From the NCBI GenBank assembly GCA_044508445.1, contig JBIQHQ010000003.1, positions 37,696 to 101,695 on the forward strand: a DNA stretch of 64,000 nucleotides, given 5' to 3'. Each line of letters starts with the position of its first letter. The first letter of the stretch is position 1. This document shows, in pieces, positions 1-64,000 of this stretch. Below the pieces are notes generated by a model. The model had not been told where the DNA came from. It saw nothing but the letters and a program-made list of their open reading frames with translations, and ran no database searches. The DNA comes from Deinococcaceae bacterium (GTDB taxonomy: Bacteria; Deinococcota; Deinococci; Deinococcales; Trueperaceae). A program made the translations under genes and the position numbers.

Positions 1-567
1 CGCCCTCACGACGAGCCCCACGGCGCCCTGGCCGGGGGCGGGCGTGAACGCCTCGACGTCGAGGAGGGCGCTGAGGTGGTCGCGCAGGTCCAGGGCGATG
101 AGCGCCGCGGCCGGCATGACGATCGCGGCCAGCTCGCCCGAGGCGACGAGCGAGAGGCGCTGCTCCGGCGTGCCCGCCAGCAGGCGCGTCTCCACGCCCG
201 GCCGGGCGGCCTTGAGGAAGGCCGCGTCGCGCTCGGAGAACACGCCGACGCTGGCGCCCCGCGGCAGCTCGTCGAGCGAGCCCGAGCCCTTGGCCACGAG
301 CGCGCTGCGCGCCTCGGGCCGCCGGCAGACAGCGGCCAGGGTCACCTCGTCCGGCAGGTGGAGCGGGAGCGTGTCGAGCTGCGCCACGGCGACGTCGATG
401 TTGCCCTTGGCGAGGGCGTCGAGGAGCGGCGACGAGCCCTCGCCGCCCGGCAGCGTGCGGACCGAGACGTGGAGGTCGGGCCACTCCTCGCTCAGCGACT
501 CCATGACGCTGCGGCCGTGGCGTACGGCCAGGGTCCCCTCCCTGTTGCCCAACACGATTCTCGCCAT
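1..567 (-). CDS. hemC: porphobilinogen deaminase (hydroxymethylbilane synthase), N-terminal part; gene runs off the left window edge
   Basis: Not in the ORF track because there is no stop inside the window. My translation of the minus strand from ATG 567-565 gives MARIVLGNREGTLAVRHGRSVMESL...LAKGNIDVAVAQLDTLPLHLPDEVTLAAVCRRPEARSALV...FTPAPGQGAVGLVV. This fits the HemC family pattern. Confidence 0.8.
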   Translation of the reverse strand, partial: MARIVLGNREGTLAVRHGRSVMESLSEEWPDLHVSVRTLPGGEGSSPLLDALAKGNIDVAVAQLDTLPLHLPDEVTLAAVCRRPEARSALVAKGSGSLDELPRGASVGVFSERDAAFLKAARPGVETRLLAGTPEQRLSLVASGELAAIVMPAAALIALDLRDHLSALLDVEAFTPAPGQGAVGLVVRA

Positions 568-573
568 GGGCCA

Positions 574-579
574 AGTCTA
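574..579 (-). promoter_or_regulatory. -10-like hexamer TAGACT, 6 nt upstream of the hemC ATG (leaderless-type)
   Basis: The minus strand reads gTTAGACTtggccc-ATG, with no SD. Confidence 0.5.
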
Positions 580-635
580 ACCGAAGCGTCCCCGGGCCAT
601 TACCCAGGAACCCCGTCCTGAGCGAACTCTTCTCC

Positions 636-1811
<1,176 letters not shown>

Positions 1812-1888
1812 GTGGGCACCGGCCGCCGCCGATCGTGGCCGGGCGGCCCGGGCCAGGATAACAGCCGGCCGCCGCCTATACTCGCGGG

Positions 1889-2419
1889 GTGGCCGCGCCC
1901 GGGCTCGAGGTGAGGAACGCCCGCGCGTCCGACGCGTCCGGCGTGACCAGGCTCCTCGAGGGCATCTACTCGGAGCGGAGCTACTTCGTCGGCGACGCGC
2001 CGGCGGCGGCCTCGTCGCTGGCGGCACGCATCGCCGCGGACGACCCGGCGCAGTCGCTCTACCTCGTGGCCCTCTGCGACCGCCAGCTGGCCGGCTGGCT
2101 GGAGCTGCACCGCTCCTCGGCCTGGCGGCTGCAACACGTGGCCGTGCTCACCCTGGCCGTGGCGCCGGCGTACCGCCGGCGCGGCGTGGGCAGGAGCCTC
2201 ATGCGGCGCTCCTACGACTGGTGCCGCCGCGTGGGCGTGCTGAAGGTGAGCCTCAACGTGCGCGCCGGCAACGCCGCGGCCATCGCGCTCTACGAGTCCG
2301 AGGGCTTCGAGGTGGAGGGCCGCGAGCGCGGCCAGGTGCGCCTGCGCCCGGGGCGGGACGAGTTCGAGGACAACGTGATCATGGCGCGCTGGCTGGCGGA
2401 CGAGCCGCCGGGCGGCTAA
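1889..2419 (+). CDS. GNAT family N-acetyltransferase (RimI-like)
   Basis: 176-aa ORF with a GNAT core ([15 protein letters not shown] ... [13 protein letters not shown]). GTG start lies 6 nt after TATACT. Confidence 0.8.
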
Positions 2420-2503
2420 CCGCGGCCCGCCGCGGCGACCGGCGGCACGCCGCGCGGCCGGCTCGGGCCCGCGTCGGGCGTCGGAGGCGCGGCCCGGGGC
2501 GGG

Positions 2504-2509
2504 TAGACT
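2504..2509 (+). promoter_or_regulatory. -10-like hexamer TAGACT, 7 nt upstream of GTG 2517
   Basis: gggTAGACTggccgccGTG, with no SD. Confidence 0.5.
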
Positions 2510-2516
2510 GGCCGCC

Positions 2517-3053
2517 GTGAGCGGCGAGCCGGCCGGCGCCTTCGAGTGGAGCGAGCAGCGCGTCGCCCTCTTCGTGGACACCCAGAACCTCTTCTTCGCA
2601 GCCCGCGACCTGAGCCGCGCGGCCGTGGACTACGCCAGGCTCCTCGAGGTGGCCGGCCGGGGGCGGCGCCTGGCGCAGGCCACCGCCTACGTGGTCGAGC
2701 GCGAGGGCGACACGTCGAACCACGGCTTCGTGGCCAAGCTCACGGCCCTCGGCTACCGCGTCAGGCGGCTGAAGGTGCGCGTGCGCGTGGGGGAGGAGGA
2801 CAGGCCGGTGCTGGAGGGCGACTGGGACCTCGGCATCGCCGTGGACGTCGTGAGGACCCTCGGCAGTTGCGACGTCGTGGCGCTGGCCACCGGCGACGCC
2901 GACTTCACGCCGCTGGTGGAGCTGGCCCAGGAGCGCGGGGCGCGCGTGGAGGTGCTGGCGTTCCGCGACTTCGCCGGCCAGGAGCTGAAGGACGCCTGCG
3001 ACAGGTTCGTCGACCTCACGCAGGTGGAGCGCATCTTCCTGCCCCCGCGCTGA
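2517..3053 (+). CDS. NYN/LabA-like (PIN-like) domain protein
   Basis: VALFVDTQNLFF ... GDWDLGIAVD ... ATGDADFTPLVE is the NYN/LabA signature. GTG start lies 7 nt after TAGACT. Confidence 0.8.
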   Translation: MSGEPAGAFEWSEQRVALFVDTQNLFFAARDLSRAAVDYARLLEVAGRGRRLAQATAYVVEREGDTSNHGFVAKLTALGYRVRRLKVRVRVGEEDRPVLEGDWDLGIAVDVVRTLGSCDVVALATGDADFTPLVELAQERGARVEVLAFRDFAGQELKDACDRFVDLTQVERIFLPPR

Positions 3054-3097
3054 GCGGCGCCCGGGTCGTGGCGAGCGGAGGGCGGGCCGTCCCGCGT

Positions 3098-3154
3098 CTC
3101 AGGTCGTAGCGACGGGCCCTGGTGTGTCCGGGCTCAGGTCGTGGCCACGGGCTC
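3098..3154. repeat. imperfect 22-nt direct repeat duplicating the 3' terminus (including the stop) of rfbF
   Basis: ctcaggtcgtagcgacgggccc (3098-3119) versus ctcaggtcgtggccacgggctc (3133-3154): 19/22 identical with a 35-nt period. Both encode PVATT-stop on the minus strand. Confidence 0.7.
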
Positions 3155-3937
3155 GGGCGACGCCGCCTCCCACACCTTCCACGGCGCGTGGCCGGAGGCC
3201 CACAGCTCCTCGAGCATCTGCTTCTCCTTGAGCGTGTCCATGCACGACCAGAAGCCGTAGTGGCGGTAGCCCATGAGCTGGCCGTCGCGCACGAGGCGGT
3301 CGACGGGCTCGCGCTCCCACACGCTGGCGTCGCCGTCTATGTAGTCGATGGCCTGCGGCTCGAGGACGAAGAAGCCGCCGTTGATCCAGCCCTCGCCCTC
3401 CTCCGGCTTCTCGTGGAAGTTCTCGACCCTGTCGCCCTCGAAGGTGAGGTTGCCGAAGCGCGCCGGCGGACGCACCGTGGTGACGGTGGCCAGGCGCCCG
3501 TGCGAGCGGTGGAACGCCGCCAGGCGCCGCAGGTCGATGTCGGCCACGCCGTCGCCGTAGGTGAAGTAGAAGGCCTCGCCGGGCGTGAGCCACGGCTCGA
3601 GCCGCTTGAGGCGGCCGCCGGTCATCGTGTTCAGGCCGGTGTCGATGAGGTGGACCTTCCAGTCGGGTTGGTTGCCGTCGTGGATCGTCGTCGCCCCGGT
3701 CGCCAGGTCCACCGTGATGTCGTTGTTGATGGCGTAGAAGTTCAGGAAGTAGTCCTTGATGACCTCGCCCTTGTAGCCCAGGGCGATCACGAACTCGTTC
3801 ACTCCGCCGGCCTCGAAGATCTTCATGATGTGCCAGAGGATCGGGCGTCCCCCCACCTCGACCATGGGCTTGGGCCTCACCGTCGTCTCTTCAGCGAGCC
3901 GGGTCCCGAAGCCCCCGGCGAGGATCACTGCCTTCAC
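3134..3937 (-). CDS. rfbF: glucose-1-phosphate cytidylyltransferase
   Basis: VKAVILAGGFGTRLAEETTVRPKPMVEVGGRPILWHIMK... is typical of RfbF/DdhA. GTG 3937-3935 is preceded by GGAGGTGAGG and overlaps the upstream stop (GTGA). The track ORF 3134..4165 over-extends 5'. Confidence 0.9.
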   Translation of the reverse strand: MKAVILAGGFGTRLAEETTVRPKPMVEVGGRPILWHIMKIFEAGGVNEFVIALGYKGEVIKDYFLNFYAINNDITVDLATGATTIHDGNQPDWKVHLIDTGLNTMTGGRLKRLEPWLTPGEAFYFTYGDGVADIDLRRLAAFHRSHGRLATVTTVRPPARFGNLTFEGDRVENFHEKPEEGEGWINGGFFVLEPQAIDYIDGDASVWEREPVDRLVRDGQLMGYRHYGFWSCMDTLKEKQMLEELWASGHAPWKVWEAASPEPVATT

Positions 3938-5274
3938 GTCCTCACCTCCGTCGGCGCTCCGCCGCGCGTCAGCTCCTCGCCCCCGGGCGGCCCGAAGAGG
4001 CGCGCCTGGCGCGCGCGCAGCTCGTCCACGAGCCGCCCCTGCGGCAGCTCGACGTCGCGGTAGGAGATGACCTGGTCCCGCGGGACGTCGCGCCTCAGCC
4101 GGCAGCCCTCGGCCACGCCCATGGGCAGCAGCGCGAGCCTGGCGGTCTCGGCCGCCGTCTCGCACTGGCCGTAGGTCATGTACTCGCCCAGCCCGTCGAG
4201 GACCTCGCCAGCCCGCAGGTCGCGCTTCGCCGTCGCCACCACCTCCACGCGCATCGGCCCTCGGGGCGCCAGGGCGGCGTCGCCGAACAGCACGGCGCGG
4301 GCCAGCGACGTGGGCACCTCGAAGTGGCAGAGGTGATAGGGCGTGTAGAAGCTGTAGAGCGGCCCCGGGCCCAGCTTGTAGAGCTCGAGGTAGTGGCGCT
4401 GCTTGGGGTCGTCCTCCGCTGCGAAGACGAAGACGCCCGGTCCCGGGCTGGCGCCCACGAGGTAGTCCACGACGCCGCCCAGCTCCCTGAGCCTGTCGAC
4501 GTCGTAGTAGCGCACCGCGGAGTCGACGTGCTCGCGGTGCTCACGGCCCGTCATCCCGCGCCTCTCGATCGTGAAGCCGAAGGCGTTGGCCACGTTCGCC
4601 TGCTCGAAGCTGATCTTCGTGCCGTCGGCGAAGCTCGTGACCATGCTCGGCCGCTGACCCCAGCGCTCGGCGAAGGACCTCTGGGTCGTGGGGTTGCGGT
4701 AGGGGTCCTGGAGGCCCTTGACGTTCCCCGCCACGAGCGGCGTGAGACCTATGCCCTTCACGAAGCGGACGAGGTTGCCCTGCACGCCGGGCTGGTCGCC
4801 GTCGGAGACGGAGTAGACGACGCCGGCCTCGTCGGCCATGGCCTTGAGGACGGGCCCCACGGTGCCGTCGAGCTCGGCGTTCAGGAGCACCACGTGCTTG
4901 CCGGCGCCGATCGCCGCGACCACGGCGTGCGCCCCGTACTCGACGGCGCCCGTGGCCTCGAGCACGACGTCGACGCCGTCGGCGCGGGCCAGCAGCAGCG
5001 GGTCGTCGGTCACGACGGGCCTGCCCGCCTCGAGCGCCCCGGCCACGTCGGCGTCCGTGGAGGCCCGGGCCACCTCGGTCACCCCGGCGTAGGCGTAGGC
5101 CTCCTCGGCGTGCCCCGGCGTGCGGTTCGCGATGCCCACCAGGCGCATGCCGGGCGTGCGGTTCACGATCTGGTTCGCCACGCCCCGGCCCATGAAGCCG
5201 GCGCCCACCATCGCCACGCGCACGGGCCGGCCCTCCTCCTCGCGGCGCCTCAGCGCGTCGTCGACGATGATCAC
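3934..5274 (-). CDS. NAD(P)-binding oxidoreductase with C-terminal SAF-like domain (COG4091-type); substrate unknown
   Basis: N-terminal Rossmann motif VRVAMVGAGFMGRG. Overall resemblance, from memory, to 'predicted homoserine dehydrogenase with SAF domain' proteins. Start set at GTG 5274-5272, which overlaps the upstream stop (GTGA). Confidence 0.65.
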   Translation of the reverse strand: MIIVDDALRRREEEGRPVRVAMVGAGFMGRGVANQIVNRTPGMRLVGIANRTPGHAEEAYAYAGVTEVARASTDADVAGALEAGRPVVTDDPLLLARADGVDVVLEATGAVEYGAHAVVAAIGAGKHVVLLNAELDGTVGPVLKAMADEAGVVYSVSDGDQPGVQGNLVRFVKGIGLTPLVAGNVKGLQDPYRNPTTQRSFAERWGQRPSMVTSFADGTKISFEQANVANAFGFTIERRGMTGREHREHVDSAVRYYDVDRLRELGGVVDYLVGASPGPGVFVFAAEDDPKQRHYLELYKLGPGPLYSFYTPYHLCHFEVPTSLARAVLFGDAALAPRGPMRVEVVATAKRDLRAGEVLDGLGEYMTYGQCETAAETARLALLPMGVAEGCRLRRDVPRDQVISYRDVELPQGRLVDELRARQARLFGPPGGEELTRGGAPTEVRT

Positions 5275-5819
5275 GACACGGCCTCCGGCGCCGGCTCGAA
5301 GGGTGGCCAGGCCTCGTCCTTCGCCGAGATCACGGCCACCTCGCGGGGCCACGCGATGCCGAGGGCGGGGTCGTCGTAGCGGATGCCGCGCTCGGCGCCT
5401 GGGGTGTAGAACTCGCCCACCTGGTACACGACCTCGGCGCCGTCCACGAGCGTGAGGTAGCCGTGCGCGAACATCTCGGGCACGTAGAGCGCCAGCCTGT
5501 TCTCGGCCGTGAGGTCCACGCCGAAGTGCCGCAGGTAGGTGGGCGAGCCCGGCCGCAGGTCGACGATCACGTCGTGGACGGCGCCCGACGTGCAGCGCAC
5601 GAGCTTCGTCTCGGCCGCCGGCGGGAGCTGGTAGTGCATCCCGCGCATCGTGCCGGCCCTGTGGTTGTACGAGAGGTTCGCCTGCACGACCACGGGCTTG
5701 AGGCCCTGCGCGGCGAACTCGTCGGCGCAGTAGGTGCGGGCGAAGAAGCCGCGGTGGTCCTCGCGCCGCTCGAGCTCCACGACGTAGGCCCCCGCGAGGC
5801 CCGTCTCCCTGAAGATCAC
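5271..5819 (-). CDS. dTDP-4-dehydrorhamnose 3,5-epimerase family (RfbC-like cupin) sugar-nucleotide epimerase
   Basis: 182 aa with HRGFFARTY ... MRGMHYQ ... KLVRCTSGAVHDVIVDLR ... YVPEMFAHGY. GTG 5819-5817 overlaps the upstream stop (GTGA). The 5' part of the track ORF is Arg/Ala-rich junk. Confidence 0.85.
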   Translation of the reverse strand: MIFRETGLAGAYVVELERREDHRGFFARTYCADEFAAQGLKPVVVQANLSYNHRAGTMRGMHYQLPPAAETKLVRCTSGAVHDVIVDLRPGSPTYLRHFGVDLTAENRLALYVPEMFAHGYLTLVDGAEVVYQVGEFYTPGAERGIRYDDPALGIAWPREVAVISAKDEAWPPFEPAPEAVS

Positions 5820-6916
5820 GCGCCCGCCTCCAGCGCCTCGGCCGGCATGGGCGGCTGGCCGGCCGCCGACGCCGCGTCCACGGGCGTGCGCGCGTCCAGC
5901 CAGTAGAAGCGGTCGTCGATCTGGCCGGTGGCGAGGAGGTGCTTGAGCATCTTCAGCCTGGTGTAGAGGCGCGACTCGAACTGCTCGCGCGTGAGGGCTA
6001 TGCGCTCGAACACGGCCCGCAGCTCCTCGGCGCCCTGGCGGGCGTCCCAGTCGCAGGAGAAGCCGGGCAGCTCCGCCGCGATCTTGTCGAAGCGCACGCG
6101 GTAGCTCCTGTTGTCCGAGCCGCGGTCGCCGAACGAGAGCCGGCAGCCGGGGAAGACGTCGGCGACGACCTCGGCGATCTCCCTCACGCGGTAGTTGTGC
6201 CGCGTGTCCCCGACGTTGAAGACCTGGGCGTGCACGGCCTCGCGCGGCGCCTCCAGCGCGCAGGCCACGGCCTTGGCGATGTCGCGTCCGTGCACCAGCG
6301 GGCGCCACGGCGTGCCGTCGGAGACCATGCGGATCTCGCCCGTGGTGTGCGCGTAGCCGGCGAGGTTGTTGAGGACGATGTCGAAGCGCATGCGCGGGCT
6401 GGCGCCGTAGGCCGTGGCGTTGCGCAGGAACGTGGGCGAGAAGCCGTCGTCGGCCATCCGCGTGAGGTCGCGCTCGACGAGGACCTTGCACTGGGCGTAG
6501 GCGGTCTGCGGGTTCACGGGCGAGGTCTCGTCGACGAAGTCCTCCTCGGCCACGCCGTAGACGCTGCACGACGACATGTACACGAAGCGGGTCACGCCCG
6601 CCTGCTTGGCGAGGCGCGCCAGGTTCACGGACCCCTCGTGGTTGATCTCGTAGGTGATGTCCGGCACCAGCTCGCCCGTGGGGTCGTTCGACAGCTCGGC
6701 CATGTGCACGACGGCGTCGTAGCCGCGCAGGTCCTGGACGGTGAGCCGCCTCAGGTCCTCGACCTTCGTGTGCGGCGTGACGGCAGGCCCGTGGTAGAGC
6801 CAGCCCTCCTTGTAGAAGCCGGTGTCGACGCCCGTGACCTCGTGGCCGCGCCGCATCAGCTCCGGCGCGACTATCGTGCCGAGGTAGCCCTCGGTGCCGG
6901 TCACCAGAACTCGCAT
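5816..6916 (-). CDS. NAD-dependent epimerase/dehydratase (extended SDR)
   Basis: RVLVTGTEGYLG (GxxGxxG) and YAQCK (YxxxK). ATG 6916 follows GAGAGGTGAAGG; alternative GTG at 6925. Confidence 0.8.
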   Translation of the reverse strand: MRVLVTGTEGYLGTIVAPELMRRGHEVTGVDTGFYKEGWLYHGPAVTPHTKVEDLRRLTVQDLRGYDAVVHMAELSNDPTGELVPDITYEINHEGSVNLARLAKQAGVTRFVYMSSCSVYGVAEEDFVDETSPVNPQTAYAQCKVLVERDLTRMADDGFSPTFLRNATAYGASPRMRFDIVLNNLAGYAHTTGEIRMVSDGTPWRPLVHGRDIAKAVACALEAPREAVHAQVFNVGDTRHNYRVREIAEVVADVFPGCRLSFGDRGSDNRSYRVRFDKIAAELPGFSCDWDARQGAEELRAVFERIALTREQFESRLYTRLKMLKHLLATGQIDDRFYWLDARTPVDAASAAGQPPMPAEALEAGA

Positions 6917-6952
6917 CACCTTCACCTCTCGTCCCCGACCGCCCTCCGGCCG

Positions 6953-8365
6953 CTAGGCGCCGCCGAGGACCGCGTCGGTCGTCTCCAGGTAGTCGAACAG
7001 CGCCCGCACGTACCGCTGCCAGGCCCTCTCCGCCGCGTCCTCGGCCCGCCTGGCGTCGGCCGCGGCCCTGTCGGCGTCCCGCCCGGCGGCGGACGCCGCC
7101 GCGAGCGCCCGGGCCGCGTCGTCGCGCGCCACCAGGAGCAGGTGCAGCTCCTCGTAGGCGAGCTCGAGCAGCGCCAGGGCCTCCCGCTCGCGGGCGGGCT
7201 GCGCGGCCTCGAACCCGGCCTGCGCCCTCCGCGCGAGCTCCAGTTCGGCCAAGACCAGCGTCGAACGGTTCGATGAGGCGTTGCTGAACACCAGGCTGGC
7301 GCTCACCCCGAAGCGCAGGGCGTGCGCGTCGTCGCCGCTGCGCCAGCCGAGCTGAGCGTCCGCCGTCGGCACGCCGCGCCGCAGGCCCAGCTCGGCGCCC
7401 ACGAGGAAGCCGTCCCGGCGGTAGGAGGCCGTGACCTCCACCTCCGTGAGGTCTTGGAAGGGCAGGTCGCGCACGGCCAGCTCGGCCCGCTGCGTGGCGA
7501 TGGCCAGGGCGGCGGCCTCGCGGTGCGGCGAGGCGCGCTCGAGGCCTGGCGGCACCGGGCCGAGGAGGTAGGCGTCGGCGTCAGGGGCCGCTCCCGCCGC
7601 GCCGATCGCGGCGAGGACCGCGTCGCGCGGCCGGTACGACAGCCTCAGGCGCTCGACCGCCACGGACGCCAGCCCGGCCTCCACCTCGAGCGCCGACAGC
7701 TCGTCAGGGGAGGCGCCGGCCGCTCGGGCCGCCTCTAGTGCCGCCTGCGCCGCCGCCGCCTCCTCCTCGGCGTCGGCCAGCTCCCTGGCCGCCAGGCGCT
7801 CCCGGGAGAGCTCGAGCAGGCCGTCTCGCAGGTCGGCGCGGCGCTGGGCACGGTAGCGGCCCTCCGCCGCGGCCTGCGCCGCCAGCGCCCTCAGCAGGCG
7901 GTCCTCGTCGCGCTCGGCCCCCAGCGCCAGCTCCACCTCGAGCCCCGTGTCCCAGCCGGCGTCACCGTCCCGCAGGTCGAGCTCGTACTCCGCCTCGGGC
8001 GACGCCTCCAGCGCCACCGACGGGTCCCAACGCGCCCGCTCGACCTCGTCGGCGGCGGACGCGGCCTGCGAGAGGCGCAGCGCCGCCTCGCCGCTGACCA
8101 GCGTGGCCAGCAGCGCCAGGTCCTCCCTGAGCGGGTCGGCCGACGGCGGCAGCGGCCCCAGGCCCGAGGCGGGCGAGCGCGCCGCGGCCGGCGCCAGCGT
8201 CAGGGCCAGGGCCAGGGCCGAGCCCACGGACGCGAGGCGCGACCGCGCGGCGCGGCGGCCGCGCCTGTCGAAGGCGACGGGTCCCCCCACGGACCGCCCG
8301 CCCGCCACGGGGACCGGCCCGCGGCGCCCTACCCCAGGGGCGCCCGGTCTGGCAGCTTTCGGCAC
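6953..8365 (-). CDS. TolC-like outer-membrane protein (OEP-family-like), secreted
   Basis: 470 aa with a signal-like segment LASVGSALALALTLAPAAA, then a long Ala/Leu/Glu/Arg-rich helical repeat architecture with beta segments (VEVTASYRRDGFLVGAELGL, ALRFGVSASLVF). Family assignment is by resemblance only. Confidence 0.45.
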   Translation of the reverse strand: MPKAARPGAPGVGRRGPVPVAGGRSVGGPVAFDRRGRRAARSRLASVGSALALALTLAPAAARSPASGLGPLPPSADPLREDLALLATLVSGEAALRLSQAASAADEVERARWDPSVALEASPEAEYELDLRDGDAGWDTGLEVELALGAERDEDRLLRALAAQAAAEGRYRAQRRADLRDGLLELSRERLAARELADAEEEAAAAQAALEAARAAGASPDELSALEVEAGLASVAVERLRLSYRPRDAVLAAIGAAGAAPDADAYLLGPVPPGLERASPHREAAALAIATQRAELAVRDLPFQDLTEVEVTASYRRDGFLVGAELGLRRGVPTADAQLGWRSGDDAHALRFGVSASLVFSNASSNRSTLVLAELELARRAQAGFEAAQPAREREALALLELAYEELHLLLVARDDAARALAAASAAGRDADRAAADARRAEDAAERAWQRYVRALFDYLETTDAVLGGA

Positions 8366-8448
8366 GCGGTCAGAGTAGCGCCGCGTCCCCCCGGACCCGC
8401 CCGCCGCGTCACAGCGGCCGCGGCGCCGGGAAGGGGCTGTGAGGCGGG

Positions 8449-8462
8449 CTGAGAGCTCTCAG
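8449..8462. promoter_or_regulatory. perfect 14-bp palindrome CTGAGAGCTCTCAG in the divergent TolC-like/wzc-like intergenic region (candidate operator)
   Basis: Read directly from the sequence. It lies 12 nt upstream of a TACAGT -10-like hexamer (8474-8479), which precedes the SD-bearing leader of the 8516 gene. Confidence 0.5.
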
Positions 8463-8515
8463 GAAGCGTCTGCTACAGTCCGTTCTGGCCGAACCCTCGG
8501 CCCGAGAGAGGTCAG

Positions 8516-10111
8516 ATGACCAACGACGTGTCGATGGCCGTGGGCGAAGCCATGCGCCTCGTGCGGCGTGGGCTGAGCCTCGGCGTGGTGCTGGCCGTCG
8601 TCTTCGGCCTCGCCGCCTTCCTGTGGTCGCAGGGGCAGGCCCCTGTCTACGAGGCGGAGGCCACGGTGCTCGTGTCCTCCTCCACGGCCGACTTCCGCTC
8701 GTTCGGCGTGTCGCCCTTCGTGGCGCCGGCCATCGACGCCAGCGCCTACGAGGTGGCCGGCCGCAGCGACGCCGTGGCGCAGGCCGCGCAGGCAGCGCTG
8801 GGCGAGCAGGACCGGCCGCCCTCGGCGATCCGCTCGCAGTACAGGGTGTCGTCGCGCGACGACGGCACCTCGGCGCTGCTCACGGTCACGGGCCGCGCCG
8901 GCTCCCCGGAGCGCGCGGCCGGCGTGGCGAACGCCGTGGCCTCGGCGCTCGTCGCCTGGGACGTCGAGCGCGCCACCCGCAGCGTGGGCCAGGTCGTGGA
9001 GGCCCTCGAGCAGCAGATCGCCGCGCTCACCGAGCAGGTGAGGGCGCTGCAGGCCCTCGGCGACCCCGACCGGCAGTCGGAGATCGACGGCCTCATCTCG
9101 CTGCGCGCCCAGCAGCAGCAGTCGCTGGCAGTGGCGCGCGCGATGGGCGTGTCGGCGATAGGCAGGCTCGAGATCATCCAGCAGGCCGTGCCTAGCGCCT
9201 CGCCGGTGGCGCCCCGCCCGCTGGTCAACGCGCTGCTCGCCGCGCTCGCCGGCCTCGTGGTGGCCTACGGCGTCGTGATCATGCGCTCGCTCATGAACAC
9301 GCGCATCACCGACGTCGGCGAGGTCGAGGCCGTCTCCGGCGTGCCCATCCTGGCCGAGTTCCAGCGCCTCTCCAAGCCGGGGCGGCGCTTCCCCCGCGAG
9401 GCCGCCAGCTACCTGCGGACCGGCGTGCTCTTCGCCACCGCCGACGCCTCGCCCCGCGTGATCCTGGTGACGAGCGGGCGCTCGGGCGAGGGCAAGTCGG
9501 CCGTGGCCCTGAACCTCGCCGAGAGCTTCGCCCGCAACGACTACCGCACGCTGCTGGTCGACGCCGACCTCAGGCAGCCCGTGCTGTTCCAGGAGTACGG
9601 GCTGAGGCGCGGCCAGGCGTCGGAGCTCCTCGACTTCCTGCGCGACCCCGACGGGCCGCACATGGTGGCCCGCGTGCCCCTGGGAGGACGCCAGCGCCTC
9701 GACATAGTGCCCTCGTTCCAGGTCTCGACGCAGGCGGCGGAGATCCTCGGCCGCGGCTTCCCCGCCTGCGTGAACCGCTGGGGGCACGACTACGACGTCA
9801 TCGTCGTGGACTCGCCGCCGGTGCTGGCGGTGGCCGACGCCCTCACGATCGCGCCGTCCTGCACGGGCGCCATCCTGACCGTGAGCGTCCGCAAGGCCGA
9901 CAGGCGGCCGCTGCGCGCCACCCTAGACCTGCTGGAGCGCATGGGCGTGAGGCTGCTCGGCATCGCCGCGACCATGGTCGACGAGCCGCGCCTGCGCTCG
10001 GCGGGCGGCTACGGCTACGGCTACGGCGCTCCCCAGCCCACCGAGCCCGCGGCGCCGCCGCGGCCCGAGGCGAGGGTCAGCGTGAGGCCCACCAGCACCC
10101 GCCGCGGCTGA
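8516..10111 (+). CDS. polysaccharide co-polymerase / BY-type tyrosine autokinase (Wzc-like)
   Basis: N-terminal Wzz-like domain with 2 TM segments. C-terminal P-loop kinase with Walker A (SGRSGEGKSAVA) and Walker B (YDVIVVDSPPVLAVADA). C-terminal Tyr cluster GGYGYGYG. Confidence 0.85.
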   Translation: MTNDVSMAVGEAMRLVRRGLSLGVVLAVVFGLAAFLWSQGQAPVYEAEATVLVSSSTADFRSFGVSPFVAPAIDASAYEVAGRSDAVAQAAQAALGEQDRPPSAIRSQYRVSSRDDGTSALLTVTGRAGSPERAAGVANAVASALVAWDVERATRSVGQVVEALEQQIAALTEQVRALQALGDPDRQSEIDGLISLRAQQQQSLAVARAMGVSAIGRLEIIQQAVPSASPVAPRPLVNALLAALAGLVVAYGVVIMRSLMNTRITDVGEVEAVSGVPILAEFQRLSKPGRRFPREAASYLRTGVLFATADASPRVILVTSGRSGEGKSAVALNLAESFARNDYRTLLVDADLRQPVLFQEYGLRRGQASELLDFLRDPDGPHMVARVPLGGRQRLDIVPSFQVSTQAAEILGRGFPACVNRWGHDYDVIVVDSPPVLAVADALTIAPSCTGAILTVSVRKADRRPLRATLDLLERMGVRLLGIAATMVDEPRLRSAGGYGYGYGAPQPTEPAAPPRPEARVSVRPTSTRRG

Positions 10112-10140
10112 GCCGCGGTCTCGATGCGGAGGAAGAAGCG

Positions 10141-11496
10141 TTGAACGTCACGATCATAGGCACCGGCTACGTCGGGCTCACCACCGGCACCGCGCTGGCC
10201 TACCTGGGCCACAGCGTCACCTGCGTGGACAAGCAGGAGCGCGTGGTGGAGGCCCTCGAGCGCGGCGAGCCCACGATCCACGAGGCCGGCCTCGCCGCGC
10301 TGCTGCAGGCGGCGCGCGGCAACCTCTCGTTCCGCACCGACATCCCGCCCCTCGCCGGCACCGGCGTCGTGATGATCGCCGTGGGCACCCCCTCGAAGGA
10401 GAACGGCGACGCCGACATGAGGTACGTGGACGCGGCCGCCAAGGAGGTCGCCGACCTCATCCAGGAGGGCGCCCGCCTGGTCGTCGTGAACAAGTCGACG
10501 GTGCCGGTGGGCAGCGCTCGCCACGTGGAGGGCATCATCAGGAGGTGCCTGGAGGCCCGCGGCGTGACCGCCGAGGTGCACGTGGCCTCTAACCCGGAGT
10601 TCCTGGCCGAGGGCAAGGCCGTCCACGACACCTTCTACCCGGACCGCATAGTCATAGGCGCCGACGACCCCTTCGCCGTGGGCCTGCTCCGCGAGCTCTA
10701 CCAGCCCGTCCTCGAGCAGACCTTCGAGCCGCCGCCCGGCACGCCGCGGCCCGAGCGCTACGAGCTGCCGCCGCTGATCACGACCTCTGCCACCAGCGCC
10801 GAGCTCACGAAGTACGCGGCCAACGCGTTCCTCGCCACGAAGATCAGCTTCATCAACGAGTTCTCGCAGCTCGCCGAGATGGTGGGCGCCGACATCACGG
10901 AGGTCGCCCGCGCCATAGGCCTCGACCAGCGCATAGGCCCGCGGTTCCTCCACGCCGGCATCGGCTGGGGCGGCTCCTGCTTCGGCAAGGACACCGCCGC
11001 CGTGCTGGCGCTGGCCGCCAGCTACGACTACACGATGCCGATAGTCCGCTCGGCCATCGAGGTGAACAGGCGCCAGCGCCTCTTCATCGTCGAGAAGCTG
11101 CAGCAGCACCTGAAGGTGCTGCGCGGCACGACGATCGGCCTCCTCGGCCTGGCCTTCAAGGGCAACACCGACGACCTGCGCGACTCCCCGGCGCTCACGC
11201 TCGTCGAGCAGCTCGCCGACCGCGGCGCCGTCGTCAGGGGCTACGACCCGGTGGCGATGGACAACGCCAGGCGCCTCTACCCCGAGCTGCCCGTCGAGTA
11301 CTGCCAGGACGCCGAGTGCCTGGCCATTGGCTGCGACGCGCTGGTCCTCGTCACCGACTGGCCGGAGTTCAGGCAGCTCGACCTCGCCGCCCTGAGGCGG
11401 CGCATGCGCGGCACGCTGCTCCTCGACGCCCGCAACTACCTCCAGCCGCACGCCGTGAGGGCGGCCGGGCTCGACTACGTGGGCGTGGGCCGCTGA
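10141..11496 (+). CDS. ugd: UDP-glucose 6-dehydrogenase
   Basis: NVTIIGTGYVGLTTG, GWGGSCFGKD (catalytic Cys) and FKGNTDDLRDSPA. TTG start follows GGAGGAAG. Confidence 0.9.
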   Translation: MNVTIIGTGYVGLTTGTALAYLGHSVTCVDKQERVVEALERGEPTIHEAGLAALLQAARGNLSFRTDIPPLAGTGVVMIAVGTPSKENGDADMRYVDAAAKEVADLIQEGARLVVVNKSTVPVGSARHVEGIIRRCLEARGVTAEVHVASNPEFLAEGKAVHDTFYPDRIVIGADDPFAVGLLRELYQPVLEQTFEPPPGTPRPERYELPPLITTSATSAELTKYAANAFLATKISFINEFSQLAEMVGADITEVARAIGLDQRIGPRFLHAGIGWGGSCFGKDTAAVLALAASYDYTMPIVRSAIEVNRRQRLFIVEKLQQHLKVLRGTTIGLLGLAFKGNTDDLRDSPALTLVEQLADRGAVVRGYDPVAMDNARRLYPELPVEYCQDAECLAIGCDALVLVTDWPEFRQLDLAALRRRMRGTLLLDARNYLQPHAVRAAGLDYVGVGR

Positions 11497-11506
11497 GGGC
11501 CGCGCC

Positions 11507-13366
11507 TCACCAGCCCGTGAAGGTGCCGCCCTCCGGGACCAGCGCGGCTCGCACGTGCAGGCTCATGGGGTAGTAGGCGGCCACGTCCAGGGGGCGTCCC
11601 TGTTCGTCGTAGGCGTAGCGCGCGTCGAGCGGCCTGCCGGCGCCGTCGCGCAGCACCACGAGGACCTGGGCCATGCCCTGCGACCAGTCGATGGCCGCGG
11701 CGCCCTCCATGCCCGCCACGCTCTGCGCCACGCTCACCACGCCCTCGTCCTCGAGGCGCAGGGCGCTGGGCTCGCTGCAGGCGGGCCTGACCGTGATGAG
11801 GTCGTCGGGCACCAGGCATAGCTGGACGAGCACGGGCTCGTCGGTCGGCTTGTCGAGCAGCTCCACCTGCACGTGCAGCGTGCCCCGTCCGTAGGCGCGC
11901 AGGTCGCCCACGGCGGCGGCCGGCGCCTCGAGGAACGTGAAGGCCCCCTCGCCGCCCTGCTCCACGGGCCGTGGGCTGATCGTCGCGTCCACCAGCGCCA
12001 GGGCTTGGCCGGCGGCCGCCTGCGGCTCGGGCTCGGGCCGGGGCTCCGGCTCCGGCGGCAGCGCGGCGACGGCGTCGCCGCCCGGCTCCTCGTCCGGCTC
12101 CTCGGGAGCCGGCTCGGCCACGGGCGGCTCCTCTGCGGGAGGCTCGGCCACCGGTGGCTCCTCGGCGGGAGGCTCGGCCGCGGGCGGCTCCTGGGCCGGA
12201 GGCTCCTCCGCGACCGGCGGCTCCTCCTCGGGCTGCTCCACCACGGGCGGCTCCGCCGCGGGCTGCTCGGCCTCCTCGCCGCCGGGGGGCTCCGCCGCGG
12301 GGGGCTGGTCCGCGCCGTCCGGCCGCGCGCCGACGCCCGGTCCGGGCGGCGCCTCCGCCACGGGACCCGCCGGCTCCGCCGCGGGTGGCTGCCCGCCCGG
12401 CGGAGCCAGCACGACGGGCGGCGCCTCGGCCTCGGCGGCGGCCTGCGCCTCCGCCTCGGCCTCGGCGGCCGCCTGCGCCTCCTGCGCCGCCTGGGCGGCG
12501 ACCTCGGCGGCCTGGGCCGCCGCGTCGAGCCTGGCCAGCACCGCCCGTACCTCGGCGTCGTCGGGGTCCACGCTCAGCGCCCGCTCCCACAGGCGCCGCG
12601 CCTCGTCGGCGCGGCCCAGCGCGGCGTTGGCCTGGGCCGCGCCCTTGATCGCGTCGACGAAGCCGGGGTCGCTCTGCATGGCCGCCACGTAGAGCGAGAG
12701 CGCCCCGGCCATGTTGTCCTGCGCGAACTGGCGCTCGGCGGCCAGGAACGCGTCGGCGGCGCCCAGGCCGTGCTCGGCCCCGAGCGTCGCCCTCTGCAGC
12801 GTCGGCCTGAGCTGCGGGTAGGTCTCGGCGGCGACCTCCAGGAGAGGTATCGCGCCCTCCACGTCGCCCGTCTGCAGCCTCGCCTGACCCAGGTAGGTGA
12901 CGGTGGTCAGGTCGTCCGGCACGAGGTCGTAGCTGGCTTCCAGCAGCTCCCGCGCCCGCTCCATGGCCCCGGCGGTGAAGGCCTGGTAGCCGAGCACGAG
13001 GGCGGCGCGGGCGGCGTCGGCGCGGGCGCGCGCGTCCAGCGTGCCCCCCAGCTCCAGGTACTCCTGCCACGCCTCCCAGGTCCGCGACGTCCAGCCCGTG
13101 ATGCCGTACACCTGCGCCAGGAACCGCAGCGGCTCGAGGCGGCCCGGCGCCAGCGAGCGCGCGCGCTCGCCCTGCGCTATGGCCTCGCGCCACAGGGGCT
13201 GGTCGGGGTAGTGCGCCTCGTAGGTGGCCACCGCCTCGGCCGCGGCGAGCTGGCCCGCGCGCAGCGCCTCGCTCGCCGCCTCGGGCAGGGCGCCCTGCCC
13301 CGCGGCCAGCGGCCAGGCCACCGCCAGAAGCGACAGCGCTAGGTGCTTGAGCCGGCGGTACGACAC
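11507..13366 (-). CDS. secreted TPR-repeat protein with Pro/Glu-rich linker and C-terminal domain of unknown function
   Basis: Signal peptide (RRLKHLALSLLAVAWPLAAG), then TPR-like helical repeats. A low-complexity AEPPAEEPPV repeat region follows, then a ~190-aa C-terminal domain. Start is GTG 13366 (7 nt after TAACCT) or ATG 13372. Confidence 0.7.
   Translation of the reverse strand: MSYRRLKHLALSLLAVAWPLAAGQGALPEAASEALRAGQLAAAEAVATYEAHYPDQPLWREAIAQGERARSLAPGRLEPLRFLAQVYGITGWTSRTWEAWQEYLELGGTLDARARADAARAALVLGYQAFTAGAMERARELLEASYDLVPDDLTTVTYLGQARLQTGDVEGAIPLLEVAAETYPQLRPTLQRATLGAEHGLGAADAFLAAERQFAQDNMAGALSLYVAAMQSDPGFVDAIKGAAQANAALGRADEARRLWERALSVDPDDAEVRAVLARLDAAAQAAEVAAQAAQEAQAAAEAEAEAQAAAEAEAPPVVLAPPGGQPPAAEPAGPVAEAPPGPGVGARPDGADQPPAAEPPGGEEAEQPAAEPPVVEQPEEEPPVAEEPPAQEPPAAEPPAEEPPVAEPPAEEPPVAEPAPEEPDEEPGGDAVAALPPEPEPRPEPEPQAAAGQALALVDATISPRPVEQGGEGAFTFLEAPAAAVGDLRAYGRGTLHVQVELLDKPTDEPVLVQLCLVPDDLITVRPACSEPSALRLEDEGVVSVAQSVAGMEGAAAIDWSQGMAQVLVVLRDGAGRPLDARYAYDEQGRPLDVAAYYPMSLHVRAALVPEGGTFTGW
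12111..12230 (-). repeat. degenerate 30-bp tandem repeat (3-4 units) encoding the PPAEEPPVAE linker of the TPR protein
   Basis: Plus-strand units are ggctcggccacgggcggctcctctgcggga, ggctcggccaccggtggctcctcggcggga and ggctcggccgcgggcggctcctgggccgga, plus a degenerate fourth. Confidence 0.8.
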
Positions 13367-13466
13367 GCTCATGAGGTTAGCGCCGTGCGTCACGTTGACG
13401 GGTTCACATGGGGCTGGCCTAATCATGAGCGCAAGACGCCGCCGGCTCCGGCGGCGGGATGGGTAG

Positions 13467-15083
13467 GTGCGGATGGGAAGGCTGCGAACGTTGACGGCCG
13501 CATTGGCCGTCCTGGCGCTGCTGGCGACCGGCTCGGGCCAGGACGGCGGCGGGCCCGACTGGGGTCGTCGGGCGCTGGGTCAGCTCGGCGACGCCGGTTT
13601 CGACCTGGGCTTCCCCGACGGCTCGTTCCTGGGCGAGGGCGCGGTCACCGGCTACCAGGCGGCGGTGCTCGTGGACAGGCTGCTGGCGCGCGCCGACGCC
13701 GCCACGGGCTGCACCGACGCCATGGCCGGCCTGCCCGACACGGGCTTCGCCTTCAGCGACGTCCCGGCCGACCACTGGGCCGCCGGCGCCGCGGCGCGGG
13801 TGGCCGCCCTGGGCGTCCAGGAGGCGTTCCCCGACGGACGCCTGAACGGGGACGAGTTCCTCACGGGCTTCCAGACGGCGGCGCTGATCGCCGGCGCCGT
13901 CTCGGCGGTGGACGCCAAGGTGGAGTGCGGCGAGTCGACCGTCGCCGAGCGGCTGGGCGCGATGAGCGCAGAGGTGCAGTCGCTGCGGGCCGCCATCGCC
14001 GAGGGCGCTCTGCAGGGACCCCCGGGACCGCAGGGACCGCCAGGGGAGGCGGGCCCGCCCGGGCCGCCAGGGCCGCCAGGGGAGGCCGGGCCGGCAGGTC
14101 CGCCCGGTCCCGAGGGGCCCGAGGGTCCCGCCGGTCCGCAGGGTCCGCCCGGGGAGCAGGGCCCCGCCGGTCCGGCCGGCCCCGAGGGTCCCGTTGGTCC
14201 CGCCGGACCTCCCGGCGAGGTGGGCGCCACGGGTCCGGCGGGTCCTCCGGGACCGCCGGGACCCCCGGGTCCGCAGGGCGAGGTCGGCCCCGTGGGGCCG
14301 GCAGGTCCGCCGGGACCTCCGGGCGCCGACGGCGCCCCGGGACGCGACGGCCTGGCGTGTTGGGACAGCGACGGCGACGGGGCGCCGAGCGAGGGCGAGG
14401 ACGTGGACCTCGACGGCGTCGTGGACGCGAACGACTGCGTGGGTCCGCCCGGACCGCCGGGGCCGCAGGGCGACGTCGGCCCCGCCGGACCGCCCGGACC
14501 CCCTGGACCGATGGGCCCGGCCGGTCCCGCCGGCCCGGCCGGCGAGATGGGACCGCCGGGACCGCAGGGCGAGCAGGGCCCTCCGGGGCCGCAGGGCGAC
14601 GTGGGCCCGGCCGGTCCTCCGGGCCCCGCCGGCGAGGCCGGCCCGGCGGGTCCTCCGGGTCCCGCCGGCGAGAAGGGCGACCCCGGTCCGGAGGGTCCCG
14701 CCGGACCGCAGGGCCCCGCGGGCCCCAAGGGCGACCCGGGCGAGCAGGGTCCGGCGGGCCCGAAGGGCGACAAGGGCGACAAGGGCGACCAGGGCGAGCC
14801 GGGACCGGCGGGTCCCGAGGGTCCCGCCGGACCGCAGGGCCCTGAGGGACCGCAAGGTCCGCAGGGTCCCGAGGGCCCGCCCGGCGAGTGCGACTGCCCC
14901 GCCGCCGTGGGCCAGACGGCGGCGACCGAGGAGGCGCTGCCCGCGGCGGGCTCGGCACGCGCCTACGCGGTGATCCAGGCGGTCCAGCTCGCCTGCGGCG
15001 CCGGCGGGCTGCCGCCGGGCGTCGACTACGTGATCGAGCCGCTGCCCGAGCCGGCGTTCACGGCCCGCGCACCGGACGGCTGA
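13467..15083 (+). CDS. SLH-domain collagen-like triple-helix repeat protein (paralogue A)
   Basis: Signal peptide and SLH motif [29 protein letters not shown]. Heptad-like segment after KVECGE. GXY tracts at aa 184-295 and 326-474, separated by [28 protein letters not shown]-terminal GECDCP plus a ~60-aa tail. Confidence 0.85.
14016..14351 (+). repeat. collagen-type GXY tract 1 of paralogue A (37 triplets)
   Basis: Uninterrupted Gly every third residue from aa 184 to 295 ([18 protein letters not shown]...[10 protein letters not shown]). Confidence 0.9.
14442..14888 (+). repeat. collagen-type GXY tract 2 of paralogue A (about 49 triplets)
   Basis: aa 326-474, [18 protein letters not shown]...[16 protein letters not shown]...GPPGE, followed directly by CDC. 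Confidence 0.9.
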
Positions 15084-15102
15084 GCACACCGGGGAGGGGA
15101 GG

Positions 15103-15133
15103 GGCGCGCGGGCCGCACATCGGTCCGCGCGCC
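15103..15133 (+). terminator. GC-rich hairpin between the two collagen-like genes (candidate intrinsic terminator)
   Basis: ggcgcgcgggcc / gcacatc / ggtccgcgcgcc gives a 12-bp stem with one G-U pair and a 7-nt loop, followed by gcttcctct. It lies 20 nt after the stop at 15083 and just before the TACCCT hexamer of the next gene. Confidence 0.5.
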
Positions 15134-15152
15134 GCTTCCTCTACCCTGGGCC

Positions 15153-16283
15153 ATGCGCAAGAGGGTCACTGGCAGGCTCGTGCCGACGGCTCTGCTCGTC
15201 GTGCTGGCAACCTTCGGGCTGACCCAGGGCGACGTCCAGTGGGGCCGCGACGCCGTGCGGGGCCTCAGCGAGGGCGGGGTGGACGTCACGTTCCCGGACG
15301 GCTCCTTCCTCGGCGAGGGCGCGCTCACCGGCTACCAGGCCGCGGTCCTCGTCGACAGGCTGCTCTCCCGCGTCGACGCCGCCACGGGCTGTCCCGACCA
15401 GCTCGTTGCCGGTCCCGTGGAGGGGTTCGCCTTCGTCGACGTTCCCGAGGACCACTGGGCCAGAGACTCGGTGGAGCGCCTGGCGACCCTGGGCGTGGCG
15501 CCGGCGTTCCCCTCGGGCGAGTTCCGCGGCGACTCGTTCCTCAGCGGCTACCAGACGGCCCTGCTCCTCGACAAGGCCCTCGACCTGGCCATGGAGAAGG
15601 TCGTCTGCGGCGAGGAGCGCCTGTACCAGCGCGTCGACGACCTGGCGGACCGGCTGCAGACAGTCCTCGACGCCATGGCGGCGGGAGAGTTCGTCGGGCC
15701 CGAGGGCCCGGCCGGTCCTCCGGGGCCCGAGGGCCCTGCCGGCGCGTCCTGCTGGGACCTCGACGGCGACGGCCGGGCCGGACCCGGCGAGGACGTGGAC
15801 GGCGACGGCGCCGTCGGTGTCCTCGACTGCCGCGGGCCCCAGGGCCCAGCGGGCCCGGCCGGCCCACAGGGACCGCAGGGGCCCAGGGGCGAGCGCGGGC
15901 CCATAGGGCTGCCGGGGGCGGACGGCGCGCCGGGCGCACCGGGGCGTCCCGGGGACCCCGGCCGCACCGGCCCGGCGGGCCCGGCCGGTCCTCCGGGCCC
16001 CGCCGGCGAGCCCGGGCTCGCCTGTTGGGACCTCGACGCCGACGGGGCGCCCGACCTGGGTGAGGACGTGGACGGCGACGGCCTGGTGGGCGTTCTCGAC
16101 TGCCGGGGCGAGCAGGGGCCCGCCGGCCCTCCGGGACCTCAGGGACCGCCCGGCCCGGCCGGCCCGGCGGGTCCGCAGGGGCCCGAGGGACCGCCGGGAC
16201 CGCAGGGCCCCGCCGGTCCGGCGGGTCCTCCCGGGCCGCAGGGTCCGCAGGGCCCCCAGGGGCCGCCCGGCGCGCCCGGCTGA
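15153..16283 (+). CDS. SLH-domain collagen-like triple-helix repeat protein (paralogue B)
   Basis: Same N-terminal architecture as 13467..15083 ([54 protein letters not shown]). Three GXY tracts are separated by two Cys-bracketed DxDxDG modules. The protein ends inside the GXY repeat. Confidence 0.85.
15834..16016 (+). repeat. collagen-type GXY tract 2 of paralogue B (20 triplets)
   Basis: aa 228-288, [28 protein letters not shown]...GEPG. A short 5-triplet tract lies at 15696-15743. Confidence 0.9.
16107..16280 (+). repeat. collagen-type GXY tract 3 of paralogue B (19 triplets, runs to the C-terminus)
   Basis: aa 319-376, [19 protein letters not shown]...[16 protein letters not shown], then the stop. 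Confidence 0.9.
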
Positions 16284-16302
16284 GGACCGCGCCGCGCGCG
16301 CC

Positions 16303-18078
16303 CTAGCGCAGCGTGATCGTGAAGTACCGCGGCTCCGACTGCGCGGGACCGCCGCCCGCACCGCCCGAGTCGCGCAGCACGACCTGGAACGTGGCGGAGC
16401 CCGTCCCGAAGGCGGTGAACCGCAGCGTGCCCTGGGCGTCGATCGTGGGCGCGGGGAGGAAGGGCGGCCTGTCGCCGTCGTACCAGGTCACGACGAAGGT
16501 GAGGCCCTGTCCCGCCTCGTCCTCGCCGCCTCCCGGCGACACGTGCTGGGCGAAGCCCTCCACGGTCACGGCCCTGGCGACGCTCGCGTCCACGGTGTCC
16601 CGCAGCAGCTCGAACGTGGGCGGGTCGTTGACCGCCTCCACCTTCACCGTCGCCTTGACGTCCTTGCTGACGGCGCCCAGGCCGTTCCTCACCCTGTAGG
16701 TGAACGCGAAGGGCCTCACGTCGTCGCTCTCGGGGCGGAACGTGAAGGAGCCGTCCGCCGCCAGGTCGAGGTCGCCGTGGTCGTCGGCCGACACCAGCTC
16801 CACCGTGGCGTCGTCCCCCGCCGCGTCGTTCGCCAGCACGCCGGGGGCCGGCACGCTCAGCTCGGTGTCCTCCGGCGTGGCGTACTGGTCGGGCTTCACC
16901 GCGGGCGGGGGGACGAGCTCCAGCGACACCTCGGCGGTGGGTCCCGCCACGTCGTGGGCGCCGCGGAGGCGGTAGGAGAACGTCACGCCCGACGGGGGGC
17001 GGCCGGGCGGGGAGTAGGTGAAAGACCCGTCGGCGCCGAGGTCGAGCTCCCCCGGACCCGCGAACTCCACGAGCTCGGCCCGCGCGCCACCGCCGGCCTC
17101 GTCGTTGGCCAGCACGCCCGGCGCGGCGACGTCGGAGGGGGCGTCGGCCCTCAAGGCGAAGGCGTCGGGCTCCGCCACCGGCGTCACGGCGGCCACGACC
17201 GTCACGTACGTGAGGCCGCGCACGCCGGCCACGCAGAAGCCCTGGCCGGTCTCGCAGGCCCCGGCCAGGCCGAGGAGCCGGGAGCGGTCGGGGTCGGCGG
17301 GCGCCGCGTTCACGCTCACCTGCAGGACGCTGCCGGACGTGTAGGTGAAGCCGAGGAGGCAGTCGGCGTCGGGGCGCACCTCGCAGGCGTCGAAGCCCCT
17401 GTCGTCCGGCGGGGAGACGGTGACCTCCACGGGGGCGTCGCCGTCGAGGCCGAGCCGCAGCACGTGGGAGCGGAACAGGGCGGTCACCGTCGTGTCCTCG
17501 TCCACGACGAGGCGACAGGCGGGCGTGGGCGGGCAGGGCGCCCCGAACCCCGCGAACGCGGCGTCACCGTCGCTGCCGGACAGCGAGGCCTCCGACCCCG
17601 GCGCGAGGCCCACCACGCAGTCGTCGCTGCAGGTCAGCGGCCCGGCTCCCCCCTCCACCGACACGGTGCCCTGGCCGTCCAGGTCCAGCGTGAGGCGCAC
17701 CCCGGGCAGCGGGGCCACGGGACCGGCGTCCTGGACCACGGGCACGCCGGGCCCGTCCGGACCGACGGCGGCCACGGCGTAGCCGTAGGAGACCCCCGGC
17801 TCGGCCGTGTAGTCGGCGTGCTCCCTGGCCTCGCCGGGGACGCGCGCCAGCTCGGCCATCCCTCCGCCGGCGGCTGCCCTGTAGACGACGAACGACTCGG
17901 CGCCGTCACCCCCCGACCAGGCCACGAGGACGCCGGCGGGGACCGGCGTGGCGGTGACGTCGCCCACCGGCCCGGGGCGCGGGCTCGGCGCGCCGCACGA
18001 CGCCAGGCACGCGGCCAGCCCGAGCGCCGCGCCTACGGCCCTCAGCCGCCGGATGGGGTGCTGCGCACGCTGGGACAC
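16303..18078 (-). CDS. surface lipoprotein with FN3-like and tandem cadherin/Ig-like (GVLAND) repeats
   Basis: Lipoprotein-type signal [13 protein letters not shown]3-like [17 protein letters not shown]...YGYAVAAV. Two ~90-aa modules containing APGVLAND...DGSFT(Y/F), plus a VNDPPTF motif. GGAGGA lies 6 nt before the GTG start. Confidence 0.7.
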
Positions 18079-18184
18079 CGGTCGTCCTCCCTGGGCGGTG
18101 CGTGGAGCGTCTCGACGCGCCCAGGGTAGCGGCGCGCGGGGGAAGCTTCGATGAGACCCGCGCGCTAACGCCGGCGGCGCCCGC

Positions 18185-19594
18185 CTAGCCGGCCCGCAGC
18201 CGCCGCTCGAGCAGGCGGCGGGCGAGGTCCGGCTTGGCCGTCCCGCGGGTGGCGCGCATGACCTCGCCCAGCAGGGCGTTCAGCGCCTTTGGGTTCACCC
18301 TCACCCTCTCGACGAGCTCGGGGTTCGCCCTCACGACCTCGTCGACGACGCCCGCCAGCTCGTCCTCGTCGCTCACCTGCGCCAGGCCGCGCGCGGCCAC
18401 GAGGTCGGCGGGGTCGGCGCCCGCCAGCACCTCGCCCAGCAGGCCCTTGGCCGTGGGCCCCGACACCCTGCCCTCCTCGACGAGCGAGACGAGCCGGGCG
18501 AGGCCCGCCGCCGGGAACGTCTCCGGCTCGAGCCGGCGACCGGCGGACGCCAGGGCGCCGGCGACGTCCACCGTGAGCCAGGCGGCCAGGGCGCGGGCGT
18601 GCCGCGGCGCGGCGGCGAGGGCGTCGTCGTAGGCGCGCGCCAGGGCCGGGTCGTAGGCCAGCAGGCGGGCGTCCTCGGCGCGCAGGCCGAGGGCCGCGTA
18701 GCGCTCGGCGCGCCGCCTGGGCAGCTCGGGCAGGGCGACCGCCAGCTCCCTGGTCCTGTCACGGAGGTCGATGCTCGGCAGGTCGGGGTCGGCTAGGTAC
18801 CTGTAGTCCTCCGACCCCTCCTTGACGCGCAGCGTGTAGGTGCGCTGGCCGCCCTCGTTGAAGCCGCGCGTCTCCTGCACCACGGCGCGCCCCGCCTCCA
18901 GCAGGCGCTCCTGGCGCCGCGCCTCGAACGCCACGGCCGACGCGACGTTGCGGAACGAGTTGAGGTTCTTGACCTCCACCTTCGTGCCCGGCCGTCCGTC
19001 CGGGCCGCGCAGCGAGACGTTCACGTCGGCGCGCATCTTGCCCTCCTCGGGCGAGGCGTCGGACACGCCCGTGGCGCGCGCGATCGCCTGCACCTCCTCG
19101 AGGAACGCCCTGGCCTCCTCCGGCGAGGCGATGTCCGGCTCGGTGACGAGCTCGACGAGCGGCGTGCCGGCGCGGCCCAGGTCGACGAGCGAGTAGGGGG
19201 CGTAGGGCGGGTGCACCGACCTCCCGGCGTCCTCCTCCAGGTGGCAGTGCGCGATGCGCACGACCTTCCCGTCCGGCAGCGCCACGGCGCCGCCGCGGCC
19301 TATGGGCAGGGCGTGCTGGCTGATCTGGTAGTTCTTCGGCGAGTCGGGGTAGAAGTAGTGCTTCCTGTCGAACCGCGCCGCCGGGGCGACCTCGGCGCCC
19401 AGCGCCAGCGCGAAGGTGACGGCCAGGTCGAGCGCCCTCTCGTTCACCACGGGCAGGGTGCCGGGCAGGCCCAGGCAGACGGGGCAGACGTGCTCGTTGG
19501 GATCGCCGCCGGCGTCGGCGCGGCAGGCGCAGAAGAGCTTCGTGGCGGTCCGCAGCGCCAGGTGCACCTCGAGACCGACCACCGGCTCGAACAT
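18185..19594 (-). CDS. gatB: Asp/Glu-tRNA(Asn/Gln) amidotransferase subunit B
   Basis: MFEPVVGLEVHLALRTATKLFC ... CPVCLGLPGTLPVVN, full-length GatB pattern with a C-terminal YqeY-like domain. Confidence 0.95.
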   Translation of the reverse strand: MFEPVVGLEVHLALRTATKLFCACRADAGGDPNEHVCPVCLGLPGTLPVVNERALDLAVTFALALGAEVAPAARFDRKHYFYPDSPKNYQISQHALPIGRGGAVALPDGKVVRIAHCHLEEDAGRSVHPPYAPYSLVDLGRAGTPLVELVTEPDIASPEEARAFLEEVQAIARATGVSDASPEEGKMRADVNVSLRGPDGRPGTKVEVKNLNSFRNVASAVAFEARRQERLLEAGRAVVQETRGFNEGGQRTYTLRVKEGSEDYRYLADPDLPSIDLRDRTRELAVALPELPRRRAERYAALGLRAEDARLLAYDPALARAYDDALAAAPRHARALAAWLTVDVAGALASAGRRLEPETFPAAGLARLVSLVEEGRVSGPTAKGLLGEVLAGADPADLVAARGLAQVSDEDELAGVVDEVVRANPELVERVRVNPKALNALLGEVMRATRGTAKPDLARRLLERRLRAG

Positions 19595-19602
19595 GGGCTC
19601 AG

Positions 19603-19608
19603 AGTGTA
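19603..19608 (-). promoter_or_regulatory. -10-like hexamer TACACT, 8 nt upstream of the gatB ATG 19594
   Basis: The minus strand reads gggTACACTctgagcccATG. It sits within the 41-bp divergent intergenic region. Confidence 0.5.
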
Positions 19609-19623
19609 CCCAAGCGCCCGGGC

Positions 19624-19629
19624 TATCAT
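19624..19629 (+). promoter_or_regulatory. -10-like hexamer TATCAT, 6 nt upstream of ATG 19636
   Basis: gcTATCATgccgccATG, with no SD. Confidence 0.5.
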
Positions 19630-19635
19630 GCCGCC

Positions 19636-20055
19636 ATGGTCAAGGTGGAGCTGGAGGAGATCGCCGTCTCCGGGGACGAGAACCAGTTCCTCGCCTTGCT
19701 GAAGAGCGGGGAGGGCGAGATCCTCCCCATAGCGATCGACGCGATGCAGGCGATCTCGATAGCCGCGGGCCGCTCGAACGAGAAGCTCGAGCGGCCGCTC
19801 ACCCACGACCTGTTCGTGTCGGTGCTGGAGCTGCTGGGCGTGCAGGTGGCCCGGGTCGAGGTCACGGACCTCGTCGACGGCACCTACTACGCGATGCTGA
19901 TCCTCGAGCGGGGCGGCGTGCGCTTCGACGTCGACGCCCGCCCCTCGGACGCCCTGGCGCTGGCGGTGCGCGTCAAGGCGCCCGTGTACGTCGCCAAGCA
20001 CGTGCTCGAGCAGAGCGCTCTGCGCGACGAGTTCGGCGGCGGCGCCGAGGCCTGA
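19636..20055 (+). CDS. bifunctional nuclease family protein (DUF151/BFN)
   Basis: 139 aa; MVKVELEEIAVSGDENQFLALLKS...ILPIAIDAMQAISIA...RPLTHDLF is typical of the BFN family. Confidence 0.8.
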   Translation: MVKVELEEIAVSGDENQFLALLKSGEGEILPIAIDAMQAISIAAGRSNEKLERPLTHDLFVSVLELLGVQVARVEVTDLVDGTYYAMLILERGGVRFDVDARPSDALALAVRVKAPVYVAKHVLEQSALRDEFGGGAEA

Positions 20056-20098
20056 GCGGGCCCGCGGCGGCGCCTGTCGGCCCCCGTGCCCGGGGCGC

Positions 20099-20608
20099 CT
20101 ACCCCTGCAGGTGCGACTCGACGAAGTAGAGCTGCAAATCGGCCGCGCGCGAGGCCTCGGTGAAGAGGTCCACGGTCGTGGGGTCGCCGTGGGTCTCGGC
20201 CTCGGCGATGGCCGTGCGCAGGGCCCCGCAGTAGGCGGCCAGCCGCTCGCGCACCGCCTCCAGGTGGTCCCGTCCCGCGGCCAGGCCGTCCGGGTACTCC
20301 TCCAGCCGCGACGACGCTGACGCCATGCGCACGGTGCCGAGCGCGACCCCGCCCAGCGTCGTGGCGCGCTCGGCCAGCTCGTCCACGAAGGGGAACAGCG
20401 CCTCGGCGACCCCGTCGAAGAGGAGGTGGAGCTGCCGGAAGTCGGGCCCCTTGACGTTCCAGTGCGCCTGCTTGGCCATCGAGTAGAGGTCGAAGGTGTC
20501 CGCCAGGAGCTGGTTGCACAGCGCCACCAGGGCGCCGCGCTCCTTCTCCGGCACGTCGATGCGCGTCGCGTAGAGCTTCCCCTGCTTGGTCCTCGTCTTC
20601 GTCGCCAT
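20099..20608 (-). CDS. dps: Dps family DNA-protection/ferritin-like protein
   Basis: LNQLLADTFDLYSMAKQAHWNVKGPDFRQLHLLFD is the Dps signature. ATG 20608 is preceded by GGGAGG. Confidence 0.9.
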   Translation of the reverse strand: MATKTRTKQGKLYATRIDVPEKERGALVALCNQLLADTFDLYSMAKQAHWNVKGPDFRQLHLLFDGVAEALFPFVDELAERATTLGGVALGTVRMASASSRLEEYPDGLAAGRDHLEAVRERLAAYCGALRTAIAEAETHGDPTTVDLFTEASRAADLQLYFVESHLQG

Positions 20609-20686
20609 GTCGCCTCCCACGGGCCCGGCCGGAGCCGGGCCCTCACCGCACGCTAGGCGGCCGGGCGATGAGATGCGGTGACGACC

Positions 20687-21919
20687 TCAGCCGCGCAGCG
20701 CCGCCACGGCCGCCGCCATGGCCTCGCCGAGCCGCCCTCGGTCCGGACCGGCGCCCTGCGCGCGGTCTGGCCGGCCCCCGCCCCGGCCGCCCAGCACCGC
20801 GAGGGCGGCCGCCAGCGCGGGTCGCACGTCGACGCCGGCGCCGGGCCCGGCGAGGAACGACAGCCGCGCCGCGTCCCCCGCGCGCGCGGCGAGGAGCGAG
20901 ACGCACGAGGGCTCGCCCTGCAGGCGCTCGACCAGCGGGTCGAGCAGGGGCTCGTCGCCGGCTTCCAGCGCGTGCGCCAGCAGCCTGACGCCGCCCGGCA
21001 GCTCGTCCGCGGCGCCCCGCAGCAGCTCCGCGGCCAGGCCGTCGGCGAGGCGGGCGCGGGCGCGGGCCAGCTCGTGCTCGAGCTCGGTCGCGCGGCCGGC
21101 CAATGCGCGCACGCGGTCCGGGTGCTCGGCCGGCGGCGCGCTCAGCAGCGCGGCGAGGTCCCTGGCGACGGCGTGCTTGAGGGCGTGGTCGGCGATCGCC
21201 TCGGCCCCGGCCCTGAACGTGACGCGCGTGAGGCCGCCGCGCACGCGCTCTAGGCCCATGACCTTCACCGGCAGCGCCTCGGCGCTGCTCCTCAGGTGTG
21301 TGCCGCCGCAGGCCACGAGGTCGTAGTCGCCCACGGCCACGAGCCGCACCAGGCCGCGCACCTTGGGCGGCCGGCGCAGCCGGTAGTGGCCCAGCCCCTC
21401 CTCGGGCACCTCGAAGGTCATCACCGGCAGCGCGCGCCGGGCCGCGGCGTTCACCTCCTCCTCGGCGGCGGCCAGGGCCTCCTCGTCGGGCTCACCGGTG
21501 AGGTCTAGGGTGCAGTCGGGCCCGCGCATGCTCACCGAGCGGGTGTGGTAGCCGGGCTCGCCGCCGTCCACCGCGCCGCGCGCGGCGCCCACGCGCACGA
21601 AGGCCTGCGAGAGCAGGTGCTGGGCGGTGTGGCGCTGCATGTGGGCGTAGCGGCGCTGCCAGTCGACCTCGCCGACCACGGTGTCGCCCACGTCGGGCGC
21701 GTCGCCCGGCTCGAGCCGGTGCCAGACCTCATCGCCGCGCGCCTCGACGTCCACGACGCGCCGGCCGGCGAGCACGCCCGTGTCGTGGGGCTGGCCGCCC
21801 GCCGTCGGGTAGAACGCGGAGCGGTCGAGGCGCAGCCAGGCGCCCCCCTCGGCCGCCTCCAGGCCCGTAACGGTGGCCTCGAACCGCGTCAGGTAGCTGT
21901 GCAGCCTGTCGAGTCGCAC
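20687..21919 (-). CDS. alaX: alanyl-tRNA editing protein AlaX-L type (AlaRS editing domain plus DHHA1-like C-terminus)
   Basis: HTAQHLL and CGGTHL zinc motifs, with N-terminus DRLHSYLTRFEATV. Start set at GTG 21919 (7 nt after TACTGT); the track start is 21988. Confidence 0.8.
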   Translation of the reverse strand: MRLDRLHSYLTRFEATVTGLEAAEGGAWLRLDRSAFYPTAGGQPHDTGVLAGRRVVDVEARGDEVWHRLEPGDAPDVGDTVVGEVDWQRRYAHMQRHTAQHLLSQAFVRVGAARGAVDGGEPGYHTRSVSMRGPDCTLDLTGEPDEEALAAAEEEVNAAARRALPVMTFEVPEEGLGHYRLRRPPKVRGLVRLVAVGDYDLVACGGTHLRSSAEALPVKVMGLERVRGGLTRVTFRAGAEAIADHALKHAVARDLAALLSAPPAEHPDRVRALAGRATELEHELARARARLADGLAAELLRGAADELPGGVRLLAHALEAGDEPLLDPLVERLQGEPSCVSLLAARAGDAARLSFLAGPGAGVDVRPALAAALAVLGGRGGGRPDRAQGAGPDRGRLGEAMAAAVAALRG

Positions 21920-21997
21920 GCCCACAACAGTAGCCCGCCGGCCTGCGTACACCGGCGGGGGCGCCGCCGGAGGGCCTTGGGCTAGCATGACAGCCCA

Positions 21998-22600
21998 GTG
22001 AGAGAAGCCAGGGTGGACTTCGGACGCGTCGACGACTTCGACGAGGTGGGCGAGACCAGTCTCGAGCCCCTCATCGCGCAGCTCATCACCGGCCTCGGCG
22101 AGGACGTGACGCGCGAGGGCATGGTGAGGACCCCGCAGCGGGTGGAGCGCTCGCTGCGGTACCTGACCAGCGGCTACGCCCAGGACCCCAGGCAGGTGAT
22201 CAACGGCGCGCTCTTCCGCGCCGAGAGCTCGGAGATGGTAGTCCTCACGGGCATCGAGTTCTACTCGCTATGCGAGCACCACATGCTGCCGTTCTTCGGC
22301 ACGGCGGCCATAGGCTACGTGCCGGGGGAGAGGATCCTCGGCCTGTCGAAGTTCGCCCGCGTGATCGACGTCTTCGCCCGCCGCATGCAGGTGCAGGAGC
22401 GCATGACCGCCCAGATCGCCGACGCGCTGGAGGAGATACTCGAGCCCCAGGGCGTGGCCGTGGTGACCCGGGCCAGCCACCTGTGCATGATGATGCGCGG
22501 CGTCGAGAAGCAAGGCTCGGTCACCGTGACGAGCGCCATGCGCGGCATCTTCAGGCAGGACGCACGCACCCGCCAGGAGTTCATGCAGGCGATCGGCTGA
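21998..22600 (+). CDS. folE: GTP cyclohydrolase I
   Basis: REGMVRTPQRV ... FYSLCEHHMLPFFG ... RMQVQERMT, the classic FolE motifs. Confidence 0.95.
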   Translation: MREARVDFGRVDDFDEVGETSLEPLIAQLITGLGEDVTREGMVRTPQRVERSLRYLTSGYAQDPRQVINGALFRAESSEMVVLTGIEFYSLCEHHMLPFFGTAAIGYVPGERILGLSKFARVIDVFARRMQVQERMTAQIADALEEILEPQGVAVVTRASHLCMMMRGVEKQGSVTVTSAMRGIFRQDARTRQEFMQAIG

Positions 22601-22736
22601 GGGGTCCTCCGGCGCAGTGCGCGCCGGCGACGGTCACCGCGTCCCGCCGACGGTGGTCACGGCGCCGCCGGCTCGCCGGGCCCCGGCCCGGCTCGCAGGC
22701 GGGCCGCTCGGCCAGGGCGCGCCGCGCGGCTCAGCC

Positions 22737-23510
22737 TCACAGCGCGTTCGCACGCAGCCACGCGGCCACGCCGCCGCGCTCGGGGGCGGCGACGCGCTCG
22801 TGGGCCGCGGCCACGGCGTCAGGGTGCGCGTCGGGCCCCACGGCCACGGCGTGCCCGGCCCAGCGCAGCATGCTCACGTCGTTGAGGCCGTCGCCGAAGG
22901 CCACGACCTGGTCGCGGGGCACCCCGAGGAGCTCGGCTATGCGCGCCAGGGCGGAGCCCTTGTCGCCGCCGGTGGGCACGACCTCGAGCCAGCCGTCGCC
23001 CCAGGAGTAGCGCACCAGGTGCGGGTGGCTGCGCGCCAGGCGCGCGTCGATCTCGGCGCTGCGCCCGTTGGCGTGGAACACGACCTTGTCGGCCGCCAGG
23101 GCGAGGCCCTCGGCGTACTTGGCGACGACGCGGCCCTGCGCGTGCGCGTGCAGCCAGCGCTCGTGCGCCGGGTCGCGCACGTAGATGTGGTCGTCCACCA
23201 CGCAGGAGAACTCGAGCTCGGCGTCGGCCAAGAAGGCCCCCAGGATCGCCCTCACGTCCTCGTCGCGGAGGCGCTTCCTGTCGATGAGCGAGCCGTCGGC
23301 GGCGAGGATCGTGGAGCCGTGGTTCACGGCGTGCGGCCTGTCGACGGCGAGGCGCTCGAGGTACCCCCTGGCGGCGACCAGCGGCCGGCCCGTGAGCACC
23401 GTGACGTGGTGTCCGGCGTCGCGCGCCGCCGCCACCGCGTCGACGACGTCGTCCGGCAGCGTGAAGTCGTCGGCGACGAGCGTCTTGTCCAGGTCGAAGG
23501 CGAGGAGCAT
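22737..23510 (-). CDS. Cof-type HAD-IIB family phosphatase
   Basis: MLLAFDLDKTLV (DxD motif), VTVLTGRP, GDKGSAL and AFGDGLNDVSML. Confidence 0.85.
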   Translation of the reverse strand: MLLAFDLDKTLVADDFTLPDDVVDAVAAARDAGHHVTVLTGRPLVAARGYLERLAVDRPHAVNHGSTILAADGSLIDRKRLRDEDVRAILGAFLADAELEFSCVVDDHIYVRDPAHERWLHAHAQGRVVAKYAEGLALAADKVVFHANGRSAEIDARLARSHPHLVRYSWGDGWLEVVPTGGDKGSALARIAELLGVPRDQVVAFGDGLNDVSMLRWAGHAVAVGPDAHPDAVAAAHERVAAPERGGVAAWLRANAL

Positions 23511-23686
23511 CCGCAGCAGGTTACCCCGCCGCAGCGCCGCTCCAGGCGCCCCGGGCTGCGTCGCGCGCCCTCCTCCCCGGCGTTGTCGCGCTTCGCTCTC
23601 CTGCCGTCGGGGACGGCTCCGGGGCGGGGTGTACGATTACCGAGGCGCCTCGTCGAGGCGGTCGGCTCGCTCGTACGGAGGTTGGC

Positions 23687-24046
23687 ATGTACCGAGGCCG
23701 CGAGGGCCAGTGGGCGTACTTCCTGCACCGCATCTCCGGTGTCGCCCTGGCGCTCTATCTGCTGCTGCACGTGTTCGACATCAGCCTGGTGATGTACGGC
23801 CCGCAGGGCCCCTTCAACCGCTTCCTGCTCTTCTACCACCAGTGGCCGTTCCGCGTCGGCCTGATCCTGATCATCGCCGGCGTCGTCTACCACGCACTGA
23901 ACGGCCTCCGCATCATCCTCCTCGACTTCACGCCCTGGGCGATCCGCTACCAGCGCGTGATGTGGTACGGCGTCCTGGGCATCACGGCCGTCATCGGCAT
24001 ACCCGTGCTCATCAAGATCGTCCCCGAGATCATCGGAGGCGCCTGA
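23687..24046 (+). CDS. sdhC: succinate dehydrogenase cytochrome b subunit
   Basis: 119-aa three-TM protein directly upstream of sdhD/A/B (HRISGVALALYLLLH). GGAGG lies 5 nt before the ATG. Confidence 0.8.
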   Translation: MYRGREGQWAYFLHRISGVALALYLLLHVFDISLVMYGPQGPFNRFLLFYHQWPFRVGLILIIAGVVYHALNGLRIILLDFTPWAIRYQRVMWYGVLGITAVIGIPVLIKIVPEIIGGA

Positions 24047-24047
24047 G

Positions 24048-24494
24048 GTGGCCGTGGAAGCCCCCGCCACCAGGGCGCCGCGGCCGCGCACCCTGCGGGA
24101 GGCGCGCGTCGCCTACGACACCAACGCCGAGCTCGCCTGGTGGGTGTTCATGCGCATCAGCGGCTTCCTGCTGGTGTTCCTCGTCTTCGCCCACGTGTTC
24201 GTGAACAACATCGTCATCAACGCCGGCACCATCGACTACGACTACGTCGCCCAGCGCCTGGCGCAGCCGGCGGTGCGGGTCATGGACTCGTTCCTGCTGG
24301 GCCTGGCGCTGCTGCACGGTACGAACGGCCTGCGCTACGTCGTGGACGACCACATCAGGCGCCCGCAGGCGCGCTTCTGGGTCAAAGCGGTCCTCTACAC
24401 GGCGGTCGCCGCCGTCTTCGTCGTCGGCGTCATGACCCTGTGGACGTACACGTTCGACGAGATGGGCGAGGCCGTCAGGAACCTCGGCCAGTGA
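24048..24494 (+). CDS. sdhD: succinate dehydrogenase hydrophobic membrane anchor subunit
   Basis: 148-aa membrane protein between sdhC and sdhA. It starts 1 nt after the sdhC stop. Confidence 0.75.
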   Translation: MAVEAPATRAPRPRTLREARVAYDTNAELAWWVFMRISGFLLVFLVFAHVFVNNIVINAGTIDYDYVAQRLAQPAVRVMDSFLLGLALLHGTNGLRYVVDDHIRRPQARFWVKAVLYTAVAAVFVVGVMTLWTYTFDEMGEAVRNLGQ

Positions 24495-24531
24495 GCGGAG
24501 CGCCGCGGGTCCTGGGGGCGAAGAGGGGTAG

Positions 24532-26271
24532 ATGAGCGACTTCCACAGGTTCGACGTCATCGTCGTGGGCGCCGGCGGCGCCGGGCTCATGGCCGCGCGC
24601 TACGCGGCGCAGCACCCCGGCGTGTCGGTCGCCGTGATCTCGAAGCTCTACCCGACCCGCTCGCACACGGGTGCCGCGCAGGGCGGCGTGGGCGCTGCGC
24701 TCGGCAACGTCAGCGAGGACCACCCCGAGTGGCACGCCTTCGACACGGTCAAGGGCGGTGACTACCTCACCGACCAGGACGTCGCCGAGGTCTTCGCCCA
24801 CGAGGTCATCGAGGCGGTCTACGAGCTGGAGCACATGGGCCTGCCCTTCAGCAGGCTGCCCAACGGCAAGATCGCCCAGCGCAAGTTCGGGGGGCACACC
24901 CGCGACCACGGCAAGGCCGCCGTGGAGCGCGCCTGCTACGCCGCCGACCGCACCGGCCACATGATCCTGCAGACGCTCTACCAGCAGTCCATAAAGGACG
25001 ACGTGCGGTTCTTCAACGAGTTCCACGTCCTCGACCTGATCATCGAGGGCGGGGCCTGCCGCGGCGTCGTCGCCTACGAACTGGCCACCGGCGTGCTGCA
25101 CACGTTCCTCGCCAAGGCCGTGATCGTCGCGACCGGCGGCAACGGGCGCATGTTCAAGGTCACCTCGAACGCGCACGCGCTTACGGGCGACCTCATGAGC
25201 ATCGCGTTCCGCCGCGGGATACCCATCGAGGACCCGGAGTTCTACCAGTTCCACCCCACGGGCCTCTACAAGATCGGCGTCCTGCTCACGGAGGGCGCGC
25301 GCGGCGAGGGCGGCATCCTGCGCAACGGCGAGGGCGAGCGGTTCATGGAGCGCTACGCGCCCACGATCAAGGACCTCGCCCCCAGAGACATGGTGAGCCG
25401 CGCCATGTACCTCGAGATCCGCGAGGGGCGCGGGGCGGGGCCGAACAAGGACTACATACACCTCGACCTCACCCACCTGGACCCTCACATCATCGAGGAG
25501 CGCCTGCCCGACATCACCGAGTTCGCGCGCATCTACCTGGGCGTGGACCCGGTGAAGGAGCTGGTGCCCATACAGCCCACGGCGCACTACGCGATGGGCG
25601 GCATCCCCACGACCATCGACACCAACGTGATCCTCGACGGGAACAACACGGTGCTGCCGGGCCTCTACGCCGCCGGGGAGGTGGCCTGCGCCAGCCTCCA
25701 CGGGGCCAACCGCCTGGGCACGAACTCGCTGGGCGACCTCCTGGTCTTCGGCCGCCGCGCCGGGCGCAACGCCGCGTCCTTCGCGTCCTCCGCCGAGTTC
25801 GGCACGCTGCCCAAGGACGTCAAGGACCGCGCCCGCGAGATGGTCGACAAGGCCATGAACGGACCGCGCCACGAGCGCGTCTCCCAGCTCAGGGCCGAGC
25901 TGCAGGCGTCGATGATGGACAACGCCTCGGTCTTCCGCACCCACGAGACGCTCACGGCGCAGGCGGCGAAGCTCGAGGAGCTGGAGCGGCGCTACGAGCT
26001 CATAGGCGTGGAGGACAAGGGCAAGGTCTACAACACCGAGCTGATGGAGGCCCTGGAGCTCGGCTTCCTGCTCGACAACGCCAAGCTGCTGGTGCACGCC
26101 GCCCTCAACCGCAAGGAGTCGCGGGGCGCGCACTCCCGCGAGGACTACCAGGAGCGCGACGACGCCAACTGGCTCAAGCACACCCTCGTGCACAAGGACG
26201 AGGGCGGCCTGCGCATCGACTACAAGCCCGTGACGCTGGGCCGCTACGAGCCCAAGCCACGCGTCTACTAG
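24532..26271 (+). CDS. sdhA: succinate dehydrogenase flavoprotein subunit
   Basis: [25 protein letters not shown] (FAD-linking His) and HPTG...EGARGEGG. Confidence 0.97.
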
Positions 26272-26343
26272 GAGCGTCATGCGGGACACGACGGCGATCG
26301 GATCGAGCTTGCGGCTGGCCCGGCGGGCCCGGTAGGGAGCGTC

Positions 26344-27042
26344 ATGCAGATCACGGTTCGGATCAAGCGCTTCGACCCCGAGTCCGACAAGCGGCCGCGG
26401 TGGGAGGAGCACGAGCTGGACGTGGACCCGAACGAGAGGGTCCTCGACGTCCTCAACCACATCAAGTGGGAGCGCACCGGCAGCCTCTCGTTCCGGCGGT
26501 CGTGCGCGCACGGCATCTGCGGCTCGGACGCCATGCTCATCAACGGCACCAACAGGCTGGCCTGCAAGGTGCTGGTCAAGGACCTGGGCCCGCGCATCAC
26601 CGTGGAGCCGCTGCCGGGCCTGCCGGTCCTCAAGGACCTCATCGTCGACATGGAGCCGTTCTTCGACGCCTACAGGGCCGTGCTGCCGTACTTCATCAAC
26701 GACGAGCCGCCGCCGGCGACCGAGCGCCTGCAGAGCCCCGAGGACCGCGAGCGCTTCGACGCCACCACCAAGTGCATCCTCTGCGCCGCGTGCACGTCCT
26801 CGTGCCCCGTCTTCTGGACGAACGGGCGCTACATAGGTCCCGCCGCCATCGTCAACGCCCACAGGTTCATCTTCGACTCCCGCGACCAGGGGTCGGCCCA
26901 GCGGCTGCGGGTGCTCAACGACCTCAACGGCGTGTGGCGCTGCCGCACCGCCTACAACTGCACCGAGGCCTGCCCGCGCGGCATCCCCGTCACGCAGGCC
27001 ATCGAGGAGGTCAAGCGGGAGATCCTCTACCGCCGCGCCTGA
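26344..27042 (+). CDS. sdhB: succinate dehydrogenase iron-sulfur subunit
   Basis: Cys clusters RRSCAHGICGSDA, CILCAACTSSCP and CRTAYNCTEACP. Confidence 0.95.
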   Translation: MQITVRIKRFDPESDKRPRWEEHELDVDPNERVLDVLNHIKWERTGSLSFRRSCAHGICGSDAMLINGTNRLACKVLVKDLGPRITVEPLPGLPVLKDLIVDMEPFFDAYRAVLPYFINDEPPPATERLQSPEDRERFDATTKCILCAACTSSCPVFWTNGRYIGPAAIVNAHRFIFDSRDQGSAQRLRVLNDLNGVWRCRTAYNCTEACPRGIPVTQAIEEVKREILYRRA

Positions 27043-27103
27043 GCCCGGCCCGCCGGCACCGGTGCTCTGAGACGCCTCACGCGGTCGCCGTCTAGGCTCG
27101 CGG

Positions 27104-27718
27104 GTGCGGAGGTGGGGCATGGCAGCAGGTGAAGGCCGGTCCGGTCCCGTGGACAGCGCGGTGCACGCGCGCCTCGCGGCGGAGTGCTTCGACGCGTGCT
27201 GGGACCTGATGGAGAAGGCGGAGCGGACCGCTCAGGAGGACGAGGAGATGCTGCTCCTGGCGCACGCCTCGCTGTGGCACTGGACCAGGCGACCCGACTA
27301 CGGCGCCGCGAAGCGCGCGATAGGCCACTGGCAGCTCTCGCGGGTGAGCTCCCTGCTCGGCCGCGCCGAGCCCGCGCTGGCGCACGGGGAACTCGCGCTG
27401 GAGGCCGCCAGGGACCTCAACGCGCAGAACGCCACGGCGCTCGCCGCCGACATGCCGCCCGTCGCCACGGACACCGTACCCGCCGGCGTGCGCGAGGACG
27501 CCCCCGCCGCCGGGCCGGAGGAGGACGAGCCGGCCTACCTGCTGGGCTACGCCCACGAGGCGCTGGCCCGCGCCCACGCCCTGAGGGGCGACCTCGACAG
27601 GGCCGAGTTCCACAGGGCCGAGGCGTGGCGTCTGGCGACCGAGGTCATGGACGAGGAGGCGCGCGAACGCCTGCTCGCGGACCTCGGCGAGCTGCGCGAG
27701 TCGCAGGACGCCGCCTGA
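27104..27718 (+). CDS. conserved hypothetical helical protein
   Basis: About 200-aa ORF with normal composition at both ends and an acidic/Ala-rich insert. No family recognised. Start is GTG 27104 (5 nt after TAGGCT) or ATG 27119 (after GGAGG). Confidence 0.5.
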   Translation: MRRWGMAAGEGRSGPVDSAVHARLAAECFDACWDLMEKAERTAQEDEEMLLLAHASLWHWTRRPDYGAAKRAIGHWQLSRVSSLLGRAEPALAHGELALEAARDLNAQNATALAADMPPVATDTVPAGVREDAPAAGPEEDEPAYLLGYAHEALARAHALRGDLDRAEFHRAEAWRLATEVMDEEARERLLADLGELRESQDAA

Positions 27719-27794
27719 GGACGGCGCGCTGCGACCGGCCCGCGAGCGGTAGGCCCCCTGGGACCGCGCGGCGCGCTCCGGGCGGGCCCCTCGG

Positions 27795-29540
27795 CTACCG
27801 GTCCCCCTCCAGGTCCAGCCCCACGAGCACGGGGTCGTGGTCGGACGACCTGAAGGGGTCGGGCGCGTACAGCGCGTCCTGGGCCGGCAGCTTGAAGGTC
27901 GTGTCGTAGTCGATGAGGTCCACCTCGTCCGCGTTCACGTGCCAGGCGGCGGCACCGCTGACCTGCGGCGCGAGGCTCCCGCTGGCCAGCGCGTGGTCCA
28001 GGTAGCCCAGCATGCCGTCCGCCGCGTAGGTGTAGGCGCCCTCGCCCACGTGGGTGCGCAGGAGGTCCACGTAGCCGGCGTCCCGCAGCGCCACGGCGGG
28101 GTCCTCCAGCGCGTAGGAGTTGAGGTCGCCGATCACCAGGTAGTCCGGGTCGCCCGCGCCGGTGGGGTCGGTCTCGAGCCAGCGCAGGAGGGCCCGCACG
28201 CCCAGCAGCCGCGTGCCGTTGCAGTCGCCCTGGACGGGGTCGTCGTCGCCCCTGCCGCAGGCGCTGCCCTTGCTCTTGAGGTGGTTCACGACCACCGTGA
28301 AGCGCCCGCCGCCGCGGTCCGCGAAGGTCTGCGCCACGGCGGCGCGGTTCCTGTCCGCGCCGACGCCGCGGGGGTCCACGAAGGCGGGGTCGTCGAGGAC
28401 CGCGGGCGCGCCCACGGGCGTCACGAACGCCGGCTGGTAGACGATGGCCACCCTTATCGCGTCCCCGCCCACCGGCGCGCCCGCGTCCACGTGGGCGTAG
28501 GCGCCGCCCGTGGCGTCGTTCAGGTGGTCGACGAGGTCGCGCAGAGCGCTCTGGTCCGGGTCGTTCTCGACCTCCACGAGCCCCACCACGTGGGCGTCCA
28601 GCGCGGCGATCGCCGCGACGAGCTTGGCGCGCTGGCGCTCCAGCTCGGCGGGGTCGTCGGCGCCGCGGCACTCGTCGGTCCCGTCGGGTCCGCAGCCCGA
28701 GCCGAAGCCGTCGAAGTAGTTCAGCACGTTGAAAGACGCCACGCGCAGCGAGCCGCCCACGTCGGGCGGCCGCTCGGGGCGCGGGTCGGCCGCCGTGTAC
28801 CGGGCCCCGGTAGTGGGCTGGACGCGGAAGCTGCCGAAGGCGTAGTCGAGCACGCCGGTCACGCCGGCCACGGTGTCGCCGGCGCGGAACAGGTGGTCCA
28901 GGTCGAAGACGCCGCCCGCCACGTGCCTGGCGGGGTCGGGGTTCTGACGCGAGCGCCCGTCGTCCAGCAGCACCCGTGAGCGCCGGGCCAGGTCCAGCGC
29001 CTCCGCCACGCGCGGGTCGTCCGGCGCGAGGTACGACGTCGGCTGGTAGGGCCTCCTGCCGCCCACGGGGGCGGAGAGCAGCACCTCGCCGAAGCGGTCG
29101 AAGTCCCCGTGCCCCACGACGTAGAGCTCCTGCGGGAACGTGACGAGCATGCCCTCGAGCGGCTCCAGGTCGCGTTCGTCGGAGAGGGGCAGGGCGACGG
29201 GCGTGGGCGCGGGCAGCGGCACGCCGCCCCGGCACACGACCACTGCGGGGCGCCCGGCGAGCTCGGTGAGGCCCTCGTGCTCCGTGGCCCGGCCCGTGAC
29301 GCGCACGAGGTCGCCCACGGAGACGTCCCGGGACGACCCGAACACGTAGACGCCGTCCGAGGTGCCCGGGTCGCCGTCGGCGCGCTCCGGGACCTCCTGC
29401 ACGAAGAACCCGCCCAGGTCGGTGCCCAGCGGGTCGCCGTCGTCACTCTGGAAGTCGCCCACGACGACCCCCTCCACGGTGACGACGCGCCCCGCCAGCG
29501 GGGTGGCGTCACCGCGGCCCTGCAGGGCGCCGATGGGCAC
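27795..29540 (-). CDS. ExeM/NucH-type extracellular endonuclease (EEP superfamily)
   Basis: N-terminal GRVVTVEGVVVGDFQ...GGFFVQE OB-like part. C-terminal endonuclease/exonuclease/phosphatase fold (VASFNVLNYF ... VVNHLKSKG ... SSDHDPV). The true 5' end is probably upstream of 29540 (see findings). Confidence 0.8.
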   Translation of the reverse strand: MPIGALQGRGDATPLAGRVVTVEGVVVGDFQSDDGDPLGTDLGGFFVQEVPERADGDPGTSDGVYVFGSSRDVSVGDLVRVTGRATEHEGLTELAGRPAVVVCRGGVPLPAPTPVALPLSDERDLEPLEGMLVTFPQELYVVGHGDFDRFGEVLLSAPVGGRRPYQPTSYLAPDDPRVAEALDLARRSRVLLDDGRSRQNPDPARHVAGGVFDLDHLFRAGDTVAGVTGVLDYAFGSFRVQPTTGARYTAADPRPERPPDVGGSLRVASFNVLNYFDGFGSGCGPDGTDECRGADDPAELERQRAKLVAAIAALDAHVVGLVEVENDPDQSALRDLVDHLNDATGGAYAHVDAGAPVGGDAIRVAIVYQPAFVTPVGAPAVLDDPAFVDPRGVGADRNRAAVAQTFADRGGGRFTVVVNHLKSKGSACGRGDDDPVQGDCNGTRLLGVRALLRWLETDPTGAGDPDYLVIGDLNSYALEDPAVALRDAGYVDLLRTHVGEGAYTYAADGMLGYLDHALASGSLAPQVSGAAAWHVNADEVDLIDYDTTFKLPAQDALYAPDPFRSSDHDPVLVGLDLEGDR

Positions 29541-29676
29541 GACGTCCGCGGGCCCCGAGCAGGAGCCGGTGCCCTGGCCGCCGGCGCCCAGGCCCCCTAC
29601 GCCCGCCGCCAGGCCGAGCGCGAAAAGCCCGGCGAGCAGGGCGGAGCGGCGGGGCGGGCGCCCCCGGCGAGAGTGC

Positions 29677-30054
29677 CTAGGGCACGCGCGCGACGAGCTC
29701 CACCTCCACGGCGGCGCCCCTGGGCAGCGCCGCCACGGCCACGGTGGTGCGCGCCGGCGGCTCGCCGGTGAAGTGCGCGCCGTAGGCGCGGTTGAACTCC
29801 TCGAAGGTCGCCATGTCGGCGAGGAAGCAGGTGGCCTTCACCACGTGCTCGAGGCCGGTGCCGGCGGCCTGGAGCACGGCGGCGAGGTTGCGCATGACCT
29901 GCTCCGTCTGCTCGGCCACGGAACCGTCCACGAACGTGCCGTCGGGACGCAGCGCGACCTGGCCGGCCGTGAACACGAGGTCGCCCACCCTGACGGCCTG
30001 CGAGTAGGGACCTACGGCTGCCGGAGCTCCTGACGTGGTGATCGTCTGTCGCAT
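29677..30054 (-). CDS. ridA: RidA family reactive-intermediate deaminase
   Basis: The last 125 aa of track ORF 29677..31695 read MRQTITTSGAPAAVGPYSQAVRVGDLVFTAGQ...ARTTVAVAALPRGAAVEVE. ATG at 30054-30052. Confidence 0.9.
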   Translation of the reverse strand: MRQTITTSGAPAAVGPYSQAVRVGDLVFTAGQVALRPDGTFVDGSVAEQTEQVMRNLAAVLQAAGTGLEHVVKATCFLADMATFEEFNRAYGAHFTGEPPARTTVAVAALPRGAAVEVELVARVP

Positions 30055-30083
30055 GGCGCGAGCGTAGCAGGGAGGTCGAGGGC

Positions 30084-31082
30084 TCAGAGCACCAGCAGCA
30101 CCAGCAGCAGGACGAGCAGCAGCGCCGACCCGAGGACCCAGCCGCGGTACGGGTACCAGGGGTGGCGCCTGAGCCGCGCCAGCGGTCCGTTCGGCGGGTA
30201 GCCGTCCTCCACCTTCCTGATGCCGGACATCGTGTCGCCTATCGCCACCGTCGCCACCTGCAGCTCGCTCTCGGGGAGGTCGTAGCGCTTGTGCCGCGGC
30301 ACGACCTCGTCCACCTGCAGCACGACGGCCGTGACGTTGTCGGGGCTGCCGCGGTCGTTCGCCTCGCGCAGCAGGCGCCGCACCGCCTCCTCGGGCGAGC
30401 CCTGCGCCACCACCTGCGCCATCAGGGCCTCGGGGAGCAGCATGCTGACGCCGTCCGACACGACGAGCAGGCGGTCGCCGCGACGCACCTCGAAGTGGAG
30501 GACGTCGAGCCGGAACCGCGGCGTGGCGCCGATGGCGTTGGTGATGACGTTGCGGTAGCGGTGTCGGCTGGCCTCGTCCTCCGACAGGAGGCCCTGCCGC
30601 ACGCGGTCGGCCACCCAGGAGTGGTCGTCGGTGAGGCGCAGGAGCTGGCCGTCGCGCAGCAGGTAGGCGCGGGAGTCGCCGACGTGGCCCACGAGCCCCA
30701 CCTGGTCGTCGACGAGCACGGCCGTGAGCGTCGTGCCCATGCCTCGGTGCTCCGGGTGCTCCAGCGCGTGGTTGTAGACCGCCACGTTCGCCGCCTGGGC
30801 CGCGCGCGCCAGCGCCACGGGCGCGTGCGCGCGGCTGCGCGTCAGCGTCTCCACCAAGACCTCGACGGCCCGGCGGCTGGCGAGCTCGCCGGAGATGTGG
30901 CCGCCCATGCCGTCCGCGACGGCGCCGAGGAAGCCGTGCGGCCCCACGCGACCGCAGTAGAACGCGTCCTGGTTGAGGCTGCGCACGCGGCCCGGGTCGC
31001 TGGCGCCGGCGCCCACCACGACCGTCGCGCCGCGGAGCGCGTCCGCCGCGCCGTTGGGCCTGGGTGCCAGCGCCGAGCTCAT
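30084..31082 (-). CDS. PP2C-family Ser/Thr protein phosphatase with C-terminal membrane anchor
   Basis: GAVADGMGGH, GMGTT and SDG motifs. C-terminal TM segment GWVLGSALLLVLLLVLLVL. Confidence 0.85.
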   Translation of the reverse strand: MSSALAPRPNGAADALRGATVVVGAGASDPGRVRSLNQDAFYCGRVGPHGFLGAVADGMGGHISGELASRRAVEVLVETLTRSRAHAPVALARAAQAANVAVYNHALEHPEHRGMGTTLTAVLVDDQVGLVGHVGDSRAYLLRDGQLLRLTDDHSWVADRVRQGLLSEDEASRHRYRNVITNAIGATPRFRLDVLHFEVRRGDRLLVVSDGVSMLLPEALMAQVVAQGSPEEAVRRLLREANDRGSPDNVTAVVLQVDEVVPRHKRYDLPESELQVATVAIGDTMSGIRKVEDGYPPNGPLARLRRHPWYPYRGWVLGSALLLVLLLVLLVL

Positions 31083-31186
31083 GCGCCCTCGATGATACCA
31101 GCGCCGCCGTGAGAGCCGGTGCCGTCATGACGCACGGTATGCCGTCCAGGACGGCACTCCCCGGCCGGTGGTAGAGGCGTGCTGTT

Positions 31187-32566
31187 ATGCTGCCGCGCGT
31201 GCCAGGGGCGGTGGAACGGGCGTTGGCGGCGGCGGAGGCGGCGCAGGAGCGCACCAACGCCTTCCTGGCCCTGGCGCCGGAGCGGGCGCTGGCGGCCGCC
31301 GCGTCGGTGGCCCCCGACGCGCCCCTCGCCGGCGTGCCGGTGGCGGTGAAGGACAACATCTGCGTCGCGGGCATGCCCGCCACCGCGGGGTCGCGCGTGC
31401 TCGAGGGGTTCGTGCCGCCGTACACGGCGACGGTGGTGGAGCGGCTCGAGGCGTCCGGCGCCGTCGTGGTGGGCAAGACGAACCTCGACGAGTTCGGCAT
31501 GGGGTCGACGAACGAGAACTCCGCGTACGGGCCCGTCCTCAACCCCTTGGACCCCGGACGCGTGGCGGGCGGTTCGTCGGGCGGCTCGGCCGCGGCGGTC
31601 GCCGCCGGCGTCGTGCCGCTGGCCCTCGGCAGCGATACGGGCGGCTCGGTGAGGCTGCCGGCCGCGTTCTGCGGGGTCGTGGGCTTCAAGCCCACCTACG
31701 GCGCGCTGTCGCGCTACGGACTCATCTCGTACGCCAGCTCGCTCGACCAGGTGGGGATCGTCGCCGGCGACGTGGCCCTGGCCAGGCGCGCCTTCCACGC
31801 GATGCGCGGGACCGACCCGCTGGACCCCACGAGCCGCGAGCCGGGCGCGGCCCCGCCCGTCGCCGGCAGGGTGGCGGTGCTGCGCGAGCTGGCGGGCGAG
31901 GGCATGTCGCGCGACGCCCTGGGCGGCCTGGCGCGCGCCAGGGCGGCGCTGGCCGAGGGCGGGACGGAGGTCGTGGACGTCTCCGTGCCCGCCGTGCGCT
32001 ACGCGGTGGCCGCCTACTACCTGATCGCGACGGCCGAGGCGGCGAGCAACCTGTCGCGCTACGACGGCTCGACCTTCGGTGCCCGCGTGGGCGACGCCGC
32101 CGAGGGCCAGGCGACGGTGAGCGCGCGCACGCGCAGCGCCCTGTTCGGCCCCGAGGTCAAGCGCCGCGTCCTCATGGGCTCGTTCGCGCTCTCGGCCGGG
32201 TACCGCGACGCCTACTACGGGCGCGCCGTGAGGGCCAGGGGTCTGGTGGCGGCCGGCCTCGCGGAGGCGCTCACAGGCGTCGACGCTCTGCTGACGCCCA
32301 CGGCCGTGAGCACCGCCTACCACCTGGGCGAGAAGCTGGCCGACCCCGTGGCCATGTACGCCGGCGACGTCGCGACGTGCCTGGCGAACCTCGCGGGGCT
32401 GCCGGCGGTGAGCGTCCCGGCCGGCGTGGGGGACGACGGCCTGCCCGTGGGCGTGCAGCTCGTCGGCGCGCGCTGGTCCGACGACGCCCTCCTCGACCTG
32501 GCCGAGCGCCTGGCGGCCGCGCTGTCGGGCCTGGGCCCGGGCCAGCAGCCACGCGGGCCCTTGTGA
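31187..32566 (+). CDS. gatA: Glu-tRNA(Gln) amidotransferase subunit A
   Basis: Amidase signature GGSSGGSAAAVAAG...GSDTGGSVR. An alternative in-frame GTG at 31199 lies 7 nt after TATGCT. Confidence 0.95.
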   Translation: MLPRVPGAVERALAAAEAAQERTNAFLALAPERALAAAASVAPDAPLAGVPVAVKDNICVAGMPATAGSRVLEGFVPPYTATVVERLEASGAVVVGKTNLDEFGMGSTNENSAYGPVLNPLDPGRVAGGSSGGSAAAVAAGVVPLALGSDTGGSVRLPAAFCGVVGFKPTYGALSRYGLISYASSLDQVGIVAGDVALARRAFHAMRGTDPLDPTSREPGAAPPVAGRVAVLRELAGEGMSRDALGGLARARAALAEGGTEVVDVSVPAVRYAVAAYYLIATAEAASNLSRYDGSTFGARVGDAAEGQATVSARTRSALFGPEVKRRVLMGSFALSAGYRDAYYGRAVRARGLVAAGLAEALTGVDALLTPTAVSTAYHLGEKLADPVAMYAGDVATCLANLAGLPAVSVPAGVGDDGLPVGVQLVGARWSDDALLDLAERLAAALSGLGPGQQPRGPL

Positions 32567-32729
32567 TATGCTCTTCCGGCTTGACCGCCCGCCGCCACGG
32601 CGGGGGTCCCCCGCGCGCGCCGGAGCTCCCGTCTCCGCGCCGGCGGGGAGGAGTAGAGCACGAGAAGCGAAAGGGCGGAGGCGCCGCGCACCCAGGCGGC
32701 TCTGACGCCTGGCCGTCCGAGGAGCAGAT

Positions 32730-32873
32730 ATGAAGCGCACGTACCAGCCGAACCGCCGCAAGCGCGCCAAGACGCACGGCTTCAGGGCGCGCATGGCGAC
32801 GCCAGCCGGCCGCCGCGTCCTCGCCCGCCGCCGGGCGAAGGGCCGCAAGCGCCTGACGGTCTCCGATCGCTGA
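32730..32873 (+). CDS. rpmH: 50S ribosomal protein L34
   Basis: Below the ORF-track size cutoff. My translation is [53 protein letters not shown] lies upstream of the ATG. Confidence 0.9.
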
Positions 32874-33214
32874 CGCAAGGCCCCAGGCTGCGTTCGCTGA
32901 AGTCGGAACGCGACTTCCAGCGGCTGGTCAGGGGACGCGCGTCCGGCAGCAGGCACGTCACGGTGCGCCTGCGCGAGACCCGGACGGGAGAGGTGAGGGT
33001 CGCGATCGTCGTCAGCCGCAAGGTGGGCAAGGCCGTGGTCCGCAACCGCGTGCGCCGCAGGCTGCGGGAGGCGCTGCTGGCGCTGCTGCGGGAGGGCGTG
33101 GTCGGGTCGTCGCTGGACGTCATGATCATCGCCAAGCCCTCGGCGGCGGAGGCGCCGTTCGGCGACCTCAAGGCGTCGCTGCGGACCGCGCTGGCGCGGG
33201 GGCGCGCGGCGTGA
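32870..33214 (+). CDS. rnpA: RNase P protein component (5' end uncertain; no canonical start codon upstream of the conserved N-terminus)
   Basis: The track ORF starts at GTG 32963. The conserved RnpA N-terminal motif [13 protein letters not shown] is encoded in frame at 32897 onward. Candidate starts are CTG 32870 (CTGA overlap with the rpmH stop) or CTG 32888. Confidence 0.7.
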
Positions 33215-33513
33215 GCCGCCTCCTCGCCGACGTCGTGCTGGCCCCCGTGCGGCTCTACAGGCGCTACCTCTCGCCGCTCAAGCCCACGCCGAGCTGCCGC
33301 TTCCACCCCACCTGCAGCGAGTACGCGATCCAGGCCGTGGAGACGCACGGCGTCATCAAGGGCGTGGCGCTGGCGACGTGGCGGGTGCTGCGCTGCCACC
33401 CCTTCAACCCCGGCGGCTACGACCCGGTGCCGCCGCGGCGGCACGCCCACGAGCACGACCACGCGGTCGTGGCGGCGCGCCGCGCCCAGCGCGCCCGCAC
33501 GGAGGCACATTGA
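33211..33513 (+). CDS. yidD: membrane protein insertion efficiency factor YidD
   Basis: [24 protein letters not shown] signature. The GTG overlaps the rnpA stop (GTGA). Confidence 0.85.
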
Positions 33514-35156
33514 CAGCGAAACCTGCCCTCGCCCTAGCGGCGGCCGTCCTGCTCGCCCTAGCCGCCCCCCTGGCGGCGGCGCGCGAGGCCATCGAGTCGG
33601 GCCCCTTCGAGCCGGCCAGCTTCCGCGGCCTGGAGGAGGCGCTCGCCACCTGCGGAGGCAGCCAGCCGTCGTTCCTGTGCCACTACGAGGACGACGAGCT
33701 GACGCGCGTGCCCACCAAGGGCGCCGACTTCTTCTTCACCCCGGCCGGCGAGCTGGCCGCGGCCTTCGTGAAGGTCAGGCGCGGCCAGGAGCAGAGCGAG
33801 TACAACCTCACGGCGGGCAACAACGTCATCCCCTTCGACGCCCAGGCGCCGGCCGGCGCGCTGCTCGTGGACGGCGCCTACGCGCCGCCGGAGGACGTGA
33901 CCGGCGAGTGGGTCCGCACCGACGACGTCACGCTCACGGGCACCTTCACCTACCGGGCCGGTGACCTGCTCGTCGAGAGGACCGTGGTCGTCAGCAGCGT
34001 GAGCGAGACGGCCACCCACACCCTGGTCGTGACCAGGGCGGGCGACGAGGGGCCCGCGCCCGCGGGCGACGCGGGTTCGCCGGGCGCCGACGGCGCCGCG
34101 GACGAGGCCGACGCCGAGGCTGACGCCGAGGCCGGCGCTGCGGGCGACGTGCTGCTGCAGGTGGCCGCGCCGGGCATCGGCCGCGTGGCGAACCCCGTGG
34201 TGAAGGTCGGCTACGGCGAGACCTTCGCGCTCAACCCCGGCGAGCGCCCCTTCGGCGACGTCACCTACGTGTCGCTGCAGAAGTCGAACAACAACCGCGA
34301 GGAGGCCGTCATCCTGCTGCCGCGCGGCGAGGGCGCGGCGCTGGAGGGCGCGTTCCAGCGCCCGAACTTCGGCGTGCTGCAGGCGACGATGCCGGCCGGC
34401 CAGGACGCCGTGACGCTGGCCGTGGACCTCTACGCCGGTCCGAACGAGCTGGTGCGCTACTCGCAGGAGGGCTACCTCGACCTGCCCGGCCTGTTCACGC
34501 CGAACATCCTCGGGCGCCTGTCGCTGCTCGTGGTGCGGCTGCTCGAGTTCATCCACGACTACGTGCCGAGCTGGGGCCTGTCGATCATCGTGCTCACGCT
34601 GCTCTTCAGGGCCCTGATCTGGCCGCTGATAAGCACGCAGACGAAGTCGATGTTCGGCATGCAGGCGCTGCAGCCGAAGCTGCAGGAGCTGCAGAAGAAG
34701 TACAAGGACGACCGCGAGAAGCTGACGCAGGAGACGATGAAGCTCTACCGCGAGGCGGGCGTGAACCCGGCCGGCGGCTGCCTCCCGATCCTCCTGCAGA
34801 TGCCGCTGTTCCTGATCCTGTGGCGCGTCTTCGTGAACTTCGAGTTCGCCGAGGGCTTCCTGTGGATCCCCGACCTCGGCCGCGCCGACCCCACCTTCGT
34901 CCTGCCGATCCTCTACGTGGCCGTGATGCTCGCGATGTCCTACTTCTCCTCGCGCGCCAACCCGCAGCAGATGCGCCAGTCGATGATCATCAACGTGGTC
35001 TTCGGCTTCATCATCTTCGGCTTCCCGGCGGGCGTGCTGCTCTACTATGTGGTGTCCATGCTGGTGCAGGTGTTCCAGTACTGGCTGCTCTACCGGGGCA
35101 GGAGCGCCCCGGCCGGCGCGACCCCGGCGCTGGCGACCGGCAAGCGCGGCAAGTGA
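33510..35156 (+). CDS. yidC: membrane protein insertase YidC
   Basis: C-terminal core [19 protein letters not shown]...[19 protein letters not shown] 33510 follows GGAGG and overlaps the yidD stop (TTGA). The track ORF 33378.. over-extends 5'. Confidence 0.9.
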
Positions 35157-35166
35157 GGCCACCTAG

Positions 35167-35772
35167 ATGAGCGATTCGGACCTGGACCGGTACCTCGAGG
35201 GCATCGGCATCAACGTCGGCGAGGACGACGACGCCCCCGAGGTCCTCGAGCGCCTCGACGAGACCGAGCCGGACCTCGAGGAGTTCGACGTCGCCGCTTA
35301 CGACGCGGCGATCGTCGTGCAGGGCGACCCCGCCGAGCGCGCCGAGACGTTCCTCGTCAACCTCCTGCTGAACATCGACCCCGGCTACGCGGTGGAGGTC
35401 GACGGCGTCACCGACGAGGAGGTCTTCATCGAGGTCTACGGCGGCGACCCGGGCAAGATCATCGGCCGCGCCGGGCGCACGCTGTCGGCCCTGGAGTACG
35501 TGACGAACGCGGTCGTGAACCGCGAGGGCGGGCGCCCCGTGCGCGTGAACATCGACGTGGGCGGCTACAAGCGGCGCCGCGACGCCAGGCTCCGCGAGAC
35601 CGCCCTGGCCGCCGCCGCCCGCGTGCGCAAGAGCGGCGTCGCCGTGGAGCTCGAGCCCATGACCGCCGCCGAGCGCCGCGTCGTGCACATGTCGCTGGCG
35701 GAGGAGGCCGGGGTCACCACCGAGTCGACGGGCGAGGGCGCCGACCGTCGCGTGGTCGTCAAGCCCGCCTGA
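35167..35772 (+). CDS. jag: Jag/KhpB RNA-binding protein (KH plus R3H domains)
   Basis: GKIIGRAGRTLSALEYV (KH) and ERRVVHMSLAEEAGVTTES (R3H), in the canonical position after yidC. Confidence 0.85.
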   Translation: MSDSDLDRYLEGIGINVGEDDDAPEVLERLDETEPDLEEFDVAAYDAAIVVQGDPAERAETFLVNLLLNIDPGYAVEVDGVTDEEVFIEVYGGDPGKIIGRAGRTLSALEYVTNAVVNREGGRPVRVNIDVGGYKRRRDARLRETALAAAARVRKSGVAVELEPMTAAERRVVHMSLAEEAGVTTESTGEGADRRVVVKPA

Positions 35773-35782
35773 CACAGCCCCC

Positions 35783-36658
35783 ATGAGCGGAGGGGCGGCG
35801 CGACGCGCCGACACCGTCGGTGCGGCGCTGGCGCTGGCCGAGGGGCGCCTGGCCGACGCCGGCGTGGACAGCCCCGCGGTCGACGCCGCCCGTCTCCTCG
35901 GGCACGTGCTCGGACTGTCGCGCACCGAGCTCCTCGTGCGGCGCGGAGATGCCCTCACGGAACGGCAGCGCGCCGAGTTCCTGGCGCTGCTGTCGCGTCG
36001 GGCGCGGCGCGAGCCGCTGCAGCTCGTGCTCGGCGAGGCTACGTTCCTCGACCTCACGCTGGCGGTGGCGCCCGGCGTGCTGCTGCCGCGGCCCGAGACC
36101 GAGAGGCTCGTCGAGCTGGCGCTGGCCGAGCTGGCCCGGGAGCCGCCCGGGCCCGGCGACGCGCTGCTGGACGTGGGGACCGGCACCGGCGCGATCGCGC
36201 TGGCGCTCAAGCGGGCGCACCCGGCGGCCGAGGTGTGGGCGACAGACGTCTCGGAGGCGGCTCTGGCGCTGGCGCGGCGCAACGCGTCGTCACTGGGGCT
36301 GCCGCTCGAGGTGCGGCACTCCGACCTGCTCGCCGACGCGGCCGTGCGTGCGGCGGCCGAGAGGGCCGTCGCCGTCGTGGCGAACCCGCCCTACCTCCCC
36401 GACGCCGACAGGTCCGCGGTGCCCCCCGAGGTCGCCGTGGAGCCGCCTGGGGCGCTCTTCGGCGGTCCCGACGGGCTAGGCGTCGCCAGGCGCCTGGTGG
36501 GCCAGCTCGCCGCCGCGCTGAGGCCCGGCGCCCTCGTCGCGCTGGAGCTGGACCCGCGCAACGTGCGGGTCCTGGCCGCGGAGATGGGCGGCTGGGAGAG
36601 CGTGCGCGTGGATAGCGACCTGGCCGGACGCGAGAGGTTCCTCGTCGCCAGGCGCTAG
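35783..36658 (+). CDS. prmC: peptide chain release factor N5-glutamine methyltransferase
   Basis: REPLQLVLGEATFLDL, LDVGTGTGAIAL and VVANPPYLP (NPPY motif). Confidence 0.9.
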   Translation: MSGGAARRADTVGAALALAEGRLADAGVDSPAVDAARLLGHVLGLSRTELLVRRGDALTERQRAEFLALLSRRARREPLQLVLGEATFLDLTLAVAPGVLLPRPETERLVELALAELAREPPGPGDALLDVGTGTGAIALALKRAHPAAEVWATDVSEAALALARRNASSLGLPLEVRHSDLLADAAVRAAAERAVAVVANPPYLPDADRSAVPPEVAVEPPGALFGGPDGLGVARRLVGQLAAALRPGALVALELDPRNVRVLAAEMGGWESVRVDSDLAGRERFLVARR

Positions 36659-36700
36659 GCCAGAAGGAGCAGGGTGCGGCTCACCGGGTCAGGGCGCCGG

Positions 36701-37354
36701 TCACTCGGCGTCGGACGCGCGGCGCAGCGGCGGCAGCTCTGGGAGCTCGTCGAGGGGCCTCATCCGCTGGCGCGCGGCCCTCGCGTGGGCCGGGGCGGGA
36801 CGAACGGCGTAGGTGACGGGCTCGTCCTCCTCGGAGGTGTCGTAGCCGCTGGTCTCGGGCTCGTGGGCGGCGCCGGCCCGCGGGCCGCGCAGGCCGCTGA
36901 GCAGGAGCAGCGCCGCGCCCACCACGATGCAGGCGTCGGCGACGTTGAAGACGGGGAAGCTGAAGGCGCCGCTGCGCACGTGCACGAAGTCCACCACGTA
37001 GTGCAGCCGGAGGCGGTCGACGGCGTTGCCCACGGCGCCCGCCATGACGAGGCCGAGAGCCACGCGCTGCAGGACGCCCAGCCTGCGGCCCTGGGAGGCC
37101 AGGAAGAAGGCCAGCACGAGGGCGACCAGGCCCGACAGCAGGCCGAGCAGGACCGTGCCGTCCACGTGCAGTCCCAGGACCGTGACGTCGAGGTCCCGCA
37201 GCATGCCGAAGGCGGCGCCGTTGTTGCGCGTGTGGGTGATGCCCAGGCCCGGGATCACGGGGATGTCCGCCTGGTTCAGCGGGAGGTTCCTGGCGATCCA
37301 GGCCTTGCTCAGCTGGTCGACAGCGACCAAGAGGGCCGCCAGGAGGAAAGGCAT
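36701..37354 (-). CDS. lspA: lipoprotein signal peptidase II
   Basis: NNGAAFG and FNVADACIVVGA motifs with four TM segments. Confidence 0.9.
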   Translation of the reverse strand: MPFLLAALLVAVDQLSKAWIARNLPLNQADIPVIPGLGITHTRNNGAAFGMLRDLDVTVLGLHVDGTVLLGLLSGLVALVLAFFLASQGRRLGVLQRVALGLVMAGAVGNAVDRLRLHYVVDFVHVRSGAFSFPVFNVADACIVVGAALLLLSGLRGPRAGAAHEPETSGYDTSEEDEPVTYAVRPAPAHARAARQRMRPLDELPELPPLRRASDAE

Positions 37355-37362
37355 CGTGGCTC

Positions 37363-37368
37363 AGTATA
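37363..37368 (-). promoter_or_regulatory. -10-like hexamer TATACT, 8 nt upstream of the lspA ATG 37354
   Basis: The minus strand reads ggAATATACTgagccacgATG. Confidence 0.5.
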
Positions 37369-37506
37369 TTCCCCTCGCTCCGCGCGAGTCCGTCGGTGCT
37401 CCCGCGTTATCCCGGGTGAGAAGCCGTCTACGCGGACGCCGGCGGGCCGGGGATATGGTGGCCGCAACGACGCTGAGGGCCCCCGTGGGCCCCGGGAGTG
37501 ATCTGC

Positions 37507-40500
37507 ATGGCGGCAACGGTGGACCTCGTGCGCCAGCACATCGGCCGCGGCGGCGCGGCGGCCGAGGCGGGGCTGCTCGAGCGCTTCGTGACGGCGCTCT
37601 TCGACAAGGCGGAGGAGGGCTTCGCCGCCCAGTTCGACAGCGCCGACCTCTACGCGATGGCCGTCGACGGGCTCGCGTTCCTGCGCGAGCTCGACGGCGT
37701 GTTCAAGGTCGAGGTGCTGAACCCCACGGCCGCGGCGAACGGCTGGGAGTCGCCCTTCACGGTCGTGCGCCTGGTGATGACGGACAGGCCGTTCATCGTC
37801 GACTCGGTGCAGGCCGAGGTGGCCAGGCAGGGCCTCGACCTCGCCTACCAGCTCCACCCGATCCTCGACGTGGTGCGCGACGAGTCGGGCCGCCTCCTTG
37901 ACGTCGACGGCGACGCCCCTGGCAGGCCCGAGGCCTTCGAGATGTTCTTCGTCGAGCGCGTGGAGGGCGCCGCGCTCCGGCGGCTACGGAACCGGCTCAA
38001 GGCCGTGCTCGAGGACGTCTACCGCGCCACCCGCGACTACGGCCCCATGCGGGAGCGCTCGCAGGAGACCGTCGACTACCTCCTCGACCTGGCCCGGTCG
38101 GGCACTCAGCCGGCCGCCGGCGTCAAGGCCGACGAGGTCGGCAACGACCTCGAGGACGAGCTCACCGAGTACGCCGAGTTCATCAAGTGGCTGCTGGACG
38201 AGAACTTCGTCTACCTCGGCTACCGGGAGTACGAGCTCAAGGACGTGGCCGGCGCGCCGCACCTGCAGGTGCGCGGCGGGACCGGCCTGGGCATCCTCTC
38301 CGAGGACGCCGACAGCCGCTACCAGCAGCCCGTGCCCGTCTCCAGCCTGCCGCGGCAGCTTCGCGAGCGGGTGGTGGGCGGCAGGCTGCTCGTGGTCACG
38401 AAGACGAACTCCGAGGCCACGGTCCACCGCGCCAGGCGCATGGACTACGTGGGGGTGAAGGAGCTGGGGGCGGGCGGCGAGGTCGTGGGCGAGCGGCGCT
38501 TCCTCGGCCTCTTCACCGGCAAGGCGCAGAACACGCCCGTCGAGGCGATCCCCATCCTCAGGCGCAAGCTGCGCCAGGTGCTGGAGCTGGACGAGGCGGT
38601 GCCGGGCAGCCACGACTACAAGGCCATAGTGGCGGCCTTCAACTCGCTGCCGCGGGAGGAGCTCTTCGGCGCCGACCCGGAGCAGCTCCACAAGGACATC
38701 CGCGCGATCCTCTCGCTCGAGCAGGAGCGCGGCGCGCGGCTGCGGCTGCGCCCCGACCCGCTGAAGCGCGGGATCCTGGCCATGGTCGTCATGCCGCGCG
38801 AGAGCTTCAACAGCCAGGTCCGTCAGCGCATCCAGGAGTACCTGCAGAGGGCGCTGTCGGCCACGCACGTCGACTATCGGCTGGCGCTCTCGGAGGACCA
38901 GGACAGCGCCAGGTTCCACTTCTACTTCGCCACCGACGTCGAGCTGGAGGACGTGGACGTCAAGGAGCTCGAGCGGAACGTGGCCAGGCTGTCGCGGAGC
39001 TGGCGCGAGGAGCTGCAGGAAAGGCTCATCGAGAGGTTCGGCGAGGCCGCGGGTCGGGCGCTGGCCCGCCGCTACGGCGGCGCCTTCGACGAGGGCTACT
39101 ACGCCGAGGTGCGCCCGGCGCGCGCCGTCCAGGACATCGCCAACCTCGAGAGCCTGGGGCCCGGCGAGACGGGCTTCGACCTCGTGGACGACGAGGAGGA
39201 CCAGGAGGCCACGGTCCTCGTCTACTACCCGGCCGGCCGGTCGCGGGCGCTCTCCGACGTGCTGCCCATGCTCGAGAACCTGGGGCTGAGGGTCGTCGAC
39301 CAGAACCCCTACGACGTCACCCTCGGCGACGGTGAGAGGGCCGTGGACGTCTACCGCGTCACCGACCTCGAGGGCCGGCGGCTCGACGTCCCCGGCGTGG
39401 AGGAGAGGCTCGTGGCCGCGCTGCACGCGTTGGCCGCGGGCGAGGCAGAGAACGACGCGCTGAACCGCCTGGTCCTCTACGCCGGCCTGACGATCAGGCA
39501 GGTGGCGCTGCTGCGCGCCTACCAGATGTACTACTCGCAGCTCAACCTCGTGACCAGCCCGGCGTTCGTGACCTCCACGCTGCTGGCCCACCCGGACGTG
39601 GCGCGGCTGCTGGTGGAGTACTTCGAGCGCCGCTTCGACCCCGCCTTCACCGGCGGCGGGGACGCCCCGCTGGCCCCGGGCGAGCGGGCGCCGTTCCTCG
39701 CCGAGGCGGCGGAGGCGGTGCGCGGCGCCCTGTCCACGGTGGCGTCCCTGGCCGGCGACCAGGCGCTGCGGGGGCTGCTCGACCTCATGGAGGCCACGGT
39801 CCGCACGAACTACTACCTGGGCCACGCCCGCATCAGCTTCAAGATCGACTCGCGGAGGGTGGGCAGCATGCCGGAGCCGCGGCCCCTCTACGAGGTCGGC
39901 GTGCACTCGCCCACCGTCGAGGGGACGCACCTGCGAGGCGGCAAGGTCGCGCGCGGCGGCATCCGCTGGTCGGACCGGCCCGACGACTTCCGCACCGAGG
40001 TGCTCGGCCTCATGAAGACGCAGATGACGAAGAACGCCGTCATCGTGCCCGTGGGGTCGAAGGGCGGCTTCGTCGTCAAGCGCGCCCCCTCCGACCCGGC
40101 CGAGCTGCGCGAGCACGTGCGGGCGCAGTACCAGGAGTACCTGCGCGGGCTCCTCGACGTGACGGACAACGTCGTGGACGGTGCCACGGTGCACCCGGCG
40201 GGCGTCCTCGTCTACGACGAGCCGGACCCGTACCTCGTGGTGGCGGCCGACAAGGGCACGGCCACGTTCTCCGACCTGGCCAACGCCACCGCGGCCGAGT
40301 ACGACTTCTGGCTCGGCGACGCCTTCGCCTCGGGCGGCTCGGCCGGCTACGACCACAAGGGAATGGGCATCACGGCGCGCGGAGCGTGGGAGTGCGTGAA
40401 GCGTCACTTCGCCGAGATGGGTCTCGACGTCTTCCGCGACGAGTTCACGGTCGTGGGCATAGGCGACATGTCGGGCGACGTGTTCGGCAACGGCATGCTC

Positions 40501-42333
40501 TACACCGACAAGATCAGGCTGGTGGCGGCCTTCGACCACAGGCACGTGTTCGTGGACCCCGACCCCGACCCGGCGGCGTCGTTCGCCGAGAGGAAGCGCC
40601 TCTTCGAGCTGCCGCGCTCGTCCTGGGCCGACTACGACAGGGGCCTCATCAGCCCGGGCGGCGGCGTGTTCGAGCGCGGCGCCAAGCGCATCGAGGTCAC
40701 CCCGGAGATGAGGCGGGCGCTGGGCGTCGACGCCGAGGTGCTCTCCGGGCCCGAGCTCGTCAAGGCCGTGCTGCGTGCTCCCGTGGACCTGCTGTGGAAC
40801 GGCGGCATAGGCACGTACGTCAAGGCGTCCGCCGAGCGACACGCCGAGGTGGGCGACTCGGCCAACGACTCCGTGCGCGTCGACGCCGGGGAGCTGCGCT
40901 GCAAGGTCGTGGGCGAGGGCGGGAACCTGGGCTTCACGCAGCTCGCGCGCATCGAGTACGCGCGCCTGGGCGGCCGCAACGACACCGACGCCGTGCACAA
41001 CTCGGCGGGCGTGGACACGTCCGACCACGAGGTGAACATCAAGATCTGCCTCGCGCCCCTGCTGCGCTCTGGGCGCCTGAGCCGCGAGGAGCGCGACGCG
41101 CTGCTCGCCGCGATGCAGGACGACGTGGCGCGGCTCGTGCTGCGCGACAACGACAGGCAGTCGCTGGCCATAAGCCTGGCGCTGCGGTCTGCCGCCGCCG
41201 ACCAGGAGCTCTTCGGCTCGCTGCTCGACTACCTCGTCGAGTCCGCCGGCCTCGACAGGAGCGTGGAGTTCCTGCCCACGGCGCGTCAGCTCGCCGAGCG
41301 GCGGGCCGAGGGCGTCGCCTTCACCCGGCCCGAGCTCGCGGTGATGCTCGCCTACGTGAAGATGGGCCTCTACCGGCGCCTGCTCGAGACCGAGCTGCCC
41401 GACGACCCGCAGCTAGCCCACTACCTGAGCGACTACTTCCCAGCGGTGCTGCGCGACCGCTTCCCCGACGCCGTGGCCGCGCACTCGCTGCGGCGCGAGA
41501 TCGCGGCCACGCAGATCACCAACGCGGTCGTCGACCTGCTGGGCATCGAGTTCGTGCACCGCGCCGTCCGCCAGAACGGCGCCACGCCCGTCGAGGTCGT
41601 GCGGGCGGCGCTGGCGGCGATGGAGCTGCTGGGCACCCTCGCCTTCGCCGACGAGCTGCTGGCCCGCGACGACGAGCTGCCGCCGGAGGCCGCCTACTCC
41701 GCGCTCCGCGCCATGTCCAGGGCGGTGGAGGGCGTGGTGGCCTGGCTGCTCGCCAACGACGTGGCCCGCCGGTCCCTCGCCGACGTCGTCGCCGACTACG
41801 GCGAGGCCCTGTCCGCGCTGCGGCGAGACCTCGAGGGCTTCCTGCCGGCGGCGGAGCGGCGGCGCTTCCGTGGCGTCGTCAAACAGCACGTGAAGGCCGG
41901 CCACGACGAGGCCACGGCGGAGAGGGTCGCGGGGCTCGAGTACGTGCCGGCCGGCATGGGGGTGGTGGAGGCGGCGCGAGCCGCCGGCGTGGACCTCGCC
42001 GCTGCCGCCACGGCGTTCTTCGCGCTCGGCGACAGGCTCTCGCTGGGCCAGCTCCGCGACGCCCTGCGGGCGCTGCCCGCCCAGGGCAAGTGGGAGAAGA
42101 TCGCCCAGACGGGCATCGTCATGGACCTGCGCGCCGCGCAGCAGCGGCTCGCCGCCGCCTACCTGCGCGCCGCCAGGGAGGAGCCGCGCCTGAGCGTCGA
42201 GGCGTTCGTGGCGCGCCAGCCCTTCGTCAAGCGCTACGACGCCGCGGTCCGCGAGCTGCGGTTGCCCGGCGAGCTGAGCCTCGCCGGCGGCGCGGTCTTG
42301 GCGCGCCTGCTGGCGCAGGCGCCGGCGCCCTGA
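37507..42333 (+). CDS. gdh: NAD-specific glutamate dehydrogenase, large (~180 kDa) class
   Basis: About 1608 aa with a catalytic core (RGGIRWSDRPDDFRTEVLGLMKTQMTKNAVIVPVGSKGGFV, GDMSGDVFGNGML). ATG 37507 follows GGGAG; the track start is GTG 37498. Confidence 0.95.
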   Translation: MAATVDLVRQHIGRGGAAAEAGLLERFVTALFDKAEEGFAAQFDSADLYAMAVDGLAFLRELDGVFKVEVLNPTAAANGWESPFTVVRLVMTDRPFIVDSVQAEVARQGLDLAYQLHPILDVVRDESGRLLDVDGDAPGRPEAFEMFFVERVEGAALRRLRNRLKAVLEDVYRATRDYGPMRERSQETVDYLLDLARSGTQPAAGVKADEVGNDLEDELTEYAEFIKWLLDENFVYLGYREYELKDVAGAPHLQVRGGTGLGILSEDADSRYQQPVPVSSLPRQLRERVVGGRLLVVTKTNSEATVHRARRMDYVGVKELGAGGEVVGERRFLGLFTGKAQNTPVEAIPILRRKLRQVLELDEAVPGSHDYKAIVAAFNSLPREELFGADPEQLHKDIRAILSLEQERGARLRLRPDPLKRGILAMVVMPRESFNSQVRQRIQEYLQRALSATHVDYRLALSEDQDSARFHFYFATDVELEDVDVKELERNVARLSRSWREELQERLIERFGEAAGRALARRYGGAFDEGYYAEVRPARAVQDIANLESLGPGETGFDLVDDEEDQEATVLVYYPAGRSRALSDVLPMLENLGLRVVDQNPYDVTLGDGERAVDVYRVTDLEGRRLDVPGVEERLVAALHALAAGEAENDALNRLVLYAGLTIRQVALLRAYQMYYSQLNLVTSPAFVTSTLLAHPDVARLLVEYFERRFDPAFTGGGDAPLAPGERAPFLAEAAEAVRGALSTVASLAGDQALRGLLDLMEATVRTNYYLGHARISFKIDSRRVGSMPEPRPLYEVGVHSPTVEGTHLRGGKVARGGIRWSDRPDDFRTEVLGLMKTQMTKNAVIVPVGSKGGFVVKRAPSDPAELREHVRAQYQEYLRGLLDVTDNVVDGATVHPAGVLVYDEPDPYLVVAADKGTATFSDLANATAAEYDFWLGDAFASGGSAGYDHKGMGITARGAWECVKRHFAEMGLDVFRDEFTVVGIGDMSGDVFGNGMLYTDKIRLVAAFDHRHVFVDPDPDPAASFAERKRLFELPRSSWADYDRGLISPGGGVFERGAKRIEVTPEMRRALGVDAEVLSGPELVKAVLRAPVDLLWNGGIGTYVKASAERHAEVGDSANDSVRVDAGELRCKVVGEGGNLGFTQLARIEYARLGGRNDTDAVHNSAGVDTSDHEVNIKICLAPLLRSGRLSREERDALLAAMQDDVARLVLRDNDRQSLAISLALRSAAADQELFGSLLDYLVESAGLDRSVEFLPTARQLAERRAEGVAFTRPELAVMLAYVKMGLYRRLLETELPDDPQLAHYLSDYFPAVLRDRFPDAVAAHSLRREIAATQITNAVVDLLGIEFVHRAVRQNGATPVEVVRAALAAMELLGTLAFADELLARDDELPPEAAYSALRAMSRAVEGVVAWLLANDVARRSLADVVADYGEALSALRRDLEGFLPAAERRRFRGVVKQHVKAGHDEATAERVAGLEYVPAGMGVVEAARAAGVDLAAAATAFFALGDRLSLGQLRDALRALPAQGKWEKIAQTGIVMDLRAAQQRLAAAYLRAAREEPRLSVEAFVARQPFVKRYDAAVRELRLPGELSLAGGAVLARLLAQAPAP

Positions 42334-42397
42334 GCCCTAGACCCTGAGCCCTGGGCCCTGGGCCTCCGCCTTGGGCCCTCGCCCAAAAGCCTGAGCC

Positions 42398-43513
42398 CTA
42401 CGCGACCGCCCGCCGCGTGCCCACGAAGGCGCGCAGCACGGCGTCCAGCCGCTTGAGGCCGGTGGGCGTGGCCGTCAGCCGGCGGCCCTCGAGCGCCAGC
42501 AGCCCGTGGGCCAGGCAGTCCCCGAGCCACCGCGCGGCGCCCGCCTCCACGGCGTAGCCGGTCAGGGACTCGAGCGCGGCGAGGTCGACGCCCTCGATCG
42601 TCCGCAGGCCCGTCATCAGCCGTTCGAGGACCACGTCGTCGGCGGTGAGCACGTCCACCTCCGGCGGCTCGCCGGCGAGCCAGCCCTTCAGGGGCGGGTT
42701 GCGCCGGCGCACGCCGAGGCCGGCGCCGCCGGGCAGGTGCGACGCCGCGGAGGGCCCGGCGCCCAGGTAGTGCCCGCCCCGCCAGTACACGAGGTTGTGC
42801 TGCGACTCCTCGCCGGGGACGGCGTGGTTGCTGACCTCGTAGCGGCGCAGGCCCGCGCGGGAGAGGGTCGCCGCCGCCAGGTCGAAGGAGGCGGCGTCGA
42901 GGTCCTCGTCGACGGTGACGCCGCGCAGGGCGAAGGGCGTGTGCGGCTCCACGGTGAGCGAGTAGACGGAGACGTGGCGCGCGCCGGCGCCCACGACGCG
43001 GGCCAGGTCGAGCTCCAGGTCCTGGCCGGCGATGGCGGTCATGACGTCCACGTTCACGCGCAGGCCGCTCGCCACGGCCGCCTCCACGGCGACGAGGCCC
43101 TGAGCGCCGTCGTGCCGGCGCCCCAGGAACGCCAGCACGTGGTCCTGCGTCGACTGCAGGCCTATCGACAGCCGCGTCACGCCCAGCGCGGCGAAGCGCC
43201 GGAGGCGGTCCTCGTCGAAGGTGAGCGGGTCGGCCTCCAAGGTGGTCTCGCGCCGGCCCGGCCCGCCGAAGCCCTCCAGGGCCGCGAACACGCGCTCCAG
43301 CTCGTCGTCTCGCAGGTGCGAGGGCGTGCCGCCGCCCAGGTAGAGCGTGTCGAGGGGGCCGCCGTGCTCGCCGGCCAGCTCCGCCAGCTCGCGCTCGAGC
43401 CTGGCGACGTAGCGCGCCGCCAGCCCCTCGTGCCTGAGCATCTTGTGGAAGTCGCAGTAGGGGCAGACGCTGGGGCAGAAGGGGACGTGCACGTAGAGGG
43501 AGAGGGCGGCCAT
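42398..43513 (-). CDS. hemW: radical SAM heme chaperone HemW (HemN-like, oxygen-independent coproporphyrinogen oxidase family)
   Basis: LYVHVPFCPSVCPYCDF (CxxxCxxC), about 370 aa, lacking the extra HemN N-terminal Cys. Confidence 0.9.
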   Translation of the reverse strand: MAALSLYVHVPFCPSVCPYCDFHKMLRHEGLAARYVARLERELAELAGEHGGPLDTLYLGGGTPSHLRDDELERVFAALEGFGGPGRRETTLEADPLTFDEDRLRRFAALGVTRLSIGLQSTQDHVLAFLGRRHDGAQGLVAVEAAVASGLRVNVDVMTAIAGQDLELDLARVVGAGARHVSVYSLTVEPHTPFALRGVTVDEDLDAASFDLAAATLSRAGLRRYEVSNHAVPGEESQHNLVYWRGGHYLGAGPSAASHLPGGAGLGVRRRNPPLKGWLAGEPPEVDVLTADDVVLERLMTGLRTIEGVDLAALESLTGYAVEAGAARWLGDCLAHGLLALEGRRLTATPTGLKRLDAVLRAFVGTRRAVA

Positions 43514-43599
43514 GCCAGCCGAGGTTACAGGGCCCGCGGGCCGGCGCCGGTGCCGGCGGAGCGTGCCGCGCGACGCGCGCGGCCGCGTGTACGGACGAA

Positions 43600-43627
43600 G
43601 AGGCGGCGCCCGAGAGGGCGCCGCCTC
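43600..43627 (-). terminator. perfect 12-bp-stem hairpin downstream of the ABC solute-binding protein gene
   Basis: gaggcggcgccc / gaga / gggcgccgcctc. On the minus strand it is followed by ttcgtccgt. It lies 22 nt after the stop at 43650. Confidence 0.6.
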
Positions 43628-43649
43628 CAGCGCTAGCGGCGCGCTCAGC

Positions 43650-45023
43650 TCACTCGAGCTGGGCGAGCTGGTCGGCGAGGATGTCGTTGGCCTCCTCGTT
43701 GAGCTCGGTAAGGGCCTCCTGGACGTCGAGGTCCGCGTCGCTGACGATGTCGACCATCGTCGAGGTCACGATGTCGCGCACGAAGTCGTAGCCGGGCACG
43801 GGCGGCTCGGCGACGCCGTAGGGCAGCAGGTCGAACGCCACCTCGTAGCCGGGGACGGCCTCGAAGACCGGGTCCAGGTTAGCCGCGACGCTCTGGCGCA
43901 CGGGGAAGTACTGGCTGGCCGCGGCCCACTCGGCCTGCGCCTCGGGTCCCGTGTAGTACTTGAGGAAGAGCCAGGCGGCCAGGGTCGCCTCGGGGCCGTG
44001 GCCCGCGGGCAGGCTGACCGAAGCGCCGTAGATGTTCATGACCGGGTCCTCGGTGGTGTGCGGGATCGCGGCCACGCTCCAGTCGTGCCCGGCGCCCTCT
44101 TCTACGGCGCTGGCGTAGAACGGCAAGCCCGAGGAGGAGCCGATCGTGAAGAGCGTGCGGCCAGTGCCGAAGTCGGTCTGGTCGCCGAACTGCTCGGCGG
44201 TCAGCGCGCCGCAGCCGTCGGCGAAGAGCTGCTGCAGGAAGGTCATGGCCTGGACGGCGGCGGGGGAGTCGTAGGTGAAGCGGTTGTTCTCGTAGTCGAA
44301 GACGTCGCCCCCGTGGGCGAACGTCCACGAGGCGAAGCGGCTGGCGTCGGGCGCGAGCTCGTAGCCGATGCTGGCGCCCTGGGCCGTGGCGCCGGAGAAC
44401 GGGTGCTCGGTGGCGGCGCAGGCGGCCTGCCTGAACTGCTCCGGCGTGGCGGGCGGCCCGTCGAAGTCTACGTAGCCGCCCTCGCGCAGCTCGGCCAGCC
44501 AGTCGATGTTGTAGTAGAGCATCTCCATCGAGCGGTTCGGGGCGATGCCGAGGCGCTGGTTGCCGAAGCTCGGGAAGACGTCGGAGCTCCAGAAGCCGGG
44601 GAAGAAGTCGGCGATGTCATCGTCGCTGAGGCCCCAGCGCTCCGACTCGACGAGCGGCGTCATGTCGACGAGCCCGTCCTGGAGCTGGTAGGTGGCCGCC
44701 TGGTTCTGGTACGCGACGACGATGTTGGGCGTGTCGGTGGTGCCGAGCAGGGCGAGCATCTTCTGGAAGATGTCGTTGTAGCCGCCCTGGTACTCGGCGA
44801 CGACGGTGATGCCGTACTCGTTGGTCTCGTTGAACTCGTCGATGATCTGCTGCAGCGCCGTCTCGCGCTCCTGCGTGTGCTGGTGCCAGAAGGTGACGGT
44901 CTGACCCGTCGGGTCGACGCTGTCCCAGTCGACCCCCTCGAGGTCACCCTGCGCCGCGGCGGCGCCGCCGAGCGCGAGCAGCGTGACTAGGACCGCTCCC
45001 AGGTAGTGTGCCCGTGGCTTCAT
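43650..45023 (-). CDS. ABC transporter extracellular solute-binding protein (carbohydrate family 1)
   Basis: The last 457 aa of track ORF 43650..45815. Signal peptide MKPRAHYLGAVLVTLLALGGAAAAQG. ATG 45023 is preceded by GGGAGAGGGAGAG. Confidence 0.9.
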   Translation of the reverse strand: MKPRAHYLGAVLVTLLALGGAAAAQGDLEGVDWDSVDPTGQTVTFWHQHTQERETALQQIIDEFNETNEYGITVVAEYQGGYNDIFQKMLALLGTTDTPNIVVAYQNQAATYQLQDGLVDMTPLVESERWGLSDDDIADFFPGFWSSDVFPSFGNQRLGIAPNRSMEMLYYNIDWLAELREGGYVDFDGPPATPEQFRQAACAATEHPFSGATAQGASIGYELAPDASRFASWTFAHGGDVFDYENNRFTYDSPAAVQAMTFLQQLFADGCGALTAEQFGDQTDFGTGRTLFTIGSSSGLPFYASAVEEGAGHDWSVAAIPHTTEDPVMNIYGASVSLPAGHGPEATLAAWLFLKYYTGPEAQAEWAAASQYFPVRQSVAANLDPVFEAVPGYEVAFDLLPYGVAEPPVPGYDFVRDIVTSTMVDIVSDADLDVQEALTELNEEANDILADQLAQLE

Positions 45024-45133
45024 CTGCTCTCCCTCTCCCTCGCGAGCTCGCCGAGCCCGCGTGAACGTTGCAGCCTGAGTAGATGTTAGTCGCGCGGTGC
45101 CCGTGGATGTGCCCCGTGCGGGTCTCGGCTTCA

Positions 45134-46042
45134 TCACCCCTTCAGGCCCGAGGTGGCTATGCCCTCGGTGAACTGCTTCTGCGTCACGAAGTACACGACC
45201 AGCACGGGCAGCACCGTGATCACCGCCCCCGCCATCAGCAGGTGCGTCTCCGGTCCGGCCTCCGAGATGAACGTGTAGAGGCCGACCCCCAGCGGGCGCC
45301 AACGGGGCGTGGTGGTGACCAGCAGCGGCCAGAGGAACTCGTTCCACGACGTCACGAAGGTGAGCAGGGTGGCCGTCATGATGACCGGCCTGCTCATGGG
45401 GATGACGACCGAGGTGAGGAAGCGCACGTGGCCGGCGCCGTCGATGCGCGCGGCGTCGTAGAGCTCGTGGGGTATGCCCAGGAAGAACTGCCTGAACAGG
45501 AAGATGACGAAGGCCGTGGCCATGAACGGCAACGTGAGCGCGGGCAGCTTGTTCATCATGCTGGGCCAGGGGATCACCTGGCCCCTGATCATCAGCAGGT
45601 TGGGGAGGAACGTCACGGTGCCGGGGATCATCAGCGTGGCCAGGAGGACCATGAAGATCGCGTCGCGCCCGGGGAACTCGATGCGCGCGAAGGCGTAGCC
45701 GGCCAGCGTGCAGGTGACGAGCACGCCGGCTATGACCAGCGCCGTGATGATCACGCTGTTGCGGAAGTAGAGGGCGAAGTCGGCCTCCGACCAGGCCGTC
45801 CTGTAGTTCACCCACTGCGGCGTGCGCGGCACGAGCCGCCTGTTGATCGTCTCGCCCAGGGTCATGAGGCTCGTCGAGACCATGTAGAGGAACGGGCTCA
45901 GCGACACGACGGCGCCGATGAGCAGGGCGAGGTAGGCGGGCAGGTGGGCCAGCCTGAACTCGTAGGGCTGGCGGTTGACAGCGGCGGCCCGCGCCGGGTC
46001 GCGCGGCTCGGCGGCCACGGTGCGCGGGACCGGGTCAGACAC
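45134..46042 (-). CDS. carbohydrate ABC transporter permease (MalG-like)
   Basis: Six-TM permease with an EAA-type loop (ELYDAARIDGAGHVRFLTSVVIPMSRP). Confidence 0.9.
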   Translation of the reverse strand: MSDPVPRTVAAEPRDPARAAAVNRQPYEFRLAHLPAYLALLIGAVVSLSPFLYMVSTSLMTLGETINRRLVPRTPQWVNYRTAWSEADFALYFRNSVIITALVIAGVLVTCTLAGYAFARIEFPGRDAIFMVLLATLMIPGTVTFLPNLLMIRGQVIPWPSMMNKLPALTLPFMATAFVIFLFRQFFLGIPHELYDAARIDGAGHVRFLTSVVIPMSRPVIMTATLLTFVTSWNEFLWPLLVTTTPRWRPLGVGLYTFISEAGPETHLLMAGAVITVLPVLVVYFVTQKQFTEGIATSGLKG

Positions 46043-47216
46043 CCACGACCCTCCGTCCGAAGAACCGGTTCTGCAGCAGCGTGAGGATGAGGATGATCAC
46101 GAAGAGGATCACCGACTGCGCCGCCGCCAGGCTGAAGTCGTTGAGCCCGTAGAAGGTGTCGAATATCACGATCGAGGCCGTGTCCACGGCGTCCCGCGTG
46201 GCCGGCGAGCGCATGACGTAGATGTGGGTGAAGGCCTGGAACGTGCCTATGAAGCCGAGCACGGTCAGGTAGAAGGTCACGGGGGAGAGCAGCGGCACGG
46301 TGACGTGCCTGAACTGCTGCAGCCGCGTGGCGCCGTCTATGGCCGCGGCCTCGTAGAGCTGCTTGGGGATGTTGCCCAGGCCGGCGAGGAAGATCACGGC
46401 GTTGTAGCCCGTGTACGTCCACACGCCGAAGATGATGACGGTGACCAGCGCCAGCGAAGGGCCGGCCCAGAAGCCCGAGGGGTGCACGCCGACCTTGTCG
46501 AGCAGGCCGCCGAAGAGCACCTCGGTGATGGGCCGGGTCTCGAACAGCCACTGCTGGGGCGGGAGCCCCAGCCACTCGAGCAGCGTGTTGGCGGGCCGCT
46601 CCGGACGCGGGCTGAAGATGCTGCGGAACACCGCGGCGGCCGCGACGGCCGGCGTGACGTAGGGCAGGAAGTAGAGCATGCGGAAGAGCTCCTGGCCGCG
46701 CAGGTTCTGGAACAGCAGGGTGGCGATGACCAGGGCCAGGACGATCTGCACGGGCACGGAGCCGAAGCCGTAGTACACGGTGCGGGTCAGCCCCGCCAGG
46801 AACCGGCGGTCCCCCTCGGCGGTCATCAGCCGCCAGCCCAGCGACACCGCGACGCCGGAGCCGAGCAGCACCAGCGCGCCCAGCAGCCGGCCGACCAGGG
46901 GCACCGTGCCCTCGTCCCTCCTGAAGGCGTCGGCCCACAGCCAGTGGGCGGCCAGGACCAGCAGCAGGCCGCCGAAGAACGCCAGGGCGCCCCACCAGTC
47001 GCCCAGCACGTCGGTGTAGTTCGCGAGGCCGATGAAGGCGCCCTTGCGGATGCGCCAGCGGTGCAGGCTCATGTAGATGGCGTAGCCGATGGGGAAGATG
47101 CCGAAGAGGCCGATGATCAGCGCCGCCGGCAGCACGAAGAGGTAGCCGGTCAGCCACTCGCGGCGCCTGAAGGCCGAGACGCGCGGCCTACGGGTGCCCG
47201 TGGTGCCCGCGCCCAT
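46035..47216 (-). CDS. carbohydrate ABC transporter permease (MalF-like)
   Basis: EAA loop QLYEAAAIDGATRLQQFRHVTVPLLSP. It overlaps the downstream permease by 8 nt. Confidence 0.9.
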   Translation of the reverse strand: MGAGTTGTRRPRVSAFRRREWLTGYLFVLPAALIIGLFGIFPIGYAIYMSLHRWRIRKGAFIGLANYTDVLGDWWGALAFFGGLLLVLAAHWLWADAFRRDEGTVPLVGRLLGALVLLGSGVAVSLGWRLMTAEGDRRFLAGLTRTVYYGFGSVPVQIVLALVIATLLFQNLRGQELFRMLYFLPYVTPAVAAAAVFRSIFSPRPERPANTLLEWLGLPPQQWLFETRPITEVLFGGLLDKVGVHPSGFWAGPSLALVTVIIFGVWTYTGYNAVIFLAGLGNIPKQLYEAAAIDGATRLQQFRHVTVPLLSPVTFYLTVLGFIGTFQAFTHIYVMRSPATRDAVDTASIVIFDTFYGLNDFSLAAAQSVILFVIILILTLLQNRFFGRRVVGV

Positions 47217-47391
47217 GCGCTAGCCATGCCCCGGACCGCCGGAGCGGCCCAGGGGCTGGGGACAGCCTGGCGTCATGGCAGCTTCGGCGGGCCTGCCGCG
47301 GCCGAGTCTGGGCTGGGTCGAGGCACGGGACCATCATAGCCGCGCCGCGGTGAGCCCCGGTCGGCCCAGCGCGGGACCTATAGCATGCGTC

Positions 47392-48399
47392 GTGCGCAGC
47401 GCCAGCTACGTCGCAGACGTCGTCGCCGGGCTCGAGGACCTGGCCGCCGCCGAGCTGAGGCGGCTCGGCGCCACCTCCGTCGCGCCGGGGCGAGGCGAGG
47501 TCCGCTTCGGCCACGCCGACGTGCACCGCGTGCTGGGGCGCTCGCGGCTGTCCTCCGCCGTCTACGCGGCGCTGACCTTCGCCGTGCCGCGGCCCCGGGC
47601 CCTGCTCGGCGACGCGGCGTTCCGCCGGCTCGCCGGCGCGACGCGGGAGGTCGCGACGGCGGCGGGCATGCGCAGCTTCAGGCTCGCCGCCGCCGGCGTC
47701 GACTCGCCGGCCTTCAGGCGCCTCGCCGACGCCCTGGCCGCCGCCACGGGCCTCGTCCACGACCCCGCGGAGGGCGAGCTGCTGGCGCGCTTCCGCCGCG
47801 CCGGTGAGGGCTGGGAGGCCCTGCTGCGCCTCACGCCGCGGCCTCTCTCGGCCCGCCCCTGGCGCGTGTGCAACATGCCCGGGGGCGCCAACGCCACGGT
47901 AGCGGCGGCGCTGGCCGACCTGGCGGGCGCTCGCGGCTCCTACCTGAACCTGATGTGCGGCTCGGGCACGCTGCTGGTGGAGCGGGCGCTGGCCGGCCCC
48001 GGCGGGCTCCTGGTGGGCGTGGACGTGTCGTCGGCGGCCGTGGACTGCGCGCGGCGCAACCTGGCGGCGGCCGGGGTGCGGGGGGCCGAGCTGGTCGTCG
48101 ACGACGTGTCGCGGCCCGGCTTCGCCGTACCCGGGGCCTTCGACGTCGTGGCCGCCGACGCCCCGTGGGGCGACGCCGTCGGCGACCACGCCGCCAACGA
48201 GGCGCTCTACAGGGCGCTCCTCGCCGCCGCCCGCCGCCACCTGGCGCCGGGCGGGCGCTTCGCCCTGCTCAGCCACGAGGTCAGGCTCGTCGAGAGGCTC
48301 CTGCGGGAGGGCGGTTGGCGCCCGGTGGAGGCCAGGCGCGTGGAGCACGGCGGGCACAGGCCGCTGCTGCTGGTGCTGGAGGACGCGGGCGGCGCCTGA
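47392..48399 (+). CDS. THUMP-domain class I SAM-dependent RNA (m2G-type) methyltransferase
   Basis: LMCGSGTLLVE (SAM motif I) and VAADAPWG (DPPY-like motif IV) after a THUMP-like N-terminal half. Start set at GTG 47392 (5 nt after TAGCAT); the track start 47275 is less likely. Confidence 0.7.
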   Translation: MRSASYVADVVAGLEDLAAAELRRLGATSVAPGRGEVRFGHADVHRVLGRSRLSSAVYAALTFAVPRPRALLGDAAFRRLAGATREVATAAGMRSFRLAAAGVDSPAFRRLADALAAATGLVHDPAEGELLARFRRAGEGWEALLRLTPRPLSARPWRVCNMPGGANATVAAALADLAGARGSYLNLMCGSGTLLVERALAGPGGLLVGVDVSSAAVDCARRNLAAAGVRGAELVVDDVSRPGFAVPGAFDVVAADAPWGDAVGDHAANEALYRALLAAARRHLAPGGRFALLSHEVRLVERLLREGGWRPVEARRVEHGGHRPLLLVLEDAGGA

Positions 48400-48424
48400 C
48401 CGGGGCGCGGGCCACGCGCCCCGG
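48400..48424 (+). terminator. perfect 10-bp-stem GC hairpin immediately after the THUMP methyltransferase stop
   Basis: ccggggcgcg / ggcca / cgcgccccgg. There is no U tract, so the function as a terminator is uncertain. Confidence 0.4.
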
Positions 48425-48485
48425 CGGGCACGGGCCCCGGCGGGCGGCGAGGAGCCCCTCTCCTCGGCCGCGGCGCGGCCTGAGC

Positions 48486-48491
48486 TACACT
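48486..48491 (+). promoter_or_regulatory. -10-like hexamer TACACT, 6 nt upstream of GTG 48498
   Basis: gcTACACTccgcgcGTG. Confidence 0.5.
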
Positions 48492-48497
48492 CCGCGC

Positions 48498-49232
48498 GTG
48501 CGCAGGGTCAAGCCCGGCTGGTACGTGCTCGGGGCCGTCACCGTCTACGCCGTGGTCGTGTCCATCCTGCTCTTCTCCCGGACCGCCGCGCCGGCGAGCG
48601 CCGCGACCGCGGAGACCGCCTCGCCGCCGTCGCCGGGGGCGACGGTCCGGGGCGCCGCTACGGCCTCCGGTCCGGCAGGGCTGTGGTTCCCCATACCGGG
48701 CGCCAGGCTGCCCGGCAGCGACGCGAACCTGCCGGGCGCGCCCCGCCCCTACAGGTCCGGGGTCAGCCAGGGCTTCGACTTCGTCGACGGCGACCTCGAC
48801 GTGCCCGTCCCCTACGGCGCCGCCGTCATCGCCTCCGCGGCCGGCCAGGTCATCAGGGCCGACGTCGGCTACGTGGAGCTGAGCCGCGACAGGTGGGAGG
48901 CGTTGCTGGACGACGTGGCCGACGGAACCACGGAGGAGGAGCTCGACGAGCTGCGGGGCCGCCAGGTGTGGATCCAGACCGAGGACGGCACGGTGCTGCG
49001 CTACGGGCACCTGTCGCGTGTGGCCAGCGGCGTGAGCGTCGGGCGCACTGTGTATCGTGGCCAGGTGGTCGGCTACGTGGGGAACTCCGGCACCGACGCC
49101 GGGGTGGCGGGCGGCCGCGACCGCCCCCGGCTGCGCTTCGAGGTGTGGCCGTCCGAGGGCGAGTACTTCGGCCAGGGCCTGACAGCCGAGCAGGTCAGGC
49201 TCGAGGCGGCGTCGCTGTTCGTGGGCCCATGA
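48498..49232 (+). CDS. membrane-anchored degenerate LytM/M23-domain protein (catalytic His residues missing)
   Basis: N-terminal TM segment WYVLGAVTVYAVVVSILLF. M23 fold with RYGHLSRV...GQVVGYVGNSG, but HxxxD reads SQGFD and HLHFE reads RLRFE. GTG 48498 lies 6 nt after TACACT. Confidence 0.75.
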   Translation: MRRVKPGWYVLGAVTVYAVVVSILLFSRTAAPASAATAETASPPSPGATVRGAATASGPAGLWFPIPGARLPGSDANLPGAPRPYRSGVSQGFDFVDGDLDVPVPYGAAVIASAAGQVIRADVGYVELSRDRWEALLDDVADGTTEEELDELRGRQVWIQTEDGTVLRYGHLSRVASGVSVGRTVYRGQVVGYVGNSGTDAGVAGGRDRPRLRFEVWPSEGEYFGQGLTAEQVRLEAASLFVGP

Positions 49233-50473
49233 GGCAGGCAGGCGTCGCCCCGGACCCGCGCCCGGCCGAGGAGCAGCTCCCGGCGCTCAGGTGGGCGTGG
49301 CGCCACCCGTGGGTGCGCGCCGTCGTCTACGTCCTCGTCATCGTCTTCGTCCTCTACGTCCTGTGGCGCGCCAGGGCCGGCTACATGTTCGCGCTGCAGG
49401 TGGGGCTCTTCGGGTTCCTGCTCGCCTACATACTGAACCCGCTCGTCAACCTGCTCATGCGCCTGCGCCTCAACCGCGGCTGGTCGGTGCTCGTCACCTA
49501 CGTGCTGCTGGGCGGCCTCGTGGCGCTGGGCTCGATGCTGATAGCCCAGGTGGTGACGGAGGCGGCCAACTTCGTGAACCTGCTCCCCGACGCGTTCGAG
49601 AGCCTGTCGCGCATCGTGGCCGAGGTGCAGGGGCGCGTGCTCACGTGGCTCGACAGGATCCCCTTCTTCCTCTCCGACGGGCTCGAGAACGTTGACCCCA
49701 ACGGCATCCTCGGCACCGAGATCAGGGACCGCGTCATCGCCGCCCTGCAGCAGCTCGGCAGCGACTTCGCCAAGCTCATGGAGAGCTTCCTCAGCCGCGG
49801 GCCGGGCCTGCTCTACACCGGCGCCACCCTGGTGATCTCCACGGGCCTGCAGATCGTGCTGGTGGTGCTGGCCAGCGTCTACTTCCTCTACGACTACCCG
49901 CGCTTCACCGCCCAGTTCAGGCGCCTGGTGCCGACGCGCTACCACGGCATCGTGGCCGAGGTGAGCGAGAAGGCGGACACGGCCGTGGGCGGCTACCTCA
50001 GGGGCCAGCTCCTCATCACGGCCATGGTGGGCGTGACCATCTGGATCGGCCTGACGATCCTCGGCGTGCCCTTGGCGACGGCCATCGCCTTCCTCGCGGC
50101 CGTGTTCAACCTCGTGCCGTACCTGGGGCCCGTGATCGGCGCCGTGCCGGCCGTGCTGCTCGCCCTCACGGTGAGCCCCCTCACCGCCCTGCTCGCGATC
50201 GGGGTCTTCGTCGTCGCCAACCAGCTCGAGGGCAACCTGCTCTCGCCGCTGGTCCTCTCGCGCTCCACGAACCTCCACCCGGTGACGGTGCTGCTGGCGA
50301 TCATGGCCGGCCTGGGGATGTTCGGGCTCGTGGGCGCGCTGCTGGCCGTGCCCACCGTGGCGTTCGCGAAGGTCGTGCTCGAGGACTACGTGCTGAGCCG
50401 GCGCGAGTTCGTGTCCGTGCCGCCCGACGTGGACCCCGAGGACCTCGACGAGGAGGACATCCCGGCGGGCTGA
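49229..50473 (+). CDS. AI-2E family transporter (PerM/TqsA-like permease)
   Basis: Multi-TM protein with FNLVPYLGPVIGAVPAVLLAL...ANQLEGNLLSP. The ATG overlaps the upstream stop (ATGA). Confidence 0.85.
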   Translation: MRQAGVAPDPRPAEEQLPALRWAWRHPWVRAVVYVLVIVFVLYVLWRARAGYMFALQVGLFGFLLAYILNPLVNLLMRLRLNRGWSVLVTYVLLGGLVALGSMLIAQVVTEAANFVNLLPDAFESLSRIVAEVQGRVLTWLDRIPFFLSDGLENVDPNGILGTEIRDRVIAALQQLGSDFAKLMESFLSRGPGLLYTGATLVISTGLQIVLVVLASVYFLYDYPRFTAQFRRLVPTRYHGIVAEVSEKADTAVGGYLRGQLLITAMVGVTIWIGLTILGVPLATAIAFLAAVFNLVPYLGPVIGAVPAVLLALTVSPLTALLAIGVFVVANQLEGNLLSPLVLSRSTNLHPVTVLLAIMAGLGMFGLVGALLAVPTVAFAKVVLEDYVLSRREFVSVPPDVDPEDLDEEDIPAG

Positions 50474-50548
50474 GGGCGCGTCGTCGGGGCGCGCGGGACG
50501 CCGCGACGCGCGCCGACCCGCGCTCGCCGGGCCCGTCGGCGCGCCCCG

Positions 50549-52912
50549 TCAAGACGCGTGCGGCGAGCGGCTGCGCTGCTTGCGGAAGTACATGAGGTCG
50601 TCGGCGCGGCGCAGCAGGGTCTCCGGGTCGTGCCCGTCGGTGGGGTAGGAGGCCACCCCCACCGAGGCCGACAGGCTCACGCCGTGCACCTCGATGCGAG
50701 AGACGAGCTCCGCGAACCTCTCGGCGGCCGCCTGGGCCTCCTCCGGACGCACCTCGGGCAGCAGTAGCACGAACTCGTCGCCGGCCCAGCGGAAGGCGTG
50801 GTCCGACGACCTCAGGTGCCGCGTCAGCCCCTCCGCCACGGCGACCAGCGCGGCGTCGCCGGCGGCGTGGCCGAAGCGGTCGTTGATCTGCTTGAAGTTG
50901 TCGAGGTCGACCATCACGAGGTTCAGCGGGTGGCCGTAGCGCTCGGCGCGGGCCAGCTCCGCCTGGAGCCGGCGCTGGAAGCCCTCCCTGTTGCCCAGGC
51001 GCGTGAGGCCGTCGGTGACGAGGCTCTCCTCGAGGCGCCGCACCTGCTCGACCTGCCTCACGATCACGGCGATGTGCTGCGCGAAGGCCTCGGCGATGCG
51101 CAGCGAGTTCGAGCTGAAGGCGGCCTCGCTGGAGAAGTTGTCGACGTTGAGGAGCGCCACGACCTCGGAGCCCTCGGTGATGGGGATGACGATGTTCGCC
51201 TTGATGTCGCCCACGCGGGCGGCGGCGAGGTTCGCCGGCGACCTCTCCCCGGAGCTGGCGATCGAGAAGCGGAGCACGTCGGCGCCGCGGGCGATGCGCC
51301 CGATGCCGCGCCTGAAGTCGGCCTCCGCGCCCGCGTACCACCTGAGCTGCTCGGCCAGCGTGAAGGGCCCGGCGCCCTCCTTGATGGCGTCCAGGTCGTA
51401 GCCCACGGCCGCCTCGAAGCGGAACAGGTCGCCGTCGCGCACCAGTACGCTGGCCGCCTCGGCCCCGATGATCAGGTCCACGGCCGCCTCGGCGGCGCGC
51501 TGGAACAGCGTGCTGGGCGCCTCGGCCCGGGCGAGCTGGCCGATGACGTCGAGGGTGGCGAAGAGCTGCCTGTTCAGCACCACTCGGCTCAGCGCCGCGC
51601 CCAGCGCCTCGGCCGCGCGGCTCACGAGCGTGAGCTGGCGCTCGCTGAGGGGTTTGGGGCGCCCGAGGCTGACGAGCCCCAGCAGGTACCTCACGTGGCC
51701 GCCGCCGTTGTGCAGGGGGGAGAGCACGACGGTCCTCAGGCCGCTCTCGCCCCCCAGCCACGCGGGGTCGTCCCCCGTGCCGTGCCCGTCCCTCATGTCG
51801 GGCACGTGGACCTGGCGGCCGTGCAGCCACGTGTCCTCGATGAGGCCCGAGAACTCGAGGCCGGCGTCGGCGCGGCTGGCCAGTACGGGCGGCAGCGTGC
51901 CCACGCGCACCAGCGGGCGCACGCGGGCCTGCCTCAGCTCCAGGACGCCGCCGGCGTCGAGCCCGAGGAACCGCACCAGGTCGGTGATGGCGGTGCCAGC
52001 CGCCTGCTTGGCGTCGTCGGCGTGCAGCAGCGCGTGCGAGAGCCGGGCCATGAACTCCTGTTCGCGTCGCTCGCCCTCGAGCTCGGCCCTGGCGTCGAGG
52101 CGCTCGAGGACCTCGGCCACGATGCGCGTGAAGGCCCTGAGCGTGTCGTGGTCGTCGCCGGAGAAGGCGTCGGGCGACGTGTGCTCCAGGTTGATGACGG
52201 CCCGCACCTCGCCGCGCACCTTCACCGGCAGCGCCAGCTCGGAGCGCGTCGGCACGGCGCCGGGGGCCACGACGAACTCGGAGTCGCGCGCCGTGTCGGG
52301 CACGTACTGCGGCTCGCCGGTGCGGTAGGCGCGGCCCATCACCGACGTGAGGGGTACGCGGAAGCCGGGCTTGGCGTCCCAGCGCCAGGCCTTGGCGAGG
52401 GACAGGCCCTCGCCCTCCGGCACGAACAGCTCCGCGTGCGTGAACGTGAGGATGTCGGACAGGAGCCGCGGCGCGGCGGAGAAGAGGTGCGCGGCGTCGT
52501 CGGCCTGGTTCAGCTCCAGCGCCGCCTGCTGCAGCAGCCTGGCGCGTCGCTCGTTGTGACGCGCCCTGGCCTCGGACTCGCGCCAGACGCGGTGCATGCG
52601 GTCGCCCACGACGGTGGCCAGCAACATCGTCACGGTGAGCTCGGCGTAGGCGGCGGCGCCCAAGCCGTCGCCTCTGGCCGACGCGTCCACGCCCCAAACC
52701 AGCAGCAGCACGACGGGCACGAGGAACGCGGCCACGGCCCAGCCGAACCAGGCGGTGGCGGCCATGAAGGGCACGGCCAGCAGGAAGCCGTGCCACGGCC
52801 TGATCTCGCCCCCCGAGACGAGCAGCGAGACGACGGCGGTGGCGGCCAACCCCCAGAGGCCGAACGAGAGCACCGGCCCTAGGCCTCCGGTCCTGGAGCC
52901 CAAGCCCTTCAC
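50549..52912 (-). CDS. membrane-bound multi-GAF diguanylate cyclase (GGDEF domain, AGDEF variant)
   Basis: N-terminal TM segments and repeated GAF-like regions. C-terminal [12 protein letters not shown]...[20 protein letters not shown]...[17 protein letters not shown], with an RxxD I-site 5 residues before AGDEF. Confidence 0.85.
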
Positions 52913-53004
52913 GGCCTAACGCTCATCCTCGTCACAGCTTCACATGCGGGCAGGTCGCGGCGAAGTGTACCAGTTCTCCCCTCGGGCCCCTCCCCCCGAG
53001 GCGG

Positions 53005-53010
53005 TAGACT
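53005..53010 (+). promoter_or_regulatory. -10-like hexamer TAGACT, 7 nt upstream of the ftsK GTG 53018
   Basis: cggTAGACTcggcgacGTG. Confidence 0.5.
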
Positions 53011-53017
53011 CGGCGAC

Positions 53018-56000
53018 GTGCGCAAGGGCCGACGGGAACGGCAACGTCAGGGCGAGAAGACGCCGGACATCGAGGCCCTGGGGCTGGTGCTCACCGCCGC
53101 CGGGCTGTTCCTCGTGGGCGTGCTGGTGCCCGCGATCCCGTCCGGCGAGCTGGGGCGGACGGTGCGCGCCGCCCTCACTGGCAACGTCGGCTGGGCCTCC
53201 TACTGCCTGGCCGTGCCCCCGCTGGTCCTGGGCGGCCTCTTCCTCCTGCGCCGCAACCCGTCCTGGTGGCCGCGCGTCCTGCTCGGCTACGTCGTGCTCG
53301 TCGCCGGCCTGTGGGGCGTCTCCGCCGGCGTGCGACCGGAGTCGGCGGGCGCCTGGGGCGCCAGGCTGCGGTCCGCGCTCGGTCCCACCTGGGGCGTCGT
53401 CGCCGTGGTGCCGGCCGTCGTGGTGGCGACGCTCGGCCACGACCTCCTGCGCGGTTGGCGGCCCTTCCTCACCCTCACCACGGCCCTGCGTGCCGCGGCG
53501 TCGGCCGTGCGCACCGCCTACGAGGGCGCCGCGCGGGCGCGGCGCAGCGCCAAGGAGCGCGCGGCCTTCCACGCCGACGCCGCGCTCGTGCGCAAGGGCC
53601 TCGCGGAGCTGGACAAGGACCTGCTGGCCCTCAGCGAGCTCTACCCCTCCAGCGCCGAGCTGGACAGGTGGCGCGCCGAGGTGCGGTCGGCCCACCGCGA
53701 GATGCGCGCGCCCACGCCGCAGGCGCTGCGCGACGCCAGGGCCGACCTGAAGGCGTGGCAGTCCGCCGTGGCCGACTTCGCCCGCGACCGCGCCGCCGAC
53801 CTCGGCGCCCACCTCGACGCCGAGGGAGCGCTGCCGCCCGAGCCGGGCCTGGGCACCTTCGAGGCCTGGTGCGCGGCCCTCAAGCAGGCGCTGGACGACC
53901 CGGTGACGGCGCCGGGCCAGGCCGCCCAGGCCCTCGACAGGCTGCGCAAGGCCCTGGCCCTCGACCTGACGGCGCTGATGGAGCGCAACAGGAAGCTGAC
54001 CCGCGAGCGCGACCTCGACCGCCGCTCGCTCAAGGGCATGGCGCCGCGTCGCCTCGTGGAGGCTTCAGCAGCTCACGCCCGCCGCGTGGAGGCGCTCAGG
54101 GAGCTGGAGCGCGAGGCCGACAGGCTGGGCCTCGACGCCGAGGCCCTGGAGCCGTGGCGCGAGCTGGTGGCCGCCCTGGCCGAGGTGATGGAGGGCGAGC
54201 GCGTCGCCGAGGTGGACGACTACGACGCCACGCTCGCCGCCGAGCTGGACGCGAAGGGCCGCCAGGTCCTCGCCCAGCTCGACGGCTGGCGGGCCGCGTT
54301 GGCCGCGGTGGCCAAGCGCGCCGCTGCCGAGCGGGCCGCGCTGGCCGAGCGCGCCGCCGCGGAGGCGCGGGAGAGCGAGGCGTCGCCGGCGGCGGACGCC
54401 CTGGTCCCCGCGACCCTGGGCGCCGCGGGCCTCGACGGCCAGGGCGCCGGGTGGTCCGCCGAGCCCGACCTACCCTGGGACCCGCCGCCCGAGGCCGGCG
54501 TGGAGGAGGCTCTGCTCGACGACCTCGTGGCCGTGGGCGCGACGCCCCAGAGCGCGACGGCCTCGTCGCGACAGGAGCGGACGCGGCGGGCCGCGCCGCT
54601 CACGGTCGTGGCCTCCCAGGCCGACGAGGGGGAGGACGAGCCCGAGGCCCCGGCGCGGGAGCCCGTCGGCGCCATCGACATCCAGGTGCCGCCCGTCACG
54701 CTCCTCGACGACATGGAGGCCTCGCCGCAGGACCGCGAGCAGATGCTCCAGGAGCACCGCGCGCGCGTGCGGCAGATCGACGAGACGCTGGCGAACTTCA
54801 AGCTCGGCGGTCGCGTGGTGGCCGCCGTGCGCGGGCCCACCGTCACGCGCTTCGAGGTGGAGCCGGCGCCGGGCGAGAAGATCAGCCGCTTCGCGAACCT
54901 CTCGGACGACCTGGCGCTGGCGATGGCCGTGGGGTCGGTGCGCATCGAGGCGCCCATCCCGGGCAAGAGCGTGATAGGCCTCGAGGTGCCCAACGCGCAC
55001 CGCGAGCTGGTGCGCTTCCGCGAGGCCGTGGAGGCGCCCACCTACAGGCGCTCGAAGGCGCGTCTGCCGCTGGTGCTCGGCAAGTCCATAGACGGCGAGA
55101 TGGTCGTGGGCGACCTCGCCCGCATGCCGCACCTGCTCATCGCCGGCTCCACGGGCTCCGGCAAGTCGGTGGCGGTGAACGCGCTCATCGCCTCGCTGCT
55201 CTTCAGGTTCCTGCCCACCGAGCTGCGCTTCCTGATGATCGACCCCAAGATGGTCGAGCTGACGCCCTTCGACGGCGTCCCGCACCTGCTGAGGCCCGTC
55301 GTCACGAACCCCAAGGACGCCGCCGGGGTGCTCATAGGGGCCGTGACCCACATGGAGCGCCGCTACCAGATGATGTCGAAGATCGGCGCCAAGAACCTCG
55401 ACCAGTACAACGAGAAGGCGCGCAACCTCGACCTGCCGCCGATGCCCTTCATCGTCATCGTCATCGACGAGCTCGCCGACCTCATGATCACGAGCCCGAA
55501 GGAGGTCGAGTCGTCGATCATGCGCCTGGCGCAGATGGCGCGTGCCACGGGCATGCACCTGATACTCGCCACGCAGCGTCCGTCCGTGGACATCCTCACC
55601 AGCCTGATCAAGGTCAACGTGCCCGCCCGCATGGCGTTCGCGGTGTCGTCGAGCCACGACTCCCGCACGATCCTCGACGGCATGGGCGCCGAGCGGCTCA
55701 TAGGCCTGGGCGACATGCTCTTCTACCAGCCGGGCCTCGTGAAGGCGGTGCGCCTCCAGGGCCCGTTCGTGAGCGAGAACGAGATCGCCAGGCTCGCCGA
55801 GTTCCTGCGCCGCCAGTACTTCGACGACGACTTCGTGGAGGCCTACGGCGCCGACTTCGACCCGCCGCCCGCGGACGAGTCCACGGCCAGCGGCCTCATC
55901 GACTGGAACGACGACAAGCTCCGCGCCGCCGCCGAGCTCGTCATCAGCGAGGGCCAGGCCAGCGTCTCCCGCCTGCAGCGGCGTCTGTCGGTGGGCCACG

Positions 56001-56122
56001 CGCGCGCCGGCAAGCTCATGGACTCGCTCGAGGCCCTCGGCATCGTCGGGCCCCACACCGGCAGCAAGCCGCGCGAGGTGCTGGTGGCCATGGAGGAGCT
56101 GCCGGAGATCTTCGGGAAGTAG
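53018..56122 (+). CDS. ftsK: DNA translocase FtsK
   Basis: Four N-terminal TM segments and a long helical linker. Motor domain with [13 protein letters not shown] (Walker A) and [12 protein letters not shown] (Walker B). C-terminal gamma winged helix ([21 protein letters not shown]). Confidence 0.95.
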
Positions 56123-56202
56123 GGGGCCGTCCGCGCCGCGCTGAGGCTCCGGTGGGGACCCGCATCGCCGGGCGCCCTGCCCCTCCAGCCTCGCCCCGGC
56201 GG

Positions 56203-56640
56203 CTAGACCAGGAACCGCGGTCCCGGTCCGCCGCTCGCCGCCTGGTCGTCCGGGTTCACCAGCCAGCAGCGGTCGAGCGAGAGGCAGCCGCAGCCTATGC
56301 ACCCGGTCAACCTGTCGCGCAGGCCCTGCAGCGTGGCGATGCGCTCGTCGAGGCTGTGGCGCCAGGCCGTGGAGAGCTCCTGCCAGTCCGCCGCCGTGGG
56401 CGTGCGGTCGTCGGGCAGGCGCGAGAGGACCGAGGCGATCTCGGCCAGCGAGATGCCGCAGCGCTGCGCGGCTCGTATCACCGACACGCGGCGCACCGTG
56501 GCGCGCGGGTAGCGCCGCTGGTTGCCGGCGGTGCGCTCCGACCTGATGAGCCCGCGCTGCTCGTAGAAGCGCAGCGCCGAAGTGGCCACGCCGGTGCGGC
56601 GGGCCAGCTCGCCGATCGTGATGTGGCTGGGCAGGGCCAT
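56203..56640 (-). CDS. soxR: redox-sensitive MerR-family regulator SoxR
   Basis: The last 145 aa of the track ORF. HTH ITIGELARRTGVATSALRFYEQRGLI and [2Fe-2S] motif CIGCGCLSLDRC. Confidence 0.9.
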   Translation of the reverse strand: MALPSHITIGELARRTGVATSALRFYEQRGLIRSERTAGNQRRYPRATVRRVSVIRAAQRCGISLAEIASVLSRLPDDRTPTAADWQELSTAWRHSLDERIATLQGLRDRLTGCIGCGCLSLDRCWLVNPDDQAASGGPGPRFLV

Positions 56641-56670
56641 TGACTTGAAGTTTACTTGAAGTTGTACCGT
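56640..56670 (+). promoter_or_regulatory. MerR-type promoter with SoxR-box-like dyad: -35 TTGACT, 19-bp spacer, -10 TACCGT
   Basis: TTGACT (56640-45), 19-nt spacer tgaagtttacttgaagttg, TACCGT (56665-70). The spacer contains ACTTGAAGTT twice (56643-52, 56654-63). The core CTTGAAGTTTACTTGAAG matches the E. coli soxS box CCTCAAGTTAACTTGAGG (recalled from memory) at 14/18 positions in the same register. Confidence 0.7.
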
Positions 56671-56676
56671 CCGGGC

Positions 56677-57402
56677 ATGACCATGCCGCGTACTGCCGAG
56701 GAAGACCCCGGGCGGCGCCGCGTCGCCATCGTCACCGGAGCCTCGCGCGGGCTGGGCCTCGAGCTCGCCGAGCGCCTGGCGCACGACGGCTGGAGCGTCG
56801 TCGTCGACGCCCGCCACGCCGCTGAGCTAGGGGAGGCGGTCGAGGGCCTGGGGCCCCGCGTGCGCCCGGTGCCGGGCGACGTGACGGACCCCGCGCACCG
56901 GGAGCGGCTCGTGGCGGCCGCTCACGAGCTGGGCGCACTGGAGCTGCTCGTCAACAACGCCTCCACCCTCGGGCCGACGCCGCTGCCCGGCCTGGCCCGC
57001 TACCCGCTGCCGGCGCTGAGGGAGGTCCTCGAGACGAACGTCGTGGCGCCGCTGGCGTTGGTCCAGGCCTGCCTGCCGGCGCTCGAGTCGGCGGGGGGAG
57101 CGGTCGTGAACGTCACGTCCGACGCCGCCGTCGAGGGCTACGAGGGCTGGGGCGGCTACGGCGCGTCGAAGGCGGCCCTCGAGCAGCTCAGCCGCGTGCT
57201 GGCCGCCGAGCAACCGCGCGTGCGCGTCTACTGGGTCGACCCCGGCGACATGAACACGCGCATGCAGCAGGACGCCTTCCCCGGCGAGGACGTCTCCGAC
57301 CGCCCGCCGCCGAGCGCCAGCGTGCCCGGCCTGCTGCGCCTCGTGAACGACAGGCCGCCGTCTGGCCGCTACCTGGCCAGGGCGGAAGGGGTGCCGGGAT
57401 GA
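56677..57402 (+). CDS. short-chain dehydrogenase/reductase (classical SDR)
   Basis: VAIVTGASRGLG, NNAS and YGASKAAL (YxxxK). Start is ATG 56677 (6 nt after the TACCGT -10); alternatives are TTG 56656 and ATG 56683. Confidence 0.85.
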   Translation: MTMPRTAEEDPGRRRVAIVTGASRGLGLELAERLAHDGWSVVVDARHAAELGEAVEGLGPRVRPVPGDVTDPAHRERLVAAAHELGALELLVNNASTLGPTPLPGLARYPLPALREVLETNVVAPLALVQACLPALESAGGAVVNVTSDAAVEGYEGWGGYGASKAALEQLSRVLAAEQPRVRVYWVDPGDMNTRMQQDAFPGEDVSDRPPPSASVPGLLRLVNDRPPSGRYLARAEGVPG

Positions 57403-58523
57403 CGGTCACGACGCGCGCCGCGGCGCCGGGCAACGGGCCGGCGACCGCGCCGGGCGACGGGCCGGTGGCGGCTCCGGGCGGCGGGTCCGCCGCGGAACGG
57501 CGCCGCGGCCCGGCGGCGGCGCCGCCGCGCGCGCCCGCCTCCGGCTACCGCCCGCGGAACGCCGTCAGGCTCATGGTCGCCGACGCCGCCACGGGCGCGA
57601 TCTCGCACCGCCGCTTCGACGGCATCGCCGACGCGCTGCGGCCGGGCGACGTGCTGGTGGTCAACGTCTCGGCCACCGTGCCGGCCGCCGTGGACGGCGT
57701 GGGTGCCGCGGGGCCGGTGCGGCTGCACCTCTCCTCGCCGGTGGCCGGCGCCGTGTGGACGGTGGAGCCGCGTCGGCCGCTGGGCGTGGGCTCGGCGCCC
57801 TGGCGGGACCACGTCGGCGGCGAGGTAGTGCTGCCCGCCGGCGCCTCGGCGCGGCTCCTGGCGCGCGACGCCCGCTCGCCGCGCCTGTGGCTGGCCGAGC
57901 TGCGGGGCATGGGCGACGTGCTCGCCTACCTGCGCCGGCACGGCCAGCCCATCCGCTACGCCCACGAGCGAAGGGCACGGCCCCTCAGCGCGTACCAGAC
58001 CGTCTTCGCCAGCACGCCCGGCTCGGCCGAGATGCCGAGCGCGGGCCGGCCGTTCACGCCCAGGCTCGTCGCCCGGCTGGCGGCGTCCGGCGTCGTCTTC
58101 GCCCCCGTGGTCCTGCACTGCGGCGTGGCGTCCTTCGAGGCCGGGGAGACGCCCGACGCCGAGCGCTACGAGGTGGGGGAGACCACGGCGCGGCTGGTGA
58201 ACCAGGCGCGCGCCGCCGGACGCCGCGTCGTGGCCGTCGGCACCACGGCGGCCCGAGCGCTCGAGACCGTCGCCGACTCGACCGGGCAGGTCCACCCCGG
58301 CAGCGGGCGCACCGAGCTGCTGATAGGCCCGGAGCGCGGGGTGAGGTCCGTCGACGGGCTCCTCACCGGGTGGCACGAGGCCGGCGCCTCGCACAGGGCG
58401 CTGGTCGAGGCCGTCGCCGGACCCGAGCTCGTCGCCCGCTGCTACGCCGAGGCGGAGGAGCGCGGCTACCTCTGGCACGAGTTCGGGGACGCGCTGCTCG
58501 CGGGGATGCTGGGCGCGAGCTAG
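57399..58523 (+). CDS. divergent S-adenosylmethionine:tRNA ribosyltransferase-isomerase (QueA) family protein
   Basis: QueA-like blocks LRPGDVLVVNVSATVPAAV and RVVAVGTTAARALE...LLTGWHEAGASH...YLWHEFGDALL. It has a Pro/Ala/Gly-rich N-terminal extension and lacks the usual N-terminal motif. ATGA overlap with the SDR stop. Confidence 0.7.
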   Translation: MTVTTRAAAPGNGPATAPGDGPVAAPGGGSAAERRRGPAAAPPRAPASGYRPRNAVRLMVADAATGAISHRRFDGIADALRPGDVLVVNVSATVPAAVDGVGAAGPVRLHLSSPVAGAVWTVEPRRPLGVGSAPWRDHVGGEVVLPAGASARLLARDARSPRLWLAELRGMGDVLAYLRRHGQPIRYAHERRARPLSAYQTVFASTPGSAEMPSAGRPFTPRLVARLAASGVVFAPVVLHCGVASFEAGETPDAERYEVGETTARLVNQARAAGRRVVAVGTTAARALETVADSTGQVHPGSGRTELLIGPERGVRSVDGLLTGWHEAGASHRALVEAVAGPELVARCYAEAEERGYLWHEFGDALLAGMLGAS

Positions 58524-59407
58524 CCGCGGAACATGTGTACCCCGGGGTCGGTCGCCACGTCCTCGCCGGAGGCGGAGGGCGCCCTGTAGGCCACGGCCAG
58601 CATGGGCGTGTCGTAGGCGAAGCCGAAGGTGCCGTCCCGTCCCAGGTAGATGAAGCCGCCGTCGCCCTTCGCCCTGGAGAGGTCGTCGAGGCCGGCGCGC
58701 AGGGCCTCCTCCGGGCTCGCGCCCAGGTCGATGCGCAGGGCCACGCTGCGGCACGCCGCGCTGCGCAGGAACGCCTCGCCGATGCCCGTGCCCGAGAGGG
58801 CGTGTCGCTCGTCGCACCAGGTGCCGGCGCCCGGCACCGGCGTGTCGCCCAGGCGCCCCGGGTACTGGCCGAGGATGCCGCCGGTGCTGGTGGCGGCGGC
58901 CAGGCGTCCGTCGTCGGCCAGCGCCAGCGCCCCCACGGTGCCGCGGCCGGGCCTGTCGGTGCCGCGCCGGCGCCAACGCTCGAGCTCCTCCCGCGTGCGC
59001 TCGGTGAGCAGGGACTCGTTCGGCACCGGGTGGTCCTCCAGGCGCTCGGCGCCCGCGCCGGCGAGGATCACGTGCGGCGTCGACGTGCGCACCTTCTCGG
59101 CGAGCCTGACGGGGTTCCGGGAGTTCGTCACCGCCGCCACCGCGCCGGCGCTCCCGTCGGCGGCCATCACGCAGGCGTCCAGCTCGACCCGGCCCTCGCG
59201 CGTGGGCGCGCCGCCCACGCCGGCGTTGAAGGCCGCCTCGTTCGCCTCCATGGCGCTGACGGCCGCGATCACGGCCCGCACCGGGTCGCCCGAGGCCGTC
59301 AGCTCGCGGTAGCCGGCGTCGGCAGCTTCCCTCAGGCCCTCGCGGTAGGCGCCCGTGTACCTCTCCGGCACCGTGCCGGCGCCGCCGTGGATGACAAGTA
59401 TCGCCAT
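58520..59407 (-). CDS. isoaspartyl peptidase / L-asparaginase (Ntn hydrolase)
   Basis: MAILVIHGGAG and autoprocessing site GTVGALALA...ATSTGG. ATG 59407 lies 7 nt after TAACTT. Confidence 0.85.
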   Translation of the reverse strand: MAILVIHGGAGTVPERYTGAYREGLREAADAGYRELTASGDPVRAVIAAVSAMEANEAAFNAGVGGAPTREGRVELDACVMAADGSAGAVAAVTNSRNPVRLAEKVRTSTPHVILAGAGAERLEDHPVPNESLLTERTREELERWRRRGTDRPGRGTVGALALADDGRLAAATSTGGILGQYPGRLGDTPVPGAGTWCDERHALSGTGIGEAFLRSAACRSVALRIDLGASPEEALRAGLDDLSRAKGDGGFIYLGRDGTFGFAYDTPMLAVAYRAPSASGEDVATDPGVHMFRG

Positions 59408-59521
59408 GGACGCCAAGTTACCAGGGGCCGGTCGCACCGGCGGGACGCGGCCCGGAGCGGCGGCGCCGCGGGTCGGCGCCGGGCGCCCCCGCCAGCACCG
59501 GCCCGGGTCGCCCGCTCGCCC

Positions 59522-60433
59522 TCAGGCGCCCGGTCGCGCCAGGTCGTACTCGGAGGCCTCCGCTGCCATCTCGTAGCCGATGCGCACGTAGACGGCGTTC
59601 GAGGTGGGGTTGTCGAGGTCGGTGTAGAGGAAGCAGTACCTGTTGCCGGCGTCGAGGACGCTCCGGCTCACAGCGGCCACGAGGCTCTCGGCGTAGCCGC
59701 GTCGCCTCAGCTCGGGTGGGGTGTACACGGGGCCGATGCGTCGACCGTGCGGCGTCCGCGCCCCGAGCCCGGCGATGCTCACGGGCCTCCCGTCCGCCTC
59801 GAGCACGTAGAGGCGCCGGTACTCGGAGGTGAGGAAGCCGCGGAAGGTCTCCTCCGGCGTGCCCACGTCGACGTGGGCCTCCGCGAAGAACGCCGTCAGC
59901 CACGGCACCACCACGCCCTCGTCGGCCTCGGTGGCCGGCCTGACCTCGCCGGGCGTCCTGGCGGCCTCCCGCACCCGCTCCAGGCCGTAGATCCCCTGCC
60001 GCATCTTCCGCCTGGCCTCGAGCCCCAGGCGGTCGGCCAGCCACGAGGCGACCCGCCCGGCGGTGGGCTCCGGACCCACGACGCCGGGCGGGCGGGCGCC
60101 GCGCCGCAGCAGGTCCTCCAGGAGCGTCTCCAGCGCCGCGGGGTCGTCGCCGTCTCCCACCACCAGCCTGTAGGGAGGGGTCATGACCAGGGCCGCCGCC
60201 GAGCGCCCTGCCGGGTCGATGGCGAGGAGCAGCTCGGCGTCGTCCCGCCGCAGCGAGCCGTCGGCGAGCGCCGACGCGATGCCGACGGCCAGGTTGTTCA
60301 CGACCTCGCGTCGGGCGAGGTGGTCGACGATGCGGCCGGCCAGCGCACGGCGACCCGGCGCGTCGGCCGGGGCGCGCTCGACCGTGAAGCCCTTCGCCGC
60401 GCCGCCTCCTCGCGCCCCCTTACGTTCTGGCAT
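59522..60433 (-). CDS. GNAT family N-acetyltransferase (two-domain)
   Basis: C-terminal GNAT core VYTPPELRRRGYAESLVAAV...NPTSNAVYVRIGYE. Start is ATG 60433 (7 nt after TATGCT); the track start is TTG 60451. Confidence 0.7.
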   Translation of the reverse strand: MPERKGARGGGAAKGFTVERAPADAPGRRALAGRIVDHLARREVVNNLAVGIASALADGSLRRDDAELLLAIDPAGRSAAALVMTPPYRLVVGDGDDPAALETLLEDLLRRGARPPGVVGPEPTAGRVASWLADRLGLEARRKMRQGIYGLERVREAARTPGEVRPATEADEGVVVPWLTAFFAEAHVDVGTPEETFRGFLTSEYRRLYVLEADGRPVSIAGLGARTPHGRRIGPVYTPPELRRRGYAESLVAAVSRSVLDAGNRYCFLYTDLDNPTSNAVYVRIGYEMAAEASEYDLARPGA

Positions 60434-60492
60434 GGTGGCAAGCATAGCCAAGGGCCGCCACGCCGCCCATGGGGGGCGGCTGAGACCTTGGT

Positions 60493-60498
60493 TAGACT
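60493..60498 (+). promoter_or_regulatory. -10-like hexamer TAGACT, 6 nt upstream of the mreD ATG 60505
   Basis: ggtTAGACTgacgcgATG. Confidence 0.5.
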
Positions 60499-60504
60499 GA
60501 CGCG

Positions 60505-60996
60505 ATGCGCCTGGTGCTGTTCTACCTGGTCCTGCTCGTCTCGCAGGGCTTCCTCTCGGCGCTGCTGGCGCCGCTGCCGGCGCCCGACCTGTTCCTGCTC
60601 GCGGTGCTGACCCTCCTCTGGCGGGTCCAGCCGTGGCAGCTCGTGGCCGTGGCCTACGGGATCGGCCTCGTGCAGGACGTCGGCGGCCAGGGCGTCCTGG
60701 GCATGCACGCGATGGCGCTGGCCGGCGGCGCGCTGGCCGCGACCTTCGTGCGGGCGCAGCTCACGAACTCGGGGGCACTGGAGCGCCTCCTCGTCGTCTT
60801 CGTCGCCGTGGTGGGCAAGTGGGCGGTGATGGCCATGCTCCTCGCCTGGCTCGTCGGAGGACCCTACAGCCTCGACAGGCTCGGCGCCGTGGTCGCCGTC
60901 GAGAGCGCCCTCACCGTGCTGGCCGGCCTGCTCGTGCTGCCGTGGAGCGCGGCGCTCCTCGACAGGAGCCGCGTGCTGCAGAAGGAGCTCATCTGA
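60505..60996 (+). CDS. mreD: rod shape-determining protein MreD
   Basis: 163-aa polytopic membrane protein (LLAVLTLLW...AYGIGLVQDV) immediately upstream of PBP2. Confidence 0.7.
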   Translation: MRLVLFYLVLLVSQGFLSALLAPLPAPDLFLLAVLTLLWRVQPWQLVAVAYGIGLVQDVGGQGVLGMHAMALAGGALAATFVRAQLTNSGALERLLVVFVAVVGKWAVMAMLLAWLVGGPYSLDRLGAVVAVESALTVLAGLLVLPWSAALLDRSRVLQKELI

Positions 60997-62795
60997 TGGT
61001 CGGGCGGATGCGCCTGCTGCTGGCGTTCTTCCTCACCGTCCTGGCGGTGTTCACGGGGCGGCTGATGGTCCTCCAGCTCGTGAGGACCGAGGAGTACGCC
61101 CTGAGGAGCATCCAGAACTCGCTGGCCCAGCAGCGCATCACGCCGCTCCGCGGCCGGATCCTGGCGCGCGACGGCACCGTGCTGGCCGACGACCGCGTGG
61201 CGCACGACCTCATGTACATGGGCGGGCCGGCGCCCGAGTGGGAGCGCATCAAGGCCCTGCTGGGCCTGACCGGCGACCTGCGCGAGCCCGACCCCACGAA
61301 GGCCGAGGAGGTCATGAACGGTGCCGTGGCCGTCTGGAACATCCCCGACGAGCTGGTACCGGCGGTGGAGGAGCGCGTGGCAGGCAGCACGAACCTCTAC
61401 CTGCGCGAGCGCATCGAGCGCACCTACCCCACGAACCTGGCGGCCCAGGTCGTGGGCTACACGCAGCAGGCCGACCCGGTGCGCAACCCCGGCTACTCGG
61501 TCAACGACCTGGTGGGGATCGCGGGCATCGAGGCCGCCTACGAGGCGTCCCTGTTCGGCAGCGCCGGGGCGCGTCAGGTGGAGGTGGACTCCGGCGGCTC
61601 GGTCGTGGCCTCGCACGTGCTGTGGTCGGCCCAGCCCGGCTACGACGTCGTGCTGACGATAGACCCGCAGCTCCAGCGCCTCGCCGAGGACGTGCTGCAG
61701 CGCTCGCTGACCTACGTGAACGAGGACCGCGTGCGCGTGGGCCTGCCCACGGAGGACGTGGCCAAGGGCGCGATCATCGCTCTCGACCCGCGTACGGGCG
61801 AGGTGCTGGCGATGGCCAGCTCGCCCACCTACGACCAGAACGTGTTCACGCATCGCCCGTCCGACCCCACGGCCGTCGAGGCCATCCTGCACAGCGACGA
61901 CAAGCCGCTCACGAACCGCGCCGTGGAGGCCTACCCGCCGGCGTCGACGTTCAAGGTCGTGACCTCGTCGGCGCTCCTCGAGAACGGCTACATCGCGCCG
62001 AGCCAGCGCTTCCCCTGCAGCGCCGTGTTCCGCTACGGCAACATCACCTGGCGCAACTGGGCGACCTTCGACAAGGGCATGTACGACGTGCGCCACGCGA
62101 TCGCCGACAGCTGCAACACCTTCTTCTGGAACGCGGCCTACTCCACGCCCGACTTCAGCCGGGGCTGGGGGCCTTTCATCGGCGACCTCGTCGAGCGCGC
62201 CCGGCAGCTCGGGTTCGGGCGACCCACGGGCGTGGGCCTGCTCGAGGAGAAGTCGGGCCGCATCCCCGACGAGCAGTGGGTGAGGGCGCAGCCCCAGTAC
62301 GAGCACGGCTGGCTCCCCGGCTTCACGCTCAACACCGTGATAGGCCAGGGCGACGTGCTGGCGACCCCCGTGCAGATCGCGCAGTTCGTGTGCACGATCG
62401 CGAACCGCGGGCTGATGCCGCGGCCCTTCCTCGTCAGGCAGATCGGCCAGCAGGTCATGGAGCCGCAGGTCACGGAGGTGCCCGGCGACTACTGGGAGAC
62501 GCTCATCGACGGCATGGAGCTGATGTTCACCGACTACCCCTCGGCCAACACGATGGGGCCGCGCGTCTACCCTTGGACGGTGGCGGGCAAGACCGGAACG
62601 GCGCAGACGGGCCGCGGCGGCGACTGGACGCACGCGTGGTTCATGGGCTTCAGCCCCGTCGAGAAGCCGCAGATCGCCCTCGTGGTATTCATCGAGTACG
62701 GCGGCTCCAGCTCGCGCGTCTCGGTGCCGGTGGCCCGCGACTTCCTGGCCGGGTACTGGCAGCTCAAGGGTGTGGAGGTGCAGGCTTCCCGGTGA
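60996..62795 (+). CDS. mrdA: penicillin-binding protein 2 (elongasome transpeptidase)
   Basis: N-terminal TM segment, then motifs STFK, SCN and KTGTA. The ATG overlaps the mreD stop (TGATG). The track ORF 60633.. over-extends 5'. Confidence 0.9.
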   Translation: MVGRMRLLLAFFLTVLAVFTGRLMVLQLVRTEEYALRSIQNSLAQQRITPLRGRILARDGTVLADDRVAHDLMYMGGPAPEWERIKALLGLTGDLREPDPTKAEEVMNGAVAVWNIPDELVPAVEERVAGSTNLYLRERIERTYPTNLAAQVVGYTQQADPVRNPGYSVNDLVGIAGIEAAYEASLFGSAGARQVEVDSGGSVVASHVLWSAQPGYDVVLTIDPQLQRLAEDVLQRSLTYVNEDRVRVGLPTEDVAKGAIIALDPRTGEVLAMASSPTYDQNVFTHRPSDPTAVEAILHSDDKPLTNRAVEAYPPASTFKVVTSSALLENGYIAPSQRFPCSAVFRYGNITWRNWATFDKGMYDVRHAIADSCNTFFWNAAYSTPDFSRGWGPFIGDLVERARQLGFGRPTGVGLLEEKSGRIPDEQWVRAQPQYEHGWLPGFTLNTVIGQGDVLATPVQIAQFVCTIANRGLMPRPFLVRQIGQQVMEPQVTEVPGDYWETLIDGMELMFTDYPSANTMGPRVYPWTVAGKTGTAQTGRGGDWTHAWFMGFSPVEKPQIALVVFIEYGGSSSRVSVPVARDFLAGYWQLKGVEVQASR

Positions 62796-63358
62796 AGGCC
62801 AGGGGTACGCGCGGAGGCATACTGCTGACCCTCGAGCCCGGCGACGACGTCGCGAAGGTCGAGGAGTCGCTCGGCGCCCACGCCGAGCTGCTTAAGGAGA
62901 AGGTGGCGCTGGAGGTGTCCGACAGGACGCCCGTCGAGGTCATCGAGGCCGTGGCCCGCAGCGTGAGGGAGGCCGGCGGCACGTTCACCGACGTGCGCCC
63001 GCCGGTGAACAAGCTGCAGGCGCGCGGCGAGACCGTGATCGTCGCCCGCACAGTGCGCAGCGGCGGGCGCGTGGAGTCCACGGGGTCGGTGGTGGTCCTG
63101 GGCGACGTCAACGCCGGCGCCGAGGTACTGGCCAACGACGACATCATCGTGATCGGCACCCTGCGGGGTCTGGCCCACGCCGGCGCGGGCGGCAACGAGA
63201 AGGCCGTGATCTGGGCCGAGCGCATACAGAGCCCCCAGCTCCGCATCGGCGGGGCCGTGGCCCAGGCCGCCGGCCACGACGAGGCGAACGGCCGCGGGCC
63301 GGAGGTGGCCCTGCTGAAGGACGGGGCCATCGTCATAAGGCCCTGGTCGAACACCTGA
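62792..63358 (+). CDS. minC: septum site-determining protein MinC
   Basis: 188 aa. C-terminal beta-helix signature SVVVLGDVNAGAEVLANDDIIVIGTLRGLAHAG. The GTG overlaps the mrdA stop (GTGA). Confidence 0.8.
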   Translation: MKARGTRGGILLTLEPGDDVAKVEESLGAHAELLKEKVALEVSDRTPVEVIEAVARSVREAGGTFTDVRPPVNKLQARGETVIVARTVRSGGRVESTGSVVVLGDVNAGAEVLANDDIIVIGTLRGLAHAGAGGNEKAVIWAERIQSPQLRIGGAVAQAAGHDEANGRGPEVALLKDGAIVIRPWSNT

Positions 63359-63381
63359 GGCCGGTCCGGCCGGCGCCGGGC

Positions 63382-64000
63382 CTAGGAGGTCGCCGCCACG
63401 AACCGGTCCAGCACCTGGTCCCAGCCGGGCTCGTAGCTGGCGCGCAGACGGAGCGCCTCGGTGCCGTGCTCCTCCCAGCCCCTGTGCTCCAGGTACAGCT
63501 CCGTGCCGCCGGCCACCGACCGGAAGCGCACCTCGAGCACGGACGCCGCCTTGGGCTCGGGTGAGGGGTGCCAGGAGATCACGAACCGGTGCGGCGGGTT
63601 CCAGGCCAGGACCTCGCCCCAGCTGCACGCGGTGCCGTCGGCGGCGACCTCGAGCAGCCGCCCGCCCACGCGCCCCTCGAACCTGAGCTCCGCCACGTCC
63701 TCGCCGGCCACCGAGTGGGTGGCCACGGGCCACCACTCGCTCATGCGCCAGGTGAAGAGGTCGAAGGCGTCCTCCACGGCCAAGGGGACGGTCCGGGTCT
63801 TGATGACGGGGGCTACCCTCGTGGTCGTCTCCTGCATCGCGTGCTCCTTCCGCGCGGCGGCCTCGAAGGCGTCGAGCGCGTCGTCCCACAGCTCCTCGAA
63901 CCAGGCCCGGAGCTCCGCCAGGCCCGCCTCGTCGGCCCTGTACACCCGGCTGGCGCCCCTTCGCTCCGCCACGACCAGGCCGGCGTCGCGGAGCACGCGC
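63382..64000 (-). CDS. ArsR-type HTH (C-terminal part visible) fused in frame to an SRPBCC/AHSA1-like domain; 5' end beyond the window
   Basis: LRDAGLVVAERRGASRVYRADEAGLAELRAWFE (end of an ArsR/SmtB wHTH) continues without a stop into MQETTTRVAPVIKTRTVPLAVEDAFDLFT...WHPSPEP...LEHRGWE (Aha1/SRPBCC-like). Confidence 0.65.
   Translation of the reverse strand, partial: RVLRDAGLVVAERRGASRVYRADEAGLAELRAWFEELWDDALDAFEAAARKEHAMQETTTRVAPVIKTRTVPLAVEDAFDLFTWRMSEWWPVATHSVAGEDVAELRFEGRVGGRLLEVAADGTACSWGEVLAWNPPHRFVISWHPSPEPKAASVLEVRFRSVAGGTELYLEHRGWEEHGTEALRLRASYEPGWDQVLDRFVAATS

Follow-up and report, generated by a model that had tools for sequence, protein, structure and literature searches.

RESULTS

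Two neighbouring genes for SLH-collagen proteins

The window, by which we mean the whole stretch of 64,000 nucleotides that was analysed, contains two neighbouring genes, A and B, of a Trueperaceae (Deinococcus-group) bacterium, and the products of both are predicted to be secreted. A preliminary description had read them as tandem open reading frames combining SLH and collagen sequences and had proposed a Pfam search; both were found where it had placed them, and both SLH (PF00395) and Collagen (PF01391) pass the Pfam cut-offs in either protein. The architecture it had outlined, in which a signal peptide is followed by an SLH-type head, a conserved cysteine, a short coiled coil and a collagen rod, was likewise borne out, so that the architecture and homology can be regarded as established for these tandem paralogues.

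13467..15083, + strand: gene A, long type, SLH-collagen protein of 538 aa, stop codon included (open reading frame; Pfam SLH and Collagen)
13467..13538, + strand: A, predicted Sec signal peptide, aa ~1-24 (read from the sequence: basic n-region, hydrophobic core)
15153..16283, + strand: gene B, short type, SLH-collagen protein of 376 aa, stop codon included (open reading frame; Pfam)
15153..15227, + strand: B, predicted Sec signal peptide, aa ~1-25 (read from the sequence)

An ATG at 13473 is an alternative start codon for A, and in the AF2 model the signal peptide region of this protein forms a helix of low confidence (residues 4-20). The dN/dS values were 0.14-0.26 for gene A (against its orthologues L006 and L008) and 0.13-0.19 for gene B (against L026 and L027) and were low (0.13-0.25) in the head as well as in the collagen part; A and B are under purifying selection and represent genuine coding sequence.

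The head contains two divergent SLH repeats

Each chain contains two SLH repeats.

13557..13712, + strand: A, SLH repeat 1, aa 31-82 (W32...FPDGSF...TGYQAA...C82; domain E 5.1e-11 to profile A4)
13746..13928, + strand: A, SLH repeat 2, aa 94-154 (AFPDG...TGFQTA...C154; Pfam SLH at residues 96-138; aligns to the SLH domain of SlpA 7zgx)
15237..15392, + strand: B, SLH repeat 1, aa 29-80 (domain E 1.6e-11)
15426..15608, + strand: B, SLH repeat 2, aa 92-152 (Pfam SLH at residues 94-131; domain E 3.9e-17)

The Pfam SLH scores were 27.8 bits (A) and 29.1 bits (B) with a gathering cut-off of 20.8. The degenerate upstream copy suspected earlier is real, as every repeat matches the SLH part of the independent profile (domain E for repeats 1 and 2, 5e-11 and 1.7e-12 in A, 1.6e-11 and 3.9e-17 in B). 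W32, F49-G52, T61-Y63 and C82 of repeat 1 of A are invariant in an alignment of 21 family members, and C154 sits 21 residues past the T of TGFQ, the identical spacing to that of C82 in repeat 1.

In described SLH domains, Trp13 stacks on a sugar of the pyruvylated secondary cell wall polymer (SCWP), Arg43 of the TRAE/TRYE motif forms a salt bridge to the ketal-pyruvate, and Gly29 of GIIxG permits the backbone flip that binding needs (PMC6081394). Across the same 21 sequences the Trp13 position is invariant (W32 and W104), the Arg43 position is an invariant glycine in both repeats (G62 and G134; motif T-G-[YF]-Q), and the Gly29 position is an invariant alanine in repeat 2 (A120 in ...EAFPDG) and varies between G, T, A and S in repeat 1. 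The invariant functional residues of the family are retained down to ~40% identity. Given the replacements of Arg43 and Gly29, binding of pyruvylated SCWP, on which the preliminary description had relied, cannot be assumed, and anchoring of the head at the wall is an assumption that the SCWP-binding residues, not being conserved, do not support in detail. The change from arginine to glycine, invariant in both repeats, suggests an SLH subtype whose ligand is different.

For the head, AF2 gave a model with a pLDDT of 87; the best hit of a fold search with this model was Sap 3pyw, with a TM-score of only 0.42-0.45 and E = 3. At the level of profiles, the head matched the solved structures of SlpA (7zgx, E 2.7e-12) and OmpM (8bz2, 8bys and 8bym, E ~3e-12 to 2.5e-11), with alignments that cover the SLH domain and reach into the beginning of the coiled coil. 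A trimer of chains with two SLH repeats each would have six of them, a number with no simple fit to the known three-pronged SLH spindle.

A short coiled coil leads into the collagen

13929..14015, + strand: A, short coiled coil and collagen junction, aa 155-183 (AF2 helix; 3,4-spaced hydrophobic residues; hhalign to the end of the tether coiled coil)
15609..15695, + strand: B, short coiled coil and junction, aa 153-181 (alignment A1; 3,4-spaced hydrophobic residues)

The K-V-x-C-G-E motif with its heptad-like continuation had also been noted, and the motif was confirmed: among the 21 family members C154 is invariant and G155 nearly so. Hydrophobic residues at 3,4 spacing follow (V159, L163, M166, V170, L173 and I177 in A; L157, V161, L164, L168, V171 and M175 in B), and AF2 predicts one continuous helix for residues 134-178 of A (pLDDT >90). 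The coiled coil of the family measures about three heptads and the collagen starts at a conserved junction, [AS]-G-x-[LF]-x-G-P-x-G-P.

Collagen tracts and rod length

14016..14357, + strand: A, collagen tract 1, 38 triplets, aa 184-297
14442..14891, + strand: A, collagen tract 2, 50 triplets, aa 326-475, ending in the G-E-C of GECDCP
15696..15749, + strand: B, collagen tract 1, 6 triplets, aa 182-199
15834..16022, + strand: B, collagen tract 2, 21 triplets, aa 228-290
16107..16280, + strand: B, collagen tract 3, 20 triplets, aa 319-376, forming the conserved C terminus

PF01391 scored 133 bits in A and 64 bits in B (cut-off 27.2). Strict Gly-X-Y periodicity had been reported correctly, whereas the triplet counts (37 plus ~49 in A, 5 plus 20 plus 19 in B) are to be corrected to uninterrupted runs of 38+50 and 6+21+20; in 2000 residue shuffles the longest run never exceeded 8. 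Proline occupies 51% and charged residues 13-19% of the X and Y positions; the predicted triple helix is very proline-rich and would not need hydroxyproline. Rod lengths were computed as 75.5 nm (A) and 39.5 nm (B), matching the earlier estimates of ~75 and 39 nm.

Rods in the A/B family have 28-89 triplets and fall into length classes of 28, ~44, ~52 and 63-89. The B-type rods of 16 loci total 42-45 triplets, with two segments that vary between 23-28 and 15-21 and are anticorrelated (r = -0.91 to -0.94; permutation p = 0.0005, for 16 loci and with shared ancestry ignored). Compensating segments with a constant total argue for selection on total length, and the length conservation itself is established. 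The A-type rods range from 63 to 89 triplets and are not ruler-like.

A double DxDxDG module interrupts the collagen

The breaks in the collagen are formed by a conserved 27-residue Cys-to-Cys module with two DxDxDG calcium-loop motifs, which the preliminary description had overlooked.

14358..14438, + strand: A, double DxDxDG module, aa 298-324 (motif comparison, AF2, PDB sequence search)
15750..15830, + strand: B, double DxDxDG module 1, aa 200-226 (motif comparison)
16023..16103, + strand: B, double DxDxDG module 2, aa 291-317 (motif comparison)

All 56 distinct copies are 27 aa long from Cys to Cys, and both loops fit a 12-residue D-x-[DN]-x-[DN]-G pattern, acidic at position 12, in 52 of them. 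The core is modelled by AF2 with a pLDDT of 90-93. Sequence matches in the PDB were only to dockerin and EF-hand calcium loops (E of at least 0.04), none of the 56 modules matched the strict PROSITE EF-hand pattern PS00018, a Pfam search with the module gave no significant family (Dockerin_1 and EF-hand_5 at E ~0.07-0.1), and a database search with it as query found no relatives. The second loop (D-V-N-L-D-G-V-V-D-V-L-D) aligns with loops of type I dockerins such as DVNDDGKVNSTD, and the first has the D-x-D-x-D-G-x5-E spacing of the EF-hand. EF-hands and dockerins, however, have flanking helices, whereas the loops of A and B lack these, are directly adjacent and bracketed by cysteines, and lie inside a collagen helix. 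From its sequence, the module is probably a disulfide-stabilised knot or hinge with a predicted capacity to bind calcium. If this reading is right, it is a new kind of non-collagenous break and could help the engineering of recombinant bacterial collagens.

C termini

14889..15080, + strand: A, C-x-C and conserved C-terminal tail, aa 475-538, including C510 (tail alignment of the A-types L002, L006, L007 and L008)

A had been thought to end at GE-CDC-P, in the manner of a terminal cystine knot. This is not the case, as 61 more residues follow and form a conserved tail with the motif G[IV]DY[VL]IxP[LV]PxE, which is kept in orthologues and has no Pfam match. B does end inside the repeat as reported, not through truncation but with the conserved C terminus of its type (...GPPGxx-stop in ~16 genomes), and its stop codon is 20 bp from a convergent neighbouring gene. 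A C-terminal beta-barrel was found neither in A and B nor in ~30 complete orthologues. Inspection of the sequences likewise revealed no hydrophobic or transmembrane segment at the C terminus of A or B; LPXTG is absent from both, and the far end of the rods has no lipid anchor.

Distribution and gene neighbourhood

The A/B family comprises ~20 clusters at 50% identity, with named sources from Trueperaceae/Deinococcales except one, and all 37 of its genomic loci are from Trueperaceae/Deinococcales or MAGs, in support of the Deinococcus-Thermus setting assumed at the outset. This phyletic distribution is established, the family being essentially confined to Trueperaceae. No relatives were found in IMG/VR.

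11507..13426, - strand: divergent neighbour of gene A, exported TPR protein with a Pro/Glu/Ala-rich spacer of ~130 aa and a C-terminal domain (Pfam TPR_19, E 4e-14)

The TPR gene adjoins the SLH-collagen gene in 27 of the 37 loci, distant ones (39-42% identity) included, and on the basis of this synteny the TPR protein is a possible partner of the SLH-collagen proteins. It belongs to a conserved chromosomal neighbourhood that also contains a Wzc-like kinase, Ugd, a cadherin-like lipoprotein and gatB; synteny with the polysaccharide co-polymerase/tyrosine kinase, the UDP-glucose dehydrogenase and an epimerase is kept in 9-18 loci. There is no barrel-tether gene within the window.

Relationship to barrel tethers

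With a probability of 99.7%, hhalign matched the A/B family to a Trueperaceae/Deinococcus family with the order SLH, coiled coil, Gly-X-Y and small barrel, and the match crosses the junction between coiled coil and collagen. Among the matches listed, more than 80 of ~115 members of this tether family, including some from cultured Deinococcus species, have 4-27 Gly-X-Y triplets; members recovered in Trueperaceae and Deinococcus include P0078, P0099, P0225, P0287 and P0289. In the source databases such proteins are annotated automatically as SLH or collagen-repeat proteins. The Gly-X-Y stalk of these tethers must lie in the periplasm, and periplasmic collagen therefore has a precedent in the same clade.

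DISCUSSION

We found no published description of an SLH-collagen protein like A or B, in agreement with the earlier remark that no such rod was known to have been characterised, but the domain combination as such is already present in related Deinococcota database entries.

SlpA-like proteins of Deinococcus-Thermus, with an SLH domain, a coiled coil and an 8-stranded beta-barrel, are putative connectors of outer membrane and peptidoglycan (von Kügelgen et al. 2022, PMC9388160). These barrel tethers share with A and B the phylum, an N-terminal SLH domain whose core helix enters the coiled coil, the junction [AS]GxLxGPxGP into Gly-X-Y triplets and, by homology, presumably the compartment and the trimeric state. 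They differ in having one SLH domain with canonical TRYQ (or TRYE) and GxxxG[FY]P, as opposed to two repeats with TGYQ; a coiled coil of ~70-90 aa and 4-27 triplets, as opposed to about three heptads and 28-89 triplets; and a Pro-rich linker and C-terminal outer membrane barrel ending in Phe, as opposed to calcium-loop modules and no barrel. D. radiodurans SlpA (7zgx, 7zgy) and Negativicutes OmpM (8bym, 8bys, 8bz2), the best relatives of the head among solved structures, bridge the gap between wall and outer membrane with a trimeric stalk tipped by an SLH trimer, yet unlike A and B they have large porin-like barrels, all-alpha stalks without collagen, and a retained TRYE. Judged from its description, the closest functional analogue is Omp-alpha of Thermotoga maritima, a periplasmic spacer in the shape of a rod that is anchored by SLH (Engel et al. 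1992, cited in PMC9388160). It likewise lacks a beta-barrel, but its rod is an alpha-helical coiled coil with a C-terminal transmembrane helix, whereas that of A and B is collagen and has no hydrophobic C-terminal segment.

A and B are relatives of the known tethers between outer membrane and wall that have lost the membrane barrel and probably serve as rigid struts inside the envelope. A semi-rigid strut or spacer is the most likely reading because the head has its homologue in the peptidoglycan-side end of the Deinococcota tethers and the far end of the rod has no barrel, transmembrane helix or lipid anchor. We consider it somewhat better than an even bet that they are trimeric collagen struts in a wide periplasm, anchored through the SLH head at the wall layer. 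The core helix of SLH repeat 2 continues straight into the coiled coil, through which three chains would trimerise by analogy with the homologous SlpA/OmpM stalks, and C82 and C154 of A, which lie at equivalent heights of the SLH core helices, could form disulfides that lock the head. The coiled-coil trimer would nucleate the collagen helix in the N-to-C direction, to be interrupted at fixed places by the 28-residue insert (C-W, two back-to-back 12-residue DxDxDG loops and the closing Cys). In the short classes, B among them, the strut would reach ~28-45 nm, and in the A type ~55-76 nm, through a Deinococcota periplasm that is unusually wide, where barrel-less struts may have a mechanical role complementary to that of the tension-bearing barrel tethers. 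The D. radiodurans periplasm has a width of 121 nm, with a gap of 30 nm between outer membrane and peptidoglycan and a SlpA stalk 28 nm long (PMC9388160), dimensions against which the scale of such a strut is plausible.

A more far-reaching version, which we offer only tentatively, would make the collagen a length-tuned compression strut, or ruler, of the Trueperaceae periplasm: the SLH pair would be retargeted to a pyruvate-free ligand, the calcium- and disulfide-stabilised double-loop knots would set register or flexibility, the length classes would define layer spacing, and collagen would be an overlooked regular part of the connectors between outer membrane and wall across Deinococcota, including cultured Deinococcus.

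The loss of the pyruvate-binding arginine from both SLH repeats could also be read to mean that the head binds the polysaccharide of the adjacent Wzc/Ugd/epimerase cluster, or nothing, with the rods cross-linked by calcium modules and cysteines into an extracellular matrix, capsule network or sheath. Such a role would suit the synteny in 9-18 loci, the weak similarity of the neighbouring TPR protein to the EPS-associated PrsT, and the many cysteines and predicted calcium sites per chain. We nevertheless think it unlikely: synteny within one bacterial family is a weak sign of a functional link, the sugar-stacking Trp is invariant, the proteins have a Sec signal only and no pathway through the outer membrane that could be recognised, the head has its homologues in periplasmic tether stalks, and the tight B-type length conservation suits a spacer better than a mesh. 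The outer membrane also speaks against a surface fibre or adhesin, which the preliminary description had offered beside the spacer. Characterised bacterial collagen-like proteins are mostly surface fibres; Scl1/Scl2 (Streptococcus), Lcl (Legionella) and BclA (Bacillus) share with A and B a hydroxyproline-free Gly-X-Y rod, an adjacent trimerisation element and a high content of Pro and charged residues, and rods projecting in the manner of Scl or BclA could use the conserved A-type tail as a binding tip and would be expected to vary in length, as the A type does. These proteins, though, carry globular heads and are anchored by LPXTG or to the exosporium, and A and B, with neither LPXTG nor a C1q-like head, differ in anchor, orientation and predicted compartment. 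The NCBIfam models for Scl2, Lcl and Scl1 match the Gly-X-Y repeats only and far under their cut-offs (150 against 325, 107 against 500; NF038329 and NF038330, the Scl1/Scl2 models, 150.5 bits against 325 and 97.5 against 400). That Trueperaceae have an outer membrane follows from the SLH-stalked outer membrane beta-barrel tethers that they encode; the ligand of the SLH domain is located underneath this membrane, and the N-terminal anchor would be periplasmic. Of the earlier proposal the spacer or rod is supported by the homology of the head to solved connector stalks, and the surface fibre is improbable.

Given the homology of head, coiled coil and junction with tethers of the same clade, the Arg-less repeats might instead dock on SlpA-like tethers, or cap them, at the SLH trimers or the stalks, and so bundle or regulate the tethers. 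The tethers keep TRYQ where A and B have lost the ligand-binding residues, and six SLH repeats per trimer misfit a simple spindle, but this role is speculative, genes for the two do not co-localise (the window holds no tether gene), and we rate it as very unlikely. A phage collagen-like tail-fibre remnant, or a spurious frame from GC-rich repeats, is hardly credible. PHROG tail-fibre families match A and B strongly (E down to 4e-54) and the region has 77-83% G+C with long open reading frames in several frames; the PHROG matches, however, are limited to Gly-X-Y, and the head matches none of these families. Together with the null result in IMG/VR, the conserved synteny with housekeeping and envelope genes, a dN/dS of 0.13-0.25 in the annotated frame and invariant residues kept to ~40% identity, this effectively refutes a phage or spurious origin.

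If A and B are indeed periplasmic struts, bacterial collagen serves not just as material for surface fibres but also as a structural component within the envelope of a phylum that is deep-branching and resistant to stress. The setting of periplasmic width has so far been studied mainly with Lpp length variants, and the A/B family offers a natural set of rods of defined lengths with which to probe it. Direct tests in tractable organisms are possible for the short Gly-X-Y segments that tethers of cultured Deinococcus species contain.

A and B are members of a conserved SLH-collagen family

A and B are uncharacterised members of a real, conserved family of SLH-collagen proteins, in which a long (A) and a short (B) type can be distinguished. 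The two genes are separated by 69 bp:

13467-15083, same strand as B: gene A, an ORF of 538 aa
14889-15080, within A: C-terminal peptide (aa 475-538), conserved in A-type proteins
15153-16283, same strand as A: gene B, an ORF of 376 aa

The preliminary description had proposed an SLH-plus-collagen architecture, to be checked with Pfam HMMs, and both proteins pass for both domains: SLH (PF00395) scores 27.8 bits in A and 29.1 bits in B (curated cut-off, 20.8), and Collagen (PF01391) 133 and 64 bits (curated cut-off, 27.2). Despite a G+C content of 77 to 83% around the genes and long ORFs in other frames, the reading frames are real, since dN/dS relative to orthologues of other genomes is 0.13 to 0.25 in both the N-terminal head and the collagen parts. 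Promoter and terminator consensus scans of 13200-16500 gave no match, as expected at such a G+C content, and no RNA family was found in the whole window (Rfam).

The family is essentially confined to one lineage (Deinococcota, Trueperales). When 1.84 billion representative proteins were searched exhaustively with a profile, only ~20 full-head clusters were returned at E < 1e-30; the matches that followed were generic SLH proteins. Scanning 185,579 species genomes yielded 37 loci, with named sources that were all Trueperaceae, Deinococcales, or Deinococcota MAGs. The protein P0021 is the sole member labelled by NCBI as a Gemmatimonadaceae MAG, the other named protein sources being Trueperaceae or Deinococcales; this label is probably a binning or labelling outlier, the alternative being a rare transfer. 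No relatives were found in IMG/VR, and PHROG tail-fibre matches were confined to the Gly-X-Y part; a phage remnant or artefact is effectively excluded.

The head is related to outer membrane-wall connectors

In an alignment of 21 family members, two tandem SLH repeats come after the signal peptide, each with an invariant Trp and the motifs F-P-D-G-S-F/A-F-P-x-G and T-G-[YF]-Q. The Thr of the latter motif is followed, at a distance of exactly 21 residues, by a Cys that is also invariant (C82 and C154 in A). An independent SLH profile matches both repeats, with domain E-values of 5e-11 to 4e-17. AlphaFold2 models the head with confidence (pLDDT 87), and there the repeat 2 core helix continues unbroken into a helix that ends at residue 178. 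Past the repeat, this helix carries hydrophobic residues at 3,4 spacing over about three heptads, and an invariant G-x-[LF]-x-G-P-x-G-P junction marks the start of the collagen.

When the sequences of the entire PDB were searched with a profile of the head, the best relatives were SlpA of D. radiodurans (7zgx; E, 2.7e-12) and the OmpM stalks 8bz2, 8bys, and 8bym (E, 3e-12 to 2.5e-11). The SlpA and OmpM alignments span the SLH domain and the start of the coiled coil. Both proteins are trimers that connect the outer membrane to peptidoglycan, and their stalks carry the SLH trimer at the end facing the wall (PMC9388160; bioRxiv 10.1101/2023.08.14.552755). When the head model was compared with the PDB in Foldseek, long-helix proteins such as fumarases dominated the list, and the Sap SLH domain (3pyw) had the top TM-score, which was low (0.42 to 0.45 at E = 3), probably owing to the signal peptide and long helix present in the model.

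Canonical SLH domains bind pyruvylated secondary cell-wall polymer with the help of a Trp, Arg43, and Gly29 (PMC6081394). Throughout the 21-member alignment the Trp is kept, whereas both repeats have Gly in place of Arg43 and repeat 2 has Ala in place of Gly29, each without exception. Given these two substitutions, binding of the head to the pyruvylated polymer, as originally envisaged, cannot be assumed. The pyruvyl transferase gene csaB is absent among the 41 predicted proteins of the window, where A and B are the only SLH genes.

A second, large Deinococcota family was noticed among the generic SLH matches, in Trueperaceae and cultured Deinococcus species. From N to C terminus, these putative barrel tethers have a signal peptide, a single SLH domain of canonical type (TRYQ), ~70-90 aa of coiled coil, an [AS]GxLxGPxGP junction that they share with the window family, 4 to 27 Gly-X-Y triplets, a Pro-rich linker, and a small beta-barrel ending in Phe. 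Among the members listed (proteins P0078, P0099, P0113, and P0197-P0311, and 6001-7164 of the genomic locus L038), most have the Gly-X-Y segment, placed after the coiled coil and before the barrel. It counts 9 triplets in D. daejeonensis, 15 in D. alpinitundrae, and 21 in D. yavapaiensis, is likewise carried by the tether of D. rubellus, and must be periplasmic. An hhalign comparison of the two families gave 99.7% probability over SLH repeat 2, coiled coil, and junction. Von Kügelgen et al. put forward a set of SLH-coiled-coil-8-stranded-barrel proteins as further outer membrane-wall connectors, with no mention of collagen (PMC9388160); the tethers are apparently these proteins.

SLH-collagen fusions are thus already present in public annotation, and the fusion is not without precedent, contrary to the first view. 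The window family is the barrel-less, two-SLH, long-collagen derivative. A literature search, which covered papers other than subscription-only ones, turned up no description of SLH-collagen proteins or of collagen segments in Deinococcota tethers. The A/B family is a variation on the theme of SLH-anchored envelope rods (SlpA-like tethers, Omp-alpha) rather than a categorically new system.

Collagen rods, length classes, and a Cys-to-Cys module

A contains strict Gly-X-Y runs of 38 and 50 triplets, and B runs of 6, 21, and 20; in residue shuffles of A and B no run exceeded 8. Pro occupies 51% of the X/Y positions, and charged residues account for 13 to 19%. The breaks, which call for an addition to the preliminary description, are all formed by one and the same conserved 27-residue Cys-to-Cys module (break length, 28 residues) with the consensus C-W-D-x-[DN]-x-[DN]-G-x-x-x-x-x-E-D-x-[DN]-x-D-G-x-x-x-x-x-D-C. 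Residues C1, W2, D3, D19, D26, and C27 are invariant in 56 distinct copies, of which 52 can be read as two 12-residue DxDxDG loops in immediate succession, and the core is modeled by AlphaFold2 at pLDDT 90 to 93. Pfam gave only sub-threshold hints of Dockerin_1, EF-hand, and FG-GAP, and in a PDB profile search every match was a dockerin or EF-hand calcium loop, none of them with E below 0.04. Foldseek returned no matches with a 42-residue module model. A 42-column profile of the module, run in a word-indexed database search, also gave none at E <= 10 and missed known family members too, probably owing to composition filters and the short length. From its sequence, the module may be read as a candidate calcium-binding knot or hinge between disulfide-capable cysteines.

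Architectures of SLH-collagen proteins after the head
A type: ~30-38 triplets, module, 29-60 triplets, C-x-C, ~60-aa tail with G[IV]DY[VL]IxP[LV]PxE
B type: ~23-25 triplets, module, ~20 triplets, end ...GPPGxx
28-triplet type: 27-28 triplets, end GEC[ND]CP
Module-terminated type: protein stops directly after the module

B in the window is a B-type variant with an additional module. Its end inside the repeat, observed before, is the natural, conserved C terminus of the type. A, by comparison, does not end at GECDCP as described but extends for 61 more residues. In A-type proteins, the C-x-C is followed by a third Cys and then G[IV]DY[VL]IxP[LV]PxE-x-[FL]. This tail matched no known family and could be a docking tip. 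A PEP-CTERM-type sorting signal (...IEPLPEP...) was rejected, as no transmembrane or basic segment comes after the motif.

Across 16 loci, B-type rods total 42 to 45 triplets, while their two segments vary from 23 to 28 and from 15 to 21 triplets and are anticorrelated (r = -0.91 to -0.94; permutation p = 0.0005, a statistic that ignores phylogeny). This is the strongest hint in the sequences that total rod length may be under selection. By estimate, rods of the 28-triplet type measure ~28 nm, those of B ~44 nm, and A-type rods 55 to 76 nm, with A itself at 75.5 nm.

Proposed role in the envelope

We propose that A and B chains would be exported by the Sec system and trimerised by the coiled coil, as in SlpA and OmpM, which would nucleate the triple helix from N to C terminus. 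With the SLH core helices in parallel, C82 and C154 would be level with each other and may engage in disulfide bonds; the modules would become calcium-stabilised knots, and the A-type C-x-C may form an interchain cystine knot. Mixed A/B trimers were rejected because their chains would be out of register. The module is preceded by ~30-38 triplets in A-type chains and by ~23-25 in typical B-type chains, and in the window's B the modules come after 6 and 27.

The SLH head would hold the rod at the wall layer via a glycan ligand, probably independently of pyruvate. As the far end lacks a membrane anchor, the rods would be struts or spacers rather than tethers. The estimated lengths fit a Deinococcota envelope, judging from D. 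radiodurans, with its 121-nm-wide periplasm, 30-nm gap between outer membrane and wall, and 28-nm SlpA stalk (PMC9388160). Less probably, the rods belong to a matrix or capsule-associated network, form a surface fibre, or serve as an accessory of the tethers. Of the original interpretation, the spacer idea is retained along with the architecture, whereas the ligand, the novelty of the fusion, and the C terminus of A had to be revised. Envelope and collagen specialists may find four features of interest: the calcium-loop module, the classes of rod length, the changed ligand site of the SLH repeats, and the wider occurrence of collagen segments among Deinococcota tethers.

Genomic neighbourhood

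The conserved gene order is Wzc-like kinase, UDP-glucose dehydrogenase, TPR protein (opposite strand), A, B, cadherin-like lipoprotein (opposite strand), and gatB:

5816-11496, upstream of A and B: polysaccharide-synthesis cluster, comprising the next four genes
5816-6925: NAD-dependent epimerase
6953-8365: 470-aa protein without assignment
8516-10111: Wzc-like co-polymerase/tyrosine kinase (GNVR and P-loop domains)
10141-11496: UDP-glucose 6-dehydrogenase
11507-13426, minus strand: exported TPR protein, divergent from A
16303-18078, minus strand: predicted lipoprotein (...LAACLASCG...) with bacterial cadherin-like/Big_9 domains, convergent with B

The polysaccharide cluster is syntenic with SLH-collagen genes in 9 to 18 loci, the TPR gene adjoins a family gene in 27 of the 37, and the lipoprotein gene is kept downstream in 14. 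Weakly similar to the EPS-associated PrsT, the TPR protein has a ~130-aa Pro/Glu/Ala-rich low-complexity spacer (...EPPVAEEPPAQEPPAAEPPAEEPP...) and a ~170-aa C-terminal domain without family assignment; local G+C at its gene reaches 85%. Elsewhere in the window, a simple GC3-based gene call leaves 43514-45133 and 48400-50548 (~1.6-2.1 kb each) without a predicted gene. The largest window gene (37498-42333, plus strand) encodes an ordinary bacterial NAD-specific glutamate dehydrogenase of 1611 aa, in which all the ACT and helical-motif domains are present.

Follow-up and report, generated by a model that had tools for sequence, protein, structure and literature searches.

The window analysed here is a stretch of 64,000 nt from a Deinococcaceae bacterium (Trueperaceae; assembly GCA_044508445.1, contig JBIQHQ010000003.1, positions 37,696-101,695 of the forward strand). 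It carries two adjacent paralogous genes, geneA and geneB, whose products are 52% identical and follow the same plan, in which a signal peptide is succeeded by an SLH wall anchor, a long helix and Gly-X-Y repeats. These genes host three copies of a 27-residue module running from one cysteine to another, and their features are as follows:

13473..15083, + strand: geneA, 536 aa from the ATG (ORF and translation; the public record also calls a 536-aa gene)
13467, + strand: GTG, alternative start of geneA (ORF reading)
13752..13880, + strand: SLH motif of geneA, residues 96-138 counted from the GTG at 13467 (Pfam SLH, 2.5e-6)
14016..14357, + strand: Gly-X-Y run of geneA upstream of the module (triplet count, 38)
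14358..14438, + strand: module copy 1, in geneA (translation); loop 1 14364-14399, loop 2 14400-14435
14442..14891, + strand: Gly-X-Y run of geneA downstream of the module (triplet count, 50)
14889..14897, + strand: C-D-C motif of geneA immediately after the last triplet, G-E-C-D-C-P (sequence)
15153..16283, + strand: geneB, 376 aa (ORF and translation)
15432..15545, + strand: SLH motif of geneB, residues 94-131 (Pfam SLH, 9.7e-7)
15546..15680, + strand: predicted long alpha-helix of geneB, residues 132-176, linking the SLH region to the collagen repeats (AlphaFold2, pLDDT about 90)
15696..15749, + strand: Gly-X-Y run of geneB from the helix to module copy 2 (triplet count, 6)
15750..15830, + strand: module copy 2, in geneB (translation); loop 1 15756-15791, loop 2 15792-15827
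15834..16022, + strand: Gly-X-Y run of geneB from module copy 2 to copy 3 (triplet count, 21)
16023..16103, + strand: module copy 3, in geneB (translation); loop 1 16029-16064, loop 2 16065-16100
16107..16277, + strand: Gly-X-Y run of geneB up to the C-terminus (triplet count, 19)

Briefly, the geneA product comprises the signal peptide, the SLH region, the helical stalk, 38 triplets, one module, 50 triplets, a C-x-C motif and a 61-residue tail, and the geneB product comprises the signal peptide, the SLH region, helix 132-176, 6 triplets, a module, 21 triplets, a second module and 19 triplets before the stop codon. Both match the collagen-repeat model of Pfam (Collagen, PF01391; 2.9e-39 for geneA and 9.5e-18 for geneB), and the antisense ORFs that overlap the collagen region (e.g. 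13419..15089, minus strand) were discarded as high-GC artefacts. The geneB product is identical to P0001 of assembly GCA_044506245.1. In PDB, its SLH region is closest to that of D. radiodurans SlpA (7zgx, E 7e-9), SLH domains are the top Foldseek matches of its structure model, and the N-terminal domain of the hosts also matches the OmpM-type PDB entries 8bz2 and 8bys. AlphaFold2 models the N-terminal domain of geneB with pLDDT above 90, and the modelled helix that follows is presumed to form a coiled-coil stalk. The hosts thus share with the trimeric SLH stalks of the SlpA/OmpM type an N-terminal SLH domain followed by a long helix, but lack their C-terminal outer-membrane beta-barrel (geneB ends in Gly-X-Y and geneA in its 61-residue tail); among the relatives, a barrel-like C-terminus was found only in the distant P0072 and P0075. 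Both products probably form homotrimeric stalks, in which the SLH anchor and the SlpA/OmpM-like helical stalk would be followed by a collagen rod, and the C-D-C motif of geneA is, from its sequence, a candidate interchain cystine knot. A geneA/geneB heterotrimer was considered and rejected, as its modules would lie 5 residues out of register, or 10 triplets if copy 2 were looped out. The immediate surroundings contain polysaccharide-synthesis genes and a cadherin-domain lipoprotein.

The three module copies share the + strand and one reading frame, with a Cys-to-Cys length of 27 residues in each. A sequence-only reading of this DNA had described such units with two 12-residue loops, and the translations agree exactly: C-W is followed by D-x-D-x-D-G-x5-E, then by D-x-D-x-D-G-x-V-x3-D and finally by C. 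The sequence also bears out its description of contiguous loops of EF-hand/dockerin type, devoid of flanking helices and bounded by two cysteines, that interrupt Gly-X-Y. That reading needs one correction: the copies are spread over two proteins, copy 1 belonging to geneA and copies 2 and 3 to geneB. The interruption keeps a strict geometry: the first cysteine (C1) stands where the next triplet would have its Gly (G-L-A-C), Gly-X-Y restarts at the second residue past the closing cysteine (C27), and the whole break therefore counts 28 residues, that is 3n+1. When the 64 kb window was scanned with a degenerate DNA pattern encoding C-W-D-x-[DN]-x-[DN]-G-x5-E-D-x-[DN]-x-D-G, the three module sites and no others were found, and none of 100 shuffles matched. 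This, together with the invariant C, W, D and C positions described below, speaks against a chance Asp-rich low-complexity stretch. A recent DNA duplication was likewise rejected as the origin of the similarity between copies, given the many synonymous and flanking differences (mean column identity 83% over 121 nt).

Conservation was expected by the same reading and is evident among homologues. In the 62 distinct modules collected from 83 relatives (36-82% identical), the Cys-Cys span is always exactly 27 and C1, W2, D3, D26 and C27 never vary; 60 of the 62 keep E14 and 61 keep D15. The module consensus is CWDLNGNGVGDPEEDVNGDGVVDVLDC, with loop 1 of the form D-x-[ND]-x-[ND]-G-x-x-D-x-x-E and loop 2 of the form D-x-[ND]-x-D-G-x-[VFW]-[DN]-x-x-D; loop 1 is devoid of the usual hydrophobic residue at position 8. 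Using a PROSITE-type EF-hand ligand pattern (positions 1, 3, 5, 6, 9 and 12, position 8 being ignored), we found that loop 1 fits in 394 and loop 2 in 331 of 443 distinct modules. In the window, loop 1 fits in all three copies and loop 2 fits fully in copies 2 and 3; at position 9 of loop 1, copies 1 and 2 have Ser or Gly instead of Asp. The strongest covariation (APC-corrected mutual information 0.54) is that of module position 10 with module position 22, each of which is the eighth residue of its loop. Of the 443 modules, 56 have a Cys at position 10 and 54 at position 22, and all of the latter have both; P0082 is one such four-Cys variant. In EF-hand pairs, position 8 of each loop makes a beta-bridge with its counterpart (Ile27-Ile63 in calmodulin).

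Structure prediction points to a self-contained unit. AlphaFold2 gave pLDDT 89-92 for module copy 2 modelled alone as a single chain and 80-86 for copy 3 within full-length geneB, and two independent runs predicted a single helical turn of 3-4 residues in every loop, at its positions 10-12, a feature shared by the loops of EF-hands and dockerins. These predicted turns bear on a reading in which the module would be a calcium-independent spacer or hinge, i.e. a flexible, Asp-rich loop closed by a disulfide, which would bend the rod or supply negative charge, for example to bind other cations, minerals or basic polymers, with no specific EF-hand-type calcium coordination. Such a role would suit the composition of the window copies (8-10 acidic and 0-1 basic residues) and two cases of divergence. 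In one subfamily (the CWE... variant, CWEIVLEGVPGVSSDIDLDDPAALLQAC), the first Cys, the Trp and the closing Cys are kept and the loop-1 ligands are lost, so that the scaffold can persist without one putative calcium site; and P0045, an 84%-identical orthologue of geneA, is without the module, which is therefore dispensable in that lineage. Nevertheless, conservation is position-specific (1, 3, 5, Gly6, 9 and 12) rather than compositional, and Asn and Asp interchange at loop positions 3 and 5 as they do in true calcium loops. Considering also the predicted turns, we regard a calcium-independent spacer as very improbable.

The module is by no means restricted to the two genes of the window. A module profile search collected 2,213 representative proteins (clusters) at E<=1e-3, of which 128 at E<=1e-30, from at least seven bacterial phyla and with up to 17 copies per protein. 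A phage origin was rejected, only 6 pattern matches being found in 2.9 million viral contigs. Candidate cultivable carriers are a Truepera radiovictrix relative (locus L072, 3478-4767) and Flagellimonas nanhaiensis, where a lipoprotein is concerned (L067, 2614-3654). The homologues found with a three-module protein are only unnamed or "hypothetical" proteins, and a homologue search with a 51-column alignment of the module gave only 3 matches, with collagen words dominating. In most module-bearing matches the module is placed between collagen repeats, 61 of 91 module-rich proteins match Collagen, and 12 of the 91 end in the trimer-chaperone domain Peptidase_S74. Register is largely kept: G is found at position -3 of the module in 580 of 619 cases, and 379 of 449 linkers between modules have 3n+1 residues. 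The length of these linkers goes from a single Gly-X-Y triplet to over 20 triplets; it is often 4-10 residues, and linkers of 1-3 triplets are common. Some are not Gly-X-Y (e.g. QALD, RGPSATAGQA), in 59 of 602 modules neither flank has more than one Gly-X-Y triplet, and 25 of 144 module-rich proteins (94 modules) contain no Gly-X-Y run of six triplets. The view of the module as a collagen interruption therefore stands for geneA and geneB, where it does break Gly-X-Y, but not as a general definition: it is an autonomous repeat, present in at least 2,213 protein clusters, and is not collagen-specific.

The sequence-only reading had proposed a calcium-dependent, disulfide-locked trimer node. In such an interchain lock, the three modules would be gathered about the helix axis, disulfides would join the C1 and C27 of one chain to those of another, as in the Cys-Cys knot of collagen III, and the six loops would form a shared calcium cluster. 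The outcome would be a covalent, calcium-dependent registration or re-nucleation node that could keep very short Gly-X-Y runs triple-helical. Several observations are in its favour: the Gly position occupied by C1 faces the helix axis, which would bring three C1 close together; past its helix, geneB contains no Cys outside the modules and no C-terminal domain; and the common linkers of 1-3 triplets would need outside help to form a triple helix. Module and C-x-C are moreover complementary among SLH-collagen relatives (46 carry the module without C-x-C, 6 carry C-x-C without the module, and 6, plus geneA, combine the two), although this complementarity rests on about two independent clades. C-x-C was seen in 12 family members. 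Five other SLH-collagen relatives have neither and look truncated or carry another Cys-rich domain, so that every complete one possesses the module or a terminal C-x-C. On the other side, modules exist in proteins without a collagen run and with non-Gly-X-Y linkers, the predicted monomer model is confident, and the simplest account of the extra, covarying Cys at 10 and 22 is a second bond within the module, beside C1-C27. For these three reasons an intrachain C1-C27 disulfide is favoured, and we judge the interchain lock unlikely, if still a real contender. The bolder version of this idea, a calcium-gated trimerisation and registration node whose six-calcium, disulfide-linked axial cluster re-nucleates and locks the triple helix, also seems unlikely to us. 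If true, it would mean that runs of only 1-5 Gly-X-Y triplets could be triple-helical, and it would provide a new, widespread bacterial route to collagen folding and register as well as a calcium switch for designed collagens.

As the sequence-only reading had supposed, no described counterpart of the module was found in Pfam, NCBIfam, PDB structures or the searched literature. Foldseek returned no structural neighbour of a 51-residue module model in PDB or BFVD, so that covariation and motif logic are the basis of the fold assignment. When PDB sequences were searched with the module profile, no match had an E-value lower than 0.046; among the nearest, all of them weak, loop 1 resembles EF-hand loops and loop 2 dockerin loops, and a BamM stretch, DHDLDGVFDFEEDINGDGYV, also appears. 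Searching PDB with a Cys-free array of 12-residue loops returned only 9e5c, an artefact of periodic composition.

Among known systems, the calmodulin-type EF-hand pair (PF00036/PF13202/PF13499; PS00018) shares with the module its 12-residue loops with ligands at 1, 3, 5, 9 and 12 and Gly at 6, the Glu12 found in loop 1 of the module, the presence of two loops per unit and the 8-8' pair, which covaries in the module and corresponds to the beta-bridge of EF-hands. The module differs in having no entering and exiting helices, in its contiguous loops, in its closure by a putative disulfide and an invariant Trp, and in being extracellular and embedded in Gly-X-Y. It is not a helix-loop-helix, as C-W precedes loop 1, loop 2 comes right after Glu12, and Cys and Gly-X-Y follow loop 2; it also scores below the Pfam gathering thresholds (EF-hand_5, 13.8 bits for a cut-off of 25.9; EF-hand_1, 10.8 for 25.4). 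Dockerin type I (PF00404) is likewise extracellular and two-looped, with loops of the type D-x-N-x-D-G-x-V-D-x-x-D seen in loop 2. Compared with the about 60-70 residues of a dockerin, the module has 27, with a Cys and Trp cap and without the F-hand helices; the two ~22-residue loop-plus-helix segments and threshold score of a dockerin are absent.

This resemblance raises the possibility of dockerin-like docking, whereby the module would be a calcium-dependent site of protein or glycan interaction recruiting a partner onto the collagen stalk, such as a cohesin-like or cadherin-like neighbour, an S-layer component or a polysaccharide. In line with it, loop 2 is best matched by dockerin loops, the genes adjoin those for polysaccharide synthesis and the cadherin-domain lipoprotein, and Dockerin_1, the weak best Pfam match of multi-copy module proteins, is the only Pfam model to collect them (17 of 91), which it does by summing weak stretches (P0113 reaches 28.5 bits with 0 significant stretches). 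A single module, however, reaches 12.9 bits for a cut-off of 22.9. In dockerins, the helices form the cohesin-binding face. These helices are missing from the module, its variable positions include no conserved surface patch beyond ligands and core, and cohesin is not among the Pfam matches recorded for the immediate neighbour genes, all of which makes docking very improbable.

There is also a likeness in principle to the thrombospondin type-3 "calcium wire" (TSP/COMP; PF02412), in which Asp-rich DxDxDG-type loops adjoin one another without forming regular secondary structure and are organised by bound Ca2+; in thrombospondins, which are oligomeric and extracellular, local disulfides staple them. 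Type-3 repeats are of 13- and 23-residue types, whereas the module has two 12-residue loops, an invariant Trp, a fixed 27-residue Cys-Cys span and Gly-X-Y flanks. TSP_3 (PF02412) and TSP3_bac (PF18884) gave no match at E<=1 in the window proteins and single modules and none at E<=0.1 in the multi-copy proteins; by its sequence and its AlphaFold2 secondary structure, the module is compatible in principle with a type-3 layout, with putative Ca2+ and disulfides. A back-to-back loop pair, DHDLDGVFDFEE-DINGDG, is also present in a bacterial TSP3-like stretch, the C-terminal domain of BamM (PDB 9n2d), which has no secondary structure and holds seven Ca2+ (PMC12611786). Finally, collagen knots and interruptions (GPCCG of collagen III, the Cys pairs of FACIT junctions, the breaks of collagen IV) resemble the module in that each chain brings two Cys to a set point, where Gly-X-Y is broken or ends, and in their fixed register, here 3n+1, to which geneA adds its terminal C-D-C; the known cystine knots are nevertheless only a few residues long and without metal. 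Known interruptions of bacterial collagens, e.g. in PclA, are not calcium-loop modules (PMC8968730).

Taken together, we consider it probable that the module is an autonomous mini-domain with two putative Ca2+ and an intrachain C1-C27 staple, displayed as knobs on trimeric stalks. Calcium binding is predicted here from the residues themselves, and we infer the disulfide topology, the trimeric state of the hosts and the mechanical role. The 27-residue unit would be a small, self-contained extracellular domain holding two Ca2+. Its two 12-residue loops, contiguous and of EF-hand/dockerin type, would be folded against each other in the manner of an EF-hand pair, position 8 touching 8'. Flanking helices are absent, and the ends of the unit would be held by the invariant Trp and the disulfide. 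Because these ends would meet, the module could be spliced in register into Gly-X-Y, C1 taking the Gly position, the break being 3n+1 and C1-C27-x acting as a pseudo-triplet. If the stalks are homotrimeric, three knobs with six Ca2+ would project from the rod at each break. The knobs may act as a node or kink that calcium would stiffen and that would resist proteases, and perhaps also as a binding site.

Calcium loops of the DxDxDG/EF-hand type are already well known; what appears uncatalogued is their packaging, i.e. two loops head to tail, helix-free, with a Cys-Trp...Cys cap and in register within collagen repeats. With the module, the annotation of collagen-like, fibre and surface proteins of bacteria would gain a defined domain, and many of their "interruptions" would be accounted for. 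If it behaves as predicted, engineered collagen materials would also gain a calcium-binding node of 27 residues that can be genetically encoded, and the invariant Trp beside the loops would make Tb3+ luminescence assays straightforward. In the window, the module marks two SLH-anchored collagen stalks of a Truepera-type cell envelope, envelope proteins of a kind not described in the searched literature.

The 27-residue Cys-Trp...Cys module, composed of two back-to-back 12-residue calcium-loop motifs between C1 and C27, occurs three times in the window, and the translations first proposed from the sequence alone were exact. The copies do not belong to a single protein; they are distributed over two adjacent collagen-like genes in the same frame, here named geneA and geneB:

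13473-15083, + strand, geneA (536 aa), one module copy
14358-14438, + strand, module copy 1, in geneA
15153-16283, + strand, geneB (376 aa), two module copies
15750-15830, + strand, module copy 2, in geneB
16023-16103, + strand, module copy 3, in geneB

A degenerate DNA pattern encoding C-W-D-x-[DN]-x-[DN]-G-x5-E-D-x-[DN]-x-D-G matched only these three sites in a scan of the whole window, and had no match in 100 dinucleotide-preserving shuffles of it. At the DNA level, the three copies show a mean column identity of 83% over 121 nt and differ at many positions, which rules out a fresh duplication and indicates that their similarity is maintained at the protein level. In several frames and on both strands, the collagen region (13343-16361) is crossed by numerous long ORFs that overlap one another; these (e.g. 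13419-15089, minus strand, 556 aa, and 14888-16063, plus strand) were rejected as genes, being a by-product of the G+C content of about 80% and of the Gly-X-Y periodicity.

The two products (52% identical) both begin with a signal peptide, after which come an SLH region and collagen repeats, with Pfam E-values of about 1e-6 for SLH in each and of 2.9e-39 (geneA) and 9.5e-18 (geneB) for Collagen. The best solved relative of the N-terminal region is the SLH domain of Deinococcus radiodurans SlpA (7zgx, E 7e-9), and the OmpM-type SLH proteins 8bz2 and 8bys are also among the best. In SlpA and OmpM-type structures, one SLH motif per chain and a coiled coil form a trimeric wall anchor. In a full-length AlphaFold2 model of geneB computed with 50 family sequences, the N-terminal domain has a pLDDT above 90, residues 132-176 form a single long helix, the modules reach 68-86 and the Gly-X-Y runs 44-60, which is normal when one chain is modelled by itself; Foldseek searches with this model placed SLH domains on top (3pyw, 7sv3; probability about 1, E 0.04-0.2). 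Past the helix, geneA consists of 38 triplets, module, 50 triplets, G-E-C-D-C-P and a 61-residue tail, and geneB of 6 triplets, module, 21 triplets, module, 19 triplets and the stop. Two further cysteines in the SLH/helix region, Cys80 and Cys152 of geneB (15390-15392 and 15606-15608; same residues in geneA), are invariant in 50/50 aligned family members and probably form a conserved disulfide.

A protein of NCBI assembly GCA_044506245.1 is identical to the geneB product, whose relatives carry the name Trueperaceae. The neighbourhood comprises polysaccharide-synthesis genes, a TPR protein and a cadherin-domain lipoprotein. The TPR protein, encoded divergently upstream (11507-13426, minus strand), includes a long region rich in Pro, Glu and Ala, made of EPPxAEPP-type repeats, and has a globular C-terminal part. 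The convergent downstream gene (16303-18078, minus strand) ends 20 bp past the geneB stop; its lipoprotein-like product, with Cadherin_4, Cadherin_5 and Big_9 domains, is another candidate calcium-dependent surface protein adjoining the collagen genes.

With the first 234 residues of geneB as query, we retrieved 83 proteins, mostly combining SLH and collagen, and counted 62 distinct modules in them. The module is thus conserved in homologues, with a Cys-Cys span of exactly 27 residues in 62/62 and the consensus C1 W2 D3 x [ND]5 x [ND]7 G8 x x D11 x x E14 D15 x [ND]17 x D19 G20 x [VWF]22 [DN]23 x x D26 C27, where C1, W2, D3, D26 and C27 are invariant, E14 is kept in 60/62 and D15 in 61/62. Since position -3 is Gly, C1 occupies a Gly position, and since C27 is followed by x-G, the break measures 28 residues, that is 3n+1. 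Some relatives depart from this scheme: P0045, an 84% identical geneA orthologue, has a shorter collagen part without the module; one clade lacks it and ends in G-x-C-x-C; and one subfamily (P0051, P0057, P0058, P0061, P0062 and P0067) carries, at the corresponding point of its collagen repeats, a degenerate 28-residue variant (e.g. CWEIVLEGVPGVSSDIDLDDPAALLQAC) that keeps the Cys, the Trp and the closing Cys and has lost the loop-1 calcium ligands. Two other related proteins, P0072 and P0075, join an SLH domain and a coiled coil to a short stretch of collagen, and their C-terminal domain finishes, like an outer-membrane beta-barrel, in an aromatic residue; they are possible SlpA/OmpM-type tethers linking outer membrane and wall, with collagen as the spacer.

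When 1.84 billion representative proteins were searched with a profile built from the 62 distinct modules, 2,213 proteins matched at E<=1e-3, 624 of them at E<=1e-10 and 128 at E<=1e-30; a single protein contained as many as 17 copies. The DNA pattern was found in at least 119 stretches of species-representative genomes, and in only 6 cases among 2.9 million viral contigs.

Taxonomic origin of pattern-bearing loci (manual count of the 80 loci among the matches listed, of at least 119 in all)
Bacteroidota / Rhodothermales (Saprospiraceae; cultured Flagellimonas, Allomuricauda, Taibaiella): 45
Gammaproteobacteria: 10
Planctomycetota: 9
Deinococcota: 6
Myxococcota / Deltaproteobacteria: 3
Chloroflexota: 2
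Gemmatimonadota: 1
Unclassified: 4

The proteins are labelled "hypothetical" in their sources. As the sequence-only reading had supposed, we found no described equivalent: neither Pfam nor NCBIfam has a model for the module, the literature searched contained nothing on it, and no solved structure in the PDB matches it as a whole, the best matches (all E>=0.046) being EF-hand loops in the case of loop 1, dockerin loops in that of loop 2, and two back-to-back loops of BamM. Among 91 module-rich proteins, Pfam Collagen matched 61, and 12 end in Peptidase_S74, a domain that serves trimeric fibres as a chaperone. Dockerin_1 was reached by 17/91, only through summed weak loop matches, and the module differs from dockerins in length and falls below their Pfam threshold; a dockerin-like docking role is one that we regard as very improbable. 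The module agrees with the EF-hand loop consensus but is not a helix-loop-helix and stays below the Pfam thresholds, and it has no match to Pfam TSP_3. By analogy, it would function in the manner of a pair of EF-hands or of the thrombospondin type-3 "calcium wire" without belonging to either family, and the most fitting description is that of a new, uncurated mini-domain derived from a known calcium-loop motif. Proteins P0123 and P0200 contain arrays of 22-36 contiguous loops, mostly of 12 or 14 residues (D-x-N-G-N-G-x-L-D-x-x-E), without Cys, Trp or helices, which matched no family in Pfam and had no true relative in the PDB. Loop 1 resembles one unit of these arrays, and helix-free calcium-loop repeats may therefore form a broader uncatalogued class.

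The calcium-loop anatomy originally described holds up in the larger set. An EF-hand ligand pattern that spans positions 1-12 and disregards position 8 fits loop 1 in 394/443 distinct 27-residue modules and loop 2 in 331/443; that the module would instead be a calcium-independent acidic hinge appears very improbable. In the same 443 modules, position 10 covaries by far most strongly with position 22 (APC-corrected mutual information 0.54; next pair 0.35). Position 10 is Cys in 56 modules and position 22 in 54, every one of the 54 having both. The two positions are position 8 of loop 1 and of loop 2, and in EF-hand pairs the position-8 residues form a short antiparallel bridge between loops, e.g. 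Ile27-Ile63 of calmodulin. The simplest reading would be that the contiguous loops fold back on each other with C1-C27 closing the ends, some lineages having added a second, internal disulfide. A monomer of the module with 12 flanking residues (AlphaFold2, 56 sequences) was confidently predicted (mean pLDDT 87; module itself 89-92), with single helical turns at positions 10-12 of both loops, as at all four loops of the full-length geneB model. This placement matches EF-hand and dockerin loops, where position 12 lies within the first turn of the exiting helix.

Coupling to the Gly-X-Y repeats is strong and not obligatory. Gly stands at position -3 in 580/619 modules, and linkers between successive modules are 3n+1 long in 379/449, of which 338 are perfect x(GXY)n, with n spread evenly from 1 to 7 and beyond. 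At least six triplets flank the module on both sides in 136/602 cases, at most three in 147/602 and at most one in 59/602. Contrary to the initial framing, the module is not exclusively a collagen interruption: 25/144 proteins (94 modules) have no run of six triplets, and non-Gly-X-Y linkers exist (QALD in P0164, RGPSATAGQA in P0118). Working with 4-residue or non-collagen linkers, it must fold on its own.

The initial observation is thus confirmed, and its interpretation is supported in part. We consider rather probable, taken jointly, that each module would bind two Ca2+ and close by an intrachain C1-C27 bond; that the host proteins would be homotrimers anchored to the wall by their SLH domains; that at each break a stiff knob or kink, made of three modules with six Ca2+, would stand out from the rod; and that, with residues 2-26 looped out, C1-C27-x would form a pseudo-triplet keeping the Gly register. 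The interchain lock originally proposed, in which C1 and C27 of different chains are bonded, is not the reading we favour; it is a live alternative, if an unlikely one. It is consistent with C1 at the axis-facing Gly position, with geneB having no other Cys after the helix, and with every complete family member having either a module or a terminal C-x-C. Indeed, among SLH-collagen relatives, the module occurs alone in 46 and C-x-C alone in 6, both occur together in 6 (plus geneA), and 5 have neither, the last being truncated-looking or having another Cys-rich domain; however, this either-or pattern rests on only about two independent clades. The C-x-C motif itself, in geneA within G-E-C-D-C-P (14889-14897), directly follows the last triplet, as in 12 SLH-collagen relatives, and looks like a collagen-III-style interchain cystine knot.

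A cultivable bacterium offers a small and tractable case, the lipoprotein at locus L067 of Flagellimonas nanhaiensis (2614-3654), which contains 7 Gly-X-Y triplets, one module, 2 triplets and a globular domain of about 270 residues. The chemistry is familiar; the architecture, the tight coupling to the Gly-X-Y register and the unannotated breadth of the module would be a moderate surprise for specialists of collagen and calcium binding.
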